Part shown: piece after piece, positions 1 to 64,000 of the stretch
Position numbering within the stretch: the first letter of the stretch is position 1
Layout: each line of letters starts with the position of its first letter
Assembly (NCBI GenBank): GCA_029953675.1
Contig: JAMWBK010000007.1
Location: 1,302,001 to 1,366,000 of the forward strand
Length of the DNA stretch: 64,000 nt
From: Rhodosorus marinus CCMP1338
Taxonomy: Eukaryota > Plantae > Rhodophyta
Reading direction: 5' to 3'
The notes under the pieces: generated by a model
The model's input: only the letters and a program-made list of their open reading frames with translations
Told to the model about the DNA's origin: nothing
Databases searched by the model: none
Made by a program: the position numbers and the translations under genes

Positions 1-1761
1 CCCACCGTCCAACTTGACAGTATCGTCTCCCTTTCCGCCCAACACTTCATGATCCTTATCGGACCTCCCCTGAACGTCATCGTTCCCAGCCTCGCCATAC
101 ACAGTTCCACCGGCGTACGCTACAATCTGGTCCTCACCGTCTCCTCCAAAAATAGTAGCCTCGGTGTCGAATACTTTGACGATGTCGTCATCTCCGTCCC
201 CGTGTATCTCAACTACCTTCTCCGCGTATTTACCGTCATAAAAAAAATCCGTGCCTGACACATGGAAGTAGTCCTTGCCATCGTTGCCGTTGAGGTCGAG
301 GGTATAAAAACTGTTCACCTCAAGGTTGTCATCTCCCTCGCCCAAACTCACGCTCAGCAGATCTTCGTAGGAACTCCTGGAATTAGCTGTTACATTATCG
401 TCTCCTGGGCCAGCATCGATACTATGATCAAAGGATGAACCGGTGGACGACATTCTTATCCTATCATCTCCATCACCGCCGCTGACACTTTGTGGGCCAG
501 ACCCGCCAATGTAGAGATCATCATTACCATCCCCTCCGACAATCACTGGTCCGCGGTCAGAATATCCAACATCATCGTAGAAGCTTCTGATATAATCGTC
601 GCCATCGCCACCATTGTTGTATCGTCCTCCCAACATTGTATCGTTACCACCTCCTCCATGTTTGCTAAAGCCACCACTCATGAAGTCATCCCCTTCACCG
701 CCGATAGCATTTGACCCAAAGTCGGGAAACAGCATGTCGTCACCGTCCCCTCCAGAGATGTAATCCGATGTATACGCGTCGGCAGGATAAGAACCAGATC
801 TTCCATTTTTGGATACAATTGTATCATTGCCACCCTCTCCAAACTTCCGGTCGAAGTCCTCCTCCCCGTTTAAATAGTCGTTACCATTGCCTCCGTACAA
901 ATAATCATCTTGATATCCTCCCAACAATGTGTCGTCACCATCCTCGCCATACATGATGTCGTATCCTTTCTCCCCTCGAAGCATATCCCTATTTTTGCCT
1001 CCGAACAGCATGTCGTTCCCGTCTCCGCCGTATATATGGTCTTTACCGCCTAGCCCGTGGATCTTGTCATTGCCCGCAAGACCAAAGATCAGGTCCGTCT
1101 CGTCCGTTCCATGGATGACATCTGATCCTTCCGTGCCATAGATCCGATTCACTAAATCGCAGGTCATCCTAACGCCATCGCATACTGGACGATTACGGCC
1201 ACTAATAACGCCCTTACTCCGTGATCTGCATTTCTTGGCCCACGGGATTGCCTTCATGTGCTCCCCAGTGTCCTTGTCAGTAACAATCATCTCGGGCGAC
1301 ATGAACATTTTTGCTTTGCAGCAGGGCGCCTTCGAGAGAATCGTATCTGGACAGAGGAGCAAAGAGGTCACATCACCTCCATCCCGAGGAGGATGTTCCG
1401 TCACGGGGTGTGAAGCACTGCCCGCCTGCTTTTCATTGGTTCCCATAATACCGCGAACCTCTCTGAAGCGAAAGCCAGGGTAAACTTTGAACCTCATCTT
1501 CAAGCATTGGTTCGTTGAAGAGAAGCAAACGAATCCGAGTTTACCACTTGCATCAATCACATCGTCAAGTACGCGCCCCTCTCTGACCATAGGTACGCAG
1601 TATTTCTTCTTCGAGTCAATATACCATTTGTTCGAGTTGAAAATGTACTTAACCTTGTCCGGAAGGCCAAAAAAATTCTGATCCACGCAAGTACTGTCCC
1701 CTCCAAATACTGTTCTCACAGCAAACAGCGCCCAGCCGAGAACCAACAACACGCGGACCAT
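1..1761 (-). CDS. Secreted protein with Cys-rich N-terminal domain and many RTX/hemolysin-type Ca-binding repeats (3' end runs off the window; absent from the ORF track)
   Basis: Manual translation from ATG 1761 gives 587 open codons to base 1. Signal-like start MVRVLLVLGWALFAVRTVFG, then a Cys domain (VCFSSTNQCLKM...LCPDTILSKAPCC), then more than 15 GGxGxD-type nonapeptides (GLAGNDKIHG, GGDGNDMLFG, GGNGNDYLNG, GGDGDDYIR, GGKGDDTVK). Confidence 0.9.
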   Translation of the reverse strand, partial: MVRVLLVLGWALFAVRTVFGGDSTCVDQNFFGLPDKVKYIFNSNKWYIDSKKKYCVPMVREGRVLDDVIDASGKLGFVCFSSTNQCLKMRFKVYPGFRFREVRGIMGTNEKQAGSASHPVTEHPPRDGGDVTSLLLCPDTILSKAPCCKAKMFMSPEMIVTDKDTGEHMKAIPWAKKCRSRSKGVISGRNRPVCDGVRMTCDLVNRIYGTEGSDVIHGTDETDLIFGLAGNDKIHGLGGKDHIYGGDGNDMLFGGKNRDMLRGEKGYDIMYGEDGDDTLLGGYQDDYLYGGNGNDYLNGEEDFDRKFGEGGNDTIVSKNGRSGSYPADAYTSDYISGGDGDDMLFPDFGSNAIGGEGDDFMSGGFSKHGGGGNDTMLGGRYNNGGDGDDYIRSFYDDVGYSDRGPVIVGGDGNDDLYIGGSGPQSVSGGDGDDRIRMSSTGSSFDHSIDAGPGDDNVTANSRSSYEDLLSVSLGEGDDNLEVNSFYTLDLNGNDGKDYFHVSGTDFFYDGKYAEKVVEIHGDGDDDIVKVFDTEATIFGGDGEDQIVAYAGGTVYGEAGNDDVQGRSDKDHEVLGGKGDDTVKLDGG

Positions 1762-2104
1762 CGCGGATACTTCTCAACACAATTCACTCGGACAGATCAC
1801 TCGTTTCCCTAAAACACACTCGCGGATCTCCCAGGCCTCCCTCCGCTCCCAGGACTTCGAACTCTCTCAGAACCCTACAGTCACCACTCTCTTCACCACC
1901 AAGTAAAAGGACGACCACCATTCCCTGGAACCCAACAGAACCCCATATTATAAATGATGGTTGTAGTTTGTAAAACTGTAAACCTATCCTTTAGAAACGG
2001 ATCTTGCTTTCTTTCTGCACCCAACGAACAACTCAGATCGAGTCGCTCCTAGTCGAATCCAACGACCAACTAGCTACAATTTCTTACCGAAATCTGCATC
2101 GAAG

Positions 2105-2267
2105 GCGGGTACACTTCATATTTGCCTCCTACGGCATTTTGCGGGTACACTTCATATTTGTTTTTTGCGCGTTTTTTGCTAGCAAAGCGCGTACACTTCA
2201 TATTTGAACAAGTCATTTGTAAATATTACCTCCTTGCTCAAGGCGGGTACACTTCATATTGCCTCCT
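2105..2267. promoter_or_regulatory. Four copies of a ~20-bp motif GCGGGTACACTTCATATTTG upstream of the RTX gene
   Basis: Copies at 2105, 2141, 2187 and 2243, about 350-500 nt upstream of ATG 1761. The repeat is seen directly; a regulatory role is inferred. Confidence 0.45.
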
Positions 2268-2320
2268 GGTGGGGTGTGGTTGGTTGCTCCCAAGATATCT
2301 CAGCTTCCATAGTGAAATAC

Positions 2321-3212
2321 GAACGAATGGTTTAATCGGAGGCTGAAAAAAAAAATCCCGAGGGGAAAAAAAGACTAAGCGCGGCGAAGTACTCGCGCCT
2401 CCAACATCAAAGCGGCATTCATGCGCCACAGCAGGAAACTTAAGCGGGTAAACAACGATTGAAGACGGTCAGGGCGTTCGCGGAACAACTCCCGAAGCCA
2501 GCGAGAACCAACAGAGTCCATGAACCCAAAGCACTCAATGATCAGGGGTACCAAGCGATGTGCTAGTGCCGAAGCACGAACACCAGGGGAAGACAAAGCC
2601 CCCGCGTATTTGATCTCTTTGCGGCGTCTCATGCTGGCGGCGGCAGATCCACGGCGCTCCCCCGCAGCCGGGAGATAACGACTAGCCTGAGGGTTAGGAA
2701 CAGCAAGATCAACGTATGTGGTACGGCGGCTGTCGTCACAGGTGATCACCAGGTCGGCTACACGGCGTTCATCATTTTGAAAGTCCGCGACGGGTAAAGG
2801 TTTCTCACGTTCGATTTCCAGACCGGCTTGCCGGACTATAGGCCGAAGTTCCCGGTATAACAGGTTCAAGATCCGTGTGTGGCGGCGGGTTCGAGCACCT
2901 TTCACCGCCGGGCAACTAGCGAGCAGGTGGGCGCCAAAATCTGCGTTGTCTTCAGTCTGAGAGCAGAGAGGGCACGACGAACCCATCTCGTACGGCCAAG
3001 GGGGCTGATGTAAGCCGAGGTATAAGCGCAGTGAAGTACGCACTTCGAAATCCGACAGTGTGAGTGGCGGAAAGGCTGGTACGGTCATGAGCCACTGAGA
3101 GCTAATAACCCCTCCAAGACTACGTAGGCGGGCGCGAGCGCGAGAAGATGAGACCATCTGCGCGAGGAGTCGGCCATATGCAGCACGGTGCAAGTCCCAA
3201 GAAAGGATATTT
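2321..3212 (-). mobile_element. CRE-C 3' fragment (CCHC finger, REL endonuclease, 3' UTR, TTCG tail)
   Basis: ORF 2375-3265 is near-identical to 41977-42906 (CPLC...HLLASC, RTRRH, ADLVIT...YVD, PLIIECFG). Ends CCATTCGTTCG. Confidence 0.93.
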
Positions 3213-3655
3213 GGAGGAAGATCAGGGCCCGGGAAGTAGGCAAATTCACCTCGACCGTTGACCAAAAACTTGCGTGCATTACTGCACCCCTTAGCTCTGC
3301 ATCTATTATTGTGGAAATGGTGTGTTGAAGTAGGCGCGGCTAGACACAGACGCCATGACTAGAATTGCGATTGGAAAAGCTCACACAAAAAATGTCTAGT
3401 ATTGCTTACCTGGAAACTCAACAACACAGTGGGTGGAATACACAAGGGGGGGGGGGGGTGTCCATTCAACTTCTACACGAGTGGACACCATCCACGTCAA
3501 TTCTTCTTTTAGTTGAGACGCTAAAATTGAATACCATCTGGTAGCTTTTGGATTCTGTACCGAGACCTTTCGTACTTGGAAGTATTCAGCCAGTTTTTCC
3601 TGCAGCTTCGTACTCTTCGCAATCCTCGCCGTTAAGCGGTGAGTCAGTTTGACAG

Positions 3656-3671
3656 CTATGCTAATAAAAAC
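3656..3671 (+). mobile_element. 16-nt CRE-A tail-only insertion with an 11-bp TSD
   Basis: CAGTTTGACAG (3645-3655) + CTATGCTAATAAAAAC + CAGTTTGACAG (3672-3682). The insert matches the CRE-A terminus GCTATGCTAATAAAGCCAGT. Confidence 0.75.
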
Positions 3672-3974
3672 CAGTTTGACAGTTTTCTGTAGCCTGTCAC
3701 TTGCATAGAAAACATCCTGCAAGTTCGCCTGGTGCGTGGGACACGGACCAAAAATAACATCTGAAAACCCGAGCTATCAGTGGCTATCAGCTGCTGGAGG
3801 GACGTACGAAATGTACGAAATGTTGTGCTCCACTCTTTTCTATACATACGGCTGTTCTCTGCCTTCTCCGAAAGGATTCCTCTTGCACGCGTCATGACAC
3901 CCGCACTATCGGTAGTTACCCCGATAATCTCTGTGGATTTTCTTGTCTTCCGCATTTGTGATTCCATGCGGTCC

Positions 3975-4330
3975 GCCTCCGATTAAACCATTCGTTCGCT
4001 AGTTCAGAAAGCAGAGTATGGCCAGTCTGCCTCGTGCTGAGGGTCGCTCCCATCGGTTCCAGCCTTTCATTGTGGAAAGCTTTGGTCACGTGGAGAAGGT
4101 GGGTTTGGAGTGGTTGCGGAAATGTTTCACTGAGCATCCTGTTGAATACTTGGACCTTTTGCGTCGTTTATGTGTCTCTCTGTGGCGATATTCGAGCAGC
4201 ATGCTTGCCGAGGCACGCCACTGGCGCCTGGGTTTGCACGCTTCCCTACCTAGTTCTTAGTTCCTTTTCACGGTTTGCGTAGCGCTTTAGGCTACGCTAA
4301 TAAAGCCAGTTCAGAAAGCCAAGCCAGTTC
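3975..4330 (+). mobile_element. CRE-C 3' tip (3975-3998) followed by a CRE-A 3' fragment (~4013-4330)
   Basis: GCCTCCGATTAAACCATTCGTTCG, then ...FQPFIVESFGH...RHWRLGLHASLPSS* and the A-type UTR and tail. Confidence 0.88.
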
Positions 4331-4629
4331 AGCCCCTTTTAAGCATACTGAGCCCAATTGCAGGTCATAAATTATGCTTGAGCCTCTGGGGTCTACCGGC
4401 AAGTAGTTGTAGAGGTGAAGTGGTTTGTCCTCCTGGCGTTGTAAGTGAATCCGCAATCAGTGTCACGAACTCAGCCTTCTTAAGGAACTGCTCCTGCTTG
4501 TACTTCTCGCGGAGTCGATCAGGAATAGGTTCTACTCTCTGCCTGCTTATGTTGTACCCGAACTTGGACATAAAACTGGGAAACGAAACTCTGCGGTTAA
4601 AAAACGATTTAAATAGCCGGAGGACAACT

Positions 4630-4886
4630 GAATGAATGGTTTAATCGGAGGCTGAAAAAAAAACCCCGAGGGGAAAAAAAGACTAAGCGCGGCGAGGTAC
4701 TCGCGCCTCCAACATCAAAGCGGCATTCATGCGCCACAGCAGGAAACTTAAGCGGGTAAACAACGATTGAAGACGGTCAGGGCGTTCGCGGAACAACTCC
4801 CGAAGCCAGCGAGAACCAACAGAGTCCATGAACCCAAAGCACTCAATGATCAGGGGTACCAAGCGATGTGCTAGTGCCGAAGCACG
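4630..4886 (-). mobile_element. CRE-C 3' fragment
   Basis: Near-identical to 2321-2580. Confidence 0.9.
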
Positions 4887-5412
4887 GAGGACAACTAAAG
4901 CATAAGCAAGCAGGGGTTTGCGTACCGTTGGAACTTTTCTCCATCGACGGATCGCAATACCCTGTTGTACTCAATCAGATGATGAGCAACTAGTCCGTTT
5001 CGTTCCTTAGGCTGGAACTTGTTGCCGGGGTAGTGTATAGATTTGATAAGAAGTTTCTTATCTACGGGCTGCACGTTTCATAGATTCCATCAGCGCGTTT
5101 CCGGGACATGTACAGGGATGTCAACTCTGTCCGCAACCATGACAAGTCTTGGTTACGTAGTCCACATAGCTTAGTCGTCGGACCGTGGTCGATGTGCAGC
5201 TTGACCAGACCATTTCCAAAAACTCCCCCTCATCCCAGCATTCATGTGCATCCGTGTTACCCTAAGGGATTCCCGACTCGCCTTTCCACGACGGGTTTCG
5301 CGGTTTTTATCGCCTCTTAACAGGTGGTTTGCACAAGGCAACGGACGGTGGCTACTTCGACAGCTTAGGGCAAAATTGATTGCAGTAGCAGCCGGATTGC
5401 GCAACTTCGTAG

Positions 5413-6540
5413 CTTTTATTCGGCAGGTACCTACCGCGGCGCGATACCACTACACTATGTTCGCTCTAAACTCACTTAGACCCCCTGTCCAGGTCTCATC
5501 TGGCTTTATTAGCATCATTCTAGCTAGTGGGAATATCCACCGGTCCGCCTGTTCCTTGTCGATTGCGTGTTGTACCAACTGTGCGTTCTGTTGCCATATA
5601 ATGCGCTTCAATTGTCCTCTCACCGACGATAAATGCCAGTCCCGATCATGGAGATGTGCCGTGGCTTTTCGACGAACTCCAGGGGTTACGTTAGTCTGGG
5701 GTTACCCTTCTTGTCCAAGTCGCCCATAGGTTTCAACCACAAATGGTACTAGAATCAGCTCTCTGCCCTCATTCGACTTTGCTTCTGCGTAATGTGCCAC
5801 TTTGCTATGTTCTGCTTTCTCCGCCGCATACCGACTCTTCCATCTAGTCTGTCGCAAGTGTTGTCGCTGCAGTGGTGACGTCACCATCACGTCCAACACG
5901 TACACGTGTCCACTTGCTGGGTGCCTCCCTACGACGTCACGACGTATCCCTGAGTACCTAAAGAACCCCTGCAGTTCCATTTGCAAGTCCGTGAAATTCC
6001 ACAGATGCAACCACCGACTCAACTCCGTTTTTAGCTCATCGTGACGCTTAGTTCGCATACATGATGATGTGCGACAATGCTGCAAACGCTGGATCCCTTT
6101 GACGTCGTGTGGTTGTTCACACACCGTACATCGGTACGATCGTGTTGGATCTGGCAGCGGTAGGACCTAGCAGCATTCGCATACTCCAGATCATCTCGTC
6201 GCGACTTAGCTTCCGCGGTCCTACGTTAGGGCAGTCCCGCAGCCATACTCCACAATGCGTACCTGCCGCAGACCGGATTCGTGCTCGGTCTATATCCTCA
6301 ATGTCGGCATTCTCCGTGAGTAGCTCGAACGCATGACAGTGGCACTGTCTAGAGAGCGTTTTTTGAATGGGACCGGCCTGTCCTCGTGTACTCCCGGGAT
6401 CGGCTTCTGTCCCTCTCGCCGAGTCCGCTAATAACTAATATTCCGCTAGCCTCTTGATGCGTTCACTCGTTCTCGGTGAGATCCTTCGCTGCACAGCTTG
6501 GCTTGCCGCCACAAGTTGAACTGGCAGATCGTCCGTGGTC
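5413..6540 (-). mobile_element. CRE-B2 3' fragment (degenerate), carrying small insertions at 5502-5515 and 5683-5704
   Basis: CEQPHDVKGIQRLQHC, KRHDELK, RRDVVG...YVLDVMVT, LVPFVVETYG. 3' UTR shared with 10186-10283 and 63446-63560. Confidence 0.85.
5683..5704 (+). repeat. Pure 22-nt insertion of the GGGGTTACGTTAGTCT repeat
   Basis: CTCCAG|GGGTTACGTTAGTCTGGGGTTA|CCCTTC. Removing it restores the B2 coding sequence LGQEG-LEFVEKA. No TSD or UTR accompanies it. Confidence 0.8.
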
Positions 6541-9500
6541 CGCAGACTAAAGTAACGGTCAGCTTTACTGGGCAGCTGCCTACTGCAGCGTAACTTTACT
6601 TCTATCGCCATCTAGGGGAATACTTACCCGAACTCCGATACCGGGGTCTCATGCTACGTTCAAAAGAAAAACAAAAAGAGGGACCAGTGGATTCTCCAAC
6701 TGGTCCACGCGCAAAGCGCCTGGGGCTATCTCTGCATTACCTCGGCACAATTGCCTGTTGATCTGCGATCTTACATCGCTCAGCTCCTCGCTCCTGCGCA
6801 ATAAGTGTTTGCAGCTGTCCCGGAGAAACTCCTGTGCCATCTGTCCCGTTCGCCCGAACGTTTCTACCGCAATTGGGATGAACTTGTCATCCGGGTGTTC
6901 TACCGCCATGGCCTCCTTGTAGTGAACCTTCTTCCAGCTCTCCGCACATCTTGCTGCATATCCATTCCCCGTCTCACTTCGTCTCATATACTTTCCTTGG
7001 GGAGGAGACACAACCGTCACGTCCAGCGCATACGGTTGAAATGTCTTCGGATGCGTAAAGGATCTCAAAGTCAACTTCCTGGTTCTTCCAGTCCGAGTTG
7101 AACGTATCTCCTAGATTCTCCGCAGTCTGGGGTTGATGTCTGGCCGTAGCCCGTAGTTTTCAAAGTACTTCTCTGGCTCCTGCTCGATGTCCAGAAAGTT
7201 CCCCCTGTTTAGCCACCTTGCGATCTCCGTGCATATCTCGTCATGCCTGGGTTGCCACAGGCCAGTGGCAATGATGAAAGCGTTGTACTCCATTAGCACC
7301 GTGTTTACCACGGCATCGAGTGCACTTTTCCTTAGTCCGCAGCCCCGGAATCGGTAGCCCCAGTAGTTGTCGGATATTCACCTGCATTTCGGTCGAGCTC
7401 AGCTTTTTCGGCTCCAGCGTCGGCAGTTCCCGCAACAGACTCCCGATCCAGAGCCCGCGGCGGACCTGATTCGAGCACGATGCTCGCGGGAGATGCGCGG
7501 ATTGGCAACCAAGCGTTGGAATGCGGAATGGTGTGCCTCCCGAGAGAGAGTTTATTGTATAGAACCACTATTCCAATCGCCACAGTCTTCTGGGGCGTCT
7601 CCTGAGGGGTTTTCCATCGGCTACTGCAGGGTGGCAAGTCTTCTGATCCGGGGGGGAGTTTCGGGGCGCAGCCAGCGTTATATCGCCCGAGCAGATGATC
7701 GGATCTGGTCTGCGAGTTGTTCTGTGGACCATTGTAGTCGCGTCGGGGTGTGCGTAGCCGGAATTTTGTCTGTGTAAATCTGCCTCTGCAGCTCAGTGAT
7801 GTAAGACCAGTCTCCTGGATTGCTTCGAAAGGTAGTTGTCCAAGCCGAGGGCTATAGGCTGGATACGCCGTCGAGTAGCGAACCCCAATCCCTCCCACCG
7901 GCAAGGCGGCGCAATCTGTTCCCAGATGTGTCCCAGGCACTCCTCGTCCTCGATGGCAGAGGTAGCAAAGCCTCCGAGCAAGGTTTCCAGGTGATATCTG
8001 GTCATGGTATCCGCCTCCCGTGCCAGATTGCGGCCGAACGGGTCAGCTAGGCATCGTAGAAGATAATCCAGGCGTGTTTCAGCGCAGTAACTGAACAATG
8101 CGAGGGCTAGAGCATGTAGCACCGGTGCAAGCGGGTCACCCTGTTGTACTCCCGTAGCTGCTTGGAGCGTCAGTCGTGAGTGCTCCGTTTGGTTCTGTCC
8201 AGATGCAGAGCGCCAGCCGCAAAGCGTCGGCGATTCCACTTCGTCGCTTCCGTAGCTAAGTCTGTAAACCGCCGCAAGCTCCGGAAAGTGCTGGTCCACG
8301 AGTTTCTTGGCGAGGCGTCGATCAATCCTGTTGAATGCATTCTCGAGGTCAAGCCTACGGACCACCGCGTCTGGTTCGCACGACAGAAGGGCTTGGATCG
8401 TGTGAAGTGAGCGTTCGCATCCGCCGCTGACTCCGATCCCTAGTTGTAATGGCACCAGGAGCGTGCGCACCCTGTCGATCACCGCGCGAAGGGTCCATTG
8501 AGTCGCCACCTTTCGCAAACTTCAGGGACGCCGATGGGCCCAACCCCTGGGTTTTCCTGGGGAGCGCATTCCTTCGGTTGCTTCACGAATGGTAGTAGCC
8601 TGATGCTACGTAGGGCACGGGTCAGCGGAGAGGAAAATTTCTCCGGAGCTGTCGCTAGCTGTCGCAGTACACGGATCGAACGAATGGTTACGGATCAAAG
8701 CCACTTGTGTCTGTTGATTGGCTCCTTGGGGATGTTCCGCGCGCATTCCACAGGGGCCTGGGCTCTTGCCCTGGGGAAGACGTGCCACAATCGACAGGAG
8801 GCCCTCAGCAGCGGCTTTTGTGGTATCCCATCGGCTCTTAAGAATCGCGTTGTCAGTGTTGTGCAGTTAGTCCAGGGCTTACGCCACCTCGTCTGGTAAG
8901 TGACCTTCCGCAGGTTCTGGGAAAAGTCCTTGGAATGGGCGCCAGGTAGCCTCGGCAAAGGGAGCCATTTCCCTTGCCTGTAGTCGACGAGCAGAATCCG
9001 AGAGGCGACCGAGATGTGCCAGTTTCAGGGCTTGTTTCCGTTGTCCTAAAGCTTGGCGTCGAGTCGCTTCGGTTCCCGGTGGGGCAGTATTCTGCTGTCG
9101 TAGGAAGGCCTTGTCTTTAAGCGTGGTCCAGACCGTATAGAATTCTCCTGCAAGCACATGTGTGACCGTATAGAATTCTCCTGCAAGCACATGTGTGACC
9201 TGAATACCGATGTCAACTGCAGAACATCCTAGCACCAGCCCCGGAAGTCGGAAAAGAAGCAGGCTGGCGTTGGTGGGTGCAGCGGTTCCATGCGCATTGA
9301 CAACGGCCACCGGCGGGTGCTGCGACGGAATTTGAGAATGGTGCGTGGTGGTCGCACCTGCTTGCCAACGGGCGGGTCTGCGGGATAATTCCGTTATACG
9401 ATCTGTGAGTTTTGCCAACTCGCTCGCGCTGTTGATGCGCGAGTAGAGTTGAATAACTCATTCGTAGAAGGCCTCGATCTCCTGCTCCCCATTCCCAAGC

Positions 9501-10190
9501 CTTGGTAGCACTGGTCATAGCTGCGGAGCTTACGCAGAAATGGGGACAAGGGATTTGCGGCGGCTGCTTGCTCGGCCCTGGGTTCCTTCTGCAGGTCGCC
9601 TTCCTGCTCTGTGGTGGTCCTGGCTGCCTGCGCGTCTCCTGTAGACTGTTGCTGGTGCTCATTCACCATTTCCCGGGTACACAAGGTATGTGGGCCCGGG
9701 ATCACAAGAGGCTCGGGGTACGGCCCGCGTACCTCCCTCACAATCATACGTGTAACTGCTTACAAACTTCTACACTTTTTTTTCGACAAACAAAGCCGTC
9801 CAAAAACTTCTCTGTCCACCCCGTAGCCTTTATTAACCCCAGACTAAACCCCAGGAGTGCGTGGACAGCATCTTCTTTCGCAGTGGTGGGAGAGGTGGGC
9901 GTTGGCGCCATCTCTACGTCTTCATCATCTCCTTGGTGGGCAACCCAGGCGCGCGGCACCCCGTTTTCTTCGATGTGCCCCTCCTCTCGATGTTCAGCTG
10001 GAGAGAGATGCGTCTAACCCCTAGGTGCACCTGCACTCTTCGAGTTCCCCTCTCCAGTCGGGGGGGGATCGCCACCATTTGGCATGGTTTACCCCAAACT
10101 AATCAAACTTGCAAACTTTCCGTCCGACCCTAATCTAATACTAACCAAACTTCCCCCGGACTCCAAGACTACCACCAAACTCAGACCCCG
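6541..10190 (-). mobile_element. Near full-span but decayed CRE-B element (5' region, RT with internal deletion, REL, 3' UTR)
   Basis: LAHLGRLSDSARRL (8879-9418), VRPIGVPE.LRKVA, LQLGIG, LDLENAFNRIDR, GVQQGDP (7793-8518), PPCRWEGLG, RHDEIC, PDI...YALDVT, FIPIAVETFG. Contains frameshifts and stops. Confidence 0.87.
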
Positions 10191-11446
10191 TAGCCTTTAT
10201 TCGGCAGCTACCTACCGCAGCGCAATACCACTACTATATGTTCGCTCTAAACTCACTTGGACCCTCTGTCCAGGGGGTCTCATCTAAGCTCTACTCAAGG
10301 GAAATATTGTTCTAGCCGCGCGATCTTTCTCCATCGCATGCTCAACTAGCGCAGCATTACGCTGCCACAGAATCCGATTTAATTGACCCCTCACCGATGT
10401 TAGGTGTGTTTCACGATCATGAAGATGAGCAGTGGCCTTTTGCAGAAACTCTAGTCCTGCCTGTCCCAGCCGTCCGTACGTCTCAAAAATGAATGGTACG
10501 AGTATCACCTCCCTGCGTTCAGCTCGTATTACCTCCTGGTAGTGTGCCACTTTGCTTTGCTCCCCTTTCGCCGCTGCATATCCGTTTCTCCAGCTCGTTT
10601 GTCTCAGTTGATGACGTTGAAGCGGCGACGTCACCATTACGTCCACCACGTACACATGCCCGCTCGTCGGATGCCTTGCTACAATATCTGGTCGAATACC
10701 TGACCCGGAAAAGAATCCTTGCTGCTCCACTACACAGTCATGCTCAATTCTCCTCTCACGCCGCCTACCACTGCCGCTCGTCTCCGCGGCATGGGAGGCC
10801 ACCTCTCGCACTTGTGGTTAACCACTCTACCGTCGTCATTGAGTCATCCTCGATGCTTTCCAGTTCCGTTCTGCCGCACGGATCTATCTCGGTTTGCCAC
10901 AGGCTCCGTGGCACTCTAATCGGCCGTCTTTCTGTCAGGGATGTGAGAGCCGGATTGACGCTTGTGGCTACCACTTCCTGGGTTCCTGCGGACTGTTGCG
11001 AGGTCTCCGTACGAGGCGTCACACTCGCCTCAAGTACATCCTCAGCGAATTTTTGACTCGGATAGGGCATACGGTTGAGGTTGAGTCGGAACTGCCCAGA
11101 TCCATCTCGGACTCTGCACCGCCCCGTTGTATAGCCGATCTCCTCGTCTCCGACGCTGCTGCCAGACGCTCAACATATGTGGACCTTGCGATTACCTGCC
11201 CCGTGGCCAGCGCCCACCTCACCGCAGCCGCCCGCCGCCGGGGGGCCGCGGCTTCAGCCCTTCGAAGAGTTAAGGAACGACGGTATGCTGAGAGCATGGC
11301 CAGTCTGCCTTGCGTAGCGCTTCAGGCTATGCTAGTAAAGTCCAGTCCACTTGTAGGTCCGTAAAATTCCGAAGGCGCATCCATCGGCTCAGCTCCAGTT
11401 TTAGTTCATCGTGTCGCTTTGTTCGCATACCTGACGACGTTCGGCA
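10186..11446 (-). mobile_element. CRE-B2 3' fragment split by an antisense CRE-A insertion
   Basis: The B2 text RHDELKLELSRW.RNFTDLQVE (11346-11440) continues as QQGFFSGSGIRPDI (below 10731) once 10732-11345 is removed. Confidence 0.87.
10732..11345 (+). mobile_element. 5'-truncated, internally deleted CRE-A nested in B2; 6-bp TSD TCCACT
   Basis: Matches 38560-39100 and the A 3' UTR. TCCACT at 10726-10731 and 11346-11351. Confidence 0.88.
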
Positions 11447-12284
11447 CCCCAGACTAACGTAACTGTATCCTTTATTGGGCAGCTACCTACTGCAGCGCAA
11501 CATTACTTCGAGCCCTATTTAGGGTAAAGGATCGGTGTAAGCCCGCTCCCCGGTGTCTCTAGCTACGATAAAAAGAAAAATAAGGAATCAGCGGCTGGTC
11601 CGACTGGTCCACACGAAGGGCGCCTAGTGCGAGCTCTGCGTTCCCTTTCCAAAGCGTCTATATGATTTGAGCCGTACGTTGCTCAGTTTCTCGACCTTAG
11701 TCGGCATACGACTGCATCCATCCCGAAGAAACTCTTGCGCTAGCTCTCCTGTACCTCCAAATGTCTCGATCGCCAACAGTATGAACATATGGTCCGGGTG
11801 CTCGCTTGGCATTGCCTCCTTGTAATGTTCAACTTTCCAGCGCTCCGCATGCTTCGCTGCAATTCCATTAGTATCACGGCTCCGTGCAAAGTGTCTGGTC
11901 TGTAATAGCGACACCACAGTCACGTCAATGGCGAATCGCTGCCACGTTCGTGGTGGGATGGCCACCAGGTCAGGCCTCAGATTGTCAAAGTAGTCCGTTG
12001 GTTCTTGCTTGATCTCTCGAAATTGCCACCAGTTCAACCACCTCGCAATCTTTGTGCATATCGCATCGTGTCTCCGTTGCCATAGTCCCGTCGACGTTTG
12101 GCAGTGGTCCAGTCTTTGTACTCCGTTCGTACGATGTGTACTATGGCACGTAATACACTTCTCCGTCGTCCGCAATCCCGGAATCGGGAATCCCAACAGT
12201 TGTCGGATGTTCAAATCCATTCCCAGTCCGCTCAAAAATTCGCCTAGCCGAACTCCAGAGCCAGCGCCTGCAGCAGATCGGATT
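11447..12284 (-). mobile_element. CRE-B3 3' fragment
   Basis: ORF 11624-12235 (CITC...DHC, RRHDAIC, RPDLV...FAIDVT, AIETFG). It has a distinct UTR ending GTTACGTTAGTCTGGGG. Confidence 0.87.
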
Positions 12285-12416
12285 ACCCCAGACTAACGTA
12301 ACCGTGTACACTTTACTAAAAAGCTCCCTATTGAGGGACACCAAGAAGGAAGGAATAAGGATTACCCCGGACTAACGTAACCGTAAACTTTACTGGGCAA
12401 CCTCAGACTAACAACG
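12285..12416 (-). repeat. Stack of tiny D-type and B-type 3' ends, each with the 16-nt tail
   Basis: CCCCAGACTAACGTAACC at 12286, CCCCGGACTAACGTAACC at 12365, CTCAGACTAAC at ~12402. Confidence 0.8.
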
Positions 12417-12425
12417 ATACTGGAG

Positions 12426-12514
12426 CCAGTTGTGTATCGAACGAATGGTTTGCTATCTTCAAGAGTTCCCATTGCTTTCGCAACAAAAACTCCCGTTCGC
12501 TCCCAGTTGTGTAT
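12426..12514 (-). mobile_element. CRE-C tail tip plus a 51-nt foreign hairpin-containing filler between 12-bp direct repeats
   Basis: CCAGTTGTGTAT at 12426-12437 and 12503-12514. The C tip is 12438-12451 and the filler is 12452-12502. Confidence 0.6.
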
Positions 12515-13458
12515 CGAATGAATGGTTTAATCGGAGGCTGAAAAAAAAACCCGAGGGGAAAAAAAGACTAAGCGCGGCGAAGTACTCGCGCCTCCAACAT
12601 CAAAGCGGCATTCATGCGCCACAGCAGGAAACTTAAGCGGGTAAACAACGATTGAAGACGGTCAGGGCGTTCGCGGAACAACTCCCGAAGCCAGCGAGAA
12701 CCAACAGAGTCCATGAACCCAAAGCACTCAATGATCAGGGGTACCAAGCGATGTGCTAGTGCCGAAGCACGAACACCAGGGGAAGACAAAGCCCCCACGT
12801 ATTTGATCTCTTTGCGGCGTCTCATGCTGGCGGCGGCAGATCCACGGCGCTCCCCCGCAGCCGGGAGATAACGACTAGCTTGAGGGTTAGGAACAGCAAG
12901 ATCAACGTATGTGGTACGGCGGCTGTCGTCACAGGTGATCACCAGGTCGGCTACACGGCGTTCATCATTTTGAAAGTCCGCGACGGGTAAAGGTTTCTCA
13001 CGTTCGATTTCCAGACCGGCTTGCCGGACTATAGGCCGAAGTTCCCGGTATAACAGGTTCAAGATCCGTGTGTGGCGGCGGGTTCGAGCACCTTTCACCG
13101 CCGGGCAACTAGCGAGCAGGTCGGCGCCAAAATCTGCGTTGTCTTCAGTCTGAGAGCAGAGAGGGCGCGACGAACCCATCTCGTACGGCCAAGGGGGCTG
13201 ATGTAAGCCGAGGTATAAGCGCAGTGAAGTACGCACTTCGAAATCCGACAGTGTGAGTGGCGGAAAGGCTACTACGGTCATGAGCCACTGAGAGCTAATA
13301 ACCCCTCCAAGACTACGTAGGCGGGCGCGAGCGCGAGAAGATGAGACCATCTGCGCGAGGAGTCGGCCATATGCAGCACGGTGCAAGTCCCAAGAAAGGA
13401 TATTTTGCAGCGCATCCGTGCGTGCTTGAGCTCGGCTCCCAGCGCGCTGGGAATCATC
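12515..13458 (-). mobile_element. CRE-C 3' fragment
   Basis: ORF 12568-13386 is near-identical to 41977-42906. Confidence 0.93.
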
Positions 13459-14892
13459 GCTATCTAGGGGAAGGCTTACCCGAACCCCGCTACCGGGCTC
13501 TCATGCTACGTTCAAAAGAAAAAAGGAGGACCAGTGGATTCTCCAACTGGTCCACGCGCAAAGCGCCTAGGGCTATCTCGGCATTACCTCGGCAAAGTTG
13601 CCTGTTGATTTGCGATCTTATATCGCTCAGCTCCTCGCTCCTGTGCAGTAGGTGCTTGCAGCTGTCCCGCAGAAACTCCTGTGCCATCTGTCCCGTCCGC
13701 CCAAATGTTTCTATTGCAATTGGGATGAACTTGTCATCCGGGTGTTCTATCGTCATCGCCTCTTTGTAGTGTGCTTTCTTCCAGCTCTCCGCACATCTTG
13801 CTGCATATCCATTCTCCCCCTCACTACGCCTCAGATACTTCCCTTGCAGAGGAGACACAACCGTCACGTCCAGCGCATATCGTTGAAATGTCCTCGGATG
13901 CGTAGCAATGATGTCTGGCCGTAGGCCGTAGTTTTCAAAGTACTTCTCTGGCTCCTGCTCGATGTCCAGAAAGTTCCACCTGTTCAGCCACCTTGCGATC
14001 TCCGTGCATATCTCGTCATACCTACGTTGCCACAGGCCAGTCGACGTGGGGCAATGATGAAAGCGTTGTACTCCGTTTGCACCGTGTTTACCAAGGCATC
14101 GAGTACACTTTTCCGTAGTCCGCAGCCCCGGAATCGGTAGCCCCAGTAGTTGTCGGATATTCACCTGCACTTCGGTCGAGCTCAGCTTTTTCGGCTCCAA
14201 CGTCGGCAGTTCTCGCAACCAGACTCCCGATCCAGAGCCCTCCGCGGACCTGATTCGAGCGTGATGTTCGGCGGAGATGCGCGAATTGTTAACCAGGCGT
14301 CGGAATGCGGAATGGTGTGCCTCCCGAGCGAGAGTTTGTTGTGTAGAACCATTAACCCCAGACTAACGTAACCGGAAACTTTACTGGGCAGCTGCCTACT
14401 GCAGCGTATCACTAGTGCTACTACTATCTAGGGAAAAGTTTACGCTAACCCCGCGACCGGGGTCTCACGCGACTTTCGAAAGAAAAAACTGGGACCAGTG
14501 GATTCGCCAACTGGTCCACTCGCAGAGCGCCTATCGCTATTCCGCGTTCCCCTGCCATACCCTTTCTGGTTGATCTGCGATCTTACATCGCTCAGTTCTA
14601 GGCTCCGGTGCAGTAGGTGCTTGCAGCTGTCCCGCAGAAACTCCTGTGCCATCTGTCCCGTCCGCCCAAATGTTTCTATTGCAATTGGGATGAACTTGTC
14701 ATCCGGGTGTTCTATCGTCATCGCCTCTTCGTAGTGCGCTTTCCTCCACCTCTCAGCACATCTTAATGCATATCCATTCTCCCTCTCACTACGCCTCAGA
14801 TACTTCCCTTGTAGAGGAGACACAACAGTCACGTCCAGCGCATACCGTTGATATGTCCTCAGATGCGTAGCAATGATGTCAGGCCGTAGCCC
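13459..14892 (-). mobile_element. Two tandem CRE-B 3' fragments (13459-14353 lacking its tail; 14354-14892 with tail)
   Basis: ORFs 13490-14218 and 14440-14832 carry REL motifs. Tail AACCCCAGACTAACGTAACC at 14354. Confidence 0.9.
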
Positions 14893-15005
14893 CAGTAAAC
14901 CCTAAAGTCCAGCTCGGAGTGGCTGCGGACATGTTTTACGGACCATCCTGTTGAATATCTGGGACTCCTACGCAGGATATTCTAGCCGCAAGCTAGTATA
15001 GGCGC

Positions 15006-15605
15006 ACTGTTGCGAGGTCTCCGTACGAGGCGTCACACTCGCCTCAAGTACATCCTCAGCGAATCTTTGACTCGGATAGGGCATACGGTTGAGGTTGAGT
15101 CGGAACTGCCCAGATCCATCTCGGACTCTGCACCGCCCCGTTGTATAGCCGATCTCCTCGTCTCCGACGCTGCTGCCAGACGCTCAACATATGTGGACCT
15201 TGCGATTACCTGCCCCGTGGCCAGCGCCCACCTCACCGCAGCCGCCCGCCGCCGGGGGGCCGCGGCTTCAGCCCTTCGAAGAGTTAAGGAACGACGGTAT
15301 GCTGAGAGCATGGCCAGTCTGCCTTGCGCTGAGGGTCGCTCTCACCGGTTCCAGCCATTCATTGTGGAAAGCTTTGGTCACGTGGATAAGTCGGGTTTAG
15401 AGTGGTTGCGGAAATGTTTTGCTGAGCATCCTACTGAATATTTGGCGCTCTTGAGGCGTTTAAGTGTCTCCCTTTGGCGATATTCCAGCGACATGCTTTC
15501 CGAGGCGCGCCATCGGCGCCTGGGGTTGCATGCTTCCCTCCCTAGTTATTAGTTCATCTTCACGCCTTGCGTAGCGCTTCAGGCTATGCTAGTAAAGTCC
15601 AGTCC
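15006..15605 (+). mobile_element. 5'-truncated CRE-A with 11-bp TSD AGTATAGGCGC
   Basis: TSD at 14995-15005 and 15606-15616. ORF 15010-15552 is almost identical to the C-terminus of the 1584-aa ORF. Confidence 0.93.
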
Positions 15606-15616
15606 AGTATAGGCGC

Positions 15617-15980
15617 GCCTTCGCCGCCTATATTTGCACGCTTTTCTCCCTAGTTCCTAGTTCCCTTTCACGCCCCGCGCTTCAGGCCATGCATGCTAGT
15701 AAAACCAGGTTCGGCTCCCACCAGTTCCAGCCTTTCATTGTGGAAAGCTTTGGTCATGTGGAGAAGTCGGGTTTGGAGTGGTTGCGGAAGTGTTTCACTG
15801 AGCATCCTGTTGAATACTTGGAACTTTTGCGGCGTTTAAGTGTCTCTCTGCGGCGATATTCGAGCAGCATGCTTGCCGAGGCGCGCCATCAGCGCCTGGG
15901 TTTGCACGCTTCCCTACCTAGTTCTTATTTCCTTTTCACGCTTTGCGTAGTGTTTATGCCAACAAAGCCAGCAAAACCCG
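15617..15980 (+). mobile_element. Further CRE-A 3' fragments
   Basis: A-type UTR and FQPFIVESFGH motif (ORF 15689-16054). Confidence 0.82.
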
Positions 15981-16191
15981 CAGTAGAACCACACTACCAC
16001 AAGCACAGTACGCAGGAAACCATGACGTTAGTAAGCCCACCCACTTTACATTAGTAATGTACGGTTGAATTTTGAAAAGAACCACCAGAATTGCATTTTC
16101 CAAAGTTCAAAGCGCGGCCAACTGAATCTTTGGGAATTCTAGTATTTTCGTGAAAAAAAATGGGCAAAAGTCCTTCCACTCGCTCCGTATC

Positions 16192-16207
16192 GAACGAACG
16201 AATGGAA
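16192..16207 (-). mobile_element. 16-nt CRE-C tail-only insertion with an 11-bp TSD
   Basis: CGCTCCGTATC (16181-16191) + GAACGAACGAATGGAA + CGCTCCGTATC (16208-16218). The reverse complement of the insert is the C terminus CCATTCGTTCG. Confidence 0.78.
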
Positions 16208-16339
16208 CGCTCCGTATCACTGTCGTTAGGCTGGATATAAAAAGAAAAGCCCAATCAGTCTGTTTTTCTCGCTTCGGAGGATTTTATCTTTAGCCAACTC
16301 TGACTAAACCAACTAATTCACACGGAGAAAGTGGACCGC

Positions 16340-17370
16340 TCTTCACATCGGTTCTTTAAAGATGCTCTCCTAGAGGTGTTCCAGTGGCCGCCCCCGAACG
16401 GTTTTCCTCGGCCGTTTGAGATTCCCGTTGTGGTAAATGAAGGCGGCTTCGATGATGGCGAGCTCGCTGTGATCTGATCCTCGCCTTTAGTTTGGTTTCT
16501 TCTCCTCGGGTATTAGCTGATGGGGAAGAATCGGGCGCTCTCCACATTCGAAACCGCAGTCGGTCATGCCGTTTCGTTATTGTTTTGATTTTGAGGACTC
16601 CGTTTGGTTCCGCGAAGTGTTCCGTTGGGTGCGCCCGACTGGCGTATTTCGGTATTCACTAGTATTTTCAGCCCCTCGTGGATTCGCTGATAAGGGGGAA
16701 CTGCTCCTCAGATCCGAAACCGCAGTCGGTCATGGTTGAATGTTTAGACGTAAGCATTCCGTTTGGATCGGCGAGGCATTCCGGTGGGCGCCCCGACTGA
16801 CTCCCCCGCGCTGTTCATCTGCTGGAGTTTCCTGTGATAGCAAATGAACACGGCTTGGGTGTACTCCTCCCATCTCCGGGTTCCTACCCCTCGAATAAGA
16901 TTTTTGACTTTGATCTTGGAGACCGCTCCTTTTTCCTCGTCTTCAATAGCGGTTTCTTCCCCATACGGGATTTTTGCTGGCGCGGTGAAATAGGCCCGGC
17001 CCTCATACCCGAAACCGCATTGGATCATGATTGAGTGTTTCGGCTTTCTTAATGCAGTTGGTTCCTCGAAGTACTCCGTCCGCACCCCGACTGACTCTCC
17101 TCGCTGCTTACACGTTTGAGCTTGCCAGATATGCCGTACCGAACGCGGTGTTGACTTGGAGTTACCGTGATCTTCACCTTCATTACACCAGCTTTCCCCT
17201 GGAGCTTCGCTAGCGAGAAGAGCGGCCCAACCCCGAAACCATTTTCGGTCACATTAGAGAAGATTTTTATTCGGGAGGCGAGAATAAATAAGAAAACTGG
17301 AGATAAAAAATAAAAAACCCACAGAGGAGAAAAAAAAGACGCTTGCAGAAGCCGAAAATCCGATCATGAA
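16340..17370 (-). repeat. Degenerate tandem repeat (~5 units, period ~120-300 bp) of unknown origin
   Basis: Core CGAAACCGCAGTCGGTCATG is identical at 16549 and 16715, with variants at 17010, 17234 and 17353. About 70 nt of flank is also shared. Confidence 0.65.
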
Positions 17371-19089
17371 ATTTCGTCGTTGAGGCCGCATACGAAAGTC
17401 CTAACAAATTCTGCGGAATGGAAGGTTTCGGGACACCAAATACCTAGCTAATGACGACGAATCACAAATATATTGAAGATAAAGTCAGCCCATAAAATTA
17501 AATGATTGCATGTTCTATCAATTGAGATGTTTCTAGTCCAGTTTTTAAGAGCAAACGCGCGTATAGATTGAAGTTAGTCCACAAGCTGAAATGATTGGGG
17601 ATGCTGCATCAATTGGGAGCTGTTTTCTCAAATTTAATATCCATTAATTTGCACCTCTCGCTGCATAAACTCTTGTCGCACCTCGTTCCCTCGTTAGTTG
17701 ACAGCAAAATTTGATCTCCAAACAACCCCCCCCCCTTGGAAAGTCTTAAAGTAGGAAATTTCAAGCCTCCCCCCTTTCAGAAAGCCTCCCCCCTTTCAGA
17801 AACAATATTTTCTTTCACAAATCCATAGATGTATTCACAATTTATAAAAAAACTGAGAACTATCTAAACGAAATATTTGTGGATGTATGTCTTAATATTT
17901 TGATAATCAATATACACAAATATGAATTCATAAATTTGACATGTATGGCCTTATTAATTAAAAATACAAATCTCGAGTTAAAATCTGCTTTATTTCAAAC
18001 TTATAGCTCGTCAAGCCATCAAAGCAAGTCCATTTGCTACAGTATTGATTAACTACTGTTTTCTTCAGAATAACGTAACACCAATAGGAGAAAACCCAAC
18101 CGATGAGCAGTTGAAAAAAAAAGAAAAGGCAACCGCAACCCCCAAAAATTATAGTGCTTTGGAATGTCAAGGGTGAGTACAATATCATATTACGCTTATT
18201 TTATTTCCCGCTTTGAAAGCTCAATGTTTTGTTTGTTTTTAGATGGGAAGTGGAATAGTATCACTTTTTGCTTGTTTTCAGACTGGGAAGTTTTGGTTTT
18301 TTTCCCCTTTCGTTTTCCGAACCAGACAAGTCTTTAGGAATGGTTTTTTTCACAGAGAGTCCACGCTCGATGGATGAATGAATTGTCCGCACAAACGATG
18401 GCGTAGGTAAGAACCCGGTTTTTTTCGTTTTTTTGGCTAGGAGGAATTGTTAGTTTCAATCGAAATGCGGAGTTACGTATGAGTTGCGTAACGGCATAGC
18501 TTCGGTGTGGATGGAGAGCGTCACAGGCTACGTGCCTAGTCATATAGCTTTTTTGGGACGGTCGTGAACCTCCGTTTTCGTGTAATTTTTTGGGGGTTTT
18601 GTTTTTTCGTGCACACTTCTATCGGGATCAGTGAATATCGGGATCAGTAGAGCACCCATCCGATGTCAAGGGCGAGGATGTGGCCCCATCTTATATTTTG
18701 ATGTGTACAGGCAAACCTTGATTACAGATTGACGCCGCCTTTTTTTTTTTCACCTTGTACGGTTCACAAGCGCTTGCCGGTTGAAGAAGGCTACCTATGG
18801 CAATCACTTCCATGTTCAACGGAACTCGCGTCCGGTCGACTGAGTGAAAAGCGAGTGTTTGATGTATTTATTCAGGATTCAGGTATGTAGAACAAATCGA
18901 TAGCTTCCAGGTCGGGCGCTGGGAGTGTATATACTGCGTTCGTGTATGCTTGGGAGGTGGTTGGTAGGAGTGTGGGGTACAACCAGAGCGGAGTTGACTT
19001 TTGGCGTGTGGGCATTAACGTGAGGTGCAGGGGGGTAGCTGTTCAGTTGGTTGCTTGAGATGGTTGATCCTGCTTTTGTTTCGGGAAGC

Positions 19090-22000
19090 ATGAACCGACT
19101 CGCAGCGTTCGTGCTGTTGAGCATGGCCTTTTTGAAGCTTACCGCGGGTGCCACTACATGCGAGGCAGACCCGAAGAAGGGGTTGTTTGGTCACGAGGGT
19201 GCGTGTTTTGATCTTATCGATAGTGATGGTGTTAAGCAGGGGTCCGTGTGTACCTCCACCGTTGCTTTGGCAAGGGGAATGTGCATTCGCGCCAAGTACT
19301 CCGCCGAGAATACAGGTTCATCCGTATTAAAGTTGAGGGGAGGGCTTCACAAGAAGGACGAACGCGTCACCAAAAGATGGTCGAGGTATACCCGCAAGCG
19401 AACTGTGGCCACCATTAATTCACCTGATGTTTCCAGCGCCAGCCTTTATTTCTGCCCCAGCCACATCTCCGTGCTTGAGTTGCCGTGCTGCGGAGCAGAC
19501 CACCAATTCCTCGGATTTGCGGTGATTGCCGTGCCCGTATCTGAGCCAGATTCTGATCGAATTCAAGTTAAAGCTTATGTCGCTCCTCAGACGACCACTG
19601 CCGACGGTATCTGTAGCTCAAGAACGGGAGGAGGAGGCCGGGAAGAGTTTCTCTGTACTTTGAAAGTGACCTGCGATAGTTGCCCTAGTCGTGCTTGCAA
19701 CGACAACGGCACGTGCGTAAAAAAGATCGATTATGCGTGCGGTGACGCGGAGGTAAAACACGAATGTTCGTTCACTTTCATCAATGCGGGCCCTTCTGAT
19801 GAGGAGATACTTGGGATCACTTCTTTCCCAGGAAGCGTTTGCGGATCCCGATACAGGTACTTGTGGATGCCAATGCGACTCCAGCAGAGACGATGTATGC
19901 ATTGATGGGTTTGACGGCTGTGTAAGCCTTTCAGACTATGAATCAAGCTCATGTAATGATGCCGAGGTATGCCAGCAATAACTTTTGAGGAAGAACGAGG
20001 AAACGGCCCGGTCAAGTAGCAGCCCAGACTCATCGCTGTACCCAACCTCGTTTATTCGAATCCTTTTCCAACCAGTTCGGCGCCATCCATCCGGAAACAC
20101 GCGGGTGCGGATGCAGCTGCTCCTCTGCCCGTGGAAGCTGCTTAGACACGGCGAAAAACAATCGATGCCGGGACATCTTAGAGTACGGAGCAAACGTTTG
20201 TTCTGCTACAGAGGTAAGCATGACTTTTCACGGTCGAATAAGCAGTGCATACTCAAAAGTCTACGCACAAGGTTACTTACTCGAACCGTTGCAATCAGAT
20301 CGGCGTCATCGACTCGGCAACTGGCGAATGTGGATGCAGTTGCTCTATTGACGACGGAGGCTGTATAGACACAGGAAACAACAACGAATGCCGGAGTATC
20401 TCAGAGTATGGAGAAGATGCTTGTCCTGCTTTAGAGGTAGGCATGACCCGACCCTTCGCAGTCGAAACGCACCCAGACTCAAGTCCGTGCACAAGCTTAC
20501 TTGCTCGAACCGTTTTGCGATCAGATCGGCGTCATCGACTCCGCAACAGGCGAATGTGGATGCAGTTGCTCTATTGACGAGGGAGGCTGCATAGACACAG
20601 GAAACAACAACGAATGCCGGAGTATCTCAGAGTACGGAGAAGATGCTTGTCCTGCTTTAGAGGTAAGCATGACCCAACCCTGCACGGTCGAAACACAACA
20701 AAGACTTAAGTCCGTACATAAGCTCAACTACTCGGACTGTTCTCGGACCAGATTGGCGTCGTCGATTCGGCAACAGGCGAGTGTGGATGCAGTTGCTCTG
20801 TTGACGATGGAATCTGCATAGAAACAGCGAATAATCAATGCCGGAGTATCTCAGAGTACGGAGAAAATGTTTGTTCTGCGGTAGAGGTAGGAACCCTTCG
20901 CGGCCTAACAGCAACCAACACTCAAGTCTGTGCACAAGCTCACCTACTCGAGCCGTTCTCGGACCAGATCGGCGTCGTCGATTCCGCAACAGGCGAGTGT
21001 GGATGCAGTTGCTCTGTTGACGATGGAGGCTGCATAGACACAGCAAATAACCAATGCCGGAGTAGCTCAGAGTACGGAGAAAACGTTTGTTCTGCGGGAG
21101 AGGTAGGAACCCTTCGCGGTCTAACAGCAAACAAGAATCAAGTGTGTGCACAATCTCAATTACTCGAGCCGTTCTCGAACCAGATCGGCGTCGTCGATTC
21201 CGCAACAGGCGAGTGTGGATGCAGTTGCTCTGTTGACGATGGAGGCTGCATAGACAGAGCAAACAACAACGAATGCCGGAGCATCTCAGAGTACGGAGAA
21301 GATGCTTGTTCTGCTTTAGAGGTAGGCATGACCCAACTCTTCGCGGTCGAAACGCAACCCAGACTCAAGTCCGTGCACAAGCTTATTTGCTAGAACTGTT
21401 TTGCAATCAGAGCGGTGTCGTCGACTCGGCGAATGGCGAATGTGGATGCAGTTGCTCTGTTGACGACGGAGGCTGTATCGACACAGGAAACAACAACGAA
21501 TGTCGGAGTATCTCAGAGTACGGAGAAGATGCGTGTTCTGCTTTAGAGGTAGGCATAACCCAACCCTGCACGGTCGGAACGAAACCTAGACTCAAGTCCG
21601 TGCACAAGCTCACCTACTCGGACCGTTCTCGGACTAGATTGGCGTCGTCGATTCGGCAACAGGCGAGTGTGGATGCAGTTGCTCTGTTGACGATGGAGGC
21701 TGCGTAGATACAGTAAATACCCAATGCCGGAGTACCTTAGAGTACGGAGAAAATGTTTGTTCTGCGGTAGAGGTATGAACCCTTCGCGGTCTAACAGCGA
21801 CCAAGACTCAAGTGTGTGCACAAGCTCAATTACTCGAACCGTTCTCCATACAGATCGGCGTCGTTGATTCGGCAACAGGCGAGTGTGGATGCAGTTGCTC
21901 TGTTGACGATGGGGGCTGTATAGACATAGCAAACAACAACGAATGCCGGATTATCTCAGAGTACGGAGAAGATGCATGTCCTCGTTTAGAGGTAGGCATG

Positions 22001-25000
22001 ACCCAACTCTTCGCGGTCGAAACGCAACCCAGACTCAAGTCCGTGCACAAGCTTACTTGATCGAACTGTTTTGCAATCAGAGCGGCGTCGTCGACTCGGC
22101 AACAGGCGAATGTGGATGCAGTTGCTCTGTTGACGATGGAGGCTGTATCGACACAGGAAACAACAACGAATGTCGGAGTATCTCAGAGTACGGAGAAGAT
22201 GCTTGTTCTGCTTTAGAGGTAGGCATGACCCAACCCTGCACGGTTGAATCGCAGCCTAGACTCAAGTCCGTGCACACGCTCACCTACTCGGACCGTTCTC
22301 GGACCAGATTGGCGTCGTCGATTCGGCAACAGGCGAGTGTGGATGCAATTGCTCTGTTGATGATGGGGGCTGCATAGACACAGCAAGTACCCAATGCCGG
22401 AGTCTCTTAGAGTACGGAGAAGATGCTTGTTCTGCGGTAGAGGTAGGAACCTTTCGCGGTCTAATAGCCACCAAGACTCAAGTGTGTGCACAATCTCAAT
22501 TACTCGAGCCGTTATCCAACCAGATCAGCGTCGTCGACTCCGCAACAGGCGAGTGTGGATGCAGTTGCTCTGTTGACGATGGAGGCTGCATAGACACAGC
22601 AAATAACCAATGCCGGAGTACCTTAGAGTACGGAGAAAATGTTTGTTCTGCGGTAGAGGTAAGAACCCTTCGCGGTTTAACAGCGACCAAGACTCAAGTC
22701 TTTGCACAAGCTCAATTACTCGAACCGTTCTCCATACAGATCGGCGTCTTTGATTCGGCAACAGGCGAGTGTGGATGCAGTTGCTCTGTTGACGATGGGG
22801 GCTGTATAGACATAGCAAACAACAACGAATGCCGGATTATCTCAGAGTACGGAGAAGATGCATGTCCTCGTTTAGAGGTAGGCATGACCCAACTCTTCGC
22901 GGTCGAAACGCAACCCAGACTCAAGTCCGTGCACAAGCTTACTTGATCGAACTGTTTTGCAATCAGAGCGGCGTCGTCGACTCGGCAACAGGCGAATGTG
23001 GATGCAGTTGCTCTGTTGACGACGGAGGCTGTATCGACACAGGAAACAACAACGAATGTCGGAGTATCTCAGAGTACGGAGAAGATGCTTGTTCCACTTT
23101 AGAGGTAGGCATGACCCAACCCTGCAGGGTGGAAACGCAACCTAGACTCAAGTCCGCGCAGAAGCTCACCTACTCGGAACGTTCTCGGACCAGATTGGCG
23201 TCGTCGATTCGGCAACAGGCGAGTGTGGATGCGATTGCTCTGTTGATGATGGGGGCTGCATAGACATAGCAAGTACCCAATGCCGGAGTATCTCAGAATA
23301 CGGAGAAAAAGCTTGTTCTGCGGTAGAGGTAGGAACCTTTCGCGGTCTAATAGCCACCAAGACTCAAGTGTGTGCACAATCTCAATTGTTCGAGCCGTTA
23401 TCCAACCAGATCAGCGTCGTCGATTCCGCAACAGGCGAGTGTGGATGCAGTTGCTCTGTTGACGATGGAGGCTGCATAGACACAGCAAATAACCAATGCC
23501 GGAGTATCTCAGAGTACGGAGAAAATGTTTGTTCTGCAGTAGAGGTAAGAACCCTTCGCGGTTTAACAACGACCAAGACTCAAGTGTGTGCACAAGCTCA
23601 ATTACTCGAACCGTTCTCCATACAGATCGGCGTCGTTGATTCGGCAACAGGCGGGTGTGGATGCAGTTGCTCTGTTGACGATGGGGGCTGTATAGACATA
23701 GCAAACAACAACGAATGCCGGATTATCTCAGAGTATGGAGAAGATGCATGTCCTCGTTTAGAGGTAGGCATGACCCAACTCTTCGCGGTCGAAACGCAAC
23801 CCAGACTCAAGTCCGTGCACAAGCTTACTTGATCGAACTGTTTTGCAATCAGAGCGGCGTCGTCGACTCGGCAACAGGCGAATGTGGATGCAGTTGCTCT
23901 GTTGACGATGGAGGCTGTATCGACACAGGAAACAACAACGAATGTCGGAGTATCTCAGAGTACGGAGAAGATGCTTGTTCTGCTTTAGAGGTAGGCATGA
24001 CCCAACCCTGCACGGTTGAATCGCAGCCTAGACTCAAGTCCGTGCACACGCTCACCTACTCGGACCGTTTTCGGACCAGATTGGCGTCGTCGATTCGGCA
24101 ACAGGCGAGTGTGGATGCAATTGCTCTGTTGATGATGGGGGCTGCATAGACACAGCAAGTACCCAATGCCGGAGTATCTCAGAGTACGGAGAAAATGCTT
24201 GTTCTGCGGTAGAGGTAGGAACCTTTCGCGGTCTAATAGCCACCAAGACTCAAGTGTGTGCACAATCTCAATTACTCGAGCCGTTATCCAACCAGATCAG
24301 CGTCGTCGACTCCGCAACAGGCGAGTGTGGATGCAGTTGCTCTGTTGACGATGGAGGCTGCATAGACACAGCAAATAACCAATGCCGGAGTACATCAGAG
24401 TACGGAGAAAATGTTTGTTCTGCGGTAGAGGTAAGAACCCTTCGCGGTTTAACAGCGACCAAGACTCAAGTCTTTGCACAAGCTCAATTACTCGAACCGT
24501 TCTCCATACAGATCGGCGTTGTTGATTCGGCAACAGGCGAGTGTGGATGCAGTTGCTCTGTTGACGATGGGGGCTGTATAGACATAGCAAACAACAACGA
24601 ATGCCGGATTATCTCAGAGTACGGAGAAGATACATGTCCTCGTTTAGAGGTAGGCATGACCCAACTCTTCGCGGTCGAAACGCAACCCAGGCTCAAGTCC
24701 GTGCACAAGCTTACCTACTCGGGCGGTTCTTGGACCAGATTGGCGTCGTCGATTCGGCAACAGGCGAGTGTGGATGCAGTTGCTCTGTTGATGATGGAGG
24801 CTGTATCGACACTTCAAACAACAACGAATGCCGGAGTATTTCAGAGTACGGAGAAGATGCTTGTTCTGCTTTAGAGGTAAGCATGACCTAACCCTGCACG
24901 GTTGAATCGCAACCGAGACTCAAGTCCGTGCACATGCTCACCTACTTGGACCGTTTTCGGACCAGATTGGCGTCGTCGATTCGGCAACAGGCGAGTGTGG

Positions 25001-26667
25001 ATGCAATTGCTCTGTTGATGATGGGGGCTGCATAGACACAGCAAGTACCCAATGCCGGAGTATCTCAGAGTACGGAGAAAATGCTTGTTCTGCGGTAGAG
25101 GTAGGAACCCTTCGCGGTCTAATAGCCACCAAGAATGAAGTGTGTGCACAATCTCAATTACTCGAGCCGTTATCCAACCAGATGAGCGTCGTCGATTCCG
25201 CAACAGGCGAGTGTGGATGTAGTTGCTCTGTTGACGATGGAGGCTGCATAGACACAGCAAATAACCAATGCCGGAGTACCTCAGAGTACGGAGAAAATGT
25301 TTGTTCTGCGGTAGAGGTAAGCACTAAGCACTAGCCCTGAAAATCAGACCGATATCGTGCAAGTACTTTTCTGCATTCGGAGTGACCAACACATGGACTC
25401 TCTTTTCCTTTATTTGATCAGTTCGGGAGTGTGAATACGAGTACTGGCGCATGCAAATGTGTCTGTGATTCCACTGTCGCATGCTTTGACCGCAAAACAA
25501 ACAAGTGCAGGACGCTTGATCAATATGGAACGGAATTCTGCTCTCCCGGACAGGTATACCACGCACTCACTGAACTGTGCCCGTATGGACAGAATCTCTT
25601 ACTGCTCTCGGATTTGATACTTTCTCTTTATCAGGCCCCCTTTTTCACTAGTAGAACGGGCAGCTGCGCATGCTGCCACAATGCACCGGGCGACGACCAG
25701 TGCATCTTTAACGGAACTTGTATTGACAAGCATTCATTTGCTGTGCGTTTTTGCGATTCTGGTGCGGCTACGCAGGACGCCAGCGGACTTTGCACATGCG
25801 ATACCGATTGCTCAGTAGATCGAACCTTAGATTATAGGGATCACACAGGTTTTAGAACACTCCATACCCTCCTCGAATCCATGAAAGATAATCCTTAAAG
25901 CTGACCGCCAACTCTACGCTTTTAGGTGGGGGCTGCCCCGAGGAGTGATAGCACAGAACAATGTGAGCGCTGCGTGACGGACGATAGCACCTGTGCAAAC
26001 GTGGACGGTGGCATAGATAACGCAACGTGTGTCAGCGTTTTACTCGGCTTGCAATAGCTCTGAAGTGAGAAAAAGCACTGAGAAAAAATCTGTTGTTTTG
26101 TTCGGCTCGATTTTCCATACACCCTTCTCATTCATGTGTGTCCTAAACTTTCTGTTTGTGATGAGAGCAGAAACCGTACACTGATGATGAAAAATACAGC
26201 TGTTGTCCAGTCGGTGATGAGACCGCTGAACGCTGCTTAGTGGCCCCCGGGATTCGTCTTCATGACAAATGGTGGTTCCCAGCGCCCGAGCCACCCAGGT
26301 CAGGCGCGCCATCGGCGCCTGGGTTTGCACGCTTCCCCATCTAGTGCTTAAGTTCCTTTTCAAGCCATGCGTAGCGCTTTAGGCTATTCTAACAAAGCCA
26401 ATAAAAAGCAGTTTGAATGATATGGCGGTGAAAGCTTTCCGACCAGCACAAGCACGTCTTCGCGCTTGTGTAGCAGCTACACATCCAAGCGCCTTTGGAA
26501 TCAATACTCACCCTCATCTGACCTCTTCTGCCTCCTTCCTCTAATCATCTGTTGTTACTACTCGATAGGTATTAACTTCAAGCGAAGGTTTTTGCAACTG
26601 CGACCTTTGTACTAACAGCCAGTGCCTTGACAAGACTTATGGCACCTGTGAAGATCCCGACGAATGA
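19090..26667 (+). CDS. Secreted, multi-exon Cys-rich repeat protein (~30 exons; 23 near-identical 45/46-aa exons); 3' end possibly damaged
   Basis: Signal peptide MNRLAAFVLLSMAFLKLTAG. Exon 1 is 19090-19752, followed by phase-0 GT..AG introns. Exons 19832-19966 and 20076-20213, then 23 exons of 135 or 138 nt from 20299-20436 to 25182-25316 (IGVVDSATGECGCSCSVDDGGCIDT..NNECRSISEYGEDACSALE), separated by 81-89-nt introns. Later exons: 25422-25553, 25635-~25814, 25926-~26064, ~26171-, 26569-26667. The last few boundaries are tentative. Confidence 0.85.
20299..25316 (+). repeat. Tandem array of 23 exon+intron units (216-227 bp) with an 886-bp four-unit higher-order period
   Basis: Equivalent ORFs start at 21943, 22829, 23715 and 24601 (spacing 886). 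Introns are as conserved as exons. Confidence 0.95.
26302..26411 (+). mobile_element. Short CRE-A 3' end inside the 3' part of the Cys-repeat gene
   Basis: AGGCGCGCCATCGGCGCCTGGGTTTGCACGCTTCC...GCGTAGCGCTTTAGGCTAT. Confidence 0.82.
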
Positions 26668-26852
26668 AGCACTAACAATAACTGCGCTGTAAGTGTTTTC
26701 CTGCAGAAGAACTCTCATCTCGACAGCCACCATACGAAATACGGCAAGAATCCTCCCCTATTTTCCGCCCATCTCTGACAATTGTGGTGTTCTGATGGAT
26801 TCTAGCTTGTCAAGGAGGATGCGGAAGGTTTCTGCAAGTGTGCGAACCCATG

Positions 26853-29509
26853 GCGGTTGGCGACCTGAGCCGAGCGGCACGGGTCTTGGAGGGTCAGGTG
26901 CCTGTGCTCCCCTATGACGAGAGCCTCGACCAGACTGTGTCGGCGTTGTTCCCCTCGTCCGACGTGGACTTGCTGCCCGAATTCGAGGCATTTGTAGACC
27001 GTCCAGAGTTGGCCAGGTTCTGCATCGACCTGACGCTCCATGAGTCTGATCTGGAGGATTTGCTCCAGACCTCCCGTCGTGGACGCTGCCCTGGACCCTC
27101 TGGGCTACGAAACGGGATTACTGCAGGCCTTCAGCAAGCCTGGCCACAGCGCCCTGGTGAAGATCCTGAATACGCTGTTCCAGGGTGCAGGGGGTGCGTC
27201 TGCCCCTTGGGACCATCTGCGACGGGAACAGCTTTGCTTGCTAACGAAACCCGACCACGAGCCGGCACACCCGCGTCTCCGGCCGATCGGCATGGTTGAG
27301 AGTCTACGGAAGCTCGCCGGGAGGTGGCTATGCCAGCGCCTACGACATCGAGTCACTGCTCTTATGGCGCCATAGCAGGTAGGGTTGGGATTTTCTGGGG
27401 GTTGCGAACTGATCACTCATGCGATCGAGCTCGAGCGAGCCAGTAAGCCTGATTGGGGCGTTTTTTGGTAGTTGACTTCCGTAACGCGTTCAACAGCGTC
27501 TCGCGGACGCATGTACCCTGCGAATCACCTTTGGATGTGATTCGAAGGGTACTCCCGGAGACGTGGCCGTTCCTATCCGGTATTTACGGAGAGGGGAGCC
27601 TCCCTTACATGACAACGCAGTGTTCTTGCAGCACGTGCTTGCGTTCAGCAGGGTGATCCTTGTGTGCCTGTGCTTCACGACTGTACCTTCCAGCTCGTGC
27701 TCCAGCGACTGGCGGCTGAGGTTCCGGAGCTTCGCATCTGTGCCTACCATGACGACGTGACGTTGCTGGGCACCCCTGAGCACTTGGCTCGAGGATTGAT
27801 CTAGATCGAAGCAATCGCACGTGGAGTAAGTATAACCGTGGAACCCGGAAAATGTCGTTTTCTCGGCCCGCGTGAAGTTTCGAGGGGCTCCCTGCCACCT
27901 AGTCTCCGAGCCTCTGGTGAACGTGCGGGGCTCGAGCACGATGGCGTCGGTTTGGGGAGTGACAACTTTGTCCAAGACTCTTGCGAACGAGTTTTAGCAC
28001 GCCAAAAGCAGCTCACCGACGCCATTGAGCGCCTACCGGACAGCATGATCCAATCGGCTTGCCTGCTCTCCCACTTTTGTGCCGGTCCCCGACTGAATTA
28101 CTGGCTGCGAAGCCTTCCACCTCACTGGGGCTCGTGGATGGCAACCAAGGCGAACGAGGCGACGCTGAAGCACTGGGGAACGCTCCTGGATGAACCCCTG
28201 GATGTGGGAGCGGCTCCTGACGGGGACCTAATTCGTGGCCAGATTGCCCTACCTTTACGATTAGGCGGATTTGGAGTGGCCGACCGTGGACTTGCATGCT
28301 TGGCTGCGGCGGTCGCCTCCTGGGCTACCGCGCTTCGCACCTTGGTGAGTTTTCGGATGCGAAGTGCTTGCCTCTTGGCTAGAGTACTGACTAGAGAAGA
28401 CCCCGTGACCCTTCCACCACCGCTTTTGAGTATCTATGATGCTCTCCAACAGGCGTTCAGTAAGTGCGACGCCGTGCCGGACGAGAACCTATCTAGATTT
28501 CGCTCCTGGAAGGAGCTGTTATGGGGACGAACTGAGGTGCTCGAGGACTCTCCTATCGACAGAGTACTCGCCGACGAGAGGGAAGCTAGCCCCGGGTCAC
28601 CGGTTGCCGATTACCCGGGTCTGAGCCGATTGTGGAGCTCGCGCACTGATGTGATTCAACATAGCCTCACCTGGGGCCAACACAGTGCCGCTCACGCAAT
28701 CTTGCTCAACTCTCTCCTCACACCGCCTACCACCGCCGCTCGCCTCCGTGGAATGGCAGGCCATCTTTCACATCTGTGGTTAACGACCCTGCCGTCATCA
28801 CTCGGTCACCCTCTGCATGCCTTCCAGTTTCGCTGTGCCGCACGGATTTACCTGGGTTTGCAACAAGCTCCGTGGCACCCTAATCGGCCGTTTTTCTGTC
28901 AGGGATGCGAGAGTCGGATCGATGATTGTGGTTATCATTTCTTAGATTCATGCGGACTGTCGAGAGGTCTTCGTACAAGGCGTCACACTCGCTTCAGGTA
29001 CATTCTCAGCGAATGTTTGACTCAGGTAGGGCATACGGTTGAGGTGGAATCGGAACTTCTCAGATCGGTCTCGGATAGGGCACCGCCCCGCTGTATCGCA
29101 GATCTCCTCGTCTCCGATGCTGCCGCCAGACGCTCAGCATATGTTGAACTCGCGATTACATGCCCTGTGGCAAGCGCCCGTCTCACGGCTGCCACCTGCC
29201 GTCGGGGAGCAGCTGCTTCGGCCCTTCGCCGCGTGAAGGAACGACGGTATGCTGAGAGTATGGTCAGTCTGCCTCTCGCTGAGGGTCGCTCCCACCAGTT
29301 CCCGCCTTTCATTGTGGAAAGCTTTGGTCACGTGGAGAAGGTGGGTTTGGAGTGGTTGCGAAAATGTTTAACTGAACATCCTGTTTTTGCGGCGTCTAAG
29401 TGTCTCTCTGCGGCGATATTCGAGCAGCATGCTTGCCGAGGCGCGCCATCGGCGCCTGGGTTTGCACGCTTCCCTACCTAGTTCTTAGTTCCTTTTGACG
29501 GCTTGCGTA
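26853..29509 (+). mobile_element. 5'-truncated, decayed CRE-A' copy (RT to REL)
   Basis: DLSRAARVL, PRLRPIGMVE, FLVVDFRNAFN, AYHDD, ORF 27838-29481. Several frameshifts. Confidence 0.92.
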
Positions 29510-32170
29510 TGTCGATTTGCCGCTGCCAGTAGGGGGGTTGGAGTTGGTTTTCGGATTGCGATTGGAGCCGTGTTGCGGTCCGAGAGTGTTCTTAGTTGCA
29601 GGCGCAGCCTCTCGCTGTCTTTTTCCCCGCTTTTGGGGGTCTCTTGGTTGGTTCTCGGATATTCTCCCCCTTTGTGTGTGTTCGATCCAGAGCTTTCGGT
29701 CTGCGGCGCTGGATTGTGCGGGATATTTTGGTCGGGTTCCTTCGTGAAGCTCCTGTTCAATATACTCTTCTGTGATGGCCGGGGTTCCTCCGCGCTCCAC
29801 TCCTGAGGATCCGGAGATCCCGCGGGCGGAGGTGTCTACTGAGGGTGGACACACAGTGGCTCTTCGTGCAGGCCCTTTCTCCACGCAGGTGGAGTTACAG
29901 GGCGCTTCTGGTACGCAAGTGCGTGCCCTGCTCTCTGCTGTAACAAGCCTGATTACGGCCGCGGGCGATCGAGTTGTCATTCCTCAGCTGACCCAGAAGC
30001 TAGGGGGGCTGGAATCGGGTCTCCTCGCGAGGGAAAATTCCCGAGAATTTGAATTCCAGCCGGTTGGCCAAGCTGGCGGAAGACAGTCGACTTCCCCTGG
30101 TCAATCAACAACCTGTCCCGGGACAGGCGAGGGCGGCTCCGGGATCTGGAGGTGACAAAGGTGGTTCCGCAGCTGGTGCCTCTTCGGAGATGGGTGCAGA
30201 GCCGCCTAATCCTTCGAATGTTCCCTCAGCTGGAGCGGACTTTCCCGTCCTGGGCCAGCCCTCAGGTGTGCGACAGCTCCAAGCCAAGGCGGGGGCACGC
30301 GGTGGTCCCAAGGGGGCCCCGTATTTTACGTCTCAGTTTTGGGGAAGGGTACCACAGTTGCACGAACGGCGGCTATGTTAAGATTTTTGCCCTCTCGCGA
30401 GCAGCAGGGCGGATCTGCGGAGACTACTTTGCAATTCCTCTGGGTGCGCAACGTCCGGCCCCAGACTACAAGGGGCGAGGTCCCGTCCATGCGAGATTTT
30501 CGGGATACTTTTGCGGAGTCTTTGGGGTGTAGCCACGAAGACTTCATCTTCGCAAATTATGAGGGTCGCTATGTCCTCTTTGTGGTCACGTCGACCGCGG
30601 CCACGTACCTACAGGCCCTGCTGAGCAGTGGCCGGAGAGCGCCCGCTGGTTGCGTTCTCAACCCCAGGTCGTATTGCATTTCGGGTTCGACCGTTTTTCC
30701 GGCACTTTCCTCTCTCCCGGAGAAACAGAAAGGCTATCTGAGCACGAGACCAGTGTGAAATCTGCAGCCATCCATTGGCTTCGCATTCATCGCATGGAGC
30801 GGATACTTTTGGGCGTTTTGCATCGGGTCCACGCCATCTGCGCGCAGCCGCCTCTACCTTTTTTGACCGGGAGAGGCACCTTGTGCTGACCTCAAGTCAC
30901 AAGGCAGAGCTACGGCGTTTGGGAGTATTAGAGGGCTTCGCTCCAAGCACCACGTCCAGTGCGAGTGGCGAGGAAGGGGAGCTGGAGGTCGTGTCGGTCG
31001 AGAACGCCCCTATTACTTTGTTGAATCCCGGGGGAGCCATCCCGCGAGCCTCGCGGAGTGGCCGGTTGACCAGTTTGGTGAGGTTAGGAGGCAAGCGCGC
31101 GAGGACCGACTCCCCCGGGTTTAAGGGGGAGAAGCACGATTAGCTCTCCCGGCACGGCTGCGAGGTCGCAGCCAATGGACCTGCAGGCTTATGTCCTCAA
31201 GGAGGGCGGAGACTGGGGCATCTGGCGCACGCGCCTGCGGAGTTGGCTCCGGCGATGGATTTCTTTGGAAGGAGGCTCACTACCCCTCCGGGGGAGGATT
31301 CCGCCTCTTGTCCTCCCTCGAGGAGAGCTCTCCATGGCTGGGACAATTCTGGATTTTATTTTCCAGAGTTTGGCGCGTAATCAACGGGACGTCGCTATGT
31401 GGGAACTTTTGGGGGTCATGCCGCGCCTGATCCTGGCACCTATTCACACATCGGAGCGCAGATGGCGCGTCTGAGAACGACTGGCCATTTTCCTGAAGGG
31501 GGAATTTGAGGTGTTGCAGCAAAGCTACTTGGCCTCATCCGAGGCATCCGGCCGGAGGACTCGTGCTGGGACAGCCTCGCCTAAGACGACTCGAGTGCAG
31601 GAATTGGTGGCGGCTGCCGACCTGAGCCGAGCGGCACGGGTCTTGGAGGGTCAGGTGCCTGTACTCTCGTACGACGATAGCCTCGAACAGGCTGTGTCGG
31701 CGTTGTTCCCCTCGTCCGACGTGGACTTGCTGCCCGAATTCGAGGCATTTTTAGACCGTCCAGAGTTGGCCAGGTTCCGCATCGACCTGACGCTCCATGA
31801 GTCTGATCTGGAGGATTTGCTCCGGACCTCCCGTCGTGGACGCTGCCCTGGACCCTCTGGGCTACGAACGGAATTCCTGCAGGCCTTGAGCAAGCCTGGC
31901 CACAGCGCCCTGGTGAAGATCCTGAATACGCTGTCCCAGGGTGCAGGGGGTGTGTCTGCCCCTTGGGACCATCTGCGACGGGAACAGCTTTGCTTGTTAA
32001 CGAAACCCGACCACGAGCCGGCACACCCGCGTCTCCGGCCGATCGGCATGGTTGAGAGTCTACGGAGACTCGCCGGGAGGTGGCTATGCCAGCGCCTACC
32101 TCAGCGAGTCACCGCCTTTATGGAGCCTTGGCAGGTAGGGGTGGGATTCTCCGGGGGTTGCGAGCTAATC

Positions 32171-32233
32171 ACCTGCGGAAGGATCATTCACAAAAAGAGT
32201 TGAAGAGCCTGGGAGGGTTTTCTTCGACACATC
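32171..32233 (+). pseudogene. Retro-captured 18S rRNA 3' end plus probable ITS1 start
   Basis: ACCTGCGGAAGGATCATT (32171-32188) matches the conserved eukaryotic 18S 3' terminus exactly over 18 nt. It is followed by 45 nt not found in CRE-A. Confidence 0.82.
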
Positions 32234-32462
32234 CTTTGGTCACGTGGATAAGTCGGGTTTAGAGTGGTTGCGGAAATGTTTTGCTGAGCATCCTACTGAA
32301 TATTTGGCGCTCTTGAGGCGTTTAAGTGTCTCCCTTTGGCGATATTCCAGCGACATGCTTTCCGAGGCGCGCCAGCGGCGCCTGGGGTTGCATGCTTCCC
32401 TCCCTAGTTATTAGTTCATCTTCACGCCTTGCGTAGCGCTTCAGGCTATGCTAGTAAAGTCC
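32174..32462 (+). mobile_element. Chimeric insertion: pre-rRNA fragment plus 5'-truncated CRE-A, within 11-bp TSD AGCTAATCACC
   Basis: TSD at 32163-32173 and 32463-32473. The CRE-A part 32234-32462 is near-identical to 39185-39415. Confidence 0.88.
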
Positions 32463-34602
32463 AGCTAATCACCCATACGATCGAGCTCGAGCGAGCCAGT
32501 AGGTCTGATTGGGGCGTTTTGGTGGTTGACTTCCGCAACGCGTTCATCAACATCGTCTCGCGGACGCATGCTTTGGAGGTGATTCGCAGGGTTTTCCCGG
32601 AGGCGTGGCCGTTCCTATCCGGTATTTACGCACGGGGGAGCCTCCCTTACTTGACAACGCAGGGCTGTGTTTTTGCAGCACGTACTGGCGTTCAACAGGG
32701 TGATCCTTGTGGGACGGTACTTCACGCGTGTGCCTTGCAGTTCGTGCTCCCGCGTCTGGCGGCTGAGGTGCCGGAGCTTCGCATCTGTGCCTACCATGAC
32801 GACGTGACGCTGCTGGGCACTCCTGAGCACATGGCTCGGGGATTGACCCAGATAGAAGCACTCGTACGTGAAGTTGGTCTAACGGTGGAACCCGAAAAAC
32901 GTCGTTTTCTCGGCCCGCGTGAAGTTTGGAGGAGCTCCCTGCCACCTAGTCTTCGAGCCCTTGGTGAATATGCGGGGCTCGAGCACCATGGCGTCGGTTT
33001 TGGGAGTTGCAACTTTGTCCAAGACTCTTGCGAACGATTTTTAGCACGCCATAAGCAGCTCACCGACGCCATAAGGAGCTAACCGACGCCATTGAGCGCC
33101 TACCGGACAGGATGATCCAATCGGCTTGCCTGCTCTCCCGTTTTTGTGCCGGCGCCCGACTGAATTACTGGCTGCGAAGCCTTCCACCTCACTGGGGCTC
33201 GTGGATGGCAGCCAAGGCGGACGAGGCGACGCTGAAGCACTGGGGAACGCTCCTGGATGAACCCCTAGATTTGGAAGCGGCTCCTGACAGGGACCTAATT
33301 CGTGGCCAGATTGCCCTACCTTCACGATTAGGCGGATTTGGAGTGGCCGACTGGGGACTCGTATGCTCGGCAGCAGCGGTCGCCTCCTGGGCTACCGCGC
33401 TTCGCACCTTGGTGAGTTTTCGGATGCGAAGTGCTTGCCTTTTGGCTAGAGCATTGACTAGCGCAGACACCGTGACCCTTCCGCCACCGCTTTTGAGTAT
33501 CTATGATGCTCTCCAGCAGGCGTTCAGTAAGTGTAACACCGTGCCGGACGAGAGCCGATCTAGATTTCGCTCCTGGAAGGAGCTGTTATGGGGACGAACT
33601 GAGGTGCTCGAGGACTCTCCCATCGACAGAGTACTCGCCGGCGAGGGGGAAGTTAGCCCCGGGTCACCGGTTGCCGATTACCCGGGTCTGAGCCTATTGT
33701 GGAGCTCGCGCACTGATGTGATTCAACATAGCCTCACCTGGGGCCAACACAGTGCCGCTCACGCAATCTTGCTCAACTCTCCACTCACACCGCCTACCAC
33801 CGCCGCTCGCCTCCGCGGTATGGCAGGCCATCTATCACATTTGTGGTTAACGACCCTGCCGTCATCACTGGGTCACCGCCTGGATGCCTTCCAGTTTCGC
33901 TGTGCCGCACAGATTTACCTGGGTTTGCCACAAGCTCCGTGGCACCCTAATCGGCCGTCTTTCTGTCAGGGATGTGAGAGTCGGATCGATGCTTGTGGAT
34001 ACCATTTCTTAGGTTTATGCGGACTGTTGAGAGGTCTTCGTACGAGGCGTCACACTCGCTTCAAGTACATTCTCAGCGAATGTCTGACTCGGGTAGGGCA
34101 TACGGTTGAGGTGGAATCGGAATAACCCAGATCGGTCTCGGATAGGGCACCGCCCCGCTGTATCGCAGATCTCCTCGTCTCCGATGCTGCCGCCAGACGC
34201 TCAGCATATGTTGACCTCGCGATTACATGCCCTGTGGCAAGCGCCCATCTCACGGCTGCCGCCCGCCGCCGAGGAACAGCTGCTTCGGCCCTTTCCCGCG
34301 TGAAGTAACGACGGTATGCGGAGGGTATGGGCAGCCTGCCTCGCGCTGAGGGTCGCTCCCACCGGTTCCAGCCTTTCATTGTGGAGAGCTTTGGTCACGT
34401 GGAGAAGATGGGTTTGGAGTGGTTGCGAAAATGTTTAACTGAACATCCTGTTTTTGCGGCGTCTAAGTGTCTCTATGTGGCGATATTCGAGCAGCATGCT
34501 TGCCGAGGCGCGCCATCGGCGCCTGGGTTTGCACGCTTCCCTATCTAGTTCTTAGTTCTTTTTGACGGTTTGCGTAGCTTTTTAAGCTATGCTAATAAAG
34601 CC

Positions 34603-37600
34603 GTCGAGGATTGGGGTATTGTTTCTTTTTCGGTCGCGAGCGTGTTCGTTTACGGGAAGCGCTTCCTCTGGTACGCCTTCCCCTCGATTTTCCGCGGGGC
34701 ATCGTTTGCATTTGCAACTACTTCTGTCTTCCGGTCTGTCTTCCGGGTGGGTGTGTTGCGGGGCCCTTCCTATTTGGGTTGGGTTTGGTCGATTATTCTC
34801 TCGGTGTGGTATCATATTGGTGGTGCAACGTTTCCTTTGGGGATTCCCTCAGGATGGTAGGGATATCTCCGCGCTCGACGGAGCCTCCTCCCAAGGAGGC
34901 ACTGCCAGGTGGGGGACTCCGTGTTCGCCTCAGCTGCGGCACCTTTTCTTCCGAGGTTGACTTGGAAGGCGCTTCTGGCACCCAGGCGCGTGCACTTATC
35001 TCCGCTGTCACCAGCCTGATCACGGCTGCGAGTGAACGTGGAGTGCTCCCTCAGCTCACCCAGAAGCTAGGTGAGCTGGAATCGGGATTGCTGGCCAGGT
35101 CAAATTCAAATTCGGACGAGAATTTGAATTGCACCAGAGTGGCAGCGTTGGCCGAAGGCAGTCAACATCAGGTCAATCAACATGAACCTGTCCCGGGACA
35201 GGCGAGGGCGGTTGCTTCTGCGCGGGACAGTACGACGTTGGGGAGCGGCAGGCCGGGCCAAAACGCGCTTCAGCGCTCGGGGACTCGAGGCAATGGTGGT
35301 GGTGACTGTGCGGCAACCGGTGTGGAGGAGACTGCAGCTGTGGACTTCCCTCTCTTGGACCAGCCCTCAGGTGGTCACCAGCTCCCGGCTACTTCGGGGG
35401 CACATGGTGGCCGCAAGGGGGGCGCTTCGTACGCATCAGTCTTGCGGAAGGGCACCACTGCCACACGTACGTCGGCTATGCTCCGTTTCATACCATCTCG
35501 CGAGCCTCAGGATGGACCTGTGGAGACCACTCTCCAATTTCTGTGGGTGCGAAATGTCCGGCCCCAGACTACACGAGGACAGGTTCCGTCTATGCGAGAC
35601 TTCCGGGACACTTTTGCGGAATCGTTAGGGTGCAGCCGGGGTGATTTCTTCTTCGCAAACTATGAGGGCCGCGATGTGCTGTTTTTGGTCTCCGCAACCG
35701 CCGCCAAGTACCTGGAGGCCTTGCTGGCGAAGCCTACCGAGCAGTGGCCTGAGAGCGCCCGGTGGCTGCGCTGCAACCCGCAGGTGGTTTTGCACTTCGA
35801 TTTTGACCGTTTCTCGGGCAATTTCCTGTCTCCGGGAGAAACGGCAGGGCTCTCTGAGCATGAGAGCAGCGTGAAGGCGGCAGCGATCCATTGGCTACGG
35901 ATTCAGCGCCTTGAGAGGATCTTGTTGGAGCGGTTCCGGTCGGGCCCTCGTCACCTGCGCATGGCGGTTTCCAGTTTCTTCGATCTGGAGAGGCGACTTG
36001 TGCTGACTTCGCGCTACAAGACAGAGCTGCAGCGGGTGGGGATTTTGGAGGGCTCTGCTTCCAGCACTACTTCCAGCGAGAGTGGTGAGGCAGGGGAGCA
36101 GACTGAGGGCATGGCGGTGCAGGACGCCCAGGTTACTTTGCTGAAGCCCGCGGGATCCGTTCCGCGAGCCTCGCGGAGTGGGCGGCTCACGACTTTGGTG
36201 CGGATAGGAGGTAAGAGAGCGAGGACCGACTCCCCCGGGTCTAAGGGGAGAAGCACGATTAGCGCTCCAGGCACGGCTGCGAGGTCGCAGCCTATGGATC
36301 TACAGTCTTATGTCCTGAAGGAGGGCGGAGACTGGGGCATTTGGCGTACGCGTTTTCGGAGTTGGCTCCGGCGGTGGATTTCTTTGGAAGGAGGCTCGCT
36401 TCCCCTCCGTGGGGGCATTCCCCCAGTCGTCCTTCCTCGTGGAGACCTTCTAGTTGCTGGAACGATTCTCGATTTCATCTTCACGAGCCTGGCTCGCAAC
36501 ATTCGGGACACAGTCATTTGGGTTTTTCTGGGGGTCATGCCGCGCCTGATTCTGGCCCCCATTCACACATCGGAGCGCAGATGGCGAGTACGAGACCGAC
36601 TGGCCCTGTTCTTGAAGGGAGACTTCGAAGTACTACAGCGCAGCTATTTGGCGTCGTCAGCACCATCCGCCCGTCGGACTCGGCATGGCACAGTGTCGCC
36701 CGTGCCAGCTCGAGTACAGAAATTGGTAGCAGTGGGCGATTTAAGTCGAGCGGCGCGGGTTTTGGAGGGCCAGGCGCCTGTCCTCCCCTACGATGATAGT
36801 CTCGCCCAGACGGTGTCGTCTTTGTTCCCTGAGTCCGACGTGGATTTGTCCCCTGAATTCGAGGTATTCTTGGACCGTCCGGAGTTGGCCAGGTTTCGCA
36901 TCGATCTGACGCTCAGTAAGTCTGACCTGGAGGATTTGCTTCGTACCTCGCGTCGGGGACGCTGTCCCGGACCCTCCGGACTAAGAACAGAGCTATTGCA
37001 GGCCCTGAGCCAGCCTGGCAAGAGCGCGCTTCTGAGGATCCTTAACAAGTTGTTCCAGGGCGTATCGGGTGCGTCCGCGCCATGGGAACATCTCCGGCAG
37101 GCACAGCTTTGCTTGCTCACGAAACCTGACCACCAGCCGGACCACCCGCGTCTCCGGCCGATCGGGATGGTGGAGAGCCTACGGAAGTTAGCCGGGAGGT
37201 GGCTATGCCAGCGCCTTCGCCAGCGCGTCACAGCTTTTATGGCGCCCTTGCAAGTAGGGGTGGGATTCTCTGGGGGTTGTGAACTGATCACCCATGGGAT
37301 CGAGCTAGAACGCGCCAGTAGGCCGGAGTGGGGAGTCTTGGTGGTTGATTTCCGGAACGCATTCAACAGCGTGTCGCGGACGCATGCGCTAGAGGTGCTC
37401 CGACGTGTGTTTCCGGAGGCGTGGCCGTTTCTATCGGGTATTTACGGAGGGGAGAGCCTCCCCTACTTGACACCGGAGGGCACTGTTTTTCAAGCACATA
37501 CTGGCGTCCAACAAGGCGACCCTTGCGGACCTCTTCTTCATGCCTGTGCCCTACAGCTCGTACTTTTACGTCTTTCGACTGAGGTCTCGGATCTTCGAAT

Positions 37601-39426
37601 CTGCGCGTACCACGATGACGTAACATTGCTGGGCACCCCTGACACCCTGGCTAGGGGACTGACCGCGATCGAAGCGATTGCACGTCGCGTCGGTTTGACT
37701 GTGGAAACAGAAAAATGTCGCTTTCTCCCCCCGAGGGACGTGTCGCTGAACTCTCTGCCACCCACTCTGCGACTAATCAGCGAACGTGAAGGGTTCGAAC
37801 ACCACGGCGTCGGATTGGGGACTGACAACTTTGTCCAAGCATCCTGCGAGCGAGTTTTGGCACGGCACAAGCAACTCACCGACGCCATTGAGCACCTACC
37901 CGACAGCATGCTGCAATCGGCCTGCTTGCTTTCCCGCTTTTGTGCCGGTCCCAGACTCAACTACTGGTTGCGCAGCCTGCCTCCAGCTTGGGGCTCGTGG
38001 ATCGCGGCTAAAGCCGACGAAATGACCCTGCAACACTGGGGAACGCTCTTGGATGAGCCCCTCGATCTTGAAGCTGCTCCCGACAGGGACTTTATTCGTG
38101 CACAGATCGCTCTACCGTTGCGATTAGGGGGATTCGGCGTCGCAGACCGTGGGCTGGTATGCTCGCCAGCGGCGGTTGCCACCTGGGCTACCGCGCTGCG
38201 AACGTTGGTGACCTTCCAGATGCGAAGTGCCTGCCTCTTGGCTCGAGCTTTGACCAACGAGGATCCAGTGACCCTGCCGCCCCCGCTTTTGACAATTTAT
38301 GTTGGTCTTCAACACGCGTTCAGGAGGTGCAACGCCGTGCCGGACGCAAATCGGTACCGCTTTCGTTCCTGGAGGGAGCTGTTATGGGGACGAGCTGAAG
38401 CGATTGAGGATTGTCCCCTCGACCGAGTTCTTGCCGATGACGGAGAGGCTAGCCCCGGGTCCCCTGTTGCAGACTACCCGGGTTTGAGCCGATTGTGGAG
38501 CTCCCGCACTGATGTGATTCAACATAGCCTCACCTGGGGCCAACACAGTGCCGCTCACACAGTCATGCTCAATTCTCCTCTCACGCCGCCTACCACTGCC
38601 GCTCGTCTCCGCGGCATGGGAGGCCACCTCTCGCACTTGTGGTTAACCACTCTACCGTCGTCATTGAGTCATCGTCTCGATGCTTTCCAGTTCCGTTCTG
38701 CCGCACGGATCTATCTCGGTTTGCCACAGGCTCCGTGGCACTCTAATCGGCCGTCTTTCTGTCAGGGATGTGAGAGCCGGATTGACGCTTGTGGCTACCA
38801 CTTCCTGGGTTCCTGCGGACTGTTGCGAGGTCTCCGTACGAGGCGTCACACTCGCCTCAAGTACATCCTCAGCGAATTTTTGACTCGAATAGGGCATACG
38901 GTTGAGGTTGAGTCGGAACTGCCCAGATCCATCTCGGACTCTGCACCGCCCCGTTGTATAGCCGATCTCCTCGTCTCTGACGCTGCTGCCAGACGCTCAA
39001 CATATGTGGACCTTGCGATTACCTGCCCCGTGGCCAGCGCCCACCTCACCGCAGCCGCCCGCCGCCGGGGGGCCGCGGCTTCAGCCCTTCGAAGAGTTAA
39101 TGAACGACGGTATGCTGAGAGCATGGCCAGTCTGCCTTGCGCTGAGGGTCGCTCTCACCGGTTCCAGCCATTCATTGTGGAAAGCTTTGGTCACGTCGAT
39201 AAGTCGGGTTTAGAGTGGTTGCGGAAATGTTTTGCTGAGCATCCTACTGAATATTTGGCGCTCTTGAGGCGTTTAAGTGTCTCCCTTTGGCGATATTCCA
39301 GCGACATGCTGTCCGAGGCGCGCCATCGGCGCCTGGGGTTGCATACTTCCCTCCCTAGTTATTAGTTCATCTTCACGCCTTGCGTAGCGCTTCAGGCTAT
39401 GCTAGTAAAGTCCAGTAAAGTCCAGT
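34603..39426 (+). mobile_element. Full-length, apparently intact CRE-A non-LTR retrotransposon
   Basis: 5' region of ~250 nt, one uninterrupted ORF, short 3' UTR and reiterated TAAAGTCCAG tail. Confidence 0.95.
34854..39365 (+). CDS. CRE-clade polyprotein (~1503 aa): N-terminal region, reverse transcriptase, CCHC finger, restriction-like endonuclease
   Basis: First in-frame ATG is 34854. Motifs: RLRPIGMVESLRKL, QVGVG, VVDFRNAFNSVSR, GVQQGDP, AYHDD, LPLRLGGFG, CQGC...HFLGSC, RTRRH, ADLLV...YVD, FQPFIVESFG. Confidence 0.95.
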   Translation: MVGISPRSTEPPPKEALPGGGLRVRLSCGTFSSEVDLEGASGTQARALISAVTSLITAASERGVLPQLTQKLGELESGLLARSNSNSDENLNCTRVAALAEGSQHQVNQHEPVPGQARAVASARDSTTLGSGRPGQNALQRSGTRGNGGGDCAATGVEETAAVDFPLLDQPSGGHQLPATSGAHGGRKGGASYASVLRKGTTATRTSAMLRFIPSREPQDGPVETTLQFLWVRNVRPQTTRGQVPSMRDFRDTFAESLGCSRGDFFFANYEGRDVLFLVSATAAKYLEALLAKPTEQWPESARWLRCNPQVVLHFDFDRFSGNFLSPGETAGLSEHESSVKAAAIHWLRIQRLERILLERFRSGPRHLRMAVSSFFDLERRLVLTSRYKTELQRVGILEGSASSTTSSESGEAGEQTEGMAVQDAQVTLLKPAGSVPRASRSGRLTTLVRIGGKRARTDSPGSKGRSTISAPGTAARSQPMDLQSYVLKEGGDWGIWRTRFRSWLRRWISLEGGSLPLRGGIPPVVLPRGDLLVAGTILDFIFTSLARNIRDTVIWVFLGVMPRLILAPIHTSERRWRVRDRLALFLKGDFEVLQRSYLASSAPSARRTRHGTVSPVPARVQKLVAVGDLSRAARVLEGQAPVLPYDDSLAQTVSSLFPESDVDLSPEFEVFLDRPELARFRIDLTLSKSDLEDLLRTSRRGRCPGPSGLRTELLQALSQPGKSALLRILNKLFQGVSGASAPWEHLRQAQLCLLTKPDHQPDHPRLRPIGMVESLRKLAGRWLCQRLRQRVTAFMAPLQVGVGFSGGCELITHGIELERASRPEWGVLVVDFRNAFNSVSRTHALEVLRRVFPEAWPFLSGIYGGESLPYLTPEGTVFQAHTGVQQGDPCGPLLHACALQLVLLRLSTEVSDLRICAYHDDVTLLGTPDTLARGLTAIEAIARRVGLTVETEKCRFLPPRDVSLNSLPPTLRLISEREGFEHHGVGLGTDNFVQASCERVLARHKQLTDAIEHLPDSMLQSACLLSRFCAGPRLNYWLRSLPPAWGSWIAAKADEMTLQHWGTLLDEPLDLEAAPDRDFIRAQIALPLRLGGFGVADRGLVCSPAAVATWATALRTLVTFQMRSACLLARALTNEDPVTLPPPLLTIYVGLQHAFRRCNAVPDANRYRFRSWRELLWGRAEAIEDCPLDRVLADDGEASPGSPVADYPGLSRLWSSRTDVIQHSLTWGQHSAAHTVMLNSPLTPPTTAARLRGMGGHLSHLWLTTLPSSLSHRLDAFQFRSAARIYLGLPQAPWHSNRPSFCQGCESRIDACGYHFLGSCGLLRGLRTRRHTRLKYILSEFLTRIGHTVEVESELPRSISDSAPPRCIADLLVSDAAARRSTYVDLAITCPVASAHLTAAARRRGAAASALRRVNERRYAESMASLPCAEGRSHRFQPFIVESFGHVDKSGLEWLRKCFAEHPTEYLALLRRLSVSLWRYSSDMLSEARHRRLGLHTSLPSY

Positions 39427-39519
39427 CTAGGGACACATTTATAAATTCGCGTGTCTGCCGGTTTTGGACTTTTTGAGGAATTGAAAATGAGTGAATGAGT
39501 TTATTTTCATAATTGTTTT

Positions 39520-39835
39520 TATTGAATGAATGATTTTTGTTTTTTATTGAACGAATTTTTGGTTGATCCGAGGATGAAAGAAAACCGGAGGGGAAAAAAA
39601 AGACGAAGCGCGGCAAAGATGGGGGCCCCTCCGACATCGAACCAGCGTTCATACGCCACAGTAAGAAACTTGCACAGATAAGCAACGACGACAGATGGTC
39701 AGGGCGGTTCACGGAACAATTCCCGAAGCCAACGAGAACCAACTGAATCCATAAACGCAAAGCACTCAAGCACCAGAGGTACCAGACGACGAGCTAGAGC
39801 CGATCCCTGGGGAAGACAAAGCCGGCGCATATTTC
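39520..39835 (-). mobile_element. Divergent CRE-C' 3' fragment, head-to-head with the next element
   Basis: Similar to but diverged from 2321-2610 (ICASFLLWRMNAGSMSEG...). Confidence 0.82.
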
Positions 39836-42800
39836 ACTATGCGTGTTCTCTCGTGGTTTTCGCACCTTGTCGCCTCCTACCCGGACGGTTCCCTTCCCCT
39901 TTGTCGTCAGAGCACGGCCGTACGGCTCCCTCGTCGACTTCATAAGCCCCTAGGATTGGTGTTGGATTTTCTCTGGCAGCAGGTCGCCGCGAACCCTCAC
40001 TGCTCTCTTCGCTGGGAACTCTTGTTCTTTTTTCCCCGCCTCGTGCTCACCTCCTCTACCGTCCCCCTCAACCCACATCCTCGCCGGGTCCACCCTCGCC
40101 GAAAACTGCAAATGTTCCTTTCCGGCGACTTTGAGGACCTCGAACGTTTTTATTTCGCTTCTCTCTCTTCCTTTTCTCCTAGTGCTCCCTCAGCTTTTAG
40201 GTCTTCTCGACAGAATCGGGCGCGTCACGCGGTGGCAGGCGGTGATCTGCGGCGGGCAGCCGGGATCCTCCAGCAGCGGCAACCTGTGGTTCCATACTCT
40301 GATGATCTTTATTCACCGCTCCGTTTGCTCTTTCCCTCGGAAGGCTCCCCTTGGGACTCCTCGTTTGAATCAGTGTTGGAAGAGTACCGCGCCGCGCCAC
40401 ATCCCAGTGCGCGGTTAGTGGTCAATCTGGAGGCGGTGCGTGAGTTGGTTCATGATGCTCCGAAGGGCCGTTCCCCAGGGCCCTCGGGGCTGCGGGTGGA
40501 ATATCTCCGTTTCTTAAGTGATGAAGGTTTGAAGGCGTTGGCGTGGGTGGTCGAAGCGCTTGTGAATGGTGATCCCCTGTGTGAGTGTGCGTGGTTCTTG
40601 GTCGGGCGTTCTCAGTTGTGTCTGCTTTCGAAGCCCGGCCACACGGCCTCGAGCCCTGCTATTCGCCCTATTGGCCTGGTTGAGGTGGTCCGCAAATTGG
40701 CGGCGCGATGGTTAGTGAAAATCCTGGTTCCCGAATCCCGCCGTTTCTTTGGGCACGTGCAGTTAGGCGTGGGCTATCGTGGTGGCTGTGAGTTGTTGTC
40801 TGTTTTACTCCGTTCGGAAATGGCGTACTCCCCAGATTCTGGGCTCCTCTCTGTAGATTTTACCAATGCGTTCAACCGCGTCTCTCGTCCGGCTCTCATG
40901 CACGTGGTGCGCGAAGTCTTCCCTGTAGGCTTTCCCTTTGTTAGTAGACTTTATTCTCCGCTTGGTCGTGGGGCTACCTATGACACCCTTGGCGCTTCCT
41001 CACACACGTTTGCGGCGCGCACAGGGGTACAACAGGGTGATCCCTTGTCCCCTTTCCTACATGCCTGTGGACTACAACTCGTCTTGCTTTGTCTTCGCTC
41101 CGAATTCCCGCAGGTTCGTACGGTTGCATACCACGACGACGTGTGCCTCCTGGGGCCCCCTGATACTCTAGCACTCGCTTATGATCGTCTCCGCTCCTTG
41201 GCTTCGCGGGTTGACCTGGAGGTTAATCATCACAAATCGTTCTACTGGGGAGGTGTAGCTGCACAAGAGCAGCAGGTACCTGCGTCGTTCCAGGATATTT
41301 GGAGACCGGATGGTTTTGTCCACTTAGGCATCCCCTACGGGTCGCCGTCCTTCGTTGAAGGCGAGTTGCTGCAGCTCCTCGGTAAGCACAGACAGCTGGT
41401 TGCAGAGCTTCGACGGCTACCTCCGGGCTTTCTCCAGTGCTCGTTGTTGCTGTTTCGGTATTGTTGCAGTCAGCGGTTAACCTATTGGCTTCGCTCACTT
41501 CCAACTCATTGGGGCCGGTGGTTGGCCACTCGTGCGGATGCTGAAAGTTTCCGTGACCTGGGGTATTTTCTCGATGAAGAGCTGAGCGCTCTGCCGCGAC
41601 CCACCTGTGATGTTGTGCGCGCCCAGGTAGGCCTCCCATTGCGATTGGGGGGACTGGGCCTCTGCAATCGTGTTGTGGTCCAACCTGCAGCCGCAGTAGG
41701 GGCCTGGGGAACCGCACTTCCCACTTTGAGCAGCTTGGGTATCTCGAAGTTCCGCAATTTGATGGCGAGCCTCTCGCGGGGTGTCTTGCTTCCCAGCGTA
41801 CCGGAAAGCGCCCAAGACTTGTTTCTGGAGCTCCAAACCGCCCTGAATTCCTGTACTAGTCTCCCCGAAACCGTTCAACCCCGTCTTCCTGACTGGCGAG
41901 CTGTATTTGACCGCTCTCGAGGCTCCGCCCCGGGGATTCGTCCTGCGCCTGAACCTGTTCTAGGGAGATTGACCCAGTGGTTGCCGCAGAAGAAGAAGTT
42001 CCAGTTGATCCTCCTGATGATTCCCAGCGCGCTGGGAGCCGAGCTCAAGCACGCACGGATGCGCTGCAAAATATCCTTTCTTGGGACTTGCACCGTGCTG
42101 CATATGGCCGACTCCTCGCGCAGATGGTCTCATCTTCTCGCGCTCGCGCCCGCCTACGTAGTCTTGGAGGGGTTATTAGCTCTCAGTGGCTCATGACCGT
42201 ACCAGCCTTTCCGCCACTCACACTGTCGGATTTCGAAGTGCGTACTTCACTGCGCTTATACCTCGGCTTACATCAGCCCCCTTGGCCGTACGAGATGGGT
42301 TCGTCGTGCCCTCTCTGCTCTCAGACTGAAGACAACGCAGATTTTGGCGCCCACCTGCTCGCTAGTTGCCCGGCGGTGAAAGGTGCTCGAACCCGCCGCC
42401 ACACACGGATCTTGAACCTGTTATACCGGGAACTTCGGCCTATAGTCCGGCAAGCCGGTCTGGAAATCGAACGTGAGAAACCTTTACCCGTCACGGACTT
42501 TCAAAATGATGAACGCCGTGTAGCCGACCTGGTGATCACCTGTGACGACAGCCGCCGTACCACATACGTTGATCTTGCTGTTCCTAACCCTCAAGCTAGT
42601 CGTTATCTCCCGGCTGCGGGGGAGCGCCGTGGATCTGCCGCCGCCAGCATGAGACGCCGCAAAGAGATCAAATACGCGGGGGCTTTGTCTTCCCCTGGTG
42701 TTCGTGCTTCGGCACTAGCACATCGCTTGGTACCCCTGATCATTGAGTGCTTTGGGTTCATGGACTCTGTTGGTTCTCGCTGGCTTCGGGAGTTGTTCCG

Positions 42801-42960
42801 CGAACGCCCTGACCGTCTTCAATCGTTGTTTACCCGCTTAAGTTTCCTGCTGTGGCGCATGAATGCCGCTTTGATGTTGGAGGCGCGAGTACTTCGCCGC
42901 GCTTAGTCTTTTTTTCCCCTCGGGGTTTTTTTTTCAGCCTCCGATTAAACCATTCGTTCG
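39836..42960 (+). mobile_element. 5'-truncated CRE-C with RT and REL; one frameshift near 41960
   Basis: ORF 39839-42196 (AIRPIGLVEVVRKL, SVDFTNAFN, GVQQGDP, AYHDD, LPLRLGGLG) and ORF 41977-42906 (CCHC, REL). Tail CCATTCGTTCG. Confidence 0.93.
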
Positions 42961-43137
42961 AGATAGCGATAGAAGTAGTGTTACGCTGCAGTAGGCAGCT
43001 ATCCAGTTTGGGGTTACGTTAGTCTGGGGTTTACTAGCATAGCCTGAAGCGCTACGCAAGGCGTGAAAAGGAACTAAGAACTATGGAGGGAAGCGTGCAA
43101 ACCCAGGCGCAGACGTTAGTCTGCGGTGGGGTAAAAG
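42961..43137. mobile_element. CRE-B 3' UTR and tail (+), short CRE-A 3' end (-), and more 16-nt repeat
   Basis: GTTACGCTGCAGTAGGCAGC...GGGGTTACGTTAGTCTGGGGT to 43030; reverse CRE-A end 43031-43110; GTTAGTCTGCGG and GTTAGTCTGGGG after it. Confidence 0.82.
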
Positions 43138-43709
43138 TTTATGGTTAGTCTGGGGTAACAAGGACAAATATACGGTGTGGTTTTATTAAGGAAAGCTTTA
43201 TGGTCGAGAAGACGCTGGGACAGTAATCGAATACCAAACAAAGACTCCATCTGCTTAGAGGCCCATTTCGATGAGATACGGAAAGATTCTTGATTTGGCT
43301 ATTTCTGTCGAGAAATCCAAAGAATAGGATATCTAGGGGTATTCATTTGTAAAATTTAAGGGATCCTTTTTTAGATTAGGATGCACGGATCGTCGCAAGT
43401 ACAGGGAAATACTGTGGGCTATGGTCCCGCTTGGAGGGCATGTGGGACAGCTCGGAGCTCGAAAAATCGCTTGGTTCACGTCCCAATGGCTCACGTAGTA
43501 CATGTGCTATTTCCTGGTGGTTTTGCTAGCAGAGCCCTCGGTTGATACGGGCAAGCAGATAGAAGAGGCTTGTAAAACTTGCCGGGACAAGGTTTGATTC
43601 GAATGATCGAGCATTCTGTATCGTGAGAGGAAATGATCTGCAGAATCTGCCTCCCAACGGGCAATTATTTCCCGAGTTACGCTTTCTTTGAAGCGTCCAG
43701 ACCTCTCAA

Positions 43710-43823
43710 CCCTCTTGATTTCGGAAAAAAGATCCCAATGCAACCCCGGACTAAGGTCGCCCCAGACTTACGTAGAATGTCCGCGACGAAACGCCCTGCA
43801 TCTCTGTTCCGAAATCAAGAGGG
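43710..43823. repeat. 17-bp perfect inverted repeat enclosing two degenerate 16-nt repeat units
   Basis: CCCTCTTGATTTCGGAA (43710-43726) and TTCCGAAATCAAGAGGG (43807-43823). AACCCCGGACTAAGG...CCCCAGACTTACGT at 43742-43773. Confidence 0.75.
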
Positions 43824-44032
43824 CTAAGACGCGTAAACGTTTCAAATGAACCCTTTGCAAAATCAAGGGGCCACAGAACCCAGAGACCACCTCCACCACC
43901 CAGTCGTCCGAGTACGACAGCTGCAAAGTCATTCCAAGACCGTCCTCTCCGCCAGTGAACAAATCATTGTGTACAATGGCTGAAATCATCATCGCTGTGC
44001 TTAGTCCTTTTTCCCCGTGGCAGCTATTTATT

Positions 44033-44260
44033 TCATCCTCCGATTAAATCACTTTCTGGCCAGTTGCTCAGCGGTAAAAGGTGCTCGAACCGCCGCCACA
44101 CGCGAATTCTAAACCTGTTATATCGGGAATTTATGCCCATCGCGCGCCAAGCCGGTCTTGAAACTGAACGAGACAAACCTTCACCGGCTGCAGAATCCCA
44201 AAATGCTGAGCGTCGAGTTGTCGACCTCATAAGCTGCGACGATAGCCGACGTACTAACCA
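44033..44260 (+). mobile_element. Decayed CRE-C fragments
   Basis: CCTCCGATTAAA tip, then RRHTRILNLLYREF...RRVVDLISCDDSRRT. Confidence 0.8.
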
Positions 44261-44289
44261 TAAGTGTGAGAGACGGCCTCCCACGCCGA

Positions 44290-44850
44290 CAGACTGGCTT
44301 TATTGTGTCATTTAGTCCAACTACCGAATGTAGCGCTAGAGATATTAGAGGAAAACAGGAGAGGCTAGGCTAAGGAGAGGGCGGGTTAGAAGACTACTTT
44401 CTAGAGGGAACATCGTCCGAACATGATTGTCTTTGCGGATGGCATGGATTGCCAAGCGAGCCGTGCCACGCCATAGCTCTCCATTAAGGTCCACGCGCAC
44501 CAGCGTTTGCGCGTCCGCTTTGTGCTCGAGGTGGTCAGTAGTTTCGGTAATGAAGTCTTGGGCCGCTTGGCCAAGTCGTCCAAACGCTTCGATGGCGACA
44601 GGTTCAAACTGGAAGTCATTATGGTCTCCGATAGCATCCCGATACTTGGCTCGTTTCCCGGCCTCAGCGTTGGCCGGGGCATAACCAGAGTGACATGCGG
44701 CTCGAACGAGGAGATGGGCCCGTAATGGGGATTCCACCTTGAAGTGATGACGTACTGCTTACCTGTGCGATGATGAAGAACGAAAATGTCCGGGCGGAGA
44801 CGACTGCTCTCAAAAAACCCATAAGGGTCGACCTGAATGTCGGGAAGCTT
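44290..44850 (-). mobile_element. CRE-B4 (divergent B-like) REL and 3' end
   Basis: RLRPDIFVLHHRTGKQY, KRAKY, FEPVAIEAFGRLG. Ends AATAAAGCCAGTCTG. Confidence 0.8.
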
Positions 44851-45130
44851 TACTAGCATAGCCTGAAGCCCTACGCAGGGCGTTAAAAGGTACTAAGAAC
44901 TAGGGAGGGAAGCGTGCAAGCCCTGGCTTCACTAGCATAGCCTGAAGCGCTAGGCAAGCGTGAAACGAAAACTAGCAACCAGGGAGCGAAGCGTGCAAGA
45001 CTCTACCAGCATAGACTGAAGCGCTACGAAAACAATGAAGTGGAACTAAGAACTGCGGAGAAGAGCCCCAAAACACTGGCGGCAATGGCGCGCCTCGGCG
45101 AGCATATTGCCAGGAAAGCCAGAATATAGA
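44851..45130 (-). mobile_element. Three stacked short CRE-A 3' ends
   Basis: ACTAGCATAGCCTGAAGC-type ends at ~44852, ~44931 and ~45005. Confidence 0.8.
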
Positions 45131-45179
45131 CCAACCAACCGGTGTCCCAGATCCCAACTGACACCAGACCCCTCTAAAT

Positions 45180-46145
45180 CTAGTAAGAATCAGCCCTGTT
45201 AATGCTCTTCAGAATGTCGACGTCATCATACTCACCAAAAAGAGTATCCACACCCTCATCCCCAAAGATTATGTCTTGAAATTCATCTGGATGTGAGTAT
45301 GCCTTGTCGTCTCCTTTTCCGAAGTAGATTTTTTCCTCTTCTGTTCCCATGTCAACGATATCATCTCCTCCTTTCAGGAACAAGGTACTACCACCCCCCC
45401 CATAAAAATAATTTTTAACTATCTCGCTGCCATCGGACCCGATCACGACGTCATAGTCATCGAACGGATAAATGAATCTTGTACTATAGTCATCTTCTGT
45501 AACGATAAACAAGTCGTTGCTATTCGTTCCAAGCCAAACTCCGCTCCCACGTGACTGATTGATCAGATTCGGACAGCCAATGGAGTAGGGACACCCCTCA
45601 CCAGTACTACATGTGTCGTCCTGAATTGTAACTTTCGTATCCATGCCCTCAATCTCGAGAACCGCCTCAAACACCAGACACTTCTCCGTTTCACAGCACG
45701 TTGATGCCGCTGGAATTTCGTCGAAGCAGATTCTACTGGCCGATATTGTATTGCCAAGCTTGCTCACGTTCCTCCTCCTCTGATATTTGTCCTTGTTCTT
45801 CGTTGGGATGCTGAAACAATCCGGGTGGATACCTATCTTCGTCGACTTGACCAGTTTTGGATCAACATTCCTTAACGACAATCTCAGGCAACCTGTTGGT
45901 TCTTTGTCTTTGGGGTTCTCATTGCGTACGCACAGCTTGGGAGTTTTCCCATTCAGCTCTTTAACTGTCAGCTCCCTGCAGTATGACGTACCCCAGAGAA
46001 CTCTCTTTTCAGCCACGCTATCTTCACCCACTCCATCAGTTTCCTCTGGGGGAGGGGGAAGAAAGTTAGCACACGTCTCCGTGAACGCCTCTCCGCGGAG
46101 GAGACACAAACTGCTCACCACAGCCACCACCAACACCACCCTCAT
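45180..46145 (-). CDS. Secreted 321-aa protein: Cys-rich N-terminal domain plus short RTX-like acidic repeats
   Basis: Signal MRVVLVVAVVSSLCLLRGEA. Cys domain (GCLRL...IGIHPDC...SASRICFDEI..ASTCC). C-terminal KGGDDIVD, GKGDDKAY, GDEGVDTLFG. Confidence 0.88.
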   Translation of the reverse strand: MRVVLVVAVVSSLCLLRGEAFTETCANFLPPPPEETDGVGEDSVAEKRVLWGTSYCRELTVKELNGKTPKLCVRNENPKDKEPTGCLRLSLRNVDPKLVKSTKIGIHPDCFSIPTKNKDKYQRRRNVSKLGNTISASRICFDEIPAASTCCETEKCLVFEAVLEIEGMDTKVTIQDDTCSTGEGCPYSIGCPNLINQSRGSGVWLGTNSNDLFIVTEDDYSTRFIYPFDDYDVVIGSDGSEIVKNYFYGGGGSTLFLKGGDDIVDMGTEEEKIYFGKGDDKAYSHPDEFQDIIFGDEGVDTLFGEYDDVDILKSINRADSY

Positions 46146-46697
46146 CCTTACCCAATCCAGATCAGCTACAGCGAACTGCTAACTCTCGTATACCTCCCGT
46201 CAAGGCCAACCCTCTCACCTCCTCATCAGCGATAGGCGGTCGATGCTGCATGTTTTAAATACGGTTTCGGTTAACGGGATTCCTCTGATCCCTCTCTAAT
46301 CCTCAAGGCATGATCCTCGCATTGAGTAGATTTTTTCGGGAGAGAATGAATGAAGAATATCTTCGTCACAGGCTGAAAGACCAACCCCGTGTAGAAGAAA
46401 AGACCGTGCAATTCAGAGTTCATGCGTAACAATCGGAAACTCACGGGTATATGTCGGAAGGGCCCCATCTCGTCAGGCCAGGTTTTTTTGCTCCTCCCTC
46501 TCCGAATACGCGAATTTCTTCTGTTCTTCTGTTCTAACTGTACATCGCACCTGAAGGATTGCCTCCCTACTATATACCAACCGTCAACGGGAGAAACCGC
46601 GAGAATTTAGCTCGTCTTCCGCGAAAACATTCACCAAGCGTAGCGGCTGACTAATTCCACGAGTGAGACGTTACCTAGAGCGTAGTGGGACACTCAG

Positions 46698-46882
46698 AAA
46701 AATAAAAACGATAGGAGACTTAAGAGAAAATAAAAACGATGGGAGAGTCTAAACGATGGGAGATTGTGGGAAAAATAAAAACGACCGAAGACGTTGGGAA
46801 ATATAAAAACGATAGGAGACTGGAGAAAAAATAAAAACGATGGGAGACGTTGGGAATAATAAAAACGACGGGAGACGTTGGT
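46698..46882. repeat. ~28-bp minisatellite, ~7 copies
   Basis: Unit AAAATAAAAACGATGGGAGACGTTGGG and variants. Confidence 0.85.
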
Positions 46883-46899
46883 AAAATGACTGCACCACG

Positions 46900-47110
46900 G
46901 ATTGCTGTTGATTGCCGATGGCTTCAAACATCGTCATGGTCAACTTCAGCCCAGCCTAAGGCACCGCCGGCCGTGAAATTGAACATGAGAAGCCCCCTCT
47001 GGGCAGGGCCAGCGGAAAGAAGACCTCGTGGTCACCTCCAACAACCGCTCACCACAGCCACCACCAACGCCAACCTCATCCTTTCCCAATCTATATCAGC
47101 AACAGTCACC
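46900..47110 (-). pseudogene. 5' fragment of a paralog of the 45180-46145 gene
   Basis: 47040-47110 resembles 46108-46178. ATG 47079 gives MRLALVVAVVSGCWR then a stop. Confidence 0.6.
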
Positions 47111-48693
47111 TACTGGACGTTAGCGTACTGGCTTTATTCACCGGCTTTATTAGCATAGCCTACAGCGCTACGCAACCGTTAAAAGGAACTATGAACTAGA
47201 TAGGGAAGCGTGCAAACCCAGGCGCAAATGGCGCGCCTCGGCAAGCATGCTGTTCGAATATCGCCACAGAGAGACACTTAAGCGCCGCAAAAGTTCCAAG
47301 TATTCAACAGGATGCTCAGTGAAACATTTCCGCAACCACTCCAAACCCGACTTCTCCATGTGACCAAAGCTTTCCACAATGAAAGGCTGAAACCGGTGGG
47401 AGCGACACTCAGCGCGAGGCAGGCTGGCCATACTCTCAGCATACCGTCGTTCCTTCCCACGGCAAAGGGCCGAAGCAGCCGCTCCCCGGCGACGGGCGGC
47501 AGCCGTGAGATGGGCGCTTGCCACAGGGCATGTAATCGCGATGTCAACATATGCTGAGCGTCTGGCGGCAGCATCGGAGACGAGGAGATCTGCGATACAG
47601 CGGGGCGGTGCCCTATCCGAGACCGATCTGGGTAGTTCCGACTCTCCACCTCAACCGTATGCCCTACCGGAGTCAGACATTCGCTGAGAATGTACTTGAA
47701 GCGAGTGTGACGCCTCGTACGAAGACCTCTCAACAGTCCGCATGAACCTAAGAAATGGTAACCACAAGCATCGATCCGACTCTCACATCCCTGACAGAAA
47801 GACGGCCGATTAGAGTGCCACGGAGCTTGTGGCAAACCCAGGTAAATCCGTGCGGCAGAGCGAAACTGGAAGGCATCCAGGCGGTGACCCAGTGAGGACG
47901 GCAGGGTCGTTAACCACAAATGTGAAAGATGGCCCCCCATGCCGCGGAGGCGAGCGGCGGTGGTAGGCGGTGTGAGTGGATGCCTTCCAGTTCCGCTCCG
48001 CCGCAAGGATCTACTTAGGTCTGCCACAAGCCCCGTGGCACTCTAATCGGCCGTCTTTCTGTCTCGGATGTGAGAGCCGGATTGACTCTTGTGCCTACCA
48101 CTTCTTGGGTTCATGCGCACTGTTGCGAGGTCTCCGCACGAGGCGCCACACTCGTCTCAAGTACATCCTGAGCGAATGTTTAACTCGGGTAGGGCATACT
48201 GTTGAGGTGGAATCGGAACTGCCCAGATCGGTCTCGGACACTGCGCTGCCCCACTGTGTCGCAGATCTTCTTGTATCAGACCCTGCCGCCTTACGCTCAG
48301 CATATGTTGACCTCGCGATTACATGCCCTATGGCGAGCGCCCACCTAACGGCTGCCGCCCGCCGCCCAGGGGCAGCCGCTTCGGCTCTTCGACGAGTGAA
48401 GGAACGACGGTATGCTGAGAGCATGGCCAGTCTGCCCTACACCGAGGGTCGCTCCACCGGTTCCAGCCTTTCATTGTGGAAAGCTTTGAAGTCGGGTTTA
48501 GAGTGGTTGCGGAAATGTTTTTTACGGCGTTTGAGTGCCGCCCTGTGGCGATATTATAGCAGCATGCTTGCCGAGGCGCGCCATCGGCGCTTGGGTTTGC
48601 ACGCTTCCCTCCCTAGTTCTTAGTTCCTTTTCACCCCTTGCGTAGCGCTTCAGGCTATGCTAGTAATAAAGCCAGTAAAGCCCAGTACACCCA
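47111..48693. mobile_element. Two CRE-A 3' fragments fused head-to-head, tails pointing outward
   Basis: Minus arm 47111-47980 and plus arm 47977-48693 share TGGA at the junction. Both carry reiterated (AAT)AAAGCCAGT tails. Confidence 0.9.
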
Positions 48694-49600
48694 GTCAAAG
48701 AGGAGATTTCGCTACCCTGCCGATGGGGCGGATTGGGGTTCGCGACACGCACGCGACTACAGCCGATTGCGTTCTTCTCAGCATGGGCACAGGCCTTGAG
48801 AGATCATGAAGGCCAGTGGCCGTATATAACGGTGATAGAGCGGCAGGTTGGGCAAGCTAACGCGGTACACACAGGTCGCCTTGGTCGAATCAAGGTGTCA
48901 ACCGAGCAGATCGGAGAGCAAATACGAGCGTCTACTAGTGCCATACAGCGCCGACTGTGCGCCGAAACACATCCGAGGATCCGGCGACTCGCCACGTTGC
49001 CGGCCTCGAGAGACAGCAACCACACCGACGTAGCAGACTCTCCGCCAGCATGGAACAATGGTTCAATACAACAAACCCTGTGCGAAGGCACACCATTGCG
49101 CATTCCGACGCTTGGTCAGCCGCGATGGAGTTTGGGTGGAACATCGTGCGAGAATCCGATCAGCCGCTGGCTCGGGATCGGGGGTGTGGCTACGGGAACT
49201 ACCGTTGCTCAAGCCGAGGAAATTGGACGCAAAAGAATTGCAGGTAAATGTACGACAACTCTTGGGCCTGCCGATTCCGGGGCTGCGGACAACGGAGAGG
49301 TGCACCAGTTGCCGTAGCCAACACGGCACTAATGGGGTACAAAGATTTAAACACTGCCCAACGTCGACAGGACTATGGCAGAGACGCCACGACGAGATCT
49401 GTACCGAGCTAGGGCGATGGCTAAATCGGTGGAACTTTCTGGATATACAACAAGAGCCGGCATCGTATTTTGAGAACTACCAGCTGCGACCGGATATTGT
49501 AGCGACACACCCGAAGACATTTCAACGATACGCGATAGATGTGACGGTAATTTCACCGCTACAGGGCAAGTACCTACGACGTAGCAGTGGAGAGCCGGCT
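48694..49600 (+). mobile_element. CRE-B internal and C-terminal fragment
   Basis: LPCRWGGLGFATR, CTSC...KHC, RRHDEIC, RPDIVATHPKTFQRYAIDVT. Confidence 0.88.
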
Positions 49601-52600
49601 TCTTCGTATTAACTGGGTCTGCGACCTGCCCTCTGCTTCATCGGGTACCCCAAACTGTGTTTTCCGACACCAGTCTATCGCGATCGCCCTCAACCGTTGC
49701 CAATCAGTCTGCCAGCGATTGTGGATAAATACTTTTCCCAAACTCGGCGACTTTGCGAACCTCTCCACCACCTCACTATGATACTCTCCACGCTAAACAA
49801 GGACGCTCTTATCGCGTGTGGCGCCAATCGTTTGATCGAAACAAACTCCTGTCAACGTTTTCCTACAACAGATGAGTTCCCGCATCCTCTACAAGATTCT
49901 ATCGACGTATCGCCCTCGCTTTGGTCGGCCAGCACAGAACCAGACGACGAACTTATCCTATCCGCCCACATCTGAAAATCCTTTATTATTACTATATCCT
50001 CCATCATGAATTACAGGAACGCGTCGATTAGCGACGAGTGGAATCGGCACTATATCGAGAGTCCGAGCAGTGATAGAGAGGGAGGGTAGAAACGGAGGAA
50101 GAAGACGGCAGCGAGAACATGTTACAGTAGAGTCACATGTTGAAATTCTTGAGACTGATGAGTTAGGTGGATTGTGTCTATTGCGTATTGGTATGAGCTT
50201 CACCATCGCATGGTGTAGAACGGCTAGCGGGAAGGAGTTTCACGAGCGCAGAATTTGCTCGTGGCGAACCCTCTTTCTAAGGCGACTTTGGAGCGTGAAG
50301 TTTCGTCAGCTATTGCCTGAGGGATTCCATTAAGCTCTTATACGCTTAGGTTGTATTGCTCGAGACTTTCATCTACAACTAAATGTCGAAGCCACCGCGT
50401 TTAACATCACACTCACAAATCAGTTCAATCGTTCCAATCAACAACTGTCAATTCAATCTCTAGCAAAAATTACATATGCTCAAAATATCGGACTTAATAT
50501 TTGTTGCTGAGCTGTCTGATAATTTCTATTTTTGGAACCTATCTATGAGTTCAACCAAAACAAAAATAAACGAATCATCGATAGTTGTAAAACATAAAAT
50601 AAAAGTGACTTCCAGTGAACCCATGCACTCTTCTGATTTGAAGTTTTCACTACTTTCTTTTCTTGGACGAACGTCATTACGAGAAATAAATTACAAATAA
50701 ATGAGATACATGGTGACTTCCCGTGCCAAGATAATCGTGTTAGTCAATAATAATTAGAATGTATTCGTTCCTGCTTCAGCGCCATGATGATGATTGGAAG
50801 AAAAAATAGCTCGAAGATGGAATTGGAGTATATCTAGAGGCAATGGGCAATCCGATTTTATGTTAATTGGTAGAGATTCGGTCTCCATAAAGTTCTAATA
50901 TTGAAAGGAATTTCCTCAGTCCAATCAGAAAGATTAATTAAGGGAACCTTTCGAAGAATTTCCAGATCGGCATGATCAGCTGTTTTTTTTGAATAGACAT
51001 AAGTTAAAGCCCTCGAATAAATTTGGCAATAAGTAATTTTCCCGCTAATGTTGAATTAGAATGTATTGTCGTTACTGACATTTTTATTTTTGTTGAAGCT
51101 ACTTCTATTGTTGAAATTTCGGAAAAGTTCTGATGGGGATGATGAATCAGAACGTTTCGACGCTGCAACATTCGTTGAGATGGTGCTTGGAGGAAACTAA
51201 CAGAGTGCTGACGTTTGTGGTGATCTAGTCGTGGGGGGGCGCTCTACCTGTAGCGGCACCTTGCCCTCCTACTGAAAGGAAATTGGTAACGTAGTCTGTG
51301 GTTTAATGCGGGTAAAGGATGGATGTGAGCGTCGAACTCGATCCGTGAAACCTGAAATGCGAGTAAAATCCGATTGGAGTGTTTATTCGTGTTTGTGTGC
51401 GTGTGAAGGCTGACGTCCGGCGTTCCCCTGTAAGAGGTCACAAATACCTACACTGGTCAAGCTCTCGCCCCCGCCCCCACAATCAAGTTTTCTTGCGCAA
51501 TACCAGAAATTCCTCATATCCAACATCGCGGAATAGTTCGTTTTCTGCGGACAAGAAAAAACAAAAACCGACGTGTTTGCTCCGCGTTACGTGGGCCGAT
51601 GTTGATGAGCTCTGTCTGATTAAGCGCTCTACCCTGTGAGGATTGGATACGAGGAGGATGGTAGGATTCTACAATGAAATAGGCTCGTTCAAAGGAAAAC
51701 AGAGGGTTCCGTTTCGACAAAGCCGCACTTTATTTGGGGAGAGCAAGCATGAGACTGAAAGCTTAACGCAGTTCGTTTGAAGGATGCATTGACATTAAAG
51801 TCCTTGAAATTTTGAAAGCATTTAGAGTGGATAATTATGCTTACCCGTTAGAAGCTTCACCTGTTCGGAAATTTGCATCATCTCGGGGGTTATTGTCGTT
51901 CGTTTTCACTCTAAAAACTCGAAAATATGGTGATAAGCCCGGAGTTCCTGTTCAATATGGAGGCCCGGCTTCATTATTCGTTGTCAAGAATCGCTGTTCA
52001 ACTTCAACGCCTGGAGAGGAATCCATGGTTAGACCCAAAGCAATGCATTGGAGGACCTTGTAAGAAACGCCTGATAGTAGCAAAGCTAGGCGAGAATTCT
52101 TGCGTGGCGGACAGGATCACCTCCGAAGATGTGAAAGACTGTGCGTGGTGAACATGGTGACGTTCCCAAGAAGAGCGTTCACTGAACAGTTCCATATGAG
52201 GTTCGGTCCCGATGCTGAGCGGGAAGTTCACTTCTTTAGTATCCAATCCATAATATGGAAGCCGCCCAGCCATCAGTCCGGATTTTGCATTTTTTTACAT
52301 AAGCGGCGAGTCACATCTCCAGCAGTGTACGCGATTGCAATGAGAATGACCATGTTTTAGTTAATCTTCATAGATTAATGCGGCGCGAAGTTGGTTCGTA
52401 CGGAGGCCGCGCATGCCCTGGATGCGCAGGGACTCCACTCCCATCAAGTTCACTGCGCACAGCCATCCTCTCCATCTCGTCTAGCACGGACCCTCTAGTC
52501 TGACTAGAGACCCAAGAAGCATAGAACTGCAGAGGAAAACACGCCTTGACCTTCGGTTCATTCTCAACAACATAAATATGCGCTTCTTGGAGGTTGTTGT

Positions 52601-52665
52601 GGAGTGCAGTTCCGAGCAAGGTCGAGATGATGACATACCAATGAGCAGGAGACGTTGCTGCAACT

Positions 52666-55600
52666 ATGAACATTAAAACAGTCGGGTTATTGGGACTGTG
52701 CGTCCTTTTTGGGCTGCTTTTCAGTTGCCCAGTAAAAGCAGAGGACTCCGAAGTTTGTGAAGGCTGGGGATTGTCGAGTACGGCATGCTTGATGGCACAA
52801 GATGTGGCATCTGGCTACGCCGATGGTGAGGAAGGAGGTGTTTTCAACGTGTACGCACCGTTTTTCTACGTCATCGATTTTTCGGAGGACGAGACGTCTT
52901 CGACGAAGCTTTTCGGGTCGGATCAAGATGTCGTTGTATACGGATACTACATTCTTATCAAAGGAGCCGCGGGGGCGGTTGCGAAGATGCAGGGGACGAA
53001 CCTCTCGATCATCGGGAGCGTCGTGGAGATAAAGACGGATGGAGACTTCGAAGTGAACCTCACAGCAAATGTACTCACCTCCCTTCCTCCTGAGGCTCCG
53101 GAACAGCCGGATGTGCCAGGTCCTCCGAAGCAACAATCACACACCGATAGTCCGAATGGCGAGATGGGCAAATGGGGCTTCACGGGTTACAAAGGGCACC
53201 AGGGCAGAAGCGGTGGGAACTTCACACTTATCGCCAAGAGCCTGGATGTTGCGAGCTTGTACTCGGGCGGCTTCAAAATGACTGTGACGACAAATGGAGG
53301 TGAAGGCGGAACGGGAGGAATAGGTGGACAGGGTGGCAACGCTCAGCAGGGCGTGGACGGTATGCCCTGTGGGCTTAAGGACGACTGGGTAGCAAGCCGG
53401 TGCTCAGCCTGGTGGTGTAATCAGTGTCCGACTGATGCAGCATGGAATGGCGATAAAAAGATTTGTCAGTACTACAACCCCGGCGCGCCGCAGCAGGGAG
53501 GGCCCGGAGGCACGGGTGGTACCGGAGGAGACGGTGGAAAGGCTGGAGAGGTGAAGATCTACTCAAATGTTGTTGTGGGTGGCGAGAACGTTGAGTTAAC
53601 TAGTGAAGATGCCAGCGCGCTCTTTATTGGCCAATCGATCTCAGGCTCGGGGGGGACCGGTGGGCGTGGAGGTGACGGGGGAAGCGGGGGCACGCTTACC
53701 AACAGATGCGGGGTTCGAACATGGACCAAGAACATCATCCTGAACGTCAACTACTATGAGTCATTTGATTTCCGATATCCTCCGCAAGGCGACCAAGGAT
53801 GGTCCGGTGGCTGGGGAGGCGGAGGGTCGATCTCCCATTTGCCACTTGAGAAGTCATTCCGGGGGGTGGTTGGCGCTGAAGTGGAGGATTGGGATGACAA
53901 CGACTTTGAGCAACCCCAGGAGTATGCGTACGTAGACTACATACAGCCACCTGCCTACATTGACTTCGGTCTCAGCCTTTCGAAGAAAATGTTGAGGGTC
54001 ATGTTCTTCAATGACAACATCGACCAAAACCAAAACGCCTACGCGATGATCATGGCCTCAACGTCGGATATGCTCTATAATGCGCAGCGTGCTGCCAACC
54101 AGACTGCCGATGACACCGTCAGGGAAAAGTATACCTCCCTCGCTGGCCAGGCTATCTCGATCATCCAGGCTGCGAACCAGCTCACAACCTCGACGACGAG
54201 GCCCGTGAACGAGGTCAGCGTGATGAGCTTCGAGTATCTTCTGGACTACCTTGAGGACAGACGTGAACTCGGAGCCGAGCTGGAGATCTACTACGACATT
54301 TTCAGAGACTCAATCGATGACGCTGAGGCCTCAATGGAGATGCTCACCAACGCGACTAGCAACGCACAGAACGGCATCTTGGCTCAGCGGTCGAAGCAGG
54401 AGGAGCTCCTGGTGCAGATGCAGGAGGTAAATCGCTCTATCCTCGCCGCAGAGGAGAACATTAGGCAATACTACTGGGAGATGGACCAGCAGCAGGTCGC
54501 TATGGACGAGTGCTGGGAGAAGGTGAAAGCTCAGATGGTGTTCGAGACGGTAATGGAGTTTACGAGCTTCGCTATGAACGTCTTCGACCTGGGATTCTCG
54601 GTGACACGAGTGCTGTCAAAGGCTGGGGGCTGGTCGAGCAATTCGAAGTCCGATGCGGCAAAAACCGCGTTCAAGGGTATCGACGGCTTCAGCGGGTTTA
54701 AGTTTAAGGCGATAACCGACCTTACTAAGGAGATCCACAGCTTCTTTCCTTCCGCGGGAGATTCAGCGGACTGGTCCGCGTACACTCCAAGCGTGGACGC
54801 AATCATGGAAGACATTGGAAATCTAGCTTCCGATACCCTAGCAGATCCACTCGACAGTCTCTACGAGGCCGATGACTACGAAGCGGCTATGGCAATCGCT
54901 GCGCAGTTGAACTCGATGCAGGACAACATGAGCTCGGCGATGGTGGCAATGGATAGGAAGGAGCTAATGGACTACGTCAGCTTCATGAAGAAAGACTGCT
55001 ACTCGTCGGCAAGCGGTTTTCTCAGGGCTTTCGATACGGCAGACATGTGGGTTGAGCAGAAGAATGATCTGATCGCGCTTTACACGAGCTACATGGCTTA
55101 CCTAAAGCAGGTTACGGCGAGGAAGCTCTACCTTATGAACGTTGTTGACGCTCTGAACATAGAGATCAAGAACAACATGATCAATCCCGCTGCCCCGGCG
55201 GTCAAGATCGCCCACGAAAGCAACTACAACTCACTCGTAGACGACTTCCACAGGGATCTCGAGTTGGTTTTTACCTCGAGGGAGTACCTAATGATGGGAC
55301 TTTCCACTACCGGGCTGAACACGATCACCCTCGCCGACTGCGAGTGGGAGGCGTCCTTACTGGACATCTCCAAGAGCTTGTACTTTCAGTGCGCCTCAGA
55401 GTCGATTCTTAAGCTTCGGCAGTCGTTGAAAAATTGGTATGAGAACACCTACGAGCTCCACCAGTTGATGGAATACGGCGCCTACTGGGGCCCCGTGGAG
55501 CTTAACGCCGAGACGATCGGAGAAGAAAACTGGGCGGAATTCGTGAAAACGGGATCGATGAACTTCTGCATAGATCCATCAAATAAGGCGTTCAATAGCC

Positions 55601-56589
55601 TACCTGGGCTGGCATCTCCCCTCTTCTTCCCGCTGATCTCTTTGGACAGTATATATGCCGTGTTCGACGGCGTCAGCGATAGCGCCGAGCCCGTTGTGGA
55701 TATCATCCATATGGCCAGCTCCGGTATTGCGCGGGTCGCTGAGGGAGACGACGAGGACTCGATGTATAACGTGAGGAAGTTCTCGCACACCAACAGGCGA
55801 CGTACTTTTATGTACTACGGCCGCGCCCCGGATGATGAGGAGGAGAGTTTGCAGGATTGGATGGCGTCGAGCTTCATTCGACAACACGCCATATTTTCTG
55901 AAGAAAAATACCTCGATATCAGCCCGTTCAGCAACTACCGGCTGGATACGAGGTTGATAGACATCGAAGGTATCGCAAATATTCGGCTCTATTTCACCGG
56001 AAGCTATGTGAGGTCAAACTTTGCCGACGCTCTTGACGATAACATACCGATCATGTGCAACTCGTTCTTTCCGGAAGAAACGAGCACTCCCTCGCCGACT
56101 CCGGAATACAAAGCGACGCCAACCTCAACTCCCTCGCCGATGCCGTCAGTCGAAGCGACGCCAACCTCAGCTCCGGACGAAGAGGAAACGAACACTTCCG
56201 CCCTGTTCGAGGAATTCAGGGAAAAATCTGCTTTCCTGCCAGCTGAAACCATGTTGAGTGAAATAGGACCGACTGGTTGCGCTTCGTACAGCTCTTCTGT
56301 GAAAAGAGTTGCGTCAGAATCGTCAGAAGGTCAAGTCAACGCGTGCGAGATCACCATTGGAGCAAACGATGGAGTTTATCTGCCAAAGGTGATCAAGATG
56401 GATTGGGATTGGTCCGATAAACCAAAGAGGACGCAGTGGAAGAGACCGGAAGGCGTTGCAGTGAGCTCCAACAAGAAATCTGTGATCTTCAACCTCTCAA
56501 CCGCCGTCCTCAGTGAAAATATGAGGGAGGCCAAAGTTACCGTCGTCTCCGAGAGCTGCCCAGCAAGTATCAAGGTAGCATCTTGCTAG
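52666..56589 (+). CDS. Intronless secreted 1307-aa protein: Gly-rich repeats, long helical/coiled-coil core with a central hydrophobic stretch, beta-rich domain, T/P linker and small C-terminal domain; possibly pore-forming-toxin-like
   Basis: Signal MNIKTVGLLGLCVLFGLLFSCPVKA. GGEGGTGGIGGQGG-type runs; heptad-like LLAQRSKQEELLVQMQEVNRSILAAEENI; hydrophobic VMEFTSFAMNVFDLGFSVTRVL; DISPFSNYRL...IRLYFTGS; TSTPSPT repeats. The CDS is solid; the function is inference. Confidence 0.88.
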   Translation: MNIKTVGLLGLCVLFGLLFSCPVKAEDSEVCEGWGLSSTACLMAQDVASGYADGEEGGVFNVYAPFFYVIDFSEDETSSTKLFGSDQDVVVYGYYILIKGAAGAVAKMQGTNLSIIGSVVEIKTDGDFEVNLTANVLTSLPPEAPEQPDVPGPPKQQSHTDSPNGEMGKWGFTGYKGHQGRSGGNFTLIAKSLDVASLYSGGFKMTVTTNGGEGGTGGIGGQGGNAQQGVDGMPCGLKDDWVASRCSAWWCNQCPTDAAWNGDKKICQYYNPGAPQQGGPGGTGGTGGDGGKAGEVKIYSNVVVGGENVELTSEDASALFIGQSISGSGGTGGRGGDGGSGGTLTNRCGVRTWTKNIILNVNYYESFDFRYPPQGDQGWSGGWGGGGSISHLPLEKSFRGVVGAEVEDWDDNDFEQPQEYAYVDYIQPPAYIDFGLSLSKKMLRVMFFNDNIDQNQNAYAMIMASTSDMLYNAQRAANQTADDTVREKYTSLAGQAISIIQAANQLTTSTTRPVNEVSVMSFEYLLDYLEDRRELGAELEIYYDIFRDSIDDAEASMEMLTNATSNAQNGILAQRSKQEELLVQMQEVNRSILAAEENIRQYYWEMDQQQVAMDECWEKVKAQMVFETVMEFTSFAMNVFDLGFSVTRVLSKAGGWSSNSKSDAAKTAFKGIDGFSGFKFKAITDLTKEIHSFFPSAGDSADWSAYTPSVDAIMEDIGNLASDTLADPLDSLYEADDYEAAMAIAAQLNSMQDNMSSAMVAMDRKELMDYVSFMKKDCYSSASGFLRAFDTADMWVEQKNDLIALYTSYMAYLKQVTARKLYLMNVVDALNIEIKNNMINPAAPAVKIAHESNYNSLVDDFHRDLELVFTSREYLMMGLSTTGLNTITLADCEWEASLLDISKSLYFQCASESILKLRQSLKNWYENTYELHQLMEYGAYWGPVELNAETIGEENWAEFVKTGSMNFCIDPSNKAFNSLPGLASPLFFPLISLDSIYAVFDGVSDSAEPVVDIIHMASSGIARVAEGDDEDSMYNVRKFSHTNRRRTFMYYGRAPDDEEESLQDWMASSFIRQHAIFSEEKYLDISPFSNYRLDTRLIDIEGIANIRLYFTGSYVRSNFADALDDNIPIMCNSFFPEETSTPSPTPEYKATPTSTPSPMPSVEATPTSAPDEEETNTSALFEEFREKSAFLPAETMLSEIGPTGCASYSSSVKRVASESSEGQVNACEITIGANDGVYLPKVIKMDWDWSDKPKRTQWKRPEGVAVSSNKKSVIFNLSTAVLSENMREAKVTVVSESCPASIKVASC

Positions 56590-56679
56590 ACATTGCACGT
56601 ACTGCACCGAGCCGCGGGAAGACTCGAGCCCCTAATTAAAAAAAAAAACCAGCGACCTCCCGCTGCGTCGTGAATCCTG

Positions 56680-57385
56680 GTCTCCGAAGCAGAAACAGGG
56701 TGCTCAGCATATGCCTATGGGACCTTACTGTCACATGCCCTGTGGTAAGCGCCTATCTCAGCTCTGCCGCCCTCCGCCGAAAGGGGCAGCTCCGCCTGCC
56801 CCTTTCGGGGGTGACGGTACGCTGAGAACATGTCCAGTCTTCCCTGCATTGCGGCTCGTTTCTCACGAGTTTCAGTCGTTCATTGTGAAAGGCTTTGACC
56901 ACCTGGAAAGTCGAATTTCGAGTGTTGAATAGGGAGTTTCTGCACCGTTCCGTTTCAGTGTCGCGCTCTGGCGATATTCTGGGGACATTCTAGCAGCATG
57001 TTTGCCGAGGGGCGCCATCGCCGCCTGGGTTTGTACACTTATCTTCCTACTTTTTATTTCCCTTTAGCGCCTTGCCCAGCGGTTCAGGCTGTGCTGGTAA
57101 CTGAGGCCATTGAGGACTCTCCCATCGACAGAGTTCTTGCCGATGAGGGAGAAGCTAGCCCCGGGTCACCTGTTACAGATTACCCCGGTCTGAGCCGATC
57201 GTGGAGCTATCGCACTGCTGTGATTCAACATAGCCTCACCTGGCGCCAACACAGTGCCGCTCACGCAATCTTGCTCAACGCTCCCCTCACACCGCCTACC
57301 ACCGCCGCTCGCCTATGCGGCATGGGAGGCCATCTCTCGCACCTGTGGCTAAACACTCTGCCTTCGTCGCCGGGTCACCGTCCGA
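56680..57385 (+). mobile_element. Decayed CRE-A fragments
   Basis: Diverged REL and 3' UTR (56690-57100), then an internal piece EAIEDSPIDRVLADEGE...HLSHLWL. Confidence 0.8.
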
Positions 57386-57490
57386 TTCCTTAGGTTAGCC
57401 TGGGGAAGGGAACGCGCCGCTTGCTTCTCAGGCGAGGCGAACCGACGAAGGGAACTTTGAAATGTTTCCATCAGTACAACGTAGCCACAT

Positions 57491-57630
57491 AACCCGCTAA
57501 GGTTTTATTAGACGCTTAGATCGGTACTATATCCACGCCTGACGGGCTCCACTAGGGAGTCCTTTAGTAAAGTGTTCACGGTTACGTCAGTCTGGGGTTC
57601 GTTAGTCTGGGGTTACGTTAATCTGGGGTT
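57491..57630 (+). mobile_element. 85-bp 'D' 3' module plus three tandem 16-nt repeat units
   Basis: 57491-57575 is ~95% identical to 58421-58505. It is followed by GGTTACGTCAGTCTGG GGTTCGTTAGTCTGG GGTTACGTTAATCTGG GGTT. Confidence 0.8.
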
Positions 57631-57723
57631 GGGGGGAAAAAAGCCGTTGGAGGTTGAGTTTGGGGTTGATAGTCTGGAGTGGTTTGAAAGTTGGATAGTT
57701 TTTGCGAAAGCGTTTTGACGAGT

Positions 57724-58386
57724 ATGACTACTTTACCGCCTGTGCCTCCGGATGGAGGGGGCTCCTCGACAGACGCTACTATGACAGACCTTCCGGCTGT
57801 TGGCCGAGCGGTATCTGCACCTGAGCCCTTCCCAGTCCCTGTTGCTGAGACTGCACCTGCATATGAACCTGGTATCAACGTGGCTACATCGTTGGCAATT
57901 GATCTGAGCTGCGGAGCGCTGCAGTTACACCTGGACCCCCCCAAGGCCAAAGCTCAGACCTACAACGCGCTGACGCTCCGATTCATGGAGCTTCTCGTAC
58001 AAGCTCATGAGAAAGGCGCCGAGGAGGTCTTCTTACAGCAGTTGACACCGCCGCAACGCCCTGCCCCTGCACCACGAGCAACCCGACCTCGAGCAACCCG
58101 ACCACTACCTGTCTACGAAACACCGCCGTACGCCATTGCCGCCGCTCGCCCCCGCTCTCCTCAAGCCCCAGATCTCGGAGGAGATCAACCTGATCTCGAA
58201 CGAGATAACTTCCCGGATCTCGGCACGGCCAATGACAGCCGCCGCACGACTCCCCGTCCCCGTACTCGACCAATGAATTGTCGACACGTGTCCATGTGCA
58301 CCAAACACCGGCCACTGCCAAGCGCTCGTTTTTCTCAAGATCTGGTGAACATGAAGAAAAGGAGGGCGGGAGATGAGGCTGGTTGA
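57724..58386 (+). pseudogene. Probable 5' (N-terminal) fragment of a further CRE-like family
   Basis: ATG 57724 lies just after a tail array. LAIDLSCGALQLHLD...YNALTLRFMELLVQAHEKG resembles the CRE-A N-terminus LRVRLSCGTFSSEVD...ARALISAVTSLITAASERG. The similarity is weak. Confidence 0.5.
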
Positions 58387-58391
58387 AAATT

Positions 58392-58597
58392 TTAGTCTGG
58401 AGTTATGTTAGTCTGGGGTAAACCCGCTAAGGGTTTATTAGACACTTAGATCGGTACTATATCCACGCCTCACGGGCTCCACTAGGGAGTCCTCTAGTAA
58501 AGTGTCCAGGCTTATCTCCCTAGATATTAGTAGCACTAGTGATACGCTGCAGTGGGCAGCAGCCCAGTAAAGTTGACGGTTACGTTCGCCTGGGGTT
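58392..58597 (+). repeat. Stack of repeat units, a second D module and a CRE-B 3' tip with tail
   Basis: TTAGTCTGGAGTTATGTTAGTCTGGGG; D module 58421-58505; GCTGCAGTGGGCAGC...GTTACGTTCGCCTGGGGTT. Confidence 0.8.
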
Positions 58598-59810
58598 GTA
58601 GCACGTCTTGCTCAAGGGAAGAGCCCCGGCCCCAGCGGCCTGCGTGGGGAACACCTGCAAGGCGTGAACCAGCAGACTCAGGTCGCACTGATCCGGGTCT
58701 TGCGCCAACTAGCGACTACTCCGGAGAGATTCTCACCCCTTCTGACACGCCCCTTCCGCAGCAGTAGGCTCCTGCCGTTCGCTAAGCCAGCACAGGGGAC
58801 TGACTCCCAGATAAATCCAGGCGTCCGTCCAATCGGCGTGCCGGAGGTTTTGCGAAAGGTGGCCACTCAGTGGACACTGCGAGCGGTGAGGGACCGGGTT
58901 AGAGAGCTTTTGGTGCCCTTAAAACTGGGGATTGGGGTCAGCGGGGGTGCGAGCGGTCACTTCAAGCCATCCAGGCCCACCTATCATGTGAACCTGACTC
59001 GGTAGTACTCCGCCTGGACCTTGCGAACGCGTTCAACCGAATAGATCGCCGTATCGCCAAAAAACTGGTTGATCAGCACTTCCCGGAGCTCGCCGCGGTG
59101 TATCGGCTCGGCTATGGAGGCGACCGGGAAAAACCGACGCTCTGTGGCTGGCGCAAGACACACGGAGAGAGTCCCTTGGACAAAGCACGACTAACGCTCC
59201 ACGCAGAAACCGGAGTTCAACAGGGAGATCCACTAGGGCCGGTGCTACACGCGCTCTCCCTCGCCCCCTTCCTTAAGGCACTCAGCACCAAGTTTCATGG
59301 CATAACCATCGTCGCCATCCACGACGATATCACTCTGGTTCGAGCGCTGCCTACACTCAAGGAGGCACTACTCTGGAGACAAACCTTGCTACCTTGCCTC
59401 GGGGCCCGCTTGCAACGCAGCAAATGTAGCCCCTACGGACCATCGCTAACGACAACGCGCTTAGTCAACCGTGCGATTCCTGGCGTGAAAGTGACCAGGG
59501 AAGGCCTCTCGATTCATTCTATCCCGATAGGGACCCGACAGTACATCGAAGACGAGTGCCGACGGCTACGGAACCAGCACGAGGCGCTGTTTAAAGAGAT
59601 TTCGAGGCTACCAACAGAGGAACTGCCCATACAGCTCGCCCTGTTCCGGTACTGTGCTGAAACGCGTTTGCACTACACTCTACGATGCCTTGTCTACCCG
59701 TTTGGACGAGCTCTGGCCCGAGAGGCGGACAACATGACGAGATATCACCTGGAGGTCTTGTTAGGCGGCCTCTCTACCACGGCCTTCGGTGAGGACGAGT
59801 TTGTACACCC
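58598..59810 (+). mobile_element. CRE-B RT-domain fragment
   Basis: VRPIGVPEVLRKVA, LDLANAFNRIDR, GVQQGDPLGP, AIHDD. Confidence 0.9.
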
Positions 59811-61631
59811 GGGCTCACCCCAGAAGCTAGGGGGGCTGGAATCGGGTCTCCTGGGCGAGGGAAAATTCAAATTCGGGTGAGAATTTGAATTACAGCCGGG
59901 TGGCCAAGTTGGCGGAAGACAGTCAATTTCCTCCAGACAATCAACAACATGTCCCGGGACAGGTGAGGGGAGCTCCGGGATCTGGAGGTGACAAAGATGG
60001 TTCCGCAGCTGGTGCCTCTTCGGAGAGGGGTGAAGAGCTGCCTAATCCTTCGAATGTTCCCTCAGCGGGAGCGGATTTCCCGTCCTGGGCCAGCCCTCAG
60101 GTGGGCCTCCAAGCCAAGGCGCGGGCACGCGGTGGTCCCAAGGGCGCCCCATCTTACGTCTCAGTTGTGCGGAAGGGTACCACAGCCGCACGGACGGCGG
60201 CTATGTTAACATTTTTTCCCTCTCGCGAGCAGCAGGGCGGACCTGCGGAGACTACTTTGCAATTCTTCTGGGTGCGCAACGCCCGGCCCCAGACTACACG
60301 GGGCCAGGTCCCGTCCATGCGAGATTTTCGGGATTCTTTTCCGGAGTACGGAGTGTAGCCGCGAAGACTTCATCTTCGCAAATTATGAGGGTCGCGATGT
60401 CCTCTTTGTGGTCACGTCGACCGCGGCCACGTACCTGCAGGCCCTGCTGGAGAAGCCTACCGAGCAGTGGCCTGAGAGCGCCCGCTGGTTGCGTTCTCAA
60501 CCCCAGGTCGTATTGCATTTCGGGTTCGACCGTTTTTCCGGCACTTTCCTCTCTCCCGGAGATCGTTGCTCAGATAGCCCTGCTATCTGAGCACGAGACC
60601 AGTGTGAAAGCTGCAGCCATCCATGGGCTTCGCATTCATCGCATGGACCGGATACTTTTGGAGCGTTTTGCGTCGGGTCCACGCCATCTGCGCGCATCCG
60701 CCTCTACCCTTTTTTGACCGGGAGAGGCACCTTGTGCTGACCTCAAGTCAGAAGGTAGCTACGGCGTTCCGGAGTATTAGAGGGCTTCGCTCCAAGCACA
60801 ACGTCCAGTGCGAGTGGCGCGGAAGGGGAGCCGGAGGTCATGTCGGTCAAGAACGCCCCTATTACTTTGTTGAATCCCGGGGGAGCCGTCCTGCGAGCCT
60901 CGCGGAGTGGCCGGTTGACCAGTTTGGTGAGGTTAGGAGGCAAGCGCGCGAGGACCGACTCCCCCGGGTCGAAGGGGGAGAAGCACATTAGCTCCCCGGG
61001 CACGGCTGCGAGGTCGCAGCCAATGGACTTGCAGGCTTATGTCCTGAAGGAGGGCGGAGACTGGGGCATCTGGCGCACGCGCCTGCGGAGTTGGCTCCGG
61101 CGATGGATTTCTTTGGAAGGAGGCTCCCTACCCCTCCGGGGCAGCATTCCGCCTCTTGTCCTCCCTCGAGGAGAGCTCTCCATGGCTGGGACAATCCTGG
61201 AATTTATTTTCCAGAGTCTGGCTCGTAATCAACGGGACGTCGCTATGTGGGAATTTTTTTTCGGTCATGCCGCGCCTGATTCTGGCACCTACTCACACAT
61301 CGGAGCGCAGATGGCGCGTCCGAGAACGACTGGCCATGTTCCTGAAGGGGGAATTTGAGGTGTTGCAGCAGAGCTACTTGGGGTCATCCGAGGCATCCGG
61401 CCGGAGGACTCGTGCTGGGACAGCCTCGCCTAGGACGACTCGAGTGCAGAAATTGGTGGCGGCTGGCGACCTGAGCCGAGCGGCACGGGTCTTGGAGGGT
61501 CAGGTGCCTGTAAACCCGCACGACGAGAGCCTCGACCAGACTGTGTCGGCGTTTCTCCCCTCGTCCGACGTAGACTTGCTCCCCGAATCCGAGGCATTTT
61601 TAGACCGTCCAGAGTTGGCCAGGTTCCGCAT
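59811..61631 (+). mobile_element. Decayed CRE-A' N-terminal half
   Basis: Similar to 29985-31790 (LQFFWVRNARPQTT, MDLQAYVLKEGGDW, DLSRAARVL). Confidence 0.9.
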
Positions 61632-62147
61632 CGACCTGAGGAGGAAAAATCAAAGGTATGCGCTGGATGTGACTGTGGTGTCACCATTACAGGGAAAATA
61701 TTTGCGGCGGAGCCAAGATGATAGCGGATACGCGGCGAGAGCTGCGGAGAAGTGGAAAATCGCTCACTACACGGAAGCGATGGTGATCGAGAAACCGGAT
61801 GACAAGTTCATCCCGATAGCGATAGAGACGTTTGGGCGTACGGGGCGAATGGCACAAGAGTTCCTCCGCGACAGCTGCAAACACTTACTGCACAGGAGTG
61901 AGGAGCTGAGAGATGTGAGATCGCAGATGAACCGGCAACTATGGTGAGGTAATGCAGAGATAGCACTAGGCGCTTTGCGCGTGGACCAGTTGGAGAATCC
62001 GCTGGTGCCTGTTTTTTCTTTTGAACGTAGCATGAGACCCCGGTAGCGGGGTTCCAGTAAGTTTCTCCCTAGATAGGATTAGACGTAGTGTTGCGCTGCA
62101 GTAGGCAGCTGCCCAGTAAAGCTTATGGTTACGTTAGTCTGGGGTTA
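61632..62147 (+). mobile_element. CRE-B 3' fragment with UTR and 16-nt tail
   Basis: QRYALDVT...FIPIAIETFG; ends GGTTACGTTAGTCTGGGGTTA. Confidence 0.9.
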
Positions 62148-63255
62148 TGCGTTGGCGTTCTTTGTATCCCAGTAGGTTATCGGCCTCGGGTGCCTGGCCA
62201 GTTGACAGGGTCACATGCCGATCGGGGTGTCGCAGGTTAAAGGATCCGAAAATCGCTGTCCTGAAAACTCCCCGTGTAATGCCGCTTTGGAGAAGCGGGA
62301 TTGCGTCTGGGTGGCATAGCAGGCTGGCGTGGGAGGCAATGAAGTCCACGTGCACCACATAAGAGCTCGGGATCCCCAATGCTTGGCAAAGAACCGTTGA
62401 AAAGTCTGATGGGGCCACTTCATCGTGCCGCGGGGTCATACATTCCTGAGAGTGGCGAGGACCGGTGTGGTATCTGGTCCCCAGATAGCTCCTTCCACCG
62501 TAGCGTGCAGCTGTCTCAGGGCAATTTGCTGGGTCTGCGGCCCTGGGCGTCCTACTGTGCGGGTTTGTGCGGCTTCTCCGCGCACTGAGGCTTTCTGATC
62601 CGTGCGCTCAGCGTAGGTAGGTTGTGTACTGCCATTCCCGATGACTGGGAAGGCCTCTGCGTAGTCCAGTGCGACCGTGACACCTGCCCTAACCGGAAGT
62701 TGATTGAGACGCGTTCCGGCTGCATGTTGATTGATGGCCGCCGCCCGCGGGTGCTGTTGCAGGATTTGGGAGGGGTTCGGTGCTGCGGCTCCACCGTGCC
62801 ACATATAAGGTTTTGCTGAAAGCTCGGAGAGACGTGCGGTAGTTCCTTCGAGTTCAGTGGTGCTGTTAATCCGATGATGATGCTGTTAATCCGTGAGTAG
62901 AGTTTGAATACAGCCTGGTAGAAGTCCGCGATAACTGCTTCACCATTTCCCAACTCCTGATAGCGCCGGTCAAAGGCGCGAAGTTGGTGCAAAAAGGCTG
63001 CCGCAGGTCCAGTTGCCTCTTGAGTCTCCATCCTGTAAGCCTCCTGTGCGTTCGCTGCTTCTAAATCCTGGGTGCTTGTGGTCCTGCCGTTATGGCCTAC
63101 GACTCCCAGTCGGTGTCGCCATCCCCTCTTCGCCTGGGCCAGGGCCGTTGGTGCCCGGGTGGCGGAGAGGTTCTGGGTCCGGTCCCAGGGTCTCCTTCTC
63201 GATCATAAAGCTTTCCTTAATAAAACCTCAGCGTATGTTTGTGCATGTTAGCCCC
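62148..63255 (-). mobile_element. 5' part of a B-type element
   Basis: FLHQLRAFDRRYQELGNGEAVIADFYQAVFKLYSRINS (ORF 62552-63031) matches the frameshifted FLRKLRSYDQCYQ-LGNGEQEIEAFYE*VIQLYSRINS at ~9425-9545. Confidence 0.75.
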
Positions 63256-63260
63256 TTAAC

Positions 63261-64000
63261 CTTACCCAGACTAACGTAACCGTAAACTTTCCCCCAGCTG
63301 TAACCGTAAACTTTACTGGGCAGCTGCCTACTGCAGCGTATCACTATTTCTACTACTATCTAGGGATCTGCGATCCCACATCGCTCAGCTCCTCGCTCCT
63401 GTGCAGTAGGTGTTTGCAGCTGTCCCGGAGAAAGTCCTGTGCCATAACCCCAGACTAACTTAACCCCGTAGCCTTTATTCGGCAGCTACCTACCGCAGCG
63501 CAATACCACTACTATATGTTCGTTCTAAACTCACATACACCCCCTGTCCAGGGGTCTCATCTAAGTTCTACTCGAGGGAAATATCGTCCTATCCGCGCTA
63601 TCTTTCTCGATCGCATGCTCAACTGGCGCAGCATTTTGCTGCCACAGAATCCGATTTAATTGACCCCTCACCGACGACAGATGGGAGTCACGATCATGCA
63701 GATGCGTTGTCCCTATGCGAAGAAATTCAAGGCTTGCCTCGCCCATTCGACCAAAAGTCTCGAAAATGAACGGCACAAAAACGAGGTCTCGGTTTTCCAC
63801 CCTCGGCACTTCCTTAGAATGCAACGCCTTCGCTTGTTCTGCTTGTCTCGCAGCATGCCCGCAACTCCAGCTCGTATGTCTCAACTGATGCCTTTGAAGT
63901 GGCGATGTTACCATCACGTCCACCACGTACACGCAACCGCCCGTCGGGTGCCGTGCTACAATATCGGGTCGAATTCCGGACCCAGCAAAGAACCCCTGAG
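63261..64000 (-). mobile_element. CRE-B 3' pieces with tails (63261-63445) and a CRE-B2 3' fragment (63446-64000)
   Basis: CCCAGACTAACGTAACC at 63265; TAACCCCAGACTAACTTAACCCC at 63446; ORF 63561-63932 carries REL motifs. Confidence 0.88.

Follow-up and report, generated by a model that had tools for sequence, protein, structure and literature searches.

A red-algal gene with an array of tandemly duplicated exon–intron cassettes, in a putatively secreted and apparently Rhodosorus-specific protein family

The window analysed here, a 64,000-nucleotide stretch of the Rhodosorus marinus CCMP1338 assembly, contains a gene with a regular array of exon–intron cassettes, in which the introns are homologous to one another and the exons are under coding-frame selection. 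The gene belongs to a protein family, one relative of which, NDN08_004874, is spliced at the borders of its modules. We think it probable that this is a nuclear R. marinus gene of a Rhodosorus-only secreted family, whose array arose by cassette duplication and is spliced into one secreted Cys-rich protein. According to this reading, one module exon and its short intron would have been duplicated repeatedly by unequal crossing-over, the cassette first diverging into four types (A, B, C and D); the four-unit 886-bp block would then have multiplied to give about six copies, among which gene conversion later took place. The exons would be spliced into a continuous frame of ~1,500 codons, and the product would be a very acidic, beads-on-a-string extracellular protein.

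The first-pass annotation had confined the gene to the array, overlooking also the damage at its 3' end and its membership of a multigene family. We found that the array lies within a larger gene, from 19090 to ~26057 on the + strand, with ~29 exons and ~28 introns in total. Its features, and those just beyond it, are as follows (H1–H6 are the super-repeat copies).

19090..19752, +, exon 1 (663 nt, phase 0): includes the start codon and encodes signal peptide MNRLAAFVLLSMAFLKLTAG and an N-terminal domain of ~200 aa with Cys residues
19832..19966, +, exon 2 (135 nt): old, diverged CxCxC six-Cys module, the counterpart of exon 2 of P0002
20076..20213, +, exon 3 (138 nt): belongs to the cassette series and is older, with 52% identity to the first array module
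20299..21183, +, H1, units 1–4 (A, B, C, D): oldest copy
21184..21853, +, H2, units 5–7 (A, B, D): incomplete, without a type C unit
21854..22739, +, H3, units 8–11 (886 bp)
22740..23625, +, H4, units 12–15 (886 bp)
23626..24511, +, H5, units 16–19 (886 bp)
24512..25316, +, H6, units 20–23: ends with exon 23
25422..25553, +, exon 3' of the array (132 nt, phase 0): diverged CxCxC module, FGSVNTSTGACKCVC...
25635..25848, +, exon: CxCC module plus a truncated module, matching a portion of exon 6 (408 nt) of P0001
25926..26057, +, probable last coding exon: frame ends in TAG at 26055–26057
26171..26300, +, relic module exon 3' of the stop: two Cys lost
26569..26667, +, relic terminal module: VLTSSEGFCNCDLC...EDPDE followed by TGA, resembling exon 9 of P0001

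Using Tandem Repeats Finder, we obtained a single array call (20052–25323, period 227, 23.8 copies, score 5823), which also takes in exon 3 and part of the intron upstream of it. Between 20299 and 25316 on the + strand there are 23 array exons, all phase 0 (12 of 138 nt and 11 of 135 nt), each encoding one six-Cys module of 45/46 amino acids with the spacing CxCxC-x6-C-x8/9-C-x10-C; this parsing agrees with the 23 symmetric, one-module exons proposed in the first reading. Donors read GAG/GTA (exon/intron) in 23/23 cases and acceptors CAG in 22/23, the exception being the TAG of exon 7. The internal introns are GT–AG introns of 89 nt (11), 81 nt (10) or 88 nt (1). In types A and B the exon has 138 nt and the intron 89 nt, in types C and D 135 nt and 81 nt, so that unit spacings of 227, 227, 216 and 216 produce the 886-bp super-repeat. 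Array introns are homologous across all units and also to the 85-nt intron that follows exon 3, while all 81-nt introns trace to two ancestral introns. The frame-shifting introns, earlier given as 85–89 nt, are thus 88/89 nt inside the array, the 85-nt one sitting before its first exon. A predicted exon-junction peptide reads ...ACSALE-IGVVDSATGECGCSCSVDDGGCIDTANNQCR. Two further open frames within the array span, an antisense ORF of 201 aa (20657–21262) and a read-through ORF of 206 aa (24254–24874), were rejected as genes, since the repetition itself creates them.

Units of the same type are up to 99–100% identical and those of different types 73–90%. Among H3–H6, pairwise identity is 93.4–99.0% (H3 versus H5, 99.0%; H3 versus H4, 96.9%), and an 886-bp shift gives 96.3% identity from unit 8 onward. 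The units of H1 are ~87–93% identical to younger units of like type, while in H2 the intron 3' of exon 7 carries an in-frame TGA. Block copies are therefore more alike than the monomers within a block, as in a higher-order tandem repeat, and this, together with the homologous introns, bears out the earlier proposal that whole exon–intron cassettes were duplicated in tandem with a higher-order period. The period of 886 bp also stands; the count of about four copies becomes six, namely four young ones (units 8–23) and two older ones (units 1–4 and 5–7). In H6, units 20 and 21 meet at a mosaic junction: the 5' part of intron 20 is of type A and its last ~25 nt of type B. Such mosaic units indicate unequal exchange or gene conversion and, with the greater likeness of the super-repeat copies, support unequal crossing-over as the likely mechanism of growth, in line with the first-pass annotation.

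H3 and H5 differ at just 8/805 positions, and the public genome is a Nanopore assembly of 6-kb size-selected reads (PMC10250338), so near-identical super-repeat copies might have been inflated or mis-joined during assembly. We regard this as very improbable: the remaining copies are 3–7% apart, H1 and H2 more, and assemblers do not invent such differences; the 5-kb array is shorter than the size-selected reads; and a second array of like kind exists at another locus, in NDN08_004874.

Exon duplication, symmetric exons and super-repeats are a textbook principle. In the human LPA gene, the kringle IV-2 region was amplified as tandem exon–intron cassettes with almost the same identity in introns as in exons, and in nebulin a multi-module super-repeat is the unit of duplication. 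The Rhodosorus array resembles both in its cassette and super-repeat duplication, with copy number expected to shift through unequal exchange; however, the domains and organisms are unrelated, and the Rhodosorus cassettes are tiny (216–227 bp, with introns of 81–89 nt). Alpha-satellite higher-order repeats share the hierarchy (monomers 73–90% alike, multi-monomer blocks 93–99%), but the present array is protein-coding, predicted to be spliced and under purifying selection, and is not a centromeric satellite.

We then compared variation in exons and introns. Nucleotide diversity in the array is 0.078, 0.091 and 0.166 at codon positions 1, 2 and 3, respectively (14/15/29 variable columns), and 0.18–0.20 in the introns; positions 1 and 2 together differ from the introns (p=6e-5) and from position 3 (p=0.002). 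The introns, described earlier as nearly as conserved as the exons, are similar between units, yet about twice as diverse as codon positions 1 and 2. Pairwise pN/pS among array exons is 0.29, and exon 1 has a dN/dS of 0.42 against paralog L001. Despite at least 70 substitutions, no array exon contains a stop or frameshift and 138/138 Cys codons are intact; under neutrality, the expectation would be ~2e-4 for keeping every Cys and ~0.03 for acquiring no stop. With positions 1 and 2 half as variable as position 3 or the introns, and every Cys retained, the array exons are constrained coding sequence and the array introns evolve neutrally. The selection signal may predate the latest amplification and hence is no proof of present-day use.

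This bears on the possibility that the gene is a silent or dying pseudogene, its array expanding and being homogenised like a satellite while the constraint is inherited from a functional ancestor. The 3' end of the gene is indeed damaged and decayed, with a frameshifting deletion and degenerate downstream modules. An 11-nt deletion in exon 25926..26057, evident in the DNA alignment with paralogs L001 and L002, shifts the frame into the TAG; relic modules lie 3' of this stop, and the one at 26569..26667 is probably the ancestral gene end. The preceding exon, 25635..25848, has alternative donors, GTAGAT at 25815 (phase 0) or GTTTTA at 25849 (phase 1). Retroelement sequence begins ~800 bp beyond the damaged end, reverse-transcriptase elements flank the gene in transposon-rich surroundings, and some of the variation among young copies represents conversion tracts rather than new mutations. 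The product is absent from a collection of 5.8 billion proteins, indicating that the public assembly carries no annotation of the gene, and an exact look-up of the 1307-aa ORF as a product likewise gave no match. Scans of metagenomes and metatranscriptomes, using a conserved 26-mer from the exons and N-terminal-domain peptide patterns, returned neither transcripts of the gene nor relatives. In contrast, exon 1, 23/23 array exons and 46/46 array splice sites are intact, as are the Cys codons; the four youngest super-repeat copies still vary at only 3.8% of positions 1 and 2 against 9.9% of position 3; and a full reading frame with a stop persists. We consider the pseudogene reading unlikely and retain, as the probable one, that of a spliced, protein-coding gene.

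Family relationships are in keeping with the protein-coding reading. The only close homologues of the window protein are three hypothetical R. marinus proteins, NDN08_002780, NDN08_005008 and NDN08_004884 (P0001–P0003; E 2e-119 to 3e-93), and NDN08_004874 (P0019) is a more distant one. The match to NDN08_002780 (E=2e-119) includes 71% protein identity over an exon 1 of equal length and with the same end. With all four paralogs the window gene shares the signal peptide and N-terminal domain (exon 1 of 654–720 nt, the same 663 nt in annotated paralogs), followed towards the C terminus by a series of six-Cys modules, each with a phase-0 exon to itself, as seen in the exon maps and the module alignment. 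The alignments of the N-terminal domain contain the invariant motifs LKLRGG, RYTRKR, CP..I, CCG and F.GFA and conserved Cys. Introns in the family are short GTA..CAG/TAG introns (63–340 nt, mostly 72–90 nt when annotated), and the array introns fit the donor consensus AG/GTA[AG]G. Close paralogs contain ~3–12 different modules, each once, whereas in the window gene the middle has been replaced by 23 copies of one CxCxC type; exon 2 encodes a module 41% identical to the first of these. Unlike its close paralogs, the window gene also has a damaged 3' end and no database product.

An independent cassette array is present in NDN08_004874; it consists of four copies of a two-unit, 399-bp super-repeat and is annotated as spliced. 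A polyadenylated cDNA contig from another strain (L007) aligns to this gene exon by exon with the introns absent, and carries a single module pair against the four of CCMP1338. Searched exhaustively with HMMER, 1.84 billion representatives yielded 19 matches, and all whose source was checked are from Rhodosorus. Collectively, these searches point to a secreted protein family that appears to be confined to Rhodosorus and not previously described.

The first-pass annotation proposed that cassettes are skipped combinatorially and 81-nt introns sometimes retained, giving secreted variants for recognition or adhesion. All array exons are phase 0 and multiples of 3 nt, so any skipping would be frame-neutral; 9 of the 10 81-nt introns are in frame and stop-free, such that retained forms would escape nonsense-mediated decay, and the 84-nt introns of the NDN08_004874 array are open too. 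The tenth, after exon 7, begins GTA TGA, and the claim that these introns are open therefore holds for all but one. Their coding use finds no such backing. Variation in the 81-nt introns is at the neutral level and falls 9/5/10 by frame position, with no third-position excess; frame 2 is equally open (9/10), and all of them descend from just two ancestors. Each retained intron would bring one unpaired Cys, the 72-nt introns of the NDN08_004874 array carry in-frame stops, no Rfam or RNA-structure signal was seen that could steer a Dscam-like choice among duplicated exons, and the only cDNA of the family (L007) consists of consecutive modules with zero intron sequence. We consider isoform generation improbable as the purpose of the array.

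Introns repeated with their exons and of snoRNA-like size could also be the functional part, hosting small RNAs in a transcript whose exons are mere carriers. To this we attach almost no likelihood: Rfam returned no match at E<=1 across 19000–27000, folding-stability z-scores (+0.2, -1.7, +1.6 and -2.1) showed no consistent excess, and the introns are as diverse as third codon positions, whereas the exons are coding-constrained. An intron-hosted snoRNA array was accordingly rejected.

Returning to the spliced protein, the array-encoded part has a pI of 4.05, 13% Cys and 20% D+E, and the predicted full product a pI of ~4 and 12–13% Cys. Secretion, as first suggested, is consistent with the signal peptide and with the UniRef label 'Secreted protein' on one family member; UniRef also gives one member the automatic label 'EGF-like domain-containing'. 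Like EGF-like and other six-Cys extracellular modules (CREMP, DPY), those of the array are small disulfide-rich units strung along a putative secreted structural protein, but their Cys spacing starts with CxCxC and is not the EGF pattern. An EGF-like domain (Pfam EGF clan) was rejected, as neither the N-terminal domain nor the modules or family members matched any Pfam model, even at E<=10, and a PDB sequence search with the module profile had no match below E=0.9. The module profile likewise had no match in the 5.8-billion-protein collection. AlphaFold2 predicted an all-beta structure for the N-terminal domain (mean pLDDT 83.2), a putative beta-sandwich, for which Foldseek against the PDB found generic beta-sandwich matches only (E>=0.027, TM<=0.3); for one module, modelled with 28 aligned modules, mean pLDDT was 51, too low for use. 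On these searches, both the N-terminal domain and the acidic six-Cys module appear to be new. Since the module model is weak and the N-terminal fold matches are uninformative, function can be judged from composition and architecture only; these most likely indicate a component of the cell surface or mucilage that is disulfide-bonded and serves in structure or adhesion.

A parallel had been drawn with the Balbiani ring 3 gene of Chironomus, which is reportedly interrupted by many introns. The likeness is one of analogy only: both products are strings of Cys-rich tandem CxCxC modules, secreted in the insect and putatively so in the red alga, but the modules are two-disulfide and variable in length in the insect protein, six-Cys and a regular 45/46 aa in the algal one. 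BR3/sp185 is a secreted structural protein with 16.8% Cys and tandem modules containing CxCxC (PMC12723725), and to that extent the parallel holds; HMMER detected no sequence relationship. Membership of the BR3/sp185 family was ruled out, the relatives in the exhaustive search being Rhodosorus where checked and the module profile search empty.

The array cleanly illustrates a well-known route to repeat proteins, in a newly recognised family whose members are candidates for cell wall or mucilage components. It preserves very cleanly, in a natural sequence, the construction of a repeat protein and most of its introns through exon–intron cassette duplication, with three layers of history still legible: those of the single units, of the four-unit block and of the conversion mosaics. 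The R. marinus genome averages ~3 introns per gene (PMC10250338), and ~28 introns in one red-algal gene suggest that internal duplication can supply new introns. A bolder proposal, which we hold as distinctly doubtful, is that the family is a fast-evolving, copy-number-variable cell-surface set, with arrays expanding and contracting between strains, exon skipping tuning the coat and cassette duplication acting as intron gain; the lone module pair of L007 would reflect such turnover between strains. If so, in-frame skipping of symmetric cassettes would set coat length or adhesiveness, making these proteins the algal equivalent of variable adhesins or mucins, and cassette duplication would be a working route of intron gain in an otherwise intron-poor lineage. 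Across the window, a tRNA scan found none; comparison with six R. marinus loci showed transposons as the only shared sequence, and transposon copies are 98–100% identical to others in the R. marinus assembly GCA_029953675.1.

Tandem Repeats Finder reported one large array at 20052-25323 (period 227, 23.8 copies, score 5823). Anchoring on the conserved TGTGGATG motif resolved this array into 23 units with a spacing of 226/227 or 216 bp that follows the pattern 227, 227, 216, 216. In every unit, a stretch of 138 or 135 nt is open, with CAG before it (TAG once) and GAG|GTA after it, and the segments join into a single reading frame, giving phase-0 symmetric exons. The exon product is 46 or 45 amino acids with six Cys (consensus IGVVDSATGECGCSCSVDDGGCIDTANN(N)ECRSISEYGEDACSALE), exon length varying by one codon only, while introns measure 81 nt behind 135-nt exons and 88/89 nt behind 138-nt exons. 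Repeat detection, motif spacing and exon parsing all agree with the first-pass annotation, which had described 23 symmetric phase-0 six-Cys exons, and the exon/intron pattern cannot be attributed to chance.

We compared the 22 complete units, each an exon with its downstream intron, in a pairwise identity matrix and distinguished four unit types; exon 23, which is without a downstream array intron, was typed by its exon sequence.

Unit types in the array
Type A: units 1, 5, 8, 12, 16, 20
Type B: units 2, 6, 9, 13, 17, 21
Type C: units 3, 10, 14, 18, 22
Type D: units 4, 7, 11, 15, 19, 23 (unit 23 by exon sequence)

Identity within a type reaches up to 99-100% in the young part of the array; across types it is 82-90% for A versus B, 86-92% for C versus D and 73-82% for A/B versus C/D. 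Units 8-23 comprise four complete 886-bp A-B-C-D blocks (H3-H6), this part showing 96.3% identity at an 886-bp shift. Identity between blocks ranges from 93.4% to 99.0%, and the closest pair, H3 and H5, has H4 in between. An 886-bp four-unit super-repeat recurring about four times had been proposed from the sequence; this describes units 8-23, to which an older block (units 1-4) and a block without a C unit (units 5-7) have to be added. Intron 20 (24650-24741) is a mosaic, type A in its 5' part and type B in its last ~25 nt, and exon 21 is type B apart from its first codon, an Ile codon characteristic of type C exons. The region marks a conversion or crossover junction inside the intron.

The four intron types can be aligned end to end, differing by one 8-nt indel, and they share homology with the 85-nt intron that precedes the array, showing that the duplicated unit was always exon plus intron. 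The hierarchy, the non-monotonic block similarity and the mosaics are as expected from repeated unequal exchange and gene conversion, from which we infer a mechanism that fits the unequal crossing-over suggested earlier. Gross mis-assembly of the array is unlikely, as it spans just 5 kb and most copies are several percent apart; the public assembly is Nanopore-based, and the H3 and H5 blocks are very similar.

The array forms the central part of a larger gene, in which most exons encode a six-Cys module starting with CxCxC.

Features of the gene around the array (forward strand)
19090-19752: exon 1, 663 nt, starting with ATG at 19090; typical signal peptide and Cys-containing domain
19832-19966 and 20076-20213: older, diverged module exons between exon 1 and the array
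20299-25316: array of 23 module exons and the introns between them
25422-25553 and 25635-25814/25848: further module exons after the array
From 25926: module exon with an 11-nt deletion relative to both paralogs in the stretch 26030-26060, its frame running into a premature TAG at 26055-26057
26171 to ~26300: module-like segment beyond the stop, two Cys lost; relic
26569-26667: module-like segment beyond the stop, with TGA at its end; relic

In the exon preceding the one at 25926, the last module has been reduced to its first half, and 26569-26667 is probably the ancestral terminus of the gene. Decay of the ancestral C-terminal region lends some weight to a pseudogene reading, while a complete frame of roughly 1,500 codons remains. 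The gene appears unannotated, as its own protein is absent from a collection of 5.8 billion proteins.

Across the 22 aligned complete units, nucleotide diversity was 0.078, 0.091 and 0.166 at codon positions 1, 2 and 3, respectively, and 0.183-0.197 in introns. Variable columns numbered 14, 15 and 28 by codon position (14/15/29 in all 23 exons), compared with 50 of the 80 internal intron columns (p=6e-5 for positions 1+2 versus introns; p=0.002 for positions 1+2 versus position 3). The four youngest blocks alone gave 3.8%, 3.8% and 9.9% at positions 1-3 and 11.6% in introns, about a dozen of the intron differences being due to the mosaic in intron 20. Within unit types, pairwise pN/pS was 0.29, and dN/dS between exon 1 and its closest paralog was 0.42. 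At least 70 exon substitutions created no new stop and left all 138 Cys codons in place; neutral evolution would avoid stops with a probability of about 0.03 and keep all Cys with one of about 2e-4. Diversity by site class, pN/pS, intact Cys codons and stop avoidance together show that the array exons have evolved as translated sequence in the given frame, while the introns have been free of constraint. Introns had initially been considered nearly as conserved as exons; the copies are indeed young, but intron diversity is about 1.7 times exon diversity.

Only three relatives were found in the search of 5.8 billion proteins (E 2e-119 to 3e-93), all of them hypothetical proteins of Rhodosorus marinus, a unicellular red alga (NDN08_002780, NDN08_005008 and NDN08_004884). 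Mapping these paralogs onto their loci revealed a common plan, with an exon 1 of 663-720 nt that has the same end point, followed by one six-Cys module per phase-0 exon and a few exons with two or three modules. Their introns are 63-340 nt long, with GTA/GTG donors and CAG/TAG acceptors. A common six-Cys pattern aligns all modules, the array module being nearest to the exon-2 type. The family profile was also run with HMMER, exhaustively, against 1.84 billion representative proteins and gave 19 matches; each match whose source was checked came from R. marinus (genome or MMETSP transcriptomes). The majority are stand-alone N-terminal domains of about 190-300 amino acids, while two, P0016 and P0019 (NDN08_004874), contain module strings. 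The family is Rhodosorus-specific and previously undescribed. R. marinus has about 15 stand-alone versions of the N-terminal domain, several clustered on contig JAMWBK010000012.1.

A second, independent cassette array was found at 6729-8240 of L004, the genomic locus of NDN08_004874 on contig JAMWBK010000012.1. Here, 126- and 117-nt exons alternate with 72- and 84-nt introns, forming a two-unit 399-bp block in four copies, and introns are as similar between blocks as exons are. The polyadenylated 2.2-kb contig L007 (1-2179), from JGI transcriptome sample 3300017118 of another Rhodosorus strain, encodes P0016 in one uninterrupted ORF. It aligns with the exons of L004 one after another and lacks the introns of 74 and 72 nt; this cDNA, of a relative and not of the window gene, shows that module exons of the family are spliced at module borders. 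L007 has one module pair and the CCMP1338 genome four, which hints that module copy number differs between strains or paralogs. Downstream of the L004 array lies what looks like a further, degenerate cassette series, consisting of tiny exons with near-identical 82-nt introns between them.

Stop-free 81-nt introns had been put forward as a source of isoforms. In frame 0, nine of the ten are open, the intron after exon 7 starting GTA TGA; nine of ten are also open in frame 2, and as all ten derive from two ancestral introns, they amount to an effective sample of two. By position, the variable sites of these introns are distributed 9/5/10, with third-position excess absent. A retained 81-nt intron is predicted to contribute 27 residues, mostly non-acidic, with one extra Cys. 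In the sister array at L004, 72-nt introns contain in-frame stops and 84-nt introns are open. No Rfam family was matched by the array introns, nor did they show a consistent RNA structure. Exon skipping would keep the frame, since all array exons are symmetric; combinatorial isoforms have a low probability.

The predicted array product is very acidic, with a pI of 4.05, and consists of 13% Cys, 20% Asp+Glu, 13% Gly and 13% Ser. AlphaFold2 predicted a beta-sandwich for the N-terminal domain with good confidence (pLDDT 83, pTM 0.79), with no informative or significant PDB neighbour for this fold (best match E=0.027, TM 0.27), and an unreliable model of a single module (pLDDT 51). No Pfam model matched any part of the protein. 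Other secreted proteins are built as tandem arrays of small disulfide-rich modules, among them sp185, CREMP and Dumpy (PMC12723725), and by analogy the most likely role would be structural or adhesive. Composition and architecture, by themselves, suggest an extended, disulfide-stabilised component of the alga's mucilaginous surface, possibly binding Ca2+.

It is well established that repeat proteins can grow when symmetric exons are duplicated in tandem, and the same is true of super-repeat amplification in which several domains are multiplied together (nebulin), of exon+intron cassettes that vary in copy number (LPA kringle IV-2) and of higher-order repeats (alpha satellite). The comparison with Chironomus Balbiani ring 3 (BR3/sp185) drawn in the first-pass annotation is a fair analogy, each combining CxCxC motifs with many modules in a secreted structural protein, predicted in the case of the alga, but homology was undetectable in family and module profile searches. 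The R. marinus genome has 8,392 genes and 24,821 introns, about three introns per gene (PMC10250338). Against this average, a gene with about 28 introns and without a product in the protein database is new, as are the undescribed Rhodosorus-specific family and the presence of two independent arrays inside it.

The whole window is rich in retroelements, with reverse-transcriptase-like sequence beginning near 26860, and its transposon copies are 98-100% identical to copies around the paralog genes in GCA_029953675.1, which identifies the stretch as nuclear DNA of R. marinus. Retroelement-rich stretches lie at 27000-43000 and also at 2310-3212, 12509-13458 and 42095-42960, and the ORFs at 34611-39365 and 39839-42196 have reverse-transcriptase domains. 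Other R. marinus loci contain copies that match several element fragments at 98-100% identity, implying recent transposition. An intronless 1307-amino-acid ORF at 52666-56589 (+), whose product shows a clear signal peptide and a region rich in Gly (GGxGG), had no Pfam match and no exact-match product on record, and may encode another uncharacterised secreted protein. Small tandem repeats unrelated to the array occur in non-coding-looking sequence at 46751-46886 (28/56-nt repeat, about five copies) and 44847-44999 (79-nt repeat, about two).

Follow-up and report, generated by a model that had tools for sequence, protein, structure and literature searches.

Our analysis suggests that the 16-nt repeat GGGGTTACGTTAGTCT of the stylonematophycean red alga Rhodosorus marinus is the element-borne 3' tail of the D, C and H2/B-type lineages of non-LTR retrotransposons and, at the same time, their preferred landing site, and that it is not a telomere repeat of the host. 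We put the probability of this reading at about 0.6. The elements are R2-like non-LTR retrotransposons with a reverse transcriptase (RT) and a C-terminal REL endonuclease, and they have the REL-LINE features for which they were tested. That the tail belongs to the elements is evident from its fixed start and end phase, from its family-specific variants and from a bare orphan copy in a coding region. The window, by which we mean the whole 64-kb stretch of DNA that was analysed, is a transposon-dense island that includes a 5.3-kb satellite.

The repeat is far more frequent in the window than expected. At up to two mismatches, GGGGTTACGTTAGTCT has 10 matches on the two strands, against 0.01 expected from shuffles. 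The 14-mer core GGTTACGTTAGTCT, at up to three mismatches, has 17 matches against 3.0 expected, a number that was reached in none of 100 shuffles, and in a Smith-Waterman scan against six units 16 segments exceed the top shuffle score. The verified sites are at 5682, 6539, 9834, 11446, 12285, 12362, 14355, 43010, 43111-43159, 43741, 57580, 58390, 58578, 62127, 63262 and 63445. The preliminary description of this DNA had listed about 20 sites, and that list is essentially correct: most of its entries were found again, as was the presence of units in both orientations. Site 7122 carries only a partial unit (AGTCTGGGGTTGA) and was rejected as a full one, and a further candidate at 18067 was rejected as a chance-level match. 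The idea that the repeat forms arrays does not hold for most sites, where the usual form is a mere 1.3 units, GGTTACGTTAGTCTGGGGT(T/A)A. The sole tandem array of the 16-mer in the window lies at 57580-57630 (period 16, 3.2 copies and 88% matches according to TRF), with 1 to 2 units elsewhere, and at about 14 of 17 sites the sequence downstream of the tail is non-repeat. Exact scans of JGI metagenome contigs with a 1.5-unit pattern and with a 17-nt pattern gave 0 matches each, and a full-text literature search with the unit in seven rotations did not find it.

The largest ORF in the window (34611-39365) encodes 1584 amino acids and belongs to a full-length element of family A (34601..39426, + strand), in which an RT domain is followed by a C-terminal REL endonuclease and which ends in its own tail, (AGTAAAGTCC)2.3, not the 16-mer. 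Family B2 (39804..42960, + strand) likewise encodes RT and REL, is 38% identical to A and has its true 3' end at ...CCATTCGTTCGA. Pfam RVT_1 matches both (E = 4.9e-15 for A and 5.9e-11 for B2). No Pfam model matches the REL endonuclease domain; downstream from the RT of A we find CQGC-X9-H-X4-C-X9-RHT...E...IAD-X13-D, which contains the C-X2-C-X9-H-X4-C motif and matches the REL endonuclease consensus quoted for MoTeR, SLACS and CRE (PMC12857005), and B2 has a close variant of it (CPLC...H...C...RHT...ADLVI...VDLA). In the PDB, R2 proteins match best, with LINE-1 ORF2p behind them. A HMMER search with the A ORF retrieved 8427 relatives; the closest are Rhodosorus marinus transcripts (87-88% identity), among named relatives, unnamed proteins from Pyropia and Closterium come nearest. 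Another R. marinus contig carries a copy of the B2 element with 99% identity, and the C-terminal part of B2 matches the annotated R. marinus protein NDN08_000224, again at 99%. A and B2 are young, with 99%-identical copies. Searches with tblastn and tblastx identified further diverged families, 23-40% identical to A, that bear the 16-mer tail. One full-length D-type copy, X1 (6539..9818, - strand, about 3.3 kb), is frameshifted and retains RT and REL coding remnants and a degenerate tail (6539-6557). D-type copies differ by 8-25% among themselves, which indicates that the lineages with the 16-mer tail are old. Many copies are 5' truncated and target-site duplications of 9 bp and 11 bp occur, as is typical of target-primed integration. 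The 9-bp duplication, CTAATCACC, flanks an A copy (about 32186-32468) that lies inside the reverse-transcriptase region of another A, and the 11-bp duplication, TACACAACTGG, belongs to a 65-nt B2 fragment situated 11 bp past a B2 tail.

All sites were compared after orienting them on the G-rich strand. Eleven 3' ends then have a common layout: one or more hairpins come first, next an A(G/A)TAAAG box and, about 5 nt farther on, GGTTACGTTAGTCTGGGGT(T/A)A, which gives the terminal module A(G/A)TAAAG-N5-GGTTACGTTAGTCTGGGGTWA. The unit ends in GGGGT, GGGGTT, GGGGTTA or GGGGTAA in these 11 copies, and unrelated sequence follows at each. Within the tail of 1.3 units the final 5-7 bases repeat the first ones. 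In the D-type 3' UTR, CCCCGG...CGGGG is followed by GCTGCAGTAGGCAGC and CCCAGTAAAG; in the C type GCTGCGGTAGGTAGC is followed by CCGAATAAAGGCTAC, with GGGGTTAAGTTAGTCTGGGGTTA as a variant tail; in the H2 type CTCCACTAGGGAG precedes TCCTTTAGTAAAGTGTTCAC; the H3 type is represented by one copy. Variants of the unit go with lineage, GGGGTTAAGTTAGTCT being found in the C family and the GGGGTAA terminus in some copies. The tails of the other families, (AGTAAAGTCC)n in A and (TTCR)2 in B2, are of the same build, as all tails are short and terminally redundant. These 3' UTRs had been described as otherwise different, which is not wholly so: the A(G/A)TAAAG box, about 5 nt upstream from the unit, is invariant in all families, and the hairpins are found in most. 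Several LINE lineages that have diverged from one another, all with a REL endonuclease, thus have the 16-mer as their common 3' terminus, as the preliminary description had proposed for B, B2, B3 and D, although B2 has to be removed from that group. Five B2 copies (at 42960, 12514, 2320, 4630, and 12692 in L003, another transposon island in this genome) end in ...GATTAAACCATTCRTTCR (CCATTCRTTCR) and then diverge, and the 16-mer found after the B2 copy that ends at 42960 is part of a 70-nt D-type 3' UTR piece.

The hairpins pair CCCCGG with CGGGG and GCUGC with GCAGC, the latter with a G-U wobble in three copies. An RNAalifold analysis retains both hairpins in every one of the eight aligned copies; there are three G-U changes but little true covariation, so that a conserved 3' hairpin structure is no more than plausible. 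The same analysis also predicts pairing of CCCAG, just upstream from the box, with CUGGG of the tail. As in the 3' ends of stringent-type LINEs, a stem-loop stands directly before a variable short tandem tail, here of 1.3-3.2 units. Six copies with bodies that are 10-25% different all have the 14-mer without any change.

The A(G/A)TAAAG box, invariant and 5 nt ahead of a unit that is itself G/U-rich, would also be compatible with a passive polyadenylation and termination module, in which an A(G/A)UAAAG signal precedes a G/U-rich downstream element and the unit, retained for ending the transcript, has no role in priming or targeting. We consider this very unlikely. Sequence beyond a cleavage site would not be copied into insertions, yet every copy and one orphan has the unit; there is no poly(A) after it, and the chaining of elements described below would be left unexplained.

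All eight recognisable full-length 5' ends begin directly after a tail on the same strand. These are the D-type starts at 9818 (-), 43160 (+) and 63261 (-), the B-type leaders that start at 10184 (-), 43740 (-) and 57631 (+), and the family A starts at 29510 and 34601, the last adjoining the tail of a preceding A copy. At least six 5'-truncated copies likewise have a same-strand tail directly before their start. As well under 2% of positions belong to tails, we infer that these starts are not due to chance. Three candidate 5' ends of B-type elements, near 10190, 57631 and 63255, had been noticed earlier to lie directly downstream from tails; this is borne out, and there are more such 5' ends than had been listed. 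In the stacks, family A follows upon A tails, and the families with the 16-mer follow mostly upon 16-mer tails; a D copy at 48700 starts directly after an A tail.

The array of 3.2 units at 57580..57630 (+ strand; GGTTACGTCAGTCT GGGGTT-CGTTAGTCT GGGGTTACGTTAATCT GGGGTT) lies between an H2-type 3' UTR (...CTCCACTAGGGAGTCCTTTAGTAAAGTGTTCAC) upstream and a B-type 5' leader directly downstream. The B-type segment (57631..58389, +) comprises this G/T-rich leader and a 231-aa ORF (57691-58386) and has 16-mer units on both sides, since two degenerate units, TTTTAGTCTGGAGTTATGTTAGTCTGGGGTAA, begin 4 nt past the stop codon of its ORF (58390..58421, +). Directly after these come a 5'-truncated H2 3' UTR fragment (58422-58507), a 90-nt D-type 3' UTR fragment with the tail GGTTACGTTCGCCTGGGGTT (58508..58597, +) and, from 58598, a D-type copy whose 5' truncation lies near position 1060 of the full-length element. 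The canonical tail of 1.3 units at 62127..62147 (+) ends the D-type copy 61641-62147 and has a non-repeat flank. On the - strand, the C-family tail GGGGTTAAGTTAGTCTGGGGTTA at 63445..63467, which follows GCTGCGGTAGGTAGC...AATAAAGGCTAC, is succeeded directly by a 5'-truncated D fragment starting at 63444, and a variant tail with a stacked 29-nt tail fragment, AAAGTTTACGGTTACGTTAGTCTGGGTAA (63262..63305), is succeeded by the full 5' end of the D-type copy X2 from 63261.

In the middle of the window, the tail at 43010..43031 (+) closes the 70-nt D-type 3' UTR piece (42961-43031) that lies past the true B2 3' end. With it begins a tail of at least two units that was split by an insertion, a 5'-truncated family A 3' end of 79-84 nt in antisense orientation (43032..43110, -) placed between GGGGTT and ACGTTAGTCT. 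The remainder of the split unit, AGACGTTAGTCTGCGGT, and a stacked mini-fragment, GGGGTAAAAGTTTATGGTTAGTCTGGGGTAAC, occupy 43111..43159 (+), and the 5' end of the D-type copy X3 follows from 43160. Two degenerate units, CTACGTAAGTCTGGGGCGACCTTAGTCCGGGGTTG (43741..43775, -), lie directly upstream from the third B-type 5' leader.

Similar stacks are found on the - strand in the first part of the window. Short units, TGGGGTTTAGTCTGGGGTTA, and then a C-type end of 15-17 nt, (A)ATAAAGGCTACGGGG(T), at 9819..9853 lie directly upstream from the 5' end of X1, which therefore begins directly after stacked tail pieces. A C-family 3' end cut at ...AATAAAGGCTACGGGGT (10158..10201) is followed directly by a B-type 5' leader with degenerate unit-like sequence. 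At 12285..12382 two tails are stacked, one of the H3 type (12362-12382) and one of an H2-type fragment (12285-12361), and a 5'-truncated D copy runs from about 12284 (12283->11446) to its own tail at 11446..11464. The canonical tail at 14355..14373 belongs to the D copy 14870->14355 and is followed directly by another 5'-truncated D copy, 14354->13447. The B-type 5' leaders had been taken near 10087-10190 and 57640-57700 for degenerate repeat. They do contain one or two unit-like stretches, for example GGGGTTGATAGTCTGGAG, but they are G/T-rich and mutually homologous and a similar G/T-rich leader is found upstream of one A copy, and for this reason they are leaders and not merely decayed arrays of the 16-mer. 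Since the copies are old and their ORFs are frameshifted, the junctions may have been reshaped by deletions.

Insertions are also found within the units and in the 3' UTRs. The two insertions inside units, the antisense A fragment at 43032-43110, after which the unit resumes at 43111, and the B segment at 57631-58389, flanked by 3.2 units upstream and two degenerate units downstream, both split the unit at GGGGTT^ACG and so share one phase. Site preference is also seen in D-type 3' UTRs, where two B2 copies and one B2 fragment occupy the same place: the B2 at 13458 is preceded by ...CCCTAGATAGCGA of the D-type 3' UTR, and ATAGCGATAGAAG... from that region comes after the B2 at 42960. Insertion outside tails is seen as well, in the A copy within an A RT region mentioned above and in the orphan at 5682. 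The latter is a bare tail of 22-24 nt (5682..5705, +) that interrupts the part of a C-family copy coding for the endonuclease. This orphan is missing from both paralogues, has no target-site duplication of 3 bp or more and was rejected as the end of a 3' UTR. Given the shared 3' terminus, the starts at tails above chance and the insertions inside units, tail and landing pad is a fair description of the unit, and this part of the earlier reading stands; the part that made it a host telomere repeat is not supported.

The chains can be explained by template jumps without any preference for a target. R2-type RTs jump between templates end to end, and the best PDB matches of the elements are R2 proteins. 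The chains could then have arisen solely by template switching within one integration event: on arriving at the 5' end or a break of one RNA, the RT would switch to the 3' tail of another RNA for which it has specific binding, and the tails would mark joints instead of genomic targets. The very short pieces in the stacks (15, 29, 65-90, among them 65, 79 and 90, and 180 nt) fit this well, and the stacking of A on A tails and of the 16-mer families mostly on 16-mer tails could reflect an RT that chooses its cognate 3' end. As a complete account we nevertheless regard it as doubtful. About half of the downstream partners are 5' truncated, so that jumps from internal positions would be needed; the B2 fragment beside a B2 tail has a target-site duplication of its own and thus represents a separate integration; and a jump from sense to sense does not explain the antisense A fragment inside a unit.

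The preserved 14-mer in diverged copies could also mean that the tail is not inherited but taken each time from one outside source, be it a target or a host repeat. The preliminary description had suggested a telomere repeat of R. marinus, in which case the 16-mer would be made by telomerase, a guild of REL LINEs, comparable to TRAS/SART or MoTeR, would carry and target it, and the copies in this island would be interstitial relics or occupy a secondary home. The unit is indeed G-rich with a TTAG/GGGGTTA core, it is common to otherwise diverged 3' ends with the 14-mer perfectly conserved across diverged elements, and two insertions split it in the same phase. Red-algal telomere repeats are moreover mostly unknown or unusual, and standard probes failed in three red-algal classes (PMC3622300, PMC7046594). 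The location of the window speaks against this proposal. A 321-aa ORF at 45180-46145 (-) corresponds to an annotated gene of GCA_029953675.1 at 1,347,180-1,348,145 of contig JAMWBK010000007.1 (2,212,799 bp), and the window spans approximately positions 1,302,001-1,366,000 of that contig. As it lies at about 1.30-1.37 of 2.21 Mb, more than 840 kb from either contig end, it is mid-chromosome and not subtelomeric, and the elements are therefore not restricted to chromosome ends.

The repeat itself also differs from a telomere sequence. There are at most 3.2 imperfect units and no long or homogeneous arrays, both orientations occur, the downstream flanks are mostly non-repeat and the variants of the tail follow the lineage of the element. 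Interstitial arrays of a single sequence that are independent of the neighbouring element were not found in the window, the unit being in a fixed phase after the box, and the sister families A and B2 have other short redundant tails of the same build. L003 contains A and B2 copies but not the canonical 16-mer tail, so our sample of the 16-mer comes from one locus. Canonical telomere motifs and tandems of at least three copies of any 5-12-mer are absent from the window and the other loci examined, with the sole exception of a trivial (TTTTG)x3 run in L003. Rfam gave no match at the gathering threshold or at E<=1, and no ribozyme, telomerase RNA or snRNA; no tRNAs were found in the window. The unit is found in no searchable paper. 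The R. marinus genome has 13 large contigs, with at least one telomere scored on 12 of them (PMC10250338), and in the available portions of the text and supplements of that paper the authors neither state the motif nor remark on an odd repeat. A literature search for Rhodosorus and telomere gave no motif. A host telomere repeat is accordingly a most improbable explanation for the 16-mer.

We favour instead an origin of the repeat within the elements, and the following steps may account for the structures described. In the element RNA the hairpin or hairpins and the A(G/A)UAAAG box would be followed, after some 5 nt, by a terminal GGUUACGUUAGUCUGGGGU(U/A)A. Such a tail has 1.3 units and a terminal redundancy of 5-7 nt (GGUUA...GGUUA). 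If reverse transcription begins in this tail, the redundancy would allow the nascent cDNA to re-align, occasionally producing two or three units, and abortive events would leave bare tail orphans. The endonuclease and priming step would prefer existing tails, because nicked tail DNA could pair with the tail of an incoming RNA, and each insertion would in this way renew the landing site. A jump of the RT from one RNA to the 3' tail of another would produce similar chains and probably contributes.

The transposons of Rhodosorus, and of non-cyanidiophyte red algae generally, have barely been described, and no searchable paper connects Rhodosorus with retrotransposons. If the 16-mer is a landing pad laid down by its users, R2-like site-preferring elements would here use a self-deposited sequence in place of a host gene or microsatellite, and this would explain the confinement of LINEs to a few islands of a compact 31-Mb genome. 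If it were a telomere repeat after all, it would exceed in length all those known from algae, and it would come from a phylum in which few telomeres have been characterised.

The elements share with the R2 superfamily (R2, R4/Dong, NeSL and CRE/SLACS/CZAR) a single large ORF in which the RT is followed by CCHC and PD-(D/E)xK-type endonuclease motifs, the lack of poly(A), 5' truncation and short target-site duplications. They differ in that no single host gene is seen here as the target, insertions being found in the bodies, coding regions included, the 3' UTRs and the tails of other elements. The restriction of insertion to spliced-leader genes or telomere arrays that is the hallmark of the CRE clade does not apply in this mid-contig window. 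Telomere-specific LINEs include TRAS and SART of Bombyx and the REL-endonuclease families MoTeR, FoTeR and Cnl1 of fungi, which are specific for telomere repeats (PMC12857005, PMC7367193). Like these, the elements described here have repeat-like 5' sequence in some copies (the B-type leaders) and, in two cases, insertions at a fixed phase of a G-rich repeat. Telomere-specific LINEs occupy terminal host arrays with repeats on both flanks, whereas the elements here are mid-chromosome, in both orientations, and mostly have non-repeat 3' flanks. Insertion of the TRAS/SART kind, in one phase and orientation with repeats on both flanks, is not the rule here, repeats being present on both flanks only at 43010-43127 and 57580-58421.

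Other likenesses concern the structure of the 3' end and the clustering of copies. L2/UnaL2 and CR1 are LINEs with an APE endonuclease that have a stem-loop and a short tandem tail with units of 5-8 nt. They share with the present elements a conserved hairpin before a short, slippage-variable tail that is common to distinct lineages, and differ from them in that the endonuclease here is REL and the unit is 16 nt. Clusters of Zepp and Zepp-like LINEs mark the centromeres of the green algae Chlorella, Coccomyxa and Chlamydomonas (PMC11005252). There, as here, LINEs are nested and stacked in discrete islands of an otherwise compact algal genome, although Zepp is of the L1 type and has a poly(A) tail. 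By analogy, the LINE islands of R. marinus may be centromeres. In their behaviour the elements appear closest to LINEs in which the tail equals the repeat that is targeted. In the surveys of Kojima and Fujiwara, Dong is said to insert into (TAA)n, and Waldo, Mino, Kibi and Koshi reportedly insert into microsatellites, the tail being the repeat of the target. In both cases one short repeat both ends the element and marks the place of insertion, and the number of units varies. Here, by comparison, the unit is 16 nt, it is usually present as only 1.3 units, it is not a host microsatellite and it seems to have no existence apart from the tails of the elements. What is new therefore appears to be a known behaviour of LINEs, tail equals target, with a 16-nt repeat that is apparently supplied by the elements themselves.

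Three insertions of B2, one of the R2-like non-LTR retrotransposon (LINE) families in the window, occur at one identical spot in the 3' UTRs of D-type elements, around TAGATAGCGA^TA (12426-12513, 13447-13470 and 42950-42975). One of the three involves a 65-nt fragment and shows an 11-bp duplication, TACACAACTGG. That B2 has landed three times at a single D-type 3' UTR spot suggests that its endonuclease is sequence-specific. A diverged B2-like 3' end is also found on the minus strand at 39427-39803, tail-to-tail against the tail of the full-length family A element, and this results in an apparent 245-bp inverted repeat for the B2 copy at 39804-42960. In the full-length D-type element, the N-terminal coding part contains 33 bp that are perfectly duplicated in tandem (2.1 copies, 9131-9200).

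Family A 3' ends of approximately 79-100 nt each are stacked tail to head at 44847-45105 (minus strand), where TRF scores the stack as a 79-bp repeat, and at 15571-15972 (plus strand). At 47143-48686 two family A 3' portions are inverted head-to-head in a palindrome-like arrangement, with an 84% match between 47322-47879 and 48520-47977. An invariant A(G/A)TAAAG box, which looks like a polyadenylation-type signal or a reverse transcriptase recognition box, lies 0-5 nt upstream of the tail in all of the families A, C, D and H2 (for example at 39404-39426, 14376-14384 and 63468-63480). Outside the window, positions 1-80 of L001, a sequence from JGI sample 3300017118, apparently a transcript and possibly from an MMETSP culture, contain an H2-like 3' UTR (...CTCCACTAGGGAGTCCTTTAGTAAAGCGTTCA) followed by GGGTACACGGGTGCAACCCC in place of the 16-nt repeat unit that forms the H2 tail. 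The H2-like module may carry a different tail in a diverged Rhodosorus strain, or the L001 copy may have lost its 16-nt repeat tail.

The transposon island lies midway along its 2.2-Mb contig and also contains a 5.3-kb satellite (20052-25323) with 23.8 copies of a 227-bp unit and a higher-order period of 443 bp. Because this satellite and the stacked LINEs occur together, we consider the island a candidate centromere. An intact ORF of 1307 aa (52666-56589, plus strand) has a signal peptide, GGxGG glycine-rich repeats and a C-terminal part rich in Ser, Thr and Pro. It has no Pfam match and no exact annotated product recorded, and a word-indexed search, for which it is possibly too low in complexity, identified no homologue. 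Isolated inside the island is an annotated R. marinus gene (45180-46145, minus strand) encoding 321 aa with a signal peptide and no Pfam match. Its C-terminus has GGxGxD-like repeats, which are reminiscent of calcium-binding RTX repeats.
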